Shown: positions 1-24,000 of the stretch, piece after piece
Layout of the letters: every line of letters begins with the position of its first letter
How positions within the stretch are numbered: the first letter of the stretch is position 1
DNA from: Parabacteroides massiliensis
Lineage (GTDB): Bacteria > Bacteroidota > Bacteroidia > Bacteroidales > Tannerellaceae
Assembly (NCBI RefSeq): GCF_900155425.1
Contig: NZ_LT700189.1
Span: 465,787-489,786 of the forward strand
Direction of reading: 5' to 3'
DNA length: 24,000 bases
Position numbers and translations under genes: made by a program
Notes under the pieces: generated by a model
Told to the model about the DNA's origin: nothing
What the model saw: the letters and a program-made list of their open reading frames with translations, nothing else
The model's database searches: none

Positions 1-611
1 GTCAGTATATGAATGCCTTAGAAAAAGTGGTCGATGACATGAATATTTGTCGTGGAGTAAGTATTTTGAAAGGCGATAACATAAAAAATTTATTAGAATG
101 TTCTAACCGGTTATCGGCTGTAATCATTGAACCCATGAAACCAATTGTTGATTGCTTGAAAAGCTCATTTGCCAACTTCATGCCTTCAATGAATATAAAA
201 AATGGTTATTTTGCTGCTAAATGGTGTTTTGAAAATCAATTGTATCAACAGTCTCTTACGATCTTGCATGAAACAATCATTTCTCATATTTGTGAGAGTG
301 AAGGTTTGTGTATTACTGATGAAAGAGAGAGAGAGGCAGTCAATAAGAGTTTCTATATTTTTATTAATGGTGTAGAAAAAGAAAAGTGGGATTGTGATGA
401 GAAGCAAGCGCAATTAATAGAAAAAATGTTGCATAATAGTTGTATAAAAGTTTTGGCTTCAACATTCATGGTTACAACTAATTTGAGAAATGATTACAAC
501 CATGCAGGTATGCGTTCTTGTCCGACAAAACGAACAGGGTTGATAAATAATTTGAGAGAACGTTTGGATATTATTCTTTCTATGATTGAGAATAAGGAAA
601 TATGTTCATAA
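1..611 (+). CDS. Csx1/Csm6-type HEPN ribonuclease domain protein (C-terminal half of a TM1812/Csx1-family protein); probably 5'-truncated by the window edge
   Basis: The track ORF is 9..611, but the frame stays open back to nt 3, so the gene may begin upstream of the window. 'LRNDYNHAG' (R-N-x3-H, nt 486-503) fits the HEPN R-x4-6-H catalytic motif in the form typical of Csx1-family proteins. The preceding helical stretch (AAKWCFENQLYQQSLTILHETII) resembles the Csx1 helical insert. The stop (609-611) overlaps the next ATG (602). Family call is from memory of the consensus, not a search. Confidence 0.55.
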   Translation, partial: QYMNALEKVVDDMNICRGVSILKGDNIKNLLECSNRLSAVIIEPMKPIVDCLKSSFANFMPSMNIKNGYFAAKWCFENQLYQQSLTILHETIISHICESEGLCITDEREREAVNKSFYIFINGVEKEKWDCDEKQAQLIEKMLHNSCIKVLASTFMVTTNLRNDYNHAGMRSCPTKRTGLINNLRERLDIILSMIENKEICS

Positions 612-967
612 ACCTATCCAACCATCCCTCTCATACTTGGTCTGCTGAGCAATTGGGAGCTGCTCGGCATTATGGTGGTGATATTGTCGATATACCTTTT
701 CCTTCAGTATCGGCGATGGCGAATGAAGAGATTGTTGCTTGTTTGGCGAAGGAATATGTTGGTGATATTGTTTCGCGTTATGATCCAAAGCGGGATGTGT
801 TTCATGTGATGGGAGAGATGTGTTTTTCGTTTGCATTGGTCCGGTTGTTACAACAGGCTGGATTTGTGTGTGTGGCTTCGACTTCGGAAAGGATTGTGCA
901 AGAAGAGGAGCCGGGGCATAAGGAGGTATTCTTTAATTTTGTTCGGTTCAGGCAATATGGAATCTAA
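602..967 (+). CDS. Small (121 aa) alpha/beta-type accessory protein, tentatively Csx20-like (CRISPR-associated, proposed minimal CARF-like/ring-nuclease family)
   Basis: The ATG at 602 overlaps the upstream stop, and its own stop (965-967) overlaps the next ATG (957). The N-terminus 'MFINLSNHPSHTWSAEQ' and C-terminus 'FNFVRFRQY' match my recollection of the Csx20 pattern. Csx20 genes usually sit next to csx1. It is very likely a real gene (coupled on both sides); the family assignment is tentative. Confidence 0.45.
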   Translation: MFINLSNHPSHTWSAEQLGAARHYGGDIVDIPFPSVSAMANEEIVACLAKEYVGDIVSRYDPKRDVFHVMGEMCFSFALVRLLQQAGFVCVASTSERIVQEEEPGHKEVFFNFVRFRQYGI

Positions 968-2408
968 GAAAAAGACAGAGAAAGATAATTTGGTATTGAC
1001 AGCCAATCAGCAATGTGTTTTGGAGGCGTTAGTAGAGTTTATTCGAGACAAAAAAGCAAGAATTTTTATTCTTTGCGGATATGCTGGTACAGGGAAGACG
1101 ACAATGATGAAAGTGTTTATTGGGGAGTTGGAACGGCGTAATCTACCTTTTTCCTTGTTGGCATCAACGGGAAGGGCTGCCAAGATATTGTCGAATGCAA
1201 CGAAACATTCCGCCTCTACGGTACATAGTTTGATTTATAAGTTTGATGATTTGAATCAGAATATGGACAAATTGGTGGCGCAGCGAGAAAAGAACGGTAT
1301 GGATAAATCCGTGCAATTATTGTTGAATTTTTCGCTGGTTCCGGTTGGGGAGTATTCCGGAGAGTCGAAATATTACATCGTAGATGAATCCTCCATGATT
1401 TCGGATGTTGTTGACAAGAATGCGACACAGGCCTGTTTCGGGAGTGGACGTTTATTAGCGGACCTGTTGGCTTTTGATCCGAAAGGAAAATTCGTTTTTG
1501 TCGGAGATATTTGTCAGTTGCCACCGATATTGCAGGAAAATTCGCCTGCATTATCATCCGAATATATAGGGAAGACTTACGATATACCAGTTGAAAAGAT
1601 GGAACTGACCGCGATTGTACGCCAAGATAGTGGAAATGATTTGATACTGTCTGCTCAGAAAATGCGTGCTTTGTATGTGCACCCTCCGGTCTGCACGTGG
1701 GGCCGGTTCCCTTTACGCGGGTATGAGCATATTCGTTTGTATCCCTCTCAATTTAACTTGTTGAGCGCCTATATCGAAGATATCAAACTGAAAGGGTACA
1801 ATGCGGTTACGATGCTTACGCAGTCGAATAAAGCGTGTATGGAATTGACACGTATCATCAGACCTTCTTTGGGATTTCATACTGAACAGATACAAGTTGG
1901 CGATTTGTTGCTTGTCACACAGAACAACTATATTTCCGGACTGATGAATGGAGACATGGTAAAGATAATAGAGATCGGTACAAGGCGGGATAGAGCTGGT
2001 TTGACTTTTGTTTATGTCAAGGTGGAAGAATTGTTTACCAAGACTGTCTATTCTCAGTTAATGATAGAAAACATCGTGTATGATTCGGTGACCAATTTGA
2101 CGCAAACGCAACAGAAAGAACTGTTTATTGATTTCTTTATCCGCATGAGAGATAAAGGAATTAGGCAAAAGAGCGAAGCTTTCAATAAGGCAATGATGAC
2201 GGATCCATATCTGAATGCCCTTAGAGTTGTGTTCGGTTATGTCCTAACTTGCCATAAGGCACAAGGTGGGGAGTGGGAAGAAGTTTATTTAGATATTCCG
2301 AGGCGGATTGCCAGAGAACCGAAAGCGGCTACATACCAGTGGTTGTATACGGCTATGACTCGTGCACGAAACACATTGCATATAGTGGATGATTTTTATG
2401 TTCAATAG
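957..2408 (+). CDS. SF1B RecD/Dda/Pif1-like ATP-dependent DNA helicase (AAA_30 + UvrD_C_2 type architecture)
   Basis: The track ORF starts at a TTG (831) inside the previous gene. I prefer ATG 957 ('MESKKK...'), which overlaps the upstream stop by 11 nt. Motifs: Walker A GYAGTGKTT (1077-1103), Walker B 'YIVDESSM', motif III 'VGDICQLPP', and C-terminal 'LTCHKAQGGEW...YTAMTRARNTLHIV'. Confidence 0.8.
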   Translation: MESKKKTEKDNLVLTANQQCVLEALVEFIRDKKARIFILCGYAGTGKTTMMKVFIGELERRNLPFSLLASTGRAAKILSNATKHSASTVHSLIYKFDDLNQNMDKLVAQREKNGMDKSVQLLLNFSLVPVGEYSGESKYYIVDESSMISDVVDKNATQACFGSGRLLADLLAFDPKGKFVFVGDICQLPPILQENSPALSSEYIGKTYDIPVEKMELTAIVRQDSGNDLILSAQKMRALYVHPPVCTWGRFPLRGYEHIRLYPSQFNLLSAYIEDIKLKGYNAVTMLTQSNKACMELTRIIRPSLGFHTEQIQVGDLLLVTQNNYISGLMNGDMVKIIEIGTRRDRAGLTFVYVKVEELFTKTVYSQLMIENIVYDSVTNLTQTQQKELFIDFFIRMRDKGIRQKSEAFNKAMMTDPYLNALRVVFGYVLTCHKAQGGEWEEVYLDIPRRIAREPKAATYQWLYTAMTRARNTLHIVDDFYVQ

Positions 2409-2502
2409 TATTTAGATATATAATTAATATGGGAAACAAGAGCAGTCTTGGTGGGTACCCTGTATTCATTTGTACATTTTCAGTATATCATTCCCTGTAA
2501 TT

Positions 2503-3789
2503 TTATTCCCCGAAATCTGATAACATCTCAATACGGTCGTTCATCTCTTCTTTTATTTGATGGCTCCAATAGGCATCAACCCCCGCTATATCCGCATATC
2601 GCTGGTAGTCGCTGACAACACCGATTGCCTTTTCTATGAGAGAGTCGGCTCCTTTTATATTGTATTTTTTGGCTATCTCGAGTAAGTCTCCACGTTTAAA
2701 GGCTGAGTTTTTGTTGTTTATGCTCAAGCAGTGACGATTTACGTATCCCGGAGCCGACGGATCGACCAAGAATGTGAAATCATAGGTAGGGGTAATATGC
2801 CACACCCCGTCTTGTCCCATCATGAAACTGAAATTCTTATTGTGGTCATCCACATTTCCTCCAAGCACATTCATGGTCATGGACAGGAACAGTTGTTGCA
2901 TTTCCATCGGCATGATACCAATACGACAAGCGGTTTCAAACAGAGACTCATAACTGTCTGCTACCGGATTCATTGCTGCTAAAGTCTGGATATGAATTTT
3001 CTCATTTCCTTTGCGGTCAAACCGTTCTGTCAGGAAATGTACATCCTTTTCTCCTTCAATAAGCATCGATGGCATCATTTCCATCCCTGCGTCCTGCGCC
3101 ATCAAGTAATAGCTATATTCAATACGTGTTGTCGGCAGGTCAAGATGCTCATCAAATTTGATTATCATTGGGGTGAAACCGGATGTGGGAGCATTTACCT
3201 GTCCCGAATAGCACTCATAGGTCTCCTTATTCATATGAATGATCGCTTTCGCTCTACGGCCACCGGCTGATGTTCCCACCTTGAACAGGCTCTCGATCAT
3301 CAAGTCTGGCTGCATTTTCGCTTTGAAGTCCTTAGCTTCGTTCAAGGCAGCACGGGCAAGCCTATACAGGTCGGCAATTTCCACTTTAAACGGTTTTTCC
3401 ATTTCTTCTGCGGCAGGAGGTATGAACTCCAACGCTCCCATTCCTCGCCTGCCGATGTAGGCCAAACGGTCGAGCGATGACAGGTCACGGGATTTTATAT
3501 GATGCACTTTTGCCCATTCATTAAATATCCTATTTCCCCAATGGTCAGGCAGTGAATCGGCTATGAAAGAGGGCAGGCCGCAGAAGCTCTTGTCGTCCTC
3601 CGCATAAACAGGCAATCCGCGCTGGACGGTTACACCATTTATTGGGGCTTGCAATGGAGCGATGTCATAACCACCCTTTATAAAGTCGCCGTCGAAATAA
3701 AAACATACCTTTTCAGTATATTTTTCCTTATAGGCTACCAGTGTGCCAACTTTCCGATTCCACAAAAAGACATCAAGATTTTGTATCAT
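2503..3789 (-). CDS. hipA: HipA-family type II toxin (Ser/Thr kinase)
   Basis: 428 aa. The N-terminus 'LDVFLWNRKVGTLV' fits the HipA N-terminal pattern. The C-terminal catalytic region is 'GGNVDDHNKNFSF...ITPTYDFTF'. Its start overlaps the stop of the upstream HTH gene by 17 nt (3773-3789). Confidence 0.85.
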   Translation of the reverse strand: MIQNLDVFLWNRKVGTLVAYKEKYTEKVCFYFDGDFIKGGYDIAPLQAPINGVTVQRGLPVYAEDDKSFCGLPSFIADSLPDHWGNRIFNEWAKVHHIKSRDLSSLDRLAYIGRRGMGALEFIPPAAEEMEKPFKVEIADLYRLARAALNEAKDFKAKMQPDLMIESLFKVGTSAGGRRAKAIIHMNKETYECYSGQVNAPTSGFTPMIIKFDEHLDLPTTRIEYSYYLMAQDAGMEMMPSMLIEGEKDVHFLTERFDRKGNEKIHIQTLAAMNPVADSYESLFETACRIGIMPMEMQQLFLSMTMNVLGGNVDDHNKNFSFMMGQDGVWHITPTYDFTFLVDPSAPGYVNRHCLSINNKNSAFKRGDLLEIAKKYNIKGADSLIEKAIGVVSDYQRYADIAGVDAYWSHQIKEEMNDRIEMLSDFGE

Positions 3790-4099
3790 TCTCGTTTCTC
3801 CTTACTCTTTTAGGGATTAATTTGTTTAGCTGTTTCAGTGCCAGTGGCGGCATGGGTAATTTAGGCAGCAAATCACAGACGCGTTTCTCCATGCCGATTA
3901 TCCGCAACAAGGATATGAAATTGTTTAGGGTCATGTTTTGATTGACTCCCTGTTCAAAATGGCTTATTGTGGCAAGGCTCACACCGGATTTCTCCGCCAT
4001 TTCCTTTTGGCTCATCCGGGCAGCAAGCCTGTACTCCTTTATGCGCTTTGCCAAAAGTAGCATAATATCTTGGTTGGTTACATAATCTGCATCACTCAT
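3773..4099 (-). CDS. hipB: XRE-family helix-turn-helix antitoxin (HipB-like)
   Basis: 108 aa with the HTH_XRE pattern 'IKEYRLAARMSQKEMAEKSGVSLATISHFEQG'. It lies directly upstream of hipA and overlaps it. Confidence 0.75.
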   Translation of the reverse strand: MSDADYVTNQDIMLLLAKRIKEYRLAARMSQKEMAEKSGVSLATISHFEQGVNQNMTLNNFISLLRIIGMEKRVCDLLPKLPMPPLALKQLNKLIPKRVRRNENDTKS

Positions 4100-4127
4100 A
4101 ACGTGGTAGAATATTACTATTTAATTG

Positions 4128-4135
4128 CAAAAATA
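4128..4135 (-). promoter_or_regulatory. Candidate Bacteroides-type -7 box (TATTTTTG on the minus strand) for hipBA
   Basis: The plus-strand CAAAAATA is TAnnTTTG on the minus strand, 29 nt upstream of the hipB ATG (4099). It is flanked by direct repeats ATATTACTA at 4111-4119 and 4151-4159, which could be an operator. Confidence 0.3.
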
Positions 4136-4280
4136 CAAAATAATATCCATATATTACTACTATGTGTGGGGTTTCTTCTGATTATGTAAGAAATCATTCA
4201 TTTGATTTTTTCGTATGACATGATTTGGGCAGGCAAATCTTTTTGCTGGATAAATGTTTGCTTTCCGGCGGATCTGTGAG

Positions 4281-4288
4281 TACCTTTG
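4281..4288 (+). promoter_or_regulatory. Candidate -7 box TACCTTTG (TAnnTTTG) for the DUF6078-like gene
   Basis: Exact match to the Bacteroides -7 consensus, 23 nt upstream of ATG 4311. This argues against the upstream ATGs at 4254 and 4290 as starts. Confidence 0.35.
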
Positions 4289-4310
4289 TATGATACCAAT
4301 ACATTATATT

Positions 4311-4766
4311 ATGTTAGACAAATTGGATTATTCTTTGGTTCCTTATGATTTTGCGTTTTGTTTTGACGGGAAATGCCGGCGTGCTTCTACCTGTCTGCGT
4401 TATCAGGCGTCGCGCTATATTCCGAAAGAGTCCTGGGCGGTGAGGGTGGTCAATCCGGAGCGTGTTGTTCCCGATGGCGATTGTTGCGGGTTCATGGATG
4501 ACAGTCCGCTGAGAAACGCATACGGCATGGATCATCTGCTGGACAATATTCCTTATCGCGAGGCTAAGGAGATACGGAGGGAGATGAGGGAGTATTTCGG
4601 GACTACTCATTTTTACCGGCTGAAACGCAAGGAGCGTTGTTTCACTCCCGAAGGCCAGCAATATGTGCACGACCTGCTCCGCCGGTACGGTGTCGAAGGA
4701 GAGCCGGTGTTTGACCGGTATGAAGAAAATTTCGGTTGGGAATGCAATCCTGATACTACGGCATGA
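4311..4766 (+). CDS. DUF6078-like conserved Bacteroidales protein (Cys-containing, function unknown)
   Basis: The track ORF is 4254..4766. I prefer ATG 4311 ('MLDKLDYSLVPYDFAFCFDGKCRRASTCLRY...'), which gives the typical N-terminus I recall for this family. Also present: 'HLLDNIPYREAKEIRREMREYFG...YRLKRKERCFTPE'. Confidence 0.5.
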   Translation: MLDKLDYSLVPYDFAFCFDGKCRRASTCLRYQASRYIPKESWAVRVVNPERVVPDGDCCGFMDDSPLRNAYGMDHLLDNIPYREAKEIRREMREYFGTTHFYRLKRKERCFTPEGQQYVHDLLRRYGVEGEPVFDRYEENFGWECNPDTTA

Positions 4767-4786
4767 AAAAAAGGTTTCCATTGCAT

Positions 4787-4844
4787 GAAAATAAATTTTC
4801 CATAGGTAGAAAATAAATTTTCATGCGGTGGAAAATTTATTTTC
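4787..4844. repeat. Three copies of a 14-bp palindrome GAAAAT-(AA/TT)-ATTTTC at exact 22-bp phasing
   Basis: GAAAATAAATTTTC occurs at 4787-4800 and 4809-4822. Its exact reverse complement GAAAATTTATTTTC occurs at 4831-4844. Confidence 0.9.
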
Positions 4845-4927
4845 ACTGTTTGGAGAGGGGTGAAACATTTTGAGGTTTCTGAAAAGATTCGGTCTCTTAC
4901 GGGAGTTGCTTGTGTTGGAAAAAGCCC

Positions 4928-4935
4928 TATATTTG
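4928..4935 (+). promoter_or_regulatory. Candidate -7 box TATATTTG for the DUF5009/sdaA/GH43 block
   Basis: Exact TAnnTTTG match 44 nt upstream of ATG 4979. No comparable box was seen upstream of the next three genes. Confidence 0.35.
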
Positions 4936-4978
4936 TATCCGTCAATCGATATAGTTAACTCAAAAAGACATTGTGTAT

Positions 4979-6091
4979 ATGGAAAAACAAAAACAGTCCC
5001 GGCGGTTGCTGTCGCTGGATGCCCTGCGAGGGTTTGATATGTTCTTTATTATGGGAGGGGCTTCCCTTTTCGTTGCGTTGGCAACGTTGTTTCCGAATCC
5101 TTTTTTTCAGGCGATAGCCGATCAGATGCATCATGTGAAGTGGAACGGGCTGACACAGCACGACACGATCTTTCCGCTGTTTCTGTTTATCGCCGGCATC
5201 TCGTTCCCTTTCTCTTTGGAGAAGCAGCGGGAGCAGGGGAAGAGCGAGTCGGATATCTATAAGAAGATCATCCGCCGCGGTCTGACGTTGGTGTTGCTGG
5301 GATGTGTCTATAACGGATTGTTGCAGTTTGACTTTACGAATCTTCGCTATGCCAGTGTCTTGGCGCGTATCGGGTTGGGATGGATGTTTGCCGCCTTGTT
5401 GTTCGTACATTTCCGCACTTCTGTCCGGGCGTGGATAGCCGGGGCAATCTTGGTCGGCTATTGGGTTTGGATGGCTTTTATCCCTGTGCCGGGAGCAGAA
5501 GCCGGGCCGTTCACGTTGGAAGGTAACTGGGTCGGCTATGTGGACCGTTTGTTGTTGCCGGGGCGTTTACATCAAGGATTTTTTGACCCGGAAGGGTTGT
5601 TGTCCACGTTACCGGGAATTGTGACGGCTATGTTGGGAATGTTTACGGGCGAGTTCATCAAGTTGCATAAAGAAGGACTGACGGATAAGCGGAAGGTGGC
5701 AGGCTTGGTGCTGGCCGGTGCGTTGTTGCTGGTGGCAGGGTTGTTGTGGAGCTTGGTGTTCCCGATCAACAAAAAGCTGTGGAGCAGTTCGTTCGTCTGT
5801 GTCGTCGGAGCTTATTCGGTTTGGATGTTCGCCCTGTTTTATTACATTGTCGACGTGTTGGAGTGGCGTAAATGGACGTTCTTCTTCAAGGTGATCGGCG
5901 TGAATTCCATCACGATCTATCTGGCCCAGGAGTTCATCAACTTCTCTTTCACCTCCGACGCCCTGTTCGGGGGGCTTGCCGGGCTGATGCCGGAGGCCGT
6001 CCGGCCGTTGATCGGTTCGATCGGCTACATCGCTGTTTGTTGGGGATTCCTCTACTTCCTGTATCGTCAGCGTATTTTCTTGAAAGTGTGA
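4979..6091 (+). CDS. DUF5009/DUF1624 (HGSNAT-like, COG4299-type) multi-pass membrane acyltransferase
   Basis: The track start 4973 is GTG; the first ATG is 4979 ('MEKQKQSRRLLSLDALRGFDMFFI...'). 'R-L-x-S-L-D-x-L-R-G' followed by many hydrophobic helices is the family signature. It is a paralogue of the next gene. Confidence 0.7.
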   Translation: MEKQKQSRRLLSLDALRGFDMFFIMGGASLFVALATLFPNPFFQAIADQMHHVKWNGLTQHDTIFPLFLFIAGISFPFSLEKQREQGKSESDIYKKIIRRGLTLVLLGCVYNGLLQFDFTNLRYASVLARIGLGWMFAALLFVHFRTSVRAWIAGAILVGYWVWMAFIPVPGAEAGPFTLEGNWVGYVDRLLLPGRLHQGFFDPEGLLSTLPGIVTAMLGMFTGEFIKLHKEGLTDKRKVAGLVLAGALLLVAGLLWSLVFPINKKLWSSSFVCVVGAYSVWMFALFYYIVDVLEWRKWTFFFKVIGVNSITIYLAQEFINFSFTSDALFGGLAGLMPEAVRPLIGSIGYIAVCWGFLYFLYRQRIFLKV

Positions 6092-6098
6092 GAAGATT

Positions 6099-6126
6099 TC
6101 ATAAATCATAAATTGTAAATCATAAT
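6099..6126. repeat. Heptamer tandem array TCATAAA-TCATAAA-TTGTAAA-TCATAAT(G)
   Basis: Read directly from the sequence. The ATG of the next gene (6125) is embedded in the last unit. Confidence 0.9.
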
Positions 6127-7255
6127 GAAACCTGCTTATAAACGCCTGGAGTCGCTCGACGTGTTGCGTGGCTTCGATTTGTTTTGCCTGGTGGCTTTGG
6201 AAGGCATTCTGCATCCTCTCGGACGTGCGATAGATGCGGCGTGGTATGACGACTTTCTGTGGTGCTTCTCTCATGTGCAATGGGAGGGTTTCTCTTCGTG
6301 GGACTTGGTGATGCCGCTCTTCATGTTCATGGCGGGCGTGTCGATGCCCTTTGCCCTTTCCCGCTATAAGGCGATGCCGGATAAAGGGGCGGTCTACCGC
6401 CGTATCGTCAAACGCGTGATATTGCTTTGGATCTTCGGAATGATGTGTCAGGGGAACCTGTTGGGATTGGACCCTGACCGGATTTATCTTTATTCGAACA
6501 CCTTGCAGGCGATTGCGATGGGCTACCTGATCGCGGCCATGCTGTTCCTGCATGTGCGGCTCTCCGTGCAGATCGGGGCGGCGGTCGTCCTCTTGTTGGT
6601 CTATTGGGGGGCGATGCAGTTCATTACGGTCGATGGCTACGGAGGCGGTAACTACACGCCCGACGGAAACCTGGCCGAATGGGTGGACCGCACCGTGTTG
6701 GGGCGGTTCCGGGATGCAGCCGTGGTCGAGAACGGGCAAGTCGTGTTTGCCGAATCCTATCGTTATACGTGGATATTAAGCAGCCTGAACTTCGGAGTGA
6801 CGGTGCTGACCGGACTCTTTGCCGGACATATCCTGAAAAGCGCGATGGACCGGAAACGTAAATGGCAATGGCTGTTAGGCATCGGTGTGGCGATGGTTGC
6901 CTTGGGCTGGCTGTGGGGATTGCAGCTTCCGGTGATCAAGAAGATATGGACAAGTTCGATGGTGCTGGTCAGCAGCGGCTACTGCTTCCTGCTGATGGGT
7001 GTGTTCTATTATTGGATCGATTATAAGGGACACGGGAAGAATCTGACCTGGCTGAAAGTCTACGGCATGAATTCGATCGTGGCTTACATGTTGGCTAACG
7101 TGATTAGTTTCAGAAGTATAGGAACATCCCTCTTCCATGGTCTCGAACAATATATAGGAAATTATTATCCGGCTTTGATTGCAACGTCGAACGCGTTGAT
7201 AATTTATGTAATTTTGTGGCTGCTTTATAAACGTAATATATTTTTGAAAGTGTGA
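6125..7255 (+). CDS. DUF5009/DUF1624 (HGSNAT-like) membrane acyltransferase, tandem paralogue
   Basis: 'KRLESLDVLRGFDLFCLV...' with a multi-pass hydrophobic profile. It has the same C-terminal '...IFLKV' ending as the upstream gene. Confidence 0.7.
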   Translation: MKPAYKRLESLDVLRGFDLFCLVALEGILHPLGRAIDAAWYDDFLWCFSHVQWEGFSSWDLVMPLFMFMAGVSMPFALSRYKAMPDKGAVYRRIVKRVILLWIFGMMCQGNLLGLDPDRIYLYSNTLQAIAMGYLIAAMLFLHVRLSVQIGAAVVLLLVYWGAMQFITVDGYGGGNYTPDGNLAEWVDRTVLGRFRDAAVVENGQVVFAESYRYTWILSSLNFGVTVLTGLFAGHILKSAMDRKRKWQWLLGIGVAMVALGWLWGLQLPVIKKIWTSSMVLVSSGYCFLLMGVFYYWIDYKGHGKNLTWLKVYGMNSIVAYMLANVISFRSIGTSLFHGLEQYIGNYYPALIATSNALIIYVILWLLYKRNIFLKV

Positions 7256-7276
7256 GAGGAATGAAGGTGTGTCAAA

Positions 7277-7311
7277 ATATAAATCATAAATCATAAATCA
7301 TAAATCATAAA
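7277..7311. repeat. Heptamer tandem array ATATAAA + 4 x TCATAAA
   Basis: Read directly from the sequence. It ends 3 nt before the sdaA ATG (7315). Confidence 0.9.
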
Positions 7312-7314
7312 CCG

Positions 7315-8520
7315 ATGGAATCAATCAAGCAAATATACCGGATCGGCCACGGACCGTCCAGTAGCCATACGATGGGGCCGATGCGAGCTGCCCGGATGTT
7401 CTTGGAACGTAATCAGGGCGCAGCGCGGTTTGATGTCACTCTCTATGGCAGCCTGGCAGCCACAGGCAAGGGACACATGACGGATGCAGCCATTCTCGAA
7501 GTGCTCAGTCCGGTAGCCAAAACCAACATCATCTGGGAACCGAAGGTGTTCCTGCCTTTCCACCCGAACGGTCTCCAGTTCCGTTCGTTTGACGAAAGCG
7601 GCAAGGAGTTGGAAAACTGGACGATTTACAGTATCGGCGGCGGAACGCTGGCAAACGAAACCTACAACGAGTTGACACAAGGGCAGGTCTACGAAATGCA
7701 TACCATCAAGGATATACAAGCCTGGTGTGAGAAAACCGGCTATTCCTACTGGGAATATGTCGAACAGTGCGAAGGTCCGCAGATATGGGATTATCTGGCC
7801 GAAGTATGGGATGTGATGCAACAGGCGGTCCATAACGGGCTCGAAACCGAAGGCATTTTGCCCGGTGGCCTGGGAATCCGTCGTAAGGCGTCCGACTATA
7901 TGATCCGTGCCAAAGGTTATGGCAGCAGCATCAAAAACCGCGGGATGGTCTATGCGTATGCATTGGCTGTTTCCGAAGAGAACGCTTGCGGAGGCCAGAT
8001 CGTGACTGCTCCGACCTGCGGTTCGTGCGGTGTGATGCCTGCCGTGCTCTATCACCTGAAAGAGTCTCGCGATTTCCGTGATTCCCGTATCTTGCGTGCG
8101 TTGGCGACTGCCGGGTTGTTCGGCAATGTGGTGCGTACGAATGCATCCGTTTCCGGGGCCGAGGTAGGATGCCAGGGAGAGGTTGGTGTGGCTTGTGCGA
8201 TGGCGGCAGCGGCGGCCAGCCAGTTGTTCGGCGGGACGCCTGCCCAGATCGAGTATGCGGCCGAGATGGGGCTGGAGCACCACTTGGGGCTGACGTGCGA
8301 TCCTGTTTGCGGACTGGTCCAGATACCCTGCATCGAACGTAATGCCTTTGCGGCAGCCCGTGCGTTGGATGCGAATACTTTCTCCAACTTCTCCGATGGC
8401 AAGCACCGGGTAAGTTTCGACCAAGTAGTCGAAGTGATGCGCCAGACCGGAAACGACCTGCCGAGCCTCTATAAGGAAACATCCGAGGGCGGGCTGGCTA
8501 AGAATATGGAACGGAAATGA
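7315..8520 (+). CDS. sdaA: L-serine ammonia-lyase (L-serine dehydratase), iron-sulfur dependent, single-chain
   Basis: Motifs 'YRIGHGPSSSHTMGP', 'TAPTCGSCGV' and 'GAEVGCQGEVGVACAMAA'; 401 aa. Confidence 0.85.
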   Translation: MESIKQIYRIGHGPSSSHTMGPMRAARMFLERNQGAARFDVTLYGSLAATGKGHMTDAAILEVLSPVAKTNIIWEPKVFLPFHPNGLQFRSFDESGKELENWTIYSIGGGTLANETYNELTQGQVYEMHTIKDIQAWCEKTGYSYWEYVEQCEGPQIWDYLAEVWDVMQQAVHNGLETEGILPGGLGIRRKASDYMIRAKGYGSSIKNRGMVYAYALAVSEENACGGQIVTAPTCGSCGVMPAVLYHLKESRDFRDSRILRALATAGLFGNVVRTNASVSGAEVGCQGEVGVACAMAAAAASQLFGGTPAQIEYAAEMGLEHHLGLTCDPVCGLVQIPCIERNAFAAARALDANTFSNFSDGKHRVSFDQVVEVMRQTGNDLPSLYKETSEGGLAKNMERK

Positions 8521-8525
8521 GAAGA

Positions 8526-8607
8526 TTTATGATTTATGATTTATGATTTATTAAAGAAAAACATATCATAAATCATAAATCATAAATCATAAATCATAAA
8601 TCATAAA
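8526..8607. repeat. Inverted heptamer arrays: (TTTATGA)x3.7 at 8526-8551 facing (TCATAAA)x6 at 8566-8607; long AT-rich hairpin
   Basis: The arms are reverse complements and could form a stem of up to about 26 bp in several registers, with the loop 'ttaaagaaaaacata'. One more TCATAAA at 8621-8627 abuts the GH43 ATG. Confidence 0.85.
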
Positions 8608-8626
8608 TGAAAATTCTAACTCATAA

Positions 8627-9625
8627 ATGAAAAGAAGTTTATATCTGCTATTGTGTGCTGCCGCATTGGTTTCGTGCGGGCAGCCGAAACAACAACAGGA
8701 GGCCGCTGCCGATGTCGTGACCAGTGGTAATCCGATATTCGAGGGCTGGTATGCCGATCCCGAAGGAATCATTTACGACGATACCTATTGGGTTTTCCCG
8801 ACTTGGAGTGATGCGTATGAGAAACAGACCCATTTCGACTGCTTTTCATCCAAAGACCTCGTGAACTGGACGAAGCATTCGTCTGTGCTCGACACCTCTG
8901 CCGTGAAATGGGCGAAGAGAGCCATGTGGGCACCGTCTATCATCCATAAGGACGGCAAATATTATTTCTTCTTCGGAGCCAACGACGTGCATGAAGGCGA
9001 AGTGGGAGGAATCGGGGTTGCCGTCAGCGACCGCCCGGAAGGCCCGTATAAGGACCTGTTAGGCAAACCGCTTATCAACGAGATCGTGAACGGGGCGCAG
9101 CCGATCGACCAGTTCGTTTTTCATGACGACGACGGTCGCTACTATATGTATTACGGAGGTTGGGGACATTGCAATGTCGTCCTTCTGAACGACGACTTCA
9201 CCGGGCTGGTTCCTTTTGAAGACGGAACGGTCTATAAGGAGGTGACACCTGACAAATATGTGGAAGGTCCGTTCATGTTCAAGAAGAACGGCAAATACTA
9301 TTTCATGTGGAGCGAAGGAGGGTGGACCGGTCCCGACTATTGTGTCGCTTATGCGATTGCCGATTCGCCATTCGGGCCGTTCGACCGTGTCGCCACGATT
9401 CTCCAGCAAGATTCGACGATAGCGCGAGGTGCCGGACATCATTCGGTTATGCATGTCCCGAATTCCGAAGATTATTACATCGTCTACCATCGTCGTCCGC
9501 TGAACGACAATACCCGCGACCACCGTGTGACTTGTATCGACCGGATGACTTTCGATGAGAACGGATTCATAAATCCTGTTAAAATGACTTTCGAAGGTGT
9601 TCCTGCCCGTACAATAGGTAAGTAA
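8627..9625 (+). CDS. Glycoside hydrolase family 43 lipoprotein (beta-xylosidase/alpha-L-arabinofuranosidase type)
   Basis: Lipoprotein signal 'LLLCAAALVSCG'. GH43 motifs 'NPIFEGWYADPEGIIYDDTYWVFPT', 'WAPSIIHKDGKYYFFF' and 'EGPFMFKKNGKYYFMWSEG'. Confidence 0.8.
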   Translation: MKRSLYLLLCAAALVSCGQPKQQQEAAADVVTSGNPIFEGWYADPEGIIYDDTYWVFPTWSDAYEKQTHFDCFSSKDLVNWTKHSSVLDTSAVKWAKRAMWAPSIIHKDGKYYFFFGANDVHEGEVGGIGVAVSDRPEGPYKDLLGKPLINEIVNGAQPIDQFVFHDDDGRYYMYYGGWGHCNVVLLNDDFTGLVPFEDGTVYKEVTPDKYVEGPFMFKKNGKYYFMWSEGGWTGPDYCVAYAIADSPFGPFDRVATILQQDSTIARGAGHHSVMHVPNSEDYYIVYHRRPLNDNTRDHRVTCIDRMTFDENGFINPVKMTFEGVPARTIGK

Positions 9626-9653
9626 GGACGATTTAATCGCTAAAAGATATTAA

Positions 9654-9687
9654 AACAGGAGTGTAGCTGTTGCACTCCTGTTTTTTT
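9654..9687 (+). terminator. Rho-independent terminator after the GH43 gene
   Basis: A 10-bp perfect stem (AACAGGAGTG 9654-9663 paired with CACTCCTGTT 9673-9682), a 9-nt loop, and a run of 7 T (9681-9687). Confidence 0.8.
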
Positions 9688-9691
9688 GTAC

Positions 9692-9711
9692 TACTTTTGA
9701 CACATGTGTCA
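9692..9711 (+). promoter_or_regulatory. Candidate -7 box TACTTTTG (9692-9699) overlapping a perfect 14-bp palindrome TGACACATGTGTCA (9698-9711); likely TetR operator
   Basis: Both elements were read directly from the sequence. They lie 37 nt upstream of the TetR ATG (9748) and immediately after the terminator. Confidence 0.5.
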
Positions 9712-9747
9712 GACACGAGTGATAAAATATTTAATAACATTACAGCG

Positions 9748-10392
9748 ATGAGTACAGAAGAACTTCAGGACATGGAAAGCCGGATAATCGAAGCAGCGAA
9801 GCGGGTGTTTGTCCGAAAAGGATATGAGGCGACCAAGATGAGCGATATCGCTCTTGAAGTCGGCCTCGGCCGTACGGCCTTGCATTATTATTTCCGGACG
9901 AAGGAGATGCTTTTCGACGCTATCTTCGGCCGGTTGATGGGAGTATTGTTGCCTAATATAGAGATGATCGTGAACGAGCCTGTGTCCTGCTTGGAGAAAA
10001 TTCCCAGGATTGTAGACCAATACCTGATGATCGTCCATGCCAATCCCTCTTTCCCGATTTTTGTGGTGAATGAGTTCAACCGGGACCCGGATCATCTATA
10101 CAGAGTCATTCTGAAAGAGCCGGAACGCCTTGGACTGTTCCTGCGGTTACGGGAACAAATGTTGGAGGAAATGGAAAAAGGAATATTGAGAAAGATACCT
10201 TTGGTTTATTTGGTTTCTACGCTAATGAGCCTGGTCGTGTTTCCTGTGTTGGCGAGAAACCCGTTGACGAATGTCTTCTTTGAAGGCGATCCCCGGAAGT
10301 TTGAAGTCTTTTTACAGGAACGCGGTACATTTATCAAAGAAGTGTTGATCCGGTTGCTTACTCCGGACCGGCCGAAGGTGGAGGACGAATGA
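9748..10392 (+). CDS. TetR/AcrR-family transcriptional regulator
   Basis: The track start 9670 is a TTG lying within the terminator loop/right stem arm. I prefer ATG 9748 ('MSTEELQDMESRIIEAAKRVFVRKGYEATKMSDIALEVGLGRTALHYYFRTKEMLF', a TetR_N HTH). Confidence 0.8.
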   Translation: MSTEELQDMESRIIEAAKRVFVRKGYEATKMSDIALEVGLGRTALHYYFRTKEMLFDAIFGRLMGVLLPNIEMIVNEPVSCLEKIPRIVDQYLMIVHANPSFPIFVVNEFNRDPDHLYRVILKEPERLGLFLRLREQMLEEMEKGILRKIPLVYLVSTLMSLVVFPVLARNPLTNVFFEGDPRKFEVFLQERGTFIKEVLIRLLTPDRPKVEDE

Positions 10393-10409
10393 GAGGAGAA
10401 TATACATAT

Positions 10410-11732
10410 ATGAAACGAATGAACTTGAATGGATGGAAACGGTTAGCCTTTGTGTTGCTCGTCTTTCCCCTTGTGGCGGAAGGAGCGGGGGCACAGGAGC
10501 GTATAACGTTGGGCGAGTGCTACGAATGGGCGCATGCCAACTATCCGCAGATACACCGGTACGGGCTGATCGAACAGACCGAACAGTATAACCTGTCCAA
10601 TGCCGCCAAAGGCTGGCTGCCACAGCTCTCGGTCAATGCGAAAGCGACGTATCAGAGCGACGTGACAAAGTTGCCGTTCGATGCCGACAAGCTGTCGGCA
10701 ATCATTCCCGGAATCGAGATACCGACACTCAGCAAGGACCAGTATCAGGTCGTGGCCGAAGTGAACCAGACGATCTGGGACGGTGGCGTGATCCGTTCCG
10801 CCCGCCGGTTGACGGAAGCACAGGCAACGGCCGACCGGGAACAACTGAACAGCAACCTCTATGCCTTGAACGACCGGGTGAACCAGCTTTATTTCGGCTG
10901 TCTCCTGCAAGACGAACTGATCCGTCAGAACGGTTTGCTCCAGAAAGAGTTGCAGCTCAATATCGACCGTATCTCGGCCATGATGGAGAATGGCGTTGCC
11001 AACCTGTCCGACCGCGAAAGCATGGAAGTCGAGTTGTTGAACGCCCGCCAGAAGGCGATAGAGTTGAAAGCCGCCCGTTCGGCCTACGGCAAGATGCTGG
11101 CGGCCTTGATCGGCCGTCCGGATAGCGGGGCGTTCGTGCTGGAAGTCCCTTCGCTGCCGGAGGCTCCTTCGTTGTCGCCTGTGATCAGCCGGCCGGAGCT
11201 TCGTGCGTTGGATGCCCAAAGCGAGTTGCTCGAATTGCAGAACAAACAGTTGACCGCCGGGCTGATGCCTCGTATCGGTGCTTTCTTCCAGGGCGGTTAC
11301 GGCCGTCCGGGGTTGAATATGCTGGAAGACAGTTTCAATCCGTTCTACATCGCCGGTGTCCGTCTGAGTTGGAACATGGGTAAATTATATACCTTGAAGA
11401 ACGATCGCCGGAAGATTGCCACGGACCGCCGGGCGGTGGAAGTTGAGCGGGAGACATTCCTCTTCAATACCCGTCTCCAATTGACACAGCAGAACACGGA
11501 GATCAGGAAGATGACCGAACTGATGAAAGCCGACGATGAGATCATCCGCCTCCGCTCCAGTATCAAGAAGGCGGCCGAAGCCAAGCTGGCGAACGGCGTG
11601 ATCTCCGTCACCGACCTCATCCACGAGATCAACTCCGAAGACCTGGCCCGCCAGGCGGCTGCCACGCACCGGATACAACAGTTGCAATCAATCTATAATC
11701 ATAATGTTACTTTTGGCTTGACCCAAAAGTAA
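10410..11732 (+). CDS. TolC-family outer membrane efflux protein
   Basis: I prefer ATG 10410 ('MKRMNLNGWKRLAFVLLVFPLVAEGAGAQ', a signal peptide) over 10389. The protein has the two-repeat OEP pattern with long coiled-coil-like segments. The last 8 codons and the stop lie inside a repeat hairpin. Confidence 0.75.
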   Translation: MKRMNLNGWKRLAFVLLVFPLVAEGAGAQERITLGECYEWAHANYPQIHRYGLIEQTEQYNLSNAAKGWLPQLSVNAKATYQSDVTKLPFDADKLSAIIPGIEIPTLSKDQYQVVAEVNQTIWDGGVIRSARRLTEAQATADREQLNSNLYALNDRVNQLYFGCLLQDELIRQNGLLQKELQLNIDRISAMMENGVANLSDRESMEVELLNARQKAIELKAARSAYGKMLAALIGRPDSGAFVLEVPSLPEAPSLSPVISRPELRALDAQSELLELQNKQLTAGLMPRIGAFFQGGYGRPGLNMLEDSFNPFYIAGVRLSWNMGKLYTLKNDRRKIATDRRAVEVERETFLFNTRLQLTQQNTEIRKMTELMKADDEIIRLRSSIKKAAEAKLANGVISVTDLIHEINSEDLARQAAATHRIQQLQSIYNHNVTFGLTQK

Positions 11733-12363
11733 CCAAAAAGATCAAGGTTTGTCTGTTACTTTTGGCTTGATCCAAAAGTAACCAAAAAGTCAAGGCTTAA
11801 GCTGACGAGCTACTTCGTTCCCTTCGTTCGCTGTCGCGTCTGAAACTCGCTTCGCTCAAACAGCAGACGCTCCGGGCGCTCACTGCGGTCACTGCGCTTA
11901 ACGCTCGCCAGCTTAGGCCGGGAGCAGAGCCGGAACGGCTCTTTGGGGATTGCCGATACCGACACCTATATAACAGGCGGTATCGGCAATCATAGGAGAA
12001 AGCGGAGCTTTTTAGGAAAGGCCTAAGCGGACGGGCGTAAAGCGGAGGGTGAAGGCGTAGCGTCCGGAGCCTGCGCTGTTTGAGCGAAGCGAGTTTCGCA
12101 GGCGACAGCGTAGCCTTCACCCGGAGTAGCCCGTCCGGTTGAGCCTTGATCTTTTGGTTACTTTTGGATCAAGCCAAAAGTAACAGAACAACAGTTGGAT
12201 GTAATCCAACGAAAAAAGAAAGTTGGATGCGACCCAACGAAAAAAAATCTAGGGTATCGGGCAAAGCCCGCTCCACAGGCGACAGCGTAGCCTTCGCCCG
12301 GAGTAGCCCGTCCGGTTGAGCCTTGATCTTTTGGTTACTTTGGGATCAAGCCAAAAGTAACAG
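11706..12363. repeat. Composite palindromic intergenic repeat (REP/MITE-like) built around four copies of the hairpin GTTACTTTTGG-N6-CCAAAAGTAAC
   Basis: The hairpin occurs at 11706-11733, 11755-11782, 12157-12184 and 12334-12361. About 123-bp imperfect inverted arms lie at 11753-11875 and 12064-12186 (about 80% identity by eye). A central 13-bp inverted repeat pairs ATTGCCGATACCG (11949-11961) with 11978-11990. An 88-bp near-identical direct repeat lies at 12099-12186 and 12276-12363. Confidence 0.85.
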
Positions 12364-12401
12364 ACAAACAAATAAATAATTGAAATTAAACATCAATCAA
12401 T

Positions 12402-13292
12402 ATGAAACCGATTCTTTTATTCAGTTTAGCGTTAGCTCTGTCGGCTTGCAGTGGCAACAAGAACGACTTCGATGCCACAGGAGCATTCGAATCCACCGAA
12501 ATAATCGTTTCTTCGGAGGCGAACGGGAAGATCATGGAACTGAACCTGCAGGAAGGCGACCGGCTTGAAGCGGGCGCCGTGTTGGGTTATGTGGACAGTA
12601 TGCAGCTTTACCTCCGGAAGAAGCAACTCGAAGCGGGCCTCCGTAGCGTGGACATCCGCAAACCGGATATCCGCAAACAGATCGCTTCCCTCGAACAGCA
12701 GATCGCCGTCGCCCGGAGCGAACAGCAGCGTATGGAGAACCTGGTAAAGGCGAAAGCCGGCAACCAGAAACAGGTCGATGACATCGTCAACAACATTAAG
12801 GTGCTGCAAAAGCAATTGGATGCCCAATATTCGACCTTGCATAAAACGACGAGCGGGGCGGATGCCGAAGCGGAAAGCATCGTCTACCAGATCATGCAGC
12901 TGGACGACCAGTTGCAGAAAAGCCGCATCGTCAACCCGCAGTCCGGCACTGTCCTCGTTAAATATGCCGAACCGGGCGAAGTCACGGCTGCCGGCAAGCC
13001 TCTTTATAAGATAGCCGACACCGATCTGCTGTATCTTCGCGCTTACCCTACCGCCGAACAGCTTACGCAGTTGAAACTCGGGCAGCGGGTGCGTGTCTTT
13101 GCCGATTTCGGAGAAAAGGGACAAAAGGAATATCCCGGCACGATCACCTGGATTTCCGAAAAGTCGGAATTTACCCCGAAAGGAATCCAGACCAAGAACG
13201 AACGGGCCAATCTGGTCTATGCCGTCAAGATAGCTGTCAGGAACGATGGCTATTTGAAGATCGGACAATATGGGGAAGTCCTTTTTAAGTGA
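12402..13292 (+). CDS. HlyD-family periplasmic adaptor (membrane fusion) lipoprotein, YbhG-like
   Basis: Lipobox 'LALALSACSG'. A long coiled-coil middle region. C-terminal beta-barrel-like 'RVRVFADF...GTITWISEKSEFTPKGIQTKNERANLVYAVKI'. Confidence 0.8.
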   Translation: MKPILLFSLALALSACSGNKNDFDATGAFESTEIIVSSEANGKIMELNLQEGDRLEAGAVLGYVDSMQLYLRKKQLEAGLRSVDIRKPDIRKQIASLEQQIAVARSEQQRMENLVKAKAGNQKQVDDIVNNIKVLQKQLDAQYSTLHKTTSGADAEAESIVYQIMQLDDQLQKSRIVNPQSGTVLVKYAEPGEVTAAGKPLYKIADTDLLYLRAYPTAEQLTQLKLGQRVRVFADFGEKGQKEYPGTITWISEKSEFTPKGIQTKNERANLVYAVKIAVRNDGYLKIGQYGEVLFK

Positions 13293-13311
13293 CAATTGAG
13301 AATTGACAATG
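13290..13311 (+). repeat. Heptamer linker TGACAAT-TGAGAAT-TGACAAT(G): three TGA codons at 7-nt spacing
   Basis: TGA occurs at 13290 (the HlyD stop), 13297 and 13304, so all three frames are closed. The next gene's ATG is at 13309. Confidence 0.9.
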
Positions 13312-14232
13312 ATGAGAGAGATTGATATTCGACATATAAATAAGGCTTATGGGGAGGTTCGGGCTTTGCAGGACATCTCGTTGCACATCGGCGAAGGGGA
13401 GCTCTTCGGGCTGATCGGGCCGGACGGGGCGGGCAAGACATCGCTGTTCAGGATACTGACCACCCTGCTGCTGGCAGACAGCGGTACGGCTTCGGTCTGC
13501 GGACTGGATGTCGTACGCGATTATAAGGAGATCCGTTGGCGGGTAGGGTATATGCCGGGGCGTTTCTCCCTTTATCAAGACTTGACGGTGGAAGAGAACC
13601 TGAACTTCTTTGCTACCGTGTTCAATACGACTGTCCGGGAGAACTACGACCTGATCCGGGATATTTATGTCCAGATAGAGCCTTTCAAGAAACGGAAAGC
13701 CGGGAAGCTCTCCGGCGGGATGAAGCAGAAGTTGGCCTTGAGCTGTGCGCTGATCCATCGGCCCGATGTCCTTTTCTTGGACGAGCCGACGACGGGTGTC
13801 GATCCTGTTTCGCGTGTGGAGTTTTGGGATATGCTGGACCGGTTGAAGAGGCAAGGGATCACGATTCTGGTTTCGACGCCCTATATGGACGAGGCTTCCC
13901 GTTGCGACCGTATCGCGCTGATGCGTGGCGGACGTTGCCTGTCGGTCGATACGCCGGAAGGCATCCGCGCTACGTTCGACAAATATTTGTATGCCGTCCG
14001 GTCGGCTTCGATGTACAAACTGTTGCTCGACCTCAGAACATATCCGGATGCGGACTCCTGTTTCTCTTTCGGAGACGCGCATCATTTCTCCATTCGCAAG
14101 GAGGTGGTGGATAAAGAAGGAGAAGCCGTCTTCCGCAAGGATCTGCAAGCATTCCTGACGGCAAAAGGACATGCGGATATCGGCATCGAACCGATAAAAC
14201 CAGGTATAGAAGATTGTTTTATGGCTTTATGA
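13309..14232 (+). CDS. ABC transporter ATP-binding protein (YbhF N-half-like) with C-terminal extension
   Basis: The track start 13303 is TTG; the first ATGs are at 13309 and 13312. Motifs: Walker A 'GPDGAGKT', signature 'LSGGMKQK', Walker B 'VLFLDEPT'. Confidence 0.85.
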   Translation: MMREIDIRHINKAYGEVRALQDISLHIGEGELFGLIGPDGAGKTSLFRILTTLLLADSGTASVCGLDVVRDYKEIRWRVGYMPGRFSLYQDLTVEENLNFFATVFNTTVRENYDLIRDIYVQIEPFKKRKAGKLSGGMKQKLALSCALIHRPDVLFLDEPTTGVDPVSRVEFWDMLDRLKRQGITILVSTPYMDEASRCDRIALMRGGRCLSVDTPEGIRATFDKYLYAVRSASMYKLLLDLRTYPDADSCFSFGDAHHFSIRKEVVDKEGEAVFRKDLQAFLTAKGHADIGIEPIKPGIEDCFMAL

Positions 14233-14972
14233 TTATGAATGTAATAGAAACAGATAAACTGACGAAATGCTTCGGTTCCTTTACCGCCGTCGACCATATC
14301 AGCTTCGCGGTAGGCGAGGGGGAGATTTTCGGTTTCTTGGGAGCGAACGGAGCCGGCAAGACGACTGCCATGCGTATGTTGTGCGGCCTTTCGACACCGA
14401 CCTCCGGGACGGGAAAGGTCGCCGGTTTCGATATCTATAAGGAAACGGAACAGATCAAACGGCATATCGGCTACATGAGCCAGAAGTTTTCCCTCTACGG
14501 AGACCTGAAGGTCTGGGAGAACATCCGCTTGTATGGCGGTATCTACGGCTTGTCCGAGAAGCAACTGAAAGCGAAGACGGACGAGCTGCTCCGGGTTCTT
14601 GACCTGGAGAACGAACGGAACACCTTGGTCGATGCCCTGCCGTTGGGCTGGAAGCAAAAGCTGGCTTTCTCCGTCGCCATCATCCACGAACCCCGGATCG
14701 TTTTCCTGGACGAACCGACCGGAGGTGTCGATCCCGTCACCCGCCGCCAGTTCTGGGAGCTGATCTACCAGGCTGCCGAACGAGGCATTACGGTCTTTGT
14801 CACCACCCACTATATGGACGAGGCGGAGTATTGCAACCGTGTCTCCATCATGGTAGACGGTAAGATCGAAGCCTTGGACAGCCCTTCCGCCCTCAAATCG
14901 TCTTTCAAGGCCGGTAATATGAACGAAGTCTTCCATGCGTTGGCACGGAGAGCGAAGAGAACGGAAAATTGA
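14229..14972 (+). CDS. ABC transporter ATP-binding protein (YbhF C-half-like), degenerate signature motif
   Basis: The track start 14214 is TTG. ATG 14229 forms an ATGA overlap with the upstream stop (14230-14232). Walker A is 'GANGAGKT' and Walker B is 'IVFLDEPT'. The signature position reads 'LPLGWKQK' rather than LSGG. Confidence 0.85.
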   Translation: MIMNVIETDKLTKCFGSFTAVDHISFAVGEGEIFGFLGANGAGKTTAMRMLCGLSTPTSGTGKVAGFDIYKETEQIKRHIGYMSQKFSLYGDLKVWENIRLYGGIYGLSEKQLKAKTDELLRVLDLENERNTLVDALPLGWKQKLAFSVAIIHEPRIVFLDEPTGGVDPVTRRQFWELIYQAAERGITVFVTTHYMDEAEYCNRVSIMVDGKIEALDSPSALKSSFKAGNMNEVFHALARRAKRTEN

Positions 14973-15002
14973 TAATTGAGAATTGAAAATTAAAGAATAA
15001 GC
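14970..15002 (+). repeat. Heptamer linker TGATAAT-TGAGAAT-TGAAAAT-TAAAGAA...: three TGA codons at 7-nt spacing
   Basis: TGA occurs at 14970 (the real stop), 14977 and 14984. It shares the core AATTGAGAATTGA with the 13290 linker. Confidence 0.9.
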
Positions 15003-16094
15003 ATGAAAAGTCCTTTGGTCGCTTTTGTTAGAAAGGAATTTATCCACATCTTCCGTGACAAGCGGACGATGATGATCCTGTTGTTGATGCCTGTCGTCCT
15101 GATCATCCTCTTCGGCTATGCCATTACGACGGAGATCAAGTGTGTGCCTATCGCAATCCTGGACCAGAGCCGGGACGAGGTGACGCAGAAGATGATTTCC
15201 CATTTTGTCGCCAGCGAGTATTTCGAGCTCTATAAGATGATCGATAACGTAGAAGAGGGCCGGGCCCTTTTCCGTCAGGGTAAAGTCCGGATGGTTTTAA
15301 TAGTTGAAAGGGGAAAGGTGAAAGGTGAAAGCGAAATCCAGCTATTGGTCGACGCGACCGATCCGAACGAAGCGACGCAGCTATCTGCGTATGCTACGCA
15401 GATAGCAGTTGAGCAACTTTCACCTTTCACCTTTCACCTTTCAACTGGCAAAGGAATTGTGCCGGTAATTTCTTTGCTCTACAACCCCCAGCTTCGTGGG
15501 GCGTACAACTTCGTGCCCGGTGTCATGGGGCTGATCCTGATTCTGATCTGTGCCATGATGACCTCCGTCGGGATCGTGAAGGAGAAAGAGATAGGGACGA
15601 TGGAAGTGCTTCTCGTTTCTCCGCTGAAGCCGGTCTATATCATTCTGGCCAAAGCGACTCCCTATCTGTTGTTGAGCTTAGTGAATATAGCCACCATACT
15701 GGCTTTGTCGTACTTCCTTCTGGATGTGCCGATCAACGGCAGCCTGTTGCTGTTAGTGGGCGTTTCCGTCCTCTACGCCTTGGTGGCGTTGTGCCTGGGG
15801 TTGTTGATCTCGACGATAGCCGACACCCAGCAGGCCGCCATGCTGATCAGTGCCGTTGTCCTGATGCTGCCCGTCATATTGCTTAGCGGGATGGTGTTCC
15901 CGATCGAGAATATGCCGGAGATACTGCAAGTCATATCCAATATCGTACCGGCCAAATGGTATATCATCGCCGTGAAAGATATCATGATTAAAGGCCTGGG
16001 CCTCGGTTCCGTCCTGCAGGAAATAGGCATACTGTCCCTGATGGTTGTCGTGCTGATAGGCTTGAGTGTGAAACGTTTTAAAATACGATTATGA
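15003..16094 (+). CDS. ABC-2 type transporter permease (YbhS/YbhR-like)
   Basis: N-terminal TM helix, a large extracytoplasmic loop with 'LLVDATDPNEA', then about 5 C-terminal TM helices. It is a paralogue of the next gene. Confidence 0.85.
   Translation: MKSPLVAFVRKEFIHIFRDKRTMMILLLMPVVLIILFGYAITTEIKCVPIAILDQSRDEVTQKMISHFVASEYFELYKMIDNVEEGRALFRQGKVRMVLIVERGKVKGESEIQLLVDATDPNEATQLSAYATQIAVEQLSPFTFHLSTGKGIVPVISLLYNPQLRGAYNFVPGVMGLILILICAMMTSVGIVKEKEIGTMEVLLVSPLKPVYIILAKATPYLLLSLVNIATILALSYFLLDVPINGSLLLLVGVSVLYALVALCLGLLISTIADTQQAAMLISAVVLMLPVILLSGMVFPIENMPEILQVISNIVPAKWYIIAVKDIMIKGLGLGSVLQEIGILSLMVVVLIGLSVKRFKIRL
15303..15445. repeat. Intragenic inverted repeat: 29-bp arms (28/29 match) of (GAAAGGT)n flanking 85 bp that contains a nested 11-bp perfect hairpin
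   Basis: The left arm is GTTGAAAGGGGAAAGGTGAAAGGTGAAAG (15303-15331). The right arm is CTTTCACCTTTCACCTTTCACCTTTCAAC (15417-15445). The nested hairpin pairs GCTATCTGCGT (15380-15390) with ACGCAGATAGC (15396-15406). Confidence 0.9.
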
Positions 16095-17194
16095 TGAGGA
16101 TGCTGAAATACTTATTGGAGAAGGAGTTCAAACAGATCAAGCGGGACCGGTTCCTGCCCCGTATCATCTTCCTTTTGCCGGTCATACAGTTGATGGTTCT
16201 TCCTTTTGCCGCTAATTTCGAGATGCGGAATATCAATCTGAGCATCGTCGACAACGACCATTCCGTCCTTTCCCGCAGGCTGACGGACAAGGTCCTGTCT
16301 TCCGGCTACTTCCGCCTGGCGGATGTCTCGCCCCGCTACGACGAGGCTTTGGTTTCCATCGAAAGCAATGCCGCCGATATCATCCTTGAGATACCGTCCC
16401 GTTTCGAAGAACGGTTGGGGCGGGAGGGAACGGCCGAGCTTCTGATAGCCGCCAATGCTGTGAACGGGACGAAAGGAGGGATAGGCAGTTCCTACCTCGC
16501 GTCCATCATCCAGGATTTCAATCAGGAGAAAAACCTTTTGCCCGTATCGGCCGGTGGAGGAGACGGAATCCGTGTCACGAACCTGTTCAATCCGCATCTG
16601 AATTATAAGAACTACATGGTTCCCGGTATCATGGCATTCCTGCTGACGCTTATCGGCGGTTTCCTTTCCGCCCTGAACATCGTGAGCGAAAAGGAGAAAG
16701 GGACGATCGAACAGATCAACGTGACGCCTGTCCCGAAAGCCCTGTTCCTGCTCTCCAAGCTGATCCCGTTCTGGATTATCGGGCTGATCCTGCTCACGAT
16801 AGGCACCTGTATCGCCTGGTTGGTCTACGGATTGCTGCCGGTAGGCAATATGGGGATCATCTATCTGTTTGCGGCTGTCTACCTGATGGCGTTCACCGGT
16901 TTCGGCCTGGCTATCTCGTCCGTCTCGTCCACCCAGCAGCAGGCCATGTTTACGGCTTTCTTTTTTATGATTATATTTGTCCTCCTGAGCGGAATGTTTA
17001 CCCCCGTCAGCAGTATGCCGGTCTGGGCACAGGAACTGACGCGTTTCAATCCGCTCCGCTATCTGGTCGAAGTGATGCGGATGGTTTATCTGAAAGGCAG
17101 CACTTTGTCAGACCTCACCGGCCACTTCATAGCTGTTTGCCTGTTCGCCCTGTTCTTTAACATATTGGCTATCGTCAGCTATAAGAAGAGTTGA
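16091..17194 (+). CDS. ABC-2 type transporter permease (YbhR/YbhS-like)
   Basis: ATGA overlap with the upstream gene (16091-16094). Same topology pattern as its paralogue. Confidence 0.85.
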   Translation: MMRMLKYLLEKEFKQIKRDRFLPRIIFLLPVIQLMVLPFAANFEMRNINLSIVDNDHSVLSRRLTDKVLSSGYFRLADVSPRYDEALVSIESNAADIILEIPSRFEERLGREGTAELLIAANAVNGTKGGIGSSYLASIIQDFNQEKNLLPVSAGGGDGIRVTNLFNPHLNYKNYMVPGIMAFLLTLIGGFLSALNIVSEKEKGTIEQINVTPVPKALFLLSKLIPFWIIGLILLTIGTCIAWLVYGLLPVGNMGIIYLFAAVYLMAFTGFGLAISSVSSTQQQAMFTAFFFMIIFVLLSGMFTPVSSMPVWAQELTRFNPLRYLVEVMRMVYLKGSTLSDLTGHFIAVCLFALFFNILAIVSYKKS

Positions 17195-17254
17195 AAGGTG
17201 AAAGTGAAAATGCAAATAGCAACGCGAAGCAACTTTCAACTTTCACCTTTCAAC
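17190..17254. repeat. Operon-terminal hairpin of the GAAAGGT family (16-bp perfect stem, about 33-nt loop); possible terminator
   Basis: GTTGAAAGGTGAAAGT (17190-17205) pairs with ACTTTCACCTTTCAAC (17239-17254). The left arm contains the permease stop TGA (17192-17194). There is no T-run after the stem. Confidence 0.7.
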
Positions 17255-17323
17255 TATAATGTGTTTTACGACATACTTAACCAATTTTTACAAACATTCT
17301 GCCATTCTTTCTTCATACTCTTT

Positions 17324-17331
17324 TATATTTG
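17324..17331 (+). promoter_or_regulatory. Candidate -7 box TATATTTG for the IclR-led cluster
   Basis: Exact TAnnTTTG match 28 nt upstream of ATG 17359. Confidence 0.35.
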
Positions 17332-17358
17332 ATCCAAATCTGAAACAATATTTCAAAT

Positions 17359-18177
17359 ATGAAAAGCGTTGTTCCAAATATGGAAAAAGCAGAAGAGAAC
17401 TACAAGGTCCCGAATCTCGAAAAAGGGATTGCCGTACTTGAGTACTTGTCGCTTCGCACCCAGGGTGAGACGCTTCAGGAAATCAAGTCGGATCTTGATA
17501 TATCCCAAACTACGGCCTATCGTATTTTGAATACGTTGGTGCGTTTGGACTATTTGATTTATAATGAAGATACAAAACGATACAAGTTGTCCCGCAAATT
17601 ACTAACTTTGGGGTTCAGATCGTTGAATGAGCACAATTTGCTGGAAACGGTTCTGCCTCGTTTGCGTGATTTGCGCGATCAGGTGAAAGAGACAGCTTGT
17701 TTCGGCGTGTTGGGAGACCGGAAAGGTATCTTTATCGAGCAGGCCCAGGGACATCATACGTTCCGTTTTGTCCTCTCGCCGGGGAAATCTTTCGATTTGC
17801 ATTGTTCGGCCCCGGGAAAGGCTATCATGGCTTATCTGCCGAATACAGTCCGGGACCGGTATTTGTCTTATATGGAGTTTACACGCTACAACGCCCGGAC
17901 TATTACTACACGTGATGCTTATCTGGAGGAACTTGAGAGAGTCCGGAAATTGGGCTATGCCTTGGATAATGAGGAAGAGTTGAACGGTGTGATTTGCATT
18001 GGGACGCCTATCTTTAATTATACGGGCTATCCTTGTGGGGCAATCTGGATTTCCGGCCCGAAGGACCGGCTGTCGAAAGAGGTCGTACGGACTTCGGCCG
18101 ATTGCATAAAGAAAGTGGCTCAGACGATATCTCTTGAGTTAGGATATATAAAGCAAAAAAAATATAATATACCATGA
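17359..18177 (+). CDS. IclR-family transcriptional regulator
   Basis: N-terminal winged HTH 'LEKGIAVLEYLS...ETLQEIKSDLDISQTTAYRILNTLVRLDYL', followed by an IclR effector-domain pattern ('HCSAPGKAIMAY', 'GYALDNEEELNGVICIGTPI'). Confidence 0.8.
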   Translation: MKSVVPNMEKAEENYKVPNLEKGIAVLEYLSLRTQGETLQEIKSDLDISQTTAYRILNTLVRLDYLIYNEDTKRYKLSRKLLTLGFRSLNEHNLLETVLPRLRDLRDQVKETACFGVLGDRKGIFIEQAQGHHTFRFVLSPGKSFDLHCSAPGKAIMAYLPNTVRDRYLSYMEFTRYNARTITTRDAYLEELERVRKLGYALDNEEELNGVICIGTPIFNYTGYPCGAIWISGPKDRLSKEVVRTSADCIKKVAQTISLELGYIKQKKYNIP

Positions 18178-19949
18178 AAACACGAAAATACATGTTTAAA
18201 AACTCTCTGGTGGCTTGTTTTGCCTGCTGTTGCATCTCCTTTGCTTCAGCAGGCAACCCACCGTTCTTCCCGACTGATGTCGCGACGAATGCGAAAGGTG
18301 AGTTGTTGATGACAGATAAAGGCGTTAAGCGTGTTGACGTTTTTTCGCCTGACGGCAAAGCGTTGTTGCGTTCTTTCCCGATGGACGAAGCGCCCACGGG
18401 TATCCTCGTGGATGGCGACAAGGCGTATGTGACGACATTCGGAACGACAGGCCACTTACAGATCCTGTCGCTCGAATCGGGCAGGGTGGAGGCTTCCATT
18501 CCGACCGGTTCGGGAGCATGCCATCCGATGTTCGGTCCGGACAAGAAACATATATATGTATGCAATCAGTTCCAGACCACCATTTCCGAAGTCGATCCGG
18601 TTGCGCGGAAGGTGGTGCGTACGGTAAAGGTCTTGCGCGAACCGAAGTCTGCCGTGTTCAGCAAAGATGGCAAATACATGTTCGTAACGAACTTCCTGCC
18701 GGCCCAACGGGCAGACCTCGATTATGTGGCTGCCTGCGTATCCGTGATCGAGATGGATGGCTTCACGAAGGTGAAAGACATCCGGCTGGCAAACGGCAGC
18801 AATGCCCTCCGTGGAATTTGTATCACTCCCGACGGCAAGTATATATATGTATCGCACAACTTAGGACGTTTCACCGTTCCTACATCGCAGTTGCAGCAGG
18901 GATGGATGAACACGAGCGCATTCAGCGTGATCGATGTCGAGAAGCAGGACTTCCTGGGAGCCATCGTCGTGGATGAACCCGAACGTGGTGCAGCTGGTAT
19001 CTGGAGCATTGCCTGCAATGACGAGTCCGTTTTCATCTCCCATTCGGGAACACACGAAGTCAGCGTGATCGACCATAAGGCGATGTTGGAGAAATTCCTG
19101 AACTATCCCAATAAGGCGATGCTGGATTACGACTTGACTTTTCTCTACGGCCTTCGCGAACGTGTCCCCTTGGAAGGAAACGGCCCTCGCAGCATGATCC
19201 TGGACGGTGACAAGCTGATAATCCCGACCTACTTTGCCGATGTCCTGAACATAATGGATATCAACACGAACGGAGTGACAGCGGTCGAGCTGAATCCCGG
19301 ACGCGAGGAGACAGCCGAAAACAAAGGCGAACGCTACTTTAACGATGCTTCGCACTGCTTCCAGAACTGGCAGAGTTGTAACGGCTGCCACCCCGGAGAT
19401 GCCCGTACGGACGGCATGAACTGGGACTTGATGAACGACGGTGTCGGCAATTCCAAGAACTGCAAGAGCCTGCTCTTTAGCCATGTGACTCCTCCCAACA
19501 TGATTTCCGGTATCCGTGAACATGCGGAACGGGCTGTGCGGGCCGGCTTTAACTTCATCCAGTTCTATGACGTCTCCGAAGAAGACGCCGTTTGTGTGGA
19601 TGCCTATTTGAAATCGCTTCGCCCCGTGCCCAGTCCTTATCTGGTGAACGGCGAGCTGTCCGATTTGGCAAAGGAAGGGCAGAAGGTTTTTGAAAAGCTG
19701 AAATGCGGGGAATGCCATAGCGGTGTTTACTATACGGACATGAAATACCACCGTATAGGCGAAGATATCGAGTTCGAAAAAGGCTGGGACACCCCGACTT
19801 TGCGCGAAGTATGGCGTACGGCTCCTTATCTGTTCGACGGGCGTGCAGCCACCATGAAAGAAGTGTTCAGCGTCCATAAACACGGCATCGAAAAGAAAGT
19901 TTCAGAGAAAGATATCGAAGCATTAACCGAATATGTGAACTCTTTATGA
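18174..19949 (+). CDS. Secreted beta-propeller (YVTN/YncE-like repeats) fused to a di-haem cytochrome c peroxidase/MauG-family domain
   Basis: Signal peptide 'MKTRKYMFKNSLVACFACCCISFASA'. Repeated 'DGK.(Y/L).V(T/S)' propeller motifs. Haem sites CNGCH (19377-19391) and CGECH (19704-19718). The CCP hallmark 'WDTPTLREVWRTAPYLFDG'. ATGA overlap with the IclR gene. Confidence 0.7.
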   Translation: MKTRKYMFKNSLVACFACCCISFASAGNPPFFPTDVATNAKGELLMTDKGVKRVDVFSPDGKALLRSFPMDEAPTGILVDGDKAYVTTFGTTGHLQILSLESGRVEASIPTGSGACHPMFGPDKKHIYVCNQFQTTISEVDPVARKVVRTVKVLREPKSAVFSKDGKYMFVTNFLPAQRADLDYVAACVSVIEMDGFTKVKDIRLANGSNALRGICITPDGKYIYVSHNLGRFTVPTSQLQQGWMNTSAFSVIDVEKQDFLGAIVVDEPERGAAGIWSIACNDESVFISHSGTHEVSVIDHKAMLEKFLNYPNKAMLDYDLTFLYGLRERVPLEGNGPRSMILDGDKLIIPTYFADVLNIMDINTNGVTAVELNPGREETAENKGERYFNDASHCFQNWQSCNGCHPGDARTDGMNWDLMNDGVGNSKNCKSLLFSHVTPPNMISGIREHAERAVRAGFNFIQFYDVSEEDAVCVDAYLKSLRPVPSPYLVNGELSDLAKEGQKVFEKLKCGECHSGVYYTDMKYHRIGEDIEFEKGWDTPTLREVWRTAPYLFDGRAATMKEVFSVHKHGIEKKVSEKDIEALTEYVNSL

Positions 19950-21040
19950 ATTATTGCGATAAAATACATTACAATATCTATACGACCGGACTGGCAGCCT
20001 TCGACAAGATGGTAGACGCCCTGCTGGCGCAGTTGCCCCAAGACGAGCAGATTCTCCGTTTGGCCTTCTTCGGCATGCCGAACGACAACGAACAGTATGT
20101 CGCCCGCCGCATCATACTGCGCGAGAAGATCCGTAAGTTCTACGGGAATCACGAGCCGGTGCTGAGCTACGTTTCCCAACCGCCTCTGAATGCAGGGTTG
20201 ATCCTGGAGGTCCATAGCTACAAAGCGGATGAAGGCGATCATATCACCTTCCGCCGCCACGAAGGTTTCCCGTATGTCGTGCTGGAGAATGCCGACGGCC
20301 GTTTTCTCTTTGCCGGCGGTTTCCACGGCGATGTGATCAACTTCGGTATCCAGCAACAGTCGAACGAAGTCTTTGGCATGATAGGAGAGGTGATGCGCCG
20401 GGAAGGTTTCCCCGTCAACAGCATCATCCGCCAGTGGAACTACATCGAGCAGATCACCCGCTTCGACGGGCCTGACCAGCATTACCAGATGTTCAACAAC
20501 GCCCGTGCCGATTTCTACGGAAGGACAAACTGGAACAATGGCTATCCTGCCGCTACCGGTATCGGGGCTAACCTGGGAGGCATACTGGTCGACTTGGATG
20601 CGGCTGTGTTTGCCCGTCCCGGATGCTATGCCACCCCGATCGACAACAAGTTGCAGATAGCCGCCCATGCCTATTCGGACCAGGTCCTCGAAGCCGCCCA
20701 ACAGAAGAAAGCGACACCGAAGTTCGAACGGGCCAAGAGCATGACCTTCGACGACCGGCGGATCGTCTACATATCCGGTACGGCCGCTATCCGCGGAGAA
20801 GAAAGCCTAGTAGGCGTAGGCCTCGGACGCCAGCTCCATATCACGATGGAAAACATCGGCCAGCTGATCGGCAAGGCGAAACTGAAAATGCTGCGTGTCT
20901 ATCTGAAAGAGAAATCCTTCTACGAAGAGGCGCGGCAGTTGCTCGAAGGATATAACCTGGACATTCCCATATCTTATATGTGGGCGGATGTGTGCCGGGA
21001 TGAGCTGTTGATCGAAATAGAAGGAATCGCCATCGAATAA
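19946..21040 (+). CDS. FkbO/Hyg5/XanB2-like chorismatase (RidA/YjgF-fold chorismate-transforming enzyme), tentative
   Basis: 'RQWNYIEQI...YQMFNNARADF...YPAATGIG' and 'PKFERAKSM...VYISGTAAIRGEES...LHITMENIGQLI' match the motif pattern I recall for this family. No signal peptide. ATGA overlap with the upstream gene. Confidence 0.5.
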   Translation: MNYCDKIHYNIYTTGLAAFDKMVDALLAQLPQDEQILRLAFFGMPNDNEQYVARRIILREKIRKFYGNHEPVLSYVSQPPLNAGLILEVHSYKADEGDHITFRRHEGFPYVVLENADGRFLFAGGFHGDVINFGIQQQSNEVFGMIGEVMRREGFPVNSIIRQWNYIEQITRFDGPDQHYQMFNNARADFYGRTNWNNGYPAATGIGANLGGILVDLDAAVFARPGCYATPIDNKLQIAAHAYSDQVLEAAQQKKATPKFERAKSMTFDDRRIVYISGTAAIRGEESLVGVGLGRQLHITMENIGQLIGKAKLKMLRVYLKEKSFYEEARQLLEGYNLDIPISYMWADVCRDELLIEIEGIAIE

Positions 21041-21077
21041 GAACAAATATTACTAACTAAATAAACAAGAGAAAAAA

Positions 21078-21836
21078 ATGAAAAAGAATTTGATGAAATC
21101 AGTCGCTATGGGAGCGCTTTTGCTTTCTATGGCTGCATGTTGCGGTAAGACATCTACCGGCGAATCTTCCTGCTGCTCGTCTGCAGGCGAAGGAGAATGC
21201 ACCGAACAGTGCGGTGGCAACAATAAGGGTTGTAACAACAATGCTAACTGTAAAAATAATAAAGAAATGAAGTATTCAAAGAAGTACACGAATGCCGACT
21301 TCTACAAAGACGGCAAGTTCCAACAGGATGTTGCTATTGAAGCAATGAAAGACATGTTCGCGTTTTACGATGTTCCTTTCACCGAACTGATGGCTAAGGA
21401 CATGTGGGTGACAGATTTCGGTCTGGGCGATTTTGAAAACGTAGGTATGGGTGGTATCTTCTGGATCAACGATCCTGAATATGGCTACTTCGCTCACGCC
21501 ATCTACCTGCTTCCGGGACAGATGATCCCCGAACATGCACATGTAAAGACTAAATTCCCGGCTAAACATGAATCCTGGATGGTTGAAAAGGGATGGGTAT
21601 ACAACTTCTCTGAAATTGGCGACGAGACTCCTAATGCTCCTGCCATTCCTGCTACTCACGGTGCGATCAAGAGCAAAAACTTCGTCGTACAGCATGTAGG
21701 TGATGTTCTTCGCTTGAAAAAATTGGAATCATTCCACTTTATGATGGCTGGTCCTGAAGGTGCTATTGTTGATGAATGGGCATGCTACCATGATAATGAT
21801 GGCTTGCGTTTCACCAACACAAAAGCTGCGTTATAA
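21078..21836 (+). CDS. Lipoprotein cupin of the D-lyxose/D-mannose isomerase (YdaE-like) type with a Cys-rich N-terminal tail
   Basis: Lipobox 'LLLSMAAC'. 'VTDFGLGDFE' and 'LLPGQMIPEHAH' parallel the YdaE 'ADFGLGDLE' and 'LFPGQTCPEHRH'. There are 8 Cys between residues 21 and 58. Confidence 0.5.
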   Translation: MKKNLMKSVAMGALLLSMAACCGKTSTGESSCCSSAGEGECTEQCGGNNKGCNNNANCKNNKEMKYSKKYTNADFYKDGKFQQDVAIEAMKDMFAFYDVPFTELMAKDMWVTDFGLGDFENVGMGGIFWINDPEYGYFAHAIYLLPGQMIPEHAHVKTKFPAKHESWMVEKGWVYNFSEIGDETPNAPAIPATHGAIKSKNFVVQHVGDVLRLKKLESFHFMMAGPEGAIVDEWACYHDNDGLRFTNTKAAL

Positions 21837-21865
21837 TTAAGTAATAACACCTTATAATTTATTAC

Positions 21866-24000
21866 ATGAATAAATACTATTTATTAGTATCACTCCTTCT
21901 GTCCTCTTCTGTCATGGTGTCTGCCGGACCCAAACAGAAGAAGGCGGAAACGTGGATTGATGCCTCAGTCAAAGCTAAAACGGAATTGCAGGCAAAACTG
22001 AAGAAATCCGGAATGCCCGTCATCTCTACTTGGATGAAGCACAAGGCGAAAGCCGAGCCCTTCGTGGTAGACCTGAAAGGGGTGGATAAACTGGTGCTTG
22101 TGACAGCCGGAGGTCCCGACGGTACGGACTACGACCAGGCGGTATGGGCGAATGCCCGTTTGATTAAAGCCGATGGTACAGCCGTATGGTTGGACGAAGT
22201 TCCTTACGAATATGGTGTTGCAGGTTGGGCGAAACCCAAGATGAACACGAACGCATACGATCATGAGATCGTGATTGCCGGAAAGGAATACAAACACGGT
22301 GTGTTCTGCCATGCAAACGGTACGTTAGTGTATCCGGTGGGTGGCCAGTATGTCCGTTTTGAAGCCGAAGTCGGTATCGACGACACGTCGAGCGGCGGAA
22401 GCGTATTCTTCCAGGCATTGAATACGGTTCCGACTTTTGTGGCAGAAGAACTGAATGCTAAATATCCGGAAGAGATCGGGATGCTGGGTGCCGTGCTGGA
22501 CGGCCTGGACACCTGGTTGATCACCCCGGATGCTTCTGTTGAAAAACAGGCTGCGGATAATGCGATCTCCCGGTTGAAGGACGGAGCGTACTATTCGAAT
22601 ATAGCCAAGCAGATCGATAACGAAAAAGATCTCGACACGCAGATACATAAATATCTCGAACTGGTAGAGAAAGTACAGGACGTGTATACGCTTCAGTGCG
22701 ATTTGGAATGGCTGAACGTGGAAGCCGTCAAATTGGCTTTTGCCGATATGAAAAAGCAGAAAGGCTATGATGCCGCCAAATATGAACCGATGCTGAACGA
22801 GCTGGTCCGTCTCGAGAAGAAAGGTTTCAACGGTATCTATAACGGAGACGAACAGGCCACAGCCGATGCCAAGAAAGCGTTGGAATGCAAACGTGCCATC
22901 TTGCTCGCCAACCCGTTGCTGGATGCCGACAAGATCGTGGCTGCCCGCTTCAAAGTAGGTTCGAAAGCCCACCAGATCATGACACCTTCCTTGGGTACGC
23001 AGGCCAACAACTGGAGTAACCAGGAGTCTGCCGGCCGTTCCGGTTTCGATGCCGAGATCGTCGAACTCTCCAACCTGCGTGGCGATATACAGATGCGCCA
23101 GGTCTACAAACCGAAGAACGGTTCGTCCATCGCCGACCTCAAACTGCATTGGAACGGAGACCGCGTGATGTTCACACAGACACAGGACGACAGGCGTTGG
23201 AACATCTATGAAGTGAATCTGGATGGAACAGGCTTCAAGCCGCTTGTGGAAAACGACGAGCCGGATCTGGAGTTCTACGATGGAACTTACCTGCCCGACG
23301 GCCGTGTGATCGCCATCTCCAATATCGGATACCAGGGCGTTCCCTGTGTGAACGGTAGCGATGCGGTCGGTAACATGGTGCTCTACAACCCGAAGGACAA
23401 GAGCATGCGCCGTCTGACATTCGACCAGGATGCCAACTGGAACCCGGTCATCATGAATAACGGCCGCGTGATGTACACCCGTTGGGAGTACACCGACCTG
23501 ACCCACTATTATTCCCGTATCGTGATGCACATGAACCCTGACGGAACGGAAAACAAAGCTCTCTACGGCAGCGGTGCGATGTTCCCGAACAGTACGTTCG
23601 ACGTGCAGCCGTTGCCCGGCCACGGTTCGGCTTTCGTCGGCATCATCTCCGGCCACCACGGTGTGGCACGTTCCGGCCGTCTGATCGTCTTCGACCCGAC
23701 CAAGGGACGTAAGAGCACTGCCGGCATGGTACAGGAAATCCCTTACCGCAACCGTCCGGTCAAGGAAGAGATCAAAGACCGGCTGGTGGATGACGTATGG
23801 CCGCAGTTCGTCAAACCGACTCCGCTGAACGACAAATACTTCCTGGTGGCAGCCAAGTTGGATCCGCATGCCTTGTGGGGACTTTATCTGGTCGATGTCT
23901 ACGACAACGTGACCTGTCTGATGCAGGCTGAAGGCGAAGGCTATATCAGCCCGATCCTGGTACAGAAGACGAAGACACCTCCGTCCATTCCCGACCGTGT
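21866..24000 (+). CDS. Secreted protein with a circularly permuted NPCBM-like domain plus a beta-propeller (TolB/PD40- or HzsA-N-like); 3'-truncated by the window end
   Basis: Not in the supplied track because it has no stop inside the window. I translated it codon by codon from ATG 21866 to nt 23998 and found no stop. Signal peptide 'MNKYYLLVSLLLSSSVMVSAG'. NPCBM-like 'AGWAKP...IAGKEYKHGVFCHANGTLVYPVGGQYVRFEAEVGIDDTSSGGSVFFQ'. Also 'GRVMYTRWEYTD' and 'DGRVIAISN'. It starts 29 nt after the upstream same-strand gene. Confidence 0.75.
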   Translation, partial: MNKYYLLVSLLLSSSVMVSAGPKQKKAETWIDASVKAKTELQAKLKKSGMPVISTWMKHKAKAEPFVVDLKGVDKLVLVTAGGPDGTDYDQAVWANARLIKADGTAVWLDEVPYEYGVAGWAKPKMNTNAYDHEIVIAGKEYKHGVFCHANGTLVYPVGGQYVRFEAEVGIDDTSSGGSVFFQALNTVPTFVAEELNAKYPEEIGMLGAVLDGLDTWLITPDASVEKQAADNAISRLKDGAYYSNIAKQIDNEKDLDTQIHKYLELVEKVQDVYTLQCDLEWLNVEAVKLAFADMKKQKGYDAAKYEPMLNELVRLEKKGFNGIYNGDEQATADAKKALECKRAILLANPLLDADKIVAARFKVGSKAHQIMTPSLGTQANNWSNQESAGRSGFDAEIVELSNLRGDIQMRQVYKPKNGSSIADLKLHWNGDRVMFTQTQDDRRWNIYEVNLDGTGFKPLVENDEPDLEFYDGTYLPDGRVIAISNIGYQGVPCVNGSDAVGNMVLYNPKDKSMRRLTFDQDANWNPVIMNNGRVMYTRWEYTDLTHYYSRIVMHMNPDGTENKALYGSGAMFPNSTFDVQPLPGHGSAFVGIISGHHGVARSGRLIVFDPTKGRKSTAGMVQEIPYRNRPVKEEIKDRLVDDVWPQFVKPTPLNDKYFLVAAKLDPHALWGLYLVDVYDNVTCLMQAEGEGYISPILVQKTKTPPSIPDR

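Follow-up and report, generated by a model that had tools for sequence, protein, structure and literature searches.

A predicted Dda/RecD2-like helicase encoded next to csx20 at the 3' end of a type III CRISPR-Cas locus in Parabacteroides massiliensis

Three overlapping genes and the locus upstream

The window, a 24,000-nt stretch of the Parabacteroides massiliensis genome, opens with three overlapping plus-strand genes that are predicted to encode, in this order, the C-terminal half of a Csx1-type RNase, the ring nuclease Csx20, and an SF1B helicase (Table 1). The first of these, ORF1, shows no stop codon before the window start and is therefore truncated at its 5' end. As read from the sequence, csx1 and csx20 overlap by 10 nt, and csx20 and the helicase gene overlap by 11 nt; rereading also bore out the open reading frame limits and the positions of the HEPN and Walker A motifs in the initial annotation. 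A scan of positions 1 to 4400 for promoters and terminators found such sites to be rarer than in shuffled sequence, so that internal transcription units have no support.

Table 1. Genes and motifs at the start of the window. Invariance of motif residues was judged in an alignment of 17 homologues (A1).
Feature	Position (nt)	Strand	Details
ORF1, csx1 3' part	1..611	+	Open at window start; frame 3; stop TAA 609-611
HEPN catalytic motif R-N-D-Y-N-H (Rx4H)	486..503	+	AGA AAT GAT TAC AAC CAT in the ORF1 frame
ORF2, csx20, 121 aa	602..967	+	ATG 602-604; TAA 965-967
ORF3, helicase, 483 aa	957..2408	+	ATG 957-959; stop 2406-2408
Walker A G-T-G-K-T, aa 44-48	1086..1100	+	G44, T45, G46, K47, T48 invariant (A1)
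Walker B / motif II D-E-S-S, aa 143-146	1383..1394	+	D143, E144, S146 invariant (A1)
SF1B motif H-K-A-Q-G, aa 433-437	2253..2267	+	H433, K434, Q436, G437 invariant (A1)
hipA (2503-3789) and hipB (3773-4099)	2503..4099	-	Pfam HipA_C, Couple_hipA, HTH_3

The adjacent hipA and hipB genes, whose identity was confirmed by Pfam, form a convergent toxin-antitoxin pair that neighbors the CRISPR locus but lies outside the locus proper. In the loci of the Parabacteroides goldsteinii type, hipBA is missing at the corresponding site, and the conserved flank comes straight after the helicase gene. The initial annotation counted a G+C content of about 35-37% in lines of this region, lower than in most of the window. 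The lower content holds (51.4% in positions 5001-24000), but it is not 35-37% throughout: the values are 32.2% for positions 1-611, 44.3% for csx20, and 41.7% for the helicase gene, with 44.9% for hipBA. In a sister contig, the entire CRISPR locus has a G+C content of 37.3% versus 47.4% in its upstream flank.

A search for repeats and arrays in the whole 24,000-nt window found neither a CRISPR array, in agreement with the initial annotation, nor copies of the repeat of this locus, and the window contains no cas10 or csm genes. Contigs that encode identical Csx20 and Cas6 proteins show an entire type III locus directly upstream. The gene order is cas1-CAPP-cas2-two-repeat array-cas6-cas10-csm2-csm3-csm4-csm5-Card1/Can2-like CARF nuclease-csx1-csx20-helicase, followed by hipBA. 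This includes the type III-A gene set recognized by Pfam and PADLOC: cas10/csm1 with both the HD (at aa 15) and the GGDD (at aa 657) motifs, csm2 to csm5, cas6, and an array. The PADLOC matches on the sister contigs include Cas10a (E = 1e-110), CARF_PDDEXK (3e-147), and PrimPol (6e-26), the latter corresponding to CAPP, a primase-polymerase of the BT4734/VirE_N type. In the loci examined first, the stretch just before cas6 showed no array; the two-repeat array, which is related to the type III repeat of B. ovatus, appeared further upstream, between cas2 and cas6 (L100:9487-9595). Positions 1-2408 of the window can thus be assigned to the 3' end of a complete type III-A-like CRISPR-Cas locus that is predicted to be signaling competent. 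Of the two possibilities raised in the initial annotation, these contigs bear out the one in which the genes form the far edge of a type III locus that extends upstream; the supposed orphan module responsive to cyclic oligoadenylate (cOA) is, in this window, nothing more than the usual terminus of a complete CRISPR locus. In P. massiliensis, as in other Parabacteroides, the cas1-CAPP-cas2 block and the helicase gene occupy opposite ends, ∼13 kb apart, with the csx20 overlap retained.

Predicted products of the three genes

The window part of Csx1 comprises residues ∼236-438 of a 438-aa protein whose coding sequence begins 706 nt before the window; position 1 of the window corresponds to position 9400 of the sister contig L001, in which the complete csx1 occupies positions 8694-10010. 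The fragment matched the C-terminal halves of the PADLOC Csx1/CARF_HEPN profiles (E = 1e-30 to 8e-35), whereas the complete protein spans the CARF_HEPN profile end to end (positions 3-373 of 376 in PDLC01824, E = 5e-101) and includes the N-terminal CARF domain. The RNDYNH sequence is the sole match to the Rx4-6H pattern in the complete protein (aa 398-403). ORF1 can therefore be identified as encoding the C-terminal half of Csx1, a CARF-HEPN protein and predicted RNase, as the initial annotation had proposed. No Pfam or NCBIfam model matched the fragment, and a sequence search of Csx1 against PDB returned nothing; Pfam and NCBIfam were insufficient for recognizing Csx1 and Csx20, which required the PADLOC profiles of CRISPR accessory proteins.

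ORF2 matched the PADLOC Csx20 profile over its full length (PDLC01397, E = 6.4e-41, residues 1-119 on positions 1-114 of 114), which upholds the earlier assignment, and carries 14 of the 14 invariant residues of the family; its precomputed Pfam family is PF27247 (MJ1673). Its score against the NCBIfam model CAS_Csx20 (NF040559) was 31 bits with a cutoff of 70, indicating that this protein belongs to a divergent Bacteroidota branch. The AlphaFold2 (AF2) model (pLDDT of 96) gave CARF, SAVED, and Crn1 proteins as its top Foldseek matches, albeit weak ones, and a sequence search against PDB yielded only spurious matches to designed repeat proteins. This is consistent with a small alpha/beta, possibly CARF-like fold and with a ring nuclease that is predicted to cleave cyclic tetraadenylate (cA4). 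The initial annotation had cited Csx20 as a proposed ring nuclease; fast cA4 ring nuclease activity has since been demonstrated for a representative of the family (Hoikkala et al., bioRxiv 10.1101/2024.09.24.614671). The same authors reported csx20 next to cA4-type effectors, and the P. massiliensis csx20 is similarly accompanied by csx1 and the Card1/Can2-like CARF nuclease gene, with the GGDD-bearing cas10 upstream. It differs from the characterized protein in its divergence and in the overlap of its gene with a helicase gene; the word "helicase" does not occur in that report.

ORF3 contains the Pfam domains AAA_30, AAA_19, UvrD_C_2, and PIF1, and the positions 1077-1103 in its frame encode G-Y-A-G-T-G-K-T-T. 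In addition to the motifs listed in Table 1, it carries GDICQ (aa 183) and TRA (aa 468), likewise invariant in the 17 homologues, so that all catalytic motifs are intact. Its AF2 model (pLDDT of 80.6) matched the deep-sea helicase DSH9 (8JX6, E = 1.9e-22), T4 Dda (3UPU, 1.7e-21), and Deinococcus radiodurans RecD2 (3GPL, 3.2e-19), with TM scores of ∼0.55-0.70 across this range (E = 1e-19 to 2e-22). With these proteins it shares the fold, the Walker A, Walker B, GDxxQ, and HKxQG motifs, and a minimal build of ∼450 to 480 aa with no added domains; the differences are a sequence identity of only 18 to 20% and the dedicated CRISPR setting of the P. massiliensis protein. The Pfam and Foldseek matches agree with the RecD/Dda-like SF1B assignment made earlier, and ORF3 can be described as a minimal Dda/RecD2-like DNA helicase with predicted 5'-3' polarity. 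It was rejected as an orthologue of either RecD or RecD2, being only RecD-like, because both NCBIfam equivalog scores fall below the cutoffs (101 bits with a cutoff of 500 for RecD2, TIGR01448; 64 bits with a cutoff of 310 for RecD, TIGR01447).

The top profile for the helicase core was gene A of the PADLOC system PDC-M16 (E = 4e-114), far ahead of the typeIV_RecD profile (8e-26). The PDC-M16A proteins are SF1B helicases of 690 to 930 aa that bear a TATA-binding-like TOTE domain at the C terminus and, in some cases, an RNase T-like exonuclease at the N terminus, whereas ORF3 stops at the end of the helicase core. It covers positions 9-485 of the 721 positions in the PDC-M16A profile, versus 9-714 in a true member (P0314) that includes the TBP-TOTE domain (PF22721). 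The absence of this domain led to rejection of ORF3 as a complete PDC-M16A/TOTE helicase; the two groups are sister clades of conflict-associated Dda-like helicases. A literature search for the "PDC-M16" or TOTE system yielded no useful description.

Distribution of the helicase in Bacteroidota

Homologues of the helicase in P. goldsteinii (83% identity), another Parabacteroides-type species (74%), and B. ovatus (60%), are all encoded after csx20 or a csx1::csx20 fusion. Conservation of the helicase gene next to its partners in related genomes, on which the initial annotation had made its proposal depend, was seen much more widely: 71 of 80 species-representative homologue loci from many Bacteroidota families (39 to 57% identity) have a type III setting, and csx20 adjoins the helicase gene in 53 of the 80. 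In 39 loci, cas1 is found immediately 3' of the helicase gene, and in 6 more only csx20 lies between them (45/80). Among the 45 related loci in which csx20 is located 5' of the helicase gene, the two genes overlap in 23 (by 8 nt in 12 and by 11 nt in 5), and 14 others have gaps of 0 to 30 nt. Where the order is broken, csx20 is the more persistent neighbor: in the 57 loci with both flanks available, it is kept without cas1 in 12, and cas1 is kept without csx20 in 3. No csx20 was found in the flanks examined in three helicase loci (L036, L055, and L096), and in five loci (L055, L074, L075, L094, and L098) the helicase gene is instead found beside cas6/cas10. About half of the related csx20 loci have the csx20-cas1-CAPP-cas2 arrangement with no helicase gene at all, so adaptation in close relatives does not require the helicase. 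The helicase gene recurs in the type III loci of Bacteroidota as an optional accessory, and its canonical slot lies between csx20 and cas1-CAPP-cas2.

Several loci encode in-frame Csx20::helicase proteins (L080, P0256, P0282, P0288, and P0301). Such fusions have appeared in at least two lineages, and one of them occupies the canonical slot before cas1-CAPP-cas2. The locus L104 encodes both forms, with the Csx20::helicase fusion after the free Csx20, and in P0301 the fused Csx20 domain has been retained despite the loss of its conserved NHP, GE, and R motifs. No earlier description of these in-frame fusions of Csx20 to the helicase came to light in the literature.

The association of a helicase with type III systems has already been published. 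The initial annotation could not name this combination as an effector, but a "putative RecD-like helicase" (DbRecD) had been described in the CAPP_B type III operons of Bacteroidetes (Zabrady et al. 2021, Nat Commun, PMC8211822). In yeast two-hybrid assays with the proteins of such an operon from Dysgonamonadaceae, Cas1 interacted with CAPP, Cas2, and the RecD-like helicase (PMC8211822). That operon resembles the P. massiliensis locus in its phylum and in the combination of type III genes, an SF1B helicase, cas1, a VirE_N/BT4734-type CAPP of 337 aa, and cas2; it differs in the position of the cas1-CAPP-cas2 block, which P. massiliensis carries at the end far from the helicase gene. A Dysgonamonadaceae metagenome-assembled genome (L039) shares with that operon the order helicase-cas1-CAPP (337 aa), and its helicase is 50% identical to the one analyzed here. 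This locus and the operon structure make the P. massiliensis helicase a likely orthologue of DbRecD. The 2021 paper does not mention csx20, the gene overlap, or Csx20-helicase fusions.

Possible roles of the helicase

With moderate confidence, the data taken together favor a picture in which the 3' end of this type III locus encodes a helicase that is tied to Csx20 and most likely supports spacer acquisition. From what is known of the respective families, the Csm complex would bind invader RNA, Cas10 would produce cA4, this messenger would activate the HEPN RNase Csx1 and the CARF-PD-(D/E)xK nuclease, and Csx20 would reset the system by degrading cA4. The helicase, which is co-translated with Csx20 and probably physically bound to it, might unwind invader DNA or translocate on it, possibly where the cA4-activated nuclease has damaged it, and this could provide CAPP and Cas1-Cas2 with the material for making and integrating prespacers. 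With the helicase gene bordering on the adaptation genes, a role in adaptation is at least as likely as that of a cOA effector. Three observations point away from such a role: the helicase gene stays with csx20 when cas1 is distant, about half of the related csx20 loci have no helicase gene, and no helicase-Cas1 fusions were found among the 150 best representatives.

It is possible, though unlikely, that the helicase is instead controlled by cA4, with Csx20 acting as its sensor or timer and the pair representing a new cOA effector that unwinds or strips invader DNA. The occurrence of Csx20::helicase fusions in at least two lineages is compatible with this, as are the conserved 8- or 11-nt overlap and the longer-lasting partnership with csx20 than with cas1 (12 versus 3 loci). 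The coexistence of free and fused Csx20 in L104 suggests that the fused copy does not serve for bulk cA4 clearance, and the persistence of the degraded Csx20 domain in P0301 is also compatible with a cA4-controlled helicase. However, Csx20 is a fast cA4 ring nuclease with no known role as an allosteric sensor (bioRxiv 10.1101/2024.09.24.614671), and Csx20 is just as prone to fusion with Csx1, in which case it is read as a built-in off-switch. Furthermore, one mutation readily joins neighboring genes whose stop and start codons overlap, three of the helicase loci have no csx20 in their flanks, and half of the csx20 loci have no helicase.

A combination of the two ideas, in which Csx20 and the helicase, encoded by overlapping genes in P. 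massiliensis and as a single fused protein elsewhere, would form one machine that links spacer acquisition to the alarm signaled by cA4, seems quite unlikely. By sensing cA4 or clearing it locally, the ring nuclease domain would permit a Dda-like helicase bound to Cas1 to supply CAPP-Cas1-Cas2 with invader DNA; if true, this would place type III CRISPR adaptation under the control of a second messenger. Type III spacer acquisition and its coordination with cOA signaling are poorly understood. The slot of the helicase gene, its fusions with the ring nuclease, and the reported Cas1 binding of its likely orthologue make the pair a genetically tractable candidate for a link between signaling and adaptation, and a dedicated Dda-like helicase between a ring nuclease and cas1 is found across Bacteroidota, including abundant genera of the human gut.

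An improbable alternative is that the helicase assists interference in a Cas3-like manner, opening target DNA for the HD domain of Cas10 or for a cA4-activated Card1/Can2-like nuclease and thus allowing processive degradation. Shah et al. 2018 (PMC6546367) put forward such a role for the helicase and nuclease genes that accompany type III systems, although the cluster of the P. massiliensis helicase is not among the helicase-linked accessory clusters in that study. In the type III loci, the helicase is always accompanied by a CARF-PD-(D/E)xK nuclease or Csx1, and in the few loci listed above it is encoded next to cas6/cas10. Nevertheless, it tends to be encoded at the end that carries the adaptation genes, its likely orthologue interacts with Cas1 (PMC8211822), and no nuclease fusions were seen within the CRISPR-linked clade. 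The type IV-D RecD-like helicase, the type IV CasDinG, and the type I Cas3 are each likewise the dedicated helicase of a class 1 CRISPR locus, but they belong to other CRISPR types and act in interference, whereas the position and the two-hybrid data favor the adaptation module in this case.

An orphan cOA module, or a housekeeping helicase encoded beside csx20 by chance, can be practically discounted: the window itself has neither cas10 or csm genes nor an array, and 9 of the 80 homologues have no cas gene in the flanking sequence examined, but the other 71 have a type III setting, and the complete locus immediately upstream on every contig that carries identical proteins refutes such a reading for this locus. 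Among those nine homologues, the four whose neighborhoods were scanned lie beside uvrB (L095), recG (L045), AbiE (L093), and a STAND NTPase gene (L046).

Tail of a complete type III-A-like locus

The three genes at the beginning of the window constitute the tail of an ordinary, complete type III-A-like system. As reported in the initial annotation, they overlap stop to start, by 10 nt (csx1 and csx20) and 11 nt (csx20 and the helicase gene), and the HEPN and Walker A motifs, as well as the adjacent hipBA pair, are found where that annotation had placed them. Since the first frame contains no stop codon between the window start and its terminal TAA, it represents a gene truncated at the 5′ end.

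Features of the csx1-csx20-helicase region and its immediate neighbor (window coordinates)
Feature	Position	Strand	Basis
csx1 fragment	window start to 611 (TAA 609-611)	+	open reading frame without earlier stop
csx20, 121 aa	ATG 602 to TAA 965-967	+	sequence reading
helicase gene, 483 aa	ATG 957 to 2408	+	sequence reading
RNDYNH motif	486-503	+	read in csx1 frame
GYAGTGKTT (Walker A)	1077-1103	+	read in helicase frame
hipA and hipB, convergent	2503-4099	-	Pfam

Pfam and NCBIfam profile searches gave almost no signal for the products of the first two genes, and their identities were decided by the PADLOC CRISPR-accessory profiles. In agreement with the original calls, the first aligns to the C-terminal halves only of the CARF-HEPN Csx1 profiles (E values down to 8e-35), and the second matches the Csx20 profile over its full length (6e-41); its RefSeq record, WP_081415348.1, is annotated “hypothetical protein.” The AlphaFold model of Csx20 (pLDDT 96) retrieved in Foldseek mostly CARF, SAVED, and Crn1-type ring-nuclease structures as top matches, none of them statistically significant. 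Csx20, initially described as a proposed ring nuclease, has since been shown to degrade cA4 and, among type III loci with cA4 effectors, to be the most frequent ring nuclease (Hoikkala et al., bioRxiv 10.1101/2024.09.24.614671).

The upstream region was recovered by an exact-sequence look-up of Csx20, identical copies of which are found on many human-gut metagenome contigs, and extended by a second look-up via the Cas6 protein. The locus comprises, in this order, cas1, a BT4734/VirE_N-type primase-polymerase (CAPP) gene, cas2, a two-repeat array, cas6, cas10, csm2-csm5, a CARF nuclease gene, csx1, csx20, and the helicase gene. Cas10 carries HD and GGDD, the nuclease encoded 5′ of csx1 is a Card1/Can2-like CARF-PD-(D/E)xK protein (PADLOC E value, 3e-147), and full-length Csx1 from a sister contig is a CARF-HEPN protein (5e-101). 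The window begins 706 nt into csx1, at position 9400 of sister contig L001. The array between cas2 and cas6 (sister contig L100:9487-9595) consists of two repeats (CTCGTATATAGTATTCCAGTATAATAAGGATTA) and one spacer; neither an array nor a copy of this repeat occurs within the 24,000-nt window. Thus, of the two alternatives offered initially, the distal edge of an upstream type III locus is the correct one, and an orphan module is refuted by the complete set of type III genes. The GC content of the locus is 37%, with flanks at 47% and 51%. The three genes were rightly noted as GC-poor, but unevenly so: 32% in the csx1 fragment, 44% in csx20, and 42% in the helicase gene, versus 51% at positions 5001-24000.

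Csm5 of this locus (L001:5786-7543), likewise in several other loci, is a long form of 585 aa, compared with only ∼367 to 395 aa in Parabacteroides goldsteinii, Bacteroides ovatus, and others. A domain search of the extra ∼200 aa gave no confident match and one weak, sub-threshold match to RVT_1. By comparison with the two-repeat array described above, that of the related locus in B. ovatus is long: the 1.6 kb examined (L016:13900-15500) contains 17 repeats, whose core closely resembles that of the two.

The helicase and its linkage to csx20 and cas1

The helicase (WP_075965358.1) matches the core of PDC-M16A, the SF1B helicase of a PADLOC candidate system (E value, 4e-114), and the Pfam domains AAA_30, UvrD_C_2, and PIF1. 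Its AlphaFold model (pLDDT 81) retrieved deep-sea helicase 9, T4 Dda, and RecD2 in Foldseek (1e-19 to 2e-22), and each of the SF1 motifs is intact and shows no variation among the homologues, which bears out the RecD/Dda-like SF1B assignment. The score with the RecD2 model, 101 bits where the cut-off is 500, ruled out a RecD2 orthologue. PDC-M16A is a sister clade that gives the best profile match; its members are proteins of 690 to 930 aa with a TBP-TOTE and sometimes an RNase T-like exonuclease domain, and the absence of these domains excludes the window helicase from it.

This helicase is a part of the type III system. Homologues with 83%, 74%, and 60% identity (in P. goldsteinii, another Parabacteroides-type species, and B. 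ovatus) are all encoded 3′ of csx20 or a csx1::csx20 fusion within type III loci, followed in B. ovatus by cas1-CAPP-cas2-array. A scan of one genome per species with the helicase alignment, with loci annotated by purpose-built HMMs, yielded 80 loci (39 to 57% identity) in Bacteroidales, Saprospiraceae, and Flavobacteriaceae, 71 of which contain type III genes. Free or Csx1-fused csx20 is the immediate neighbor in 53 of the 80 (42 upstream, including one fused to the helicase itself, and 11 downstream); cas1 directly follows the helicase gene in 39, and in 6 more only csx20 intervenes. The csx20 stop overlaps the helicase start in 23 of 45 loci, usually by 8 or 11 nt; a further 14 have a gap of ≤30 nt. 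The adjacency noted initially is conserved, and the overlap is recurrent. The helicase is nevertheless optional: it is present in 29 of the 54 Csx20-anchored metagenomic loci with adequate flanks, and many of the others run csx20-cas1-CAPP-cas2 without a break.

The association of the helicase with type III systems is real, conserved, and already in the literature. CAPP_B primase-polymerases occur almost only in type III operons of Bacteroidetes, and a putative RecD-like helicase from such an operon has been reported to interact with Cas1 in yeast two-hybrid (Zabrady et al. 2021, PMC8211822). We infer that it belongs to the same family as the window helicase, because a Dysgonamonadaceae locus (L039) has exactly the gene order of that operon; its CAPP is 337 aa long, and its helicase shares 50% identity with that of the window.

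No cas genes were found in the sequence examined around 9 of the 80 homologues. In the four of these non-CRISPR loci whose neighbors were scanned (40 to 47% identity), the helicase gene lies 4 nt downstream of uvrB (L095:7763-11449), adjoins recG (L045:7773-11440), is next to an AbiEi/AbiEii pair (L093), or precedes a gene for a 1395-aa STAND-TPR NTPase (L046). These neighborhoods suggest that CRISPR loci have recruited a helicase of general DNA-repair or conflict function.

Csx20-helicase fusions and the role of the helicase

This helicase and Csx20 are not mentioned together in the ring-nuclease survey (bioRxiv 10.1101/2024.09.24.614671), the 2025 CRISPR classification, the Shah accessory-gene survey (PMC6546367), or a review of type III adaptation. 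What is new here, and provides a modest lead on the role of the helicase, is the linkage statistics and the Csx20-helicase fusions. In-frame fusions were detected in four of the best 150 members of a 50%-identity representative set of the helicase family (P0256, P0282, P0288, and P0301; E values for the Csx20 domain, 8e-15 to 4e-41), including P0301, in which this domain is degenerate. A fifth, in locus L080, has a helicase domain 85% identical to that of P0256. The fusions are spread over at least two lineages. One occupies the canonical slot, with a Card1-like gene on one side and cas1-CAPP-cas2 on the other (L105), and another directly follows a free 115-aa csx20, placing two Csx20 copies in tandem (L104:812-2992).

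A role in adaptation is favored because of the modal position of the helicase gene and the published Cas1 interaction. By the established functions of these families, Cas10 would produce cA4, which would activate Csx1 and the CARF nuclease, and Csx20 would reset the signal; the helicase could then unwind DNA damaged by the cA4-activated nuclease, from which CAPP and Cas1-Cas2 would make prespacers. The genomic coupling to csx20 is at least as strong as that to cas1. Where both flanks extend for 2 kb or more (57 loci), the helicase gene has both neighbors in 28, csx20 only in 12, cas1 only in 3, and neither in 14; in Parabacteroides massiliensis, cas1-CAPP-cas2 has moved to the far end of the locus and the helicase gene still overlaps csx20. 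This coupling would also fit Csx20 acting as a cA4 sensor or timer that controls the helicase. One mutation can suffice to fuse overlapping genes, and Csx1 fusions of Csx20 arise just as readily, so the fusions are suggestive rather than decisive. Such control seems rather unlikely. A Cas3-like interference helper is a further, improbable alternative to the adaptation role.

A 508-aa protein encoded directly 3′ of the helicase gene in L052 (11454-12980) has an N-terminal Csx20 domain (E value, 3.5e-48), hydrophobic, apparently membrane-spanning segments, and an uncharacterized C-terminal region; it is perhaps a Csx20 fusion associated with the membrane.

Variants of the accessory block and neighboring DNA

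The block of card1-like, csx1::csx20, helicase, and cas1-CAPP-cas2 genes is also joined to effector modules of a second kind (L024, L027, L034, L036, L037, L041, L043, L066, L078, and other loci), which have large fused RAMP proteins of ∼450 to 500 aa and ∼750 to 830 aa and in which the III-A Cas10 model mostly detected no cas10. Type III subtypes thus appear to exchange this accessory/adaptation block. In L033 (12468-14726) and L096 (13097-15379), the CAPP encoded between cas1 and cas2 has ∼750 to 760 aa versus the usual ∼340 aa. This length points to an extended primase-polymerase, possibly with a helicase joined to it, as in VirE/VapE-like proteins.

The hipBA pair, absent from P. goldsteinii-type loci, is an insertion between the helicase gene and a conserved chromosomal flank (acyltransferase, 376-aa protein, and L-serine dehydratase). 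In some P. massiliensis-type contigs a DUF418 gene additionally separates hipB from the DUF6078 gene, and P. goldsteinii-type loci contain a DUF6078 fragment upstream of cas6. These observations concern window positions 2503-4099 and 4254-4766 and loci L003-L005. Intergenic AT-rich heptamer tandem repeats (AAATCAT/ATCATAA, up to 9 copies) lie on either side of the L-serine dehydratase gene, at window positions 7275-7311 and 8524-8633.

Follow-up and report, generated by a model that had tools for sequence, protein, structure and literature searches.

Opposed heptanucleotide arrays within a permease gene

Within the 24-kb stretch of Parabacteroides massiliensis DNA analysed here (hereafter, the window), an ABC-2 permease gene (open reading frame (ORF) 15003-16094) encloses both arms of a long inverted repeat. 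A repeat search of the window placed the arms at 15302-15331 and 15417-15446 (30 nt each, 97% complementary, 85 nt spacing), and a separate direct comparison counted 29 of 30 complementary positions, with G15312 as the sole mismatch. The inverted repeat is confirmed as a real feature; the 29-nt arms (28 of 29) given in a preliminary description of this DNA are the same repeat, shorter by one base at each outer end. When the window was simulated 100 times under a first-order Markov model, the longest perfect arm of any inverted repeat measured 11.6 nt on average and at most 15 nt, and the pattern GAAAGGTGAAAGGT occurs 10 times with up to two mismatches, versus 0.29 expected.

The left arm, A1 (15302-15331, forward strand), consists of the array AGTT GAAAGGG GAAAGGT GAAAGGT GAAAG, which encodes VERGKVKGES (residues 101-110) in frame, and the right arm, R (15417-15446, forward strand), of the array CTTTC ACCTTTC ACCTTTC ACCTTTC AACT, read as LSPFTFHLST (residues 139-148). 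Each arm comprises about four tandem units of one heptanucleotide, which reads (GAAAGKT)n in the left arm and as its complement in the right one. What is inverted here is thus a simple-sequence repeat (SSR), as opposed to a unique recombination site. Between the arms, the core (15332-15416, forward strand) is native permease coding sequence with the nearly invariant QLLVDATDPNEATQL motif, and Q113-L127 is at least 90% conserved in the orthologue alignment. The two peptides surround a native, conserved core, as had been described; the accompanying remark that this is not a simple insertion holds for the core and fails for the arms, which have replaced ancestral codons. Specifically, orthologues read FPPQYASSPDA where the window protein reads VERGKVKGES. 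The protein (363 aa) is indeed no longer than its paralogue, a comparison that is uninformative because orthologues span 344 to 394 aa and vary exactly in the repeat region. A perfect palindrome nested in the core (15380-15406, forward strand), which codes for LSAYATQIA, was previously recognized with 11-bp arms and has 12-bp arms (15380-15391 and 15395-15406) around a 3-nt loop; it carries one mismatch in relatives L002 and L008, and distant orthologues have a quasi-palindrome or none.

An AF2 model of low confidence (mean pLDDT 61.5), used for coarse topology only, predicts a strand (112-117) and a helix (121-139) in this region, with residues 105-110 and 140-152 at pLDDT below 50 between helix 20-41 and helix 171-198. 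The arm-coded residues probably form loops and are tolerated as linker.

A stop-avoiding mismatch

Codon 104 (GGA, Gly) starts with G15312, in place of a T that would give an in-frame TGA. The heptamer unit contains TGA, and a period of 7 brings this triplet into frame once per three units. In all coding copies examined, the T of the in-frame TGA is a G, giving GGA or GGG in A1 of the window, in a second left-type array (A2, below) of L001, L002 and L008, and in the arrays of L203 and L012, which explains the single mismatch. The preliminary description had rightly seen that the mismatch avoids a stop; as a hint of a switch it carries no weight, since any in-frame copy of the unit needs the same change to stay open. 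The right-arm strand is stop-free in all frames.

Further arrays and the heptanucleotide repeat class

At least four further heptamer arrays lie in the window besides the arms. One of them, AATTGAT AATTGAG AATTGAA AATT (14967-14991, forward strand), is situated between ATPase 2 and permease 1, holds the ATPase-2 stop codon TGA (14970-14972) and reaches to within 11 nt of the permease start; the L008 lineage has another array, (ATTATTC)n, at the equivalent site, and the HlyD stop codon of L008 also falls inside an array. An (ATAAATC)n array downstream of the serine dehydratase gene has between 3 and about 30 units in strains that share an identical protein. At the operon end, a sister hairpin (17189-17255, forward strand) is built of the same heptamer unit as the arms around a 30-nt loop (GTGAAAATGCAAATAGCAACGCGAAGCAAC; loop sequence AATAGCAACGCGAAGC), bearing out its earlier assignment to the same repeat family, and its first unit provides the permease 2 stop TGA (17192-17194). 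Across 26 loci, this hairpin occurs as 18 alleles with lengths of 71/78/85/92 or 72/79/86/93 nt, that is, in 7-nt steps.

Cyanobacterial STRR heptamers are an example of heptanucleotide repeats. Bacteria have been described as enriched in heptanucleotide SSRs, which carry a stop in each of the three frames and overlap upstream stop codons (Mrazek et al. 2007, as cited in PMC4679880 and PMC4692102); examples are the TAACTGA repeats of Beggiatoaceae, Cyanobacteria and Bacteroidetes (PMC4679880) and the GGGAATC repeats of Xanthomonas (PMC4692102). The window repeat belongs to this known class: we found at least three tandem units, copy-number steps of 7 nt, an excess of period-7 runs and overlap with stop codons. 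In 0.6 Mb of fetched loci, which are orthologous and hence redundant, runs of period 7 number 96, versus 13, 8, 12, 3 and 12 for periods 5, 8, 9, 10 and 11, and runs of period 6 number 95, as expected of coding DNA. A genome-collection scan (at least 120 stretches) found GAAAGTT arrays in many phyla, and 32 of the 124 GAAAGTT runs listed from other genomes contain the end of an ORF of 100 codons or more. In the literature searched by sequence and keyword, neither the GAAAGKT unit nor a gut Parabacteroides host of such repeats was found, and a search for the arm sequence brought up nothing of relevance.

The window arrays share with known heptanucleotide SSRs the tandem 7-nt units placed mostly at gene boundaries, the variation of copy number between close strains, and a forward strand with stops in all three frames that often overlaps the stop of the upstream gene; inverted arrangements and stop-free-orientation copies inside ORFs have both been reported for the class. 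They differ in three respects: an ORF contains a stop-bearing left array and stays open thanks to a point change, a conserved protein motif lies between two opposed arrays, and the arrays drive recurrent in-frame deletion of that motif.

Allele series and recurrent loss of the core

In relatives L001-L009 and L046 the gene has the order A1-core-A2-loop-R, in which A2, the loop and R form a complete hairpin, and by this comparison an older intragenic hairpin appears to have supplied R, its 3' arm. The window has the full L001-type structure minus 48 bp, in frame, and the 3' end of its core holds an A2 remnant and the deletion junction, where AGTTGA is joined to GCAAC (15407-15417, forward strand) after 15412. 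We infer that a 48-bp in-frame deletion took out A2 and the loop in the window lineage, so that A1 and R remained as sole partners. An allele census of 127 proteins from two protein searches yielded 42 full alleles, three sorted as window-type, five core-deleted and two hairpin-deleted; the window and the 42 full alleles all have an uninterrupted ORF. P0011, sorted as window-type, still has an A2-like stretch. Samples with precisely the window allele are ERZ27287477, ERZ27267112, SRR29134033, ERZ28810433, ERR13991190, ERR3003472, SRR18498492, ERZ27241662, ERR14760729 and ERZ15609734.

Among the core deletions, L201 retains A2-type units and L227 and L228, two different backgrounds, retain A1-type units. 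The three junctions are all different and occur in three backgrounds, indicating that the conserved core has been deleted at least three times independently. Assembler collapse was rejected as the source of these deletions: the identical bases shared by A1 and A2 (at most about 17, read from the sequences) fall under usual k-mer sizes, and the junctions and backgrounds differ. A1 is missing in L229/P0056 and L203/P0020, in which the ancestral IPAGFASS(P/S)DAS is kept; it appears to be younger than the hairpin because L229/P0056 has the hairpin without A1. The A1 of L206 bears the ATAGC flank of A2, which suggests that A1 is a local duplicate of A2.

Unit number also changes within the gene. 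One R unit is missing in L047 (-7), whose contig has about 6x coverage, leading to a frameshift, and P0003 is 21 nt shorter, exactly three units. These alleles, a unit length of 7 that is not a multiple of 3, and the free copy-number variation of neighbouring arrays would fit a contingency locus, in which the permease is turned reversibly on and off by frameshifts as the arms gain or lose 7-nt units. We nevertheless regard such a locus as very unlikely: the intragenic arrays are short (4 units) and broken up by G/T variants, the whole 145-bp unit is identical in 10 window-lineage contigs (a biased sample, picked by identical protein sequence), a single frameshifted allele was seen, and an efflux permease is not a typical phase-variable surface gene.

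Orientation of the core and of the sister hairpin

The lead inference of the preliminary description was an intragenic inverton, in which recombination between the arms flips the 85-bp core to give either a stop (OFF) or a recoded loop, and hence phase-variable efflux. Its in-silico products were both reproduced: the reverse complement of the whole unit reads VER followed directly by a stop, and the core-only flip reads through without a stop as SCSTAICVAYADSCVASFGSVASTNSWIS. Intragenic invertons are documented in Bacteroides thetaiotaomicron, including a validated thiC inverton with an 11-position repeat, of which both orientations were present in cultures (Chanin et al., PMC10028968). The window resembles these systems in having a pair of inverted repeats (29/30) wholly within a gene and a predicted inverted form with a premature stop or a recoded segment; unlike them, it yielded no second orientation among assemblies and proteins and no invertase gene among the ORFs scanned, and has arms that are SSR arrays.

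Several observations argue against inversion of the core. In the assembled sequences, it is forward in 22 of 22 close orthologous loci that retain it, and a search with the core-flipped protein against 5.8 billion protein clusters found no recoded variant, the best match being the native P0001 at 92% identity. As the preliminary description had stated, no recombinase was found in the window, a Pfam scan of 20 ORFs, covering those of at least 150 aa, showing no integrase or invertase domain. A recombinase encoded elsewhere might still act in trans. Moreover, the arms are generic SSR units that also occur in non-invertible arrays, and the flipped form would destroy the most conserved motif of the loop. 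On the evidence of these assemblies and proteins, the inverton was rejected as the explanation of the repeat, and we consider it highly improbable.

The operon-end sister hairpin does occur in both orientations among strains (12 loci forward, 14 reverse), and such arrays can therefore mediate inversion over evolutionary time. Its orientation follows lineage, being forward in 9 of 10 loci of the window lineage (8 of 9 scorable P0001 contigs) and reverse in 8 of 9 of the L002-type clade, which points to rare heritable events and not to fast switching. An assembler artefact was also dismissed for loop orientation, which tracks lineage and is not random. Kelchner and Wendel reportedly described comparable hairpin-loop 'minute inversions' in chloroplast non-coding DNA in 1996. 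The operon-end hairpin is similar to these in that a short loop flanked by inverted repeats takes either orientation among close lineages; it differs in the type of genome and in having tandem-repeat arms whose unit number also changes. Overall, the descriptive points of the preliminary description stand and its lead inference is not supported, and the last of its alternatives, a domesticated palindromic repeat, comes close to the comparative picture.

Two related hairpins

A related possibility is the in-frame insertion, followed by domestication, of a mobile palindromic element of the MITE or RPE kind, the operon-end copy representing a second insertion. The two copies lie 1.8 kb apart and the 30-nt loop of the sister hairpin is identical to that of the intragenic hairpin of relative L001; empty sites exist in relatives, both at the operon end (L012 and L013) and in the gene (L010 and L013), and the host frame is preserved; and some strains carry the entire operon-end hairpin, together with its arms, in inverted orientation. 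In Rickettsia, palindromic RPEs are known in frame in a housekeeping gene, where they are translated as extra loop residues that are apparently compatible with the fold (PMC10969869). Like RPEs and intragenic MITEs, the element described here is an in-frame palindrome in a housekeeping gene translated as loop residues. RPEs form dispersed families of about 150 bp with conserved sequence; here, by contrast, the arms are simple 7-nt arrays that evolve in situ, two copies are known and there is no target-site duplication.

Comparison of filled and empty sites revealed no direct repeat flanking either hairpin. The loop motif (up to three mismatches) gave chance-like partial matches only in 0.88 Mb around 124 other listed GAAAGTT arrays, and the window holds no third copy; across the window and these 0.88 Mb, the loop is shared by the two copies only, and we discarded a dispersed mobile element on these grounds. 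No transposase lies nearby, and our literature search on MITEs in Parabacteroides found nothing relevant. Finally, lineages differ in the arm unit, which drifts in situ, and retain a homologous loop, a pattern that a resident, evolving hairpin fits better than repeated insertion does. A mobile origin therefore has little chance of being correct.

Array units differ by lineage (AAGTTGA, CAGTTGA, CAATTGA) and both arms change together; in both lineages with two hairpins (the window and L203), the unit change is common to both. Such covariation between arms might be taken as a sign of a selected mRNA structure, with the A1-R stem (about 30 bp of double-stranded RNA) acting as an RNase III site, ribosome pause or stabiliser. 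The predicted RNA fold is strong (-77.6 kcal/mol, z = -11.9), and the predicted minimum-energy structure pairs R with the distal A1 even in full alleles that have A2. On the other hand, the stem lies 300 nt within the ORF, where translating ribosomes would open it and where cleavage would destroy the permease message; A1-R pairing, 29/30 in the window, is 25-27/31 in relatives and falls to 24-25/31 in the L002 clade; alleles without R or the core are common; and arm covariation can arise from DNA-level templating. An Rfam 15 scan of the whole window returned nothing at the gathering score, so that a known RNA family was set aside, and so was a terminator, since a consensus scan for intrinsic terminators (G+C-rich stem followed by a T run) flagged neither hairpin and there is no terminator-like T tract. 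Although somewhat less far-fetched than mobility or phase variation, a selected mRNA structure is improbable.

A probable by-product of simple-sequence repeat dynamics

We conclude that the inverted repeat is probably a by-product of heptanucleotide SSR dynamics and not a programmed switch. In the scenario that best fits the alleles, an SSR hairpin (A2, a loop of about 30 nt, and R) would have arisen in a poorly conserved part of the extracytoplasmic loop of the permease, and would have remained in frame because the strand of its right arm is stop-free and because the in-frame TGA, which falls once per three units of the left arm, had become GGA. The entire hairpin has a second copy just upstream of the original permease 2 stop codon. 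Later, A1, a probable local duplicate of A2, would have replaced about six ancestral codons 100 bp upstream, and a 48-bp in-frame deletion of A2 and the loop in the window lineage would have left A1 and R as a 29/30 inverted repeat around the strand-helix core. Under this scenario, the arrangement itself may have no selected function, and the locus would be a mutational hot spot subject to slippage by 7-nt steps, deletion between the direct arrays A1 and A2 with removal of the conserved core, deletion across the hairpin, and occasional inversion of a whole hairpin.

Two features sit less easily with neutral slippage. The higher A1-R complementarity of the window than of its relatives could reflect selection or conversion rather than neutrality, and the unit changes shared by both arms and both hairpins are not obviously explained by passive slippage alone. 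It is conceivable, albeit unlikely, and still the least improbable departure from the by-product reading, that the heptamer hairpins of the operon are kept alike by an active templated process, candidates being hairpin-templated conversion from arm to arm and conversion between the copies 1.8 kb apart. Templated conversion would account for the stepwise unit change shared by both arms and both hairpins, for the better match of R to the newer arm A1 in the window (29/30) than in relatives, and for in-place inversion of whole hairpins. If so, A1, A2 and R would constitute a recombination module that repeatedly makes permease isoforms within populations, core-less and perhaps, rarely, inverted.

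Implications

SSR hairpins like the one in the window will be picked up by inverton-screening tools that take inverted repeats as their starting point (einverted, PhaseFinder, PhaVa). An SSR hairpin can be told cheaply from an inverton by asking if its arms consist of tandem arrays and if deletions, not flips, are seen in relatives. For Parabacteroides, the arrays explain the scatter in family length (344-394 aa), contig breaks at gene boundaries and repeat-supplied stop codons. More generally, 7-nt arrays can persist within an essential-looking domain if one base change removes the in-frame stop. Intragenic arrays make the gene fragile in return: at least three separate times, wild gut strains lost the best-conserved motif of the permease loop.

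Heptamer arrays within a permease gene

The first of two ABC-2 permease genes in an efflux operon (TetR, outer-membrane factor, HlyD-type adaptor, two ATPases, two permeases) contains a long inverted repeat. Repeat search delimited two 30-nt arms, at 15302-15331 and 15417-15446, and together with direct comparison scored them as 97% complementary (29 of 30 positions) across an 85-nt spacer, in agreement with the slightly shorter arms first described (15303-15331 and 15417-15445). This is far above chance level: the longest perfect inverted-repeat arm in simulated sequences never exceeded 15 nt, the arm pattern is present 10 times in the window where 0.29 occurrences would be expected, and the predicted RNA fold of the repeat reaches -77.6 kcal/mol (z = -11.9). 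Both arms are tandem arrays of a single 7-nt unit, the left one reading AGTT GAAAGGG GAAAGGT GAAAGGT GAAAG and the right one being complementary to it. The proposed kinship with the operon-end hairpin also holds, as a complete hairpin at 17189-17255 is made of the same unit and its unit 1 supplies the TGA stop of permease 2.

Repeat search further revealed a perfect palindrome nested within the spacer, or core (15332-15416). Its existence was correctly anticipated, but it spans 12 bp (15380-15391 / 15395-15406) rather than 11 bp (15380-15390 / 15396-15406). Its arms enclose a 3-nt loop, and it encodes LSAYATQIA within the conserved core. Relatives L002 and L008 carry it with one mismatch, L203 has only a quasi-palindrome and more distant orthologues lack it; it could be a quasi-palindrome 'perfected' by template switching.

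Structural alleles and order of events

Close homologues are annotated as Parabacteroides. Orthologues range from 344 to 394 aa (88-99% identity), and the full-length forms differ in length in the repeat region, where more distant orthologues read VVVFPPQYASSPDAEVQLLADATDPNEATQL... and the close clade reads LIVESGKVKGESEIQLLVDATDPNEATQLSAYATQIAVESGKLKVESENANSNAKQLSPFTFHLSTGKG. In close-clade DNA the order is left array (A1), native core, second array (A2), a 30-nt loop (GTGAAAATGCAAATAGCAACGCGAAGCAAC) and right array (R). The window has this structure minus 48 bp (16 codons, SGKLKVESENANSNAK), with a deletion junction joining AGTTGA to GCAAC at 15412/15413, and its inverted repeat is therefore a derived state. 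R appears to be what is left, on the 3' side, of an older intragenic hairpin whose own 5' arm was deleted, so that A1, 100 bp upstream, is the remaining partner. Contigs from independent samples, at least 24 of them, carry the window allele, which is thus real and widespread.

Among 127 proteins from two protein searches, 42 clusters have the full structure, three are window-type (one of them, P0011, retaining an A2-like stretch), two lack the hairpin (in L204, GTTGAAAGT is joined to GGCAAAGG) and five lack the whole conserved core. Core loss came about by recombination of A1 with A2, which are direct arrays. It has at least three independent origins: L201, on a background near the window, retains A2-type units, and L227 and L228, on the L002 and L008 backgrounds, respectively, retain A1-type units. 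In L047, R is shorter by one unit and the frame is shifted, which could be an error given that this locus is a single contig at ~6x coverage. The arrays are the source of these structural alleles.

The intragenic hairpin is old: L203 (92% protein identity) and L012 (71%) carry one at the equivalent site, with homologous loops (AATAGCGACGCGAAGC and ATAGGAAGCGACGAGAA) and array units CAATTGA/CAATGGG and CAGTTGA, respectively; L010 and L013 have none. A1 is younger than the hairpin, since L229 (P0056) has A2-loop-R together with the ancestral IPAGFASSPDAS at the A1 position. In L206 (P0018), ATAGC stands before A1 just as it does before A2, and this common flank suggests that A1 originated as a local duplicate of A2.

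Stop-codon avoidance and orientation of the core

The sole arm mismatch is, as claimed, G15312, which opens codon 104 (GGA). On the coding strand the heptamer unit includes TGA (AGT TGA A) and, because the period is 7 nt, successive units fall in different frames, so that three units place a stop in all three; a given frame that is to stay open requires a change in exactly one of every three units. A stop-avoiding change was found in all coding copies examined: AGG GGA in A1 of the window, AGT GGA in A2 of L001, L002 and L008, AAT GGA in L203, and both AGT GGG and AAT GGA in L012. The complementary strand (TTCAACT and variants) is stop-free in every frame, and R therefore needs no such change. 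Stops in every one of the three frames, and overlap with the stop codons of upstream genes, are likewise described for TAACTGA heptamer repeats (PMC4679880). As TGA avoidance is obligatory in any surviving in-frame copy, the mismatch is not evidence of a switch.

The preliminary description had proposed a candidate inverton, with the core flipping between the arms as an ON/OFF or recoding switch. Both in silico flips were reproduced (the whole unit gives ...VER*, the core alone an open frame reading SCSTAICVAYADSCVASFGSVASTNSWIS), and the geometry resembles that of intragenic invertons (PMC10028968), but their defining second orientation was not found for the permease core, which is forward in 22 of 22 close loci retaining it (L001-L009, L046, L047, L207-L216 and the window). 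When the core-flipped protein was searched against 5.8 billion protein clusters, a search that could not recognise truncated OFF products, the best match was the native protein P0001 (92% identity) and no cluster contained the recoded segment. A flip would also destroy residues Q113 to L127, whose conservation across the family is 90% or higher, and no invertase was found in the window; the reported absence of a recombinase gene agrees with our scan of ORFs within the window, which detected no recombinase or transposase domain. The suggested orthologue comparison showed the arms in the close clade, no A1 in L229, and TGA avoided in all coding copies examined. On assembled loci and protein clusters, which would not reveal a small inverted subpopulation, core inversion is not supported. 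The intragenic loop is also forward in every allele examined; inverted, it would read ESCFALLFAFSLS instead of ESENANSNAKQLS (hand translation), and its constant orientation accords with selection acting on the peptide it encodes.

In an AlphaFold2 (AF2) model, whose overall confidence is low (mean pLDDT 61.5), residues 101-110 (A1) and 139-148 (R) lie in or adjoin segments with pLDDT <50 (105-110 and 140-152), and the core is predicted as a strand (112-117) plus a helix (121-139), with the first long helix (20-41) before the whole region and the second (171-198) after it. The model fits a reading of the arm residues as linker insertions that are tolerated on either side of a conserved structural unit.

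Variability of the operon-end hairpin

The operon-end site is empty in L012 and L013 (AAGAAATAA joined to TATGCTTTAC). The operon-end loop of the window matches the L001 intragenic loop exactly, and both hairpins of L203 use a CAATTGA-type unit, indicating that the two hairpins are copies that have remained alike within each lineage. The operon-end copy, which is non-coding, is more variable than the intragenic one, with 18 distinct alleles in 26 loci and lengths of 71/78/85/92 or 72/79/86/93 nt; its G/T patterns vary by strain and its two arms remain largely complementary. The whole hairpin occurs in both orientations (12 forward, 14 reverse), being forward in 9 of 10 loci of the window lineage (8 of 9 scorable P0001 contigs) and reverse in 8 of 9 loci of the L002-type clade. 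Since orientation tracks lineage, the inversions are heritable and rare, and both assembler noise and fast switching were rejected.

Other repeats in the window and beyond

An AATTGAT AATTGAG AATTGAA AATT array (14967-14991) holds the ATPase 2 TGA stop (14970-14972), and 11 nt separate its end from the permease-1 ATG. In the L008 lineage this junction is occupied instead by (ATTATTC)n, read by some gene callers as an N-terminal extension (P0005, MSISKLFIINYSLFIN). L008 also has an additional heptamer hairpin, (TAATGAA/GAATGAG)n ... (TTATTCA/TTATTAA)n, between its HlyD-type gene and ATPase 1 (L008 1768-1885), and the stop codon of HlyD falls within the array; the corresponding junction in the window is just 10 nt. 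Taken across lineages, heptamer arrays occupy three junctions of the operon plus its end.

The serine dehydratase gene (7315-8520) is flanked on both sides by (ATAAATC)n arrays: (ATAAATC)4 at 7279-7306, directly upstream of its start, and a (GATTTAT)4...(ATAAATC)n hairpin at 8522-8621. Among strains with an identical serine dehydratase protein, the downstream (ATAAATC)n varies from 3 to ~30 units, and the upstream array comprises 2-4 units or has a hairpin in its place; several contigs terminate inside the downstream array.

Period-7 runs total 96 across the 0.6 Mb of loci retrieved, versus 3-13 for periods 5 and 8-11, counts that are redundant because the loci are orthologous to one another. 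A three-unit GAAAGKT scan of the genome collection matched at least 120 stretches in many phyla, a spread that fits a generic simple-sequence repeat (SSR) rather than a lineage-specific element. Among the matches listed (L081-L200), arrays with three or more GAAAGTT units come from Bacteroidota, Cyanobacteria, Acidobacteriota, Patescibacteria, Planctomycetota and Chloroflexota, among other groups; they are often succeeded by a second array of a different, partly complementary heptamer, and an ORF of at least 100 codons stops inside the run in 32 of 124 runs.

Repeats of other kinds are also present. The 670-nt gap between the outer-membrane-factor and HlyD-type genes (11706-12361) contains a composite repeat in which a 28-bp palindrome (GTTACTTTTGGnTnGAnCCAAAAGTAAC) occurs four times, alongside a large inverted repeat (71-nt arms 11747-11817 / 12122-12192, with 52-nt arms inside); the composite looks like an inserted palindromic element. 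An AT-rich inverted repeat (4764-4845; 37-nt arms, 81%, 8-nt spacer) with repeated TGAAAATAAATTTTC motifs lies immediately 3' of a DUF6078 gene (4254-4766). Further upstream, and unrelated to the permease repeat, are a HipA-type toxin kinase gene (2503-3789, minus strand) and a RecD/PIF1-like helicase gene (831-2408).

Nature of the repeat

A selected RNA function of the stem would accord with its great stability and with the predicted minimum-energy fold of full alleles, which pairs R with the distal A1 rather than A2. It is argued against by the position of the stem 300 nt within an ORF, by complementarity as low as 24-25/31 in the L002 clade, by the commonness of alleles without a partner arm, by an Rfam search that returned no match and by the lack of a terminator-like T tract at either hairpin.

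Heptanucleotide SSRs are an already recognised class, known near start and stop codons, in stop-free orientation inside ORFs, in inverted arrangements and with length variation among close strains (PMC4679880, PMC4692102). According to work of Mrazek and co-workers as cited in those papers, they are reportedly the commonest long-SSR category in most genomes, and polymerase-related slippage has been proposed for them. Rickettsia palindromic elements (PMC10969869) share the in-frame residence, but for the intragenic and operon-end hairpins neither dispersed copies, sought in 0.88 Mb around 124 other GAAAGTT arrays, nor target-site duplications were found. We consider it probable that the permease repeat is an in-frame remnant of a heptanucleotide-SSR hairpin, acting as a hot spot of deletion and rearrangement. 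That an active templated mechanism underlies the joint change of the two arms and the two hairpin copies seems improbable to us; why they keep changing together is the point of real interest.
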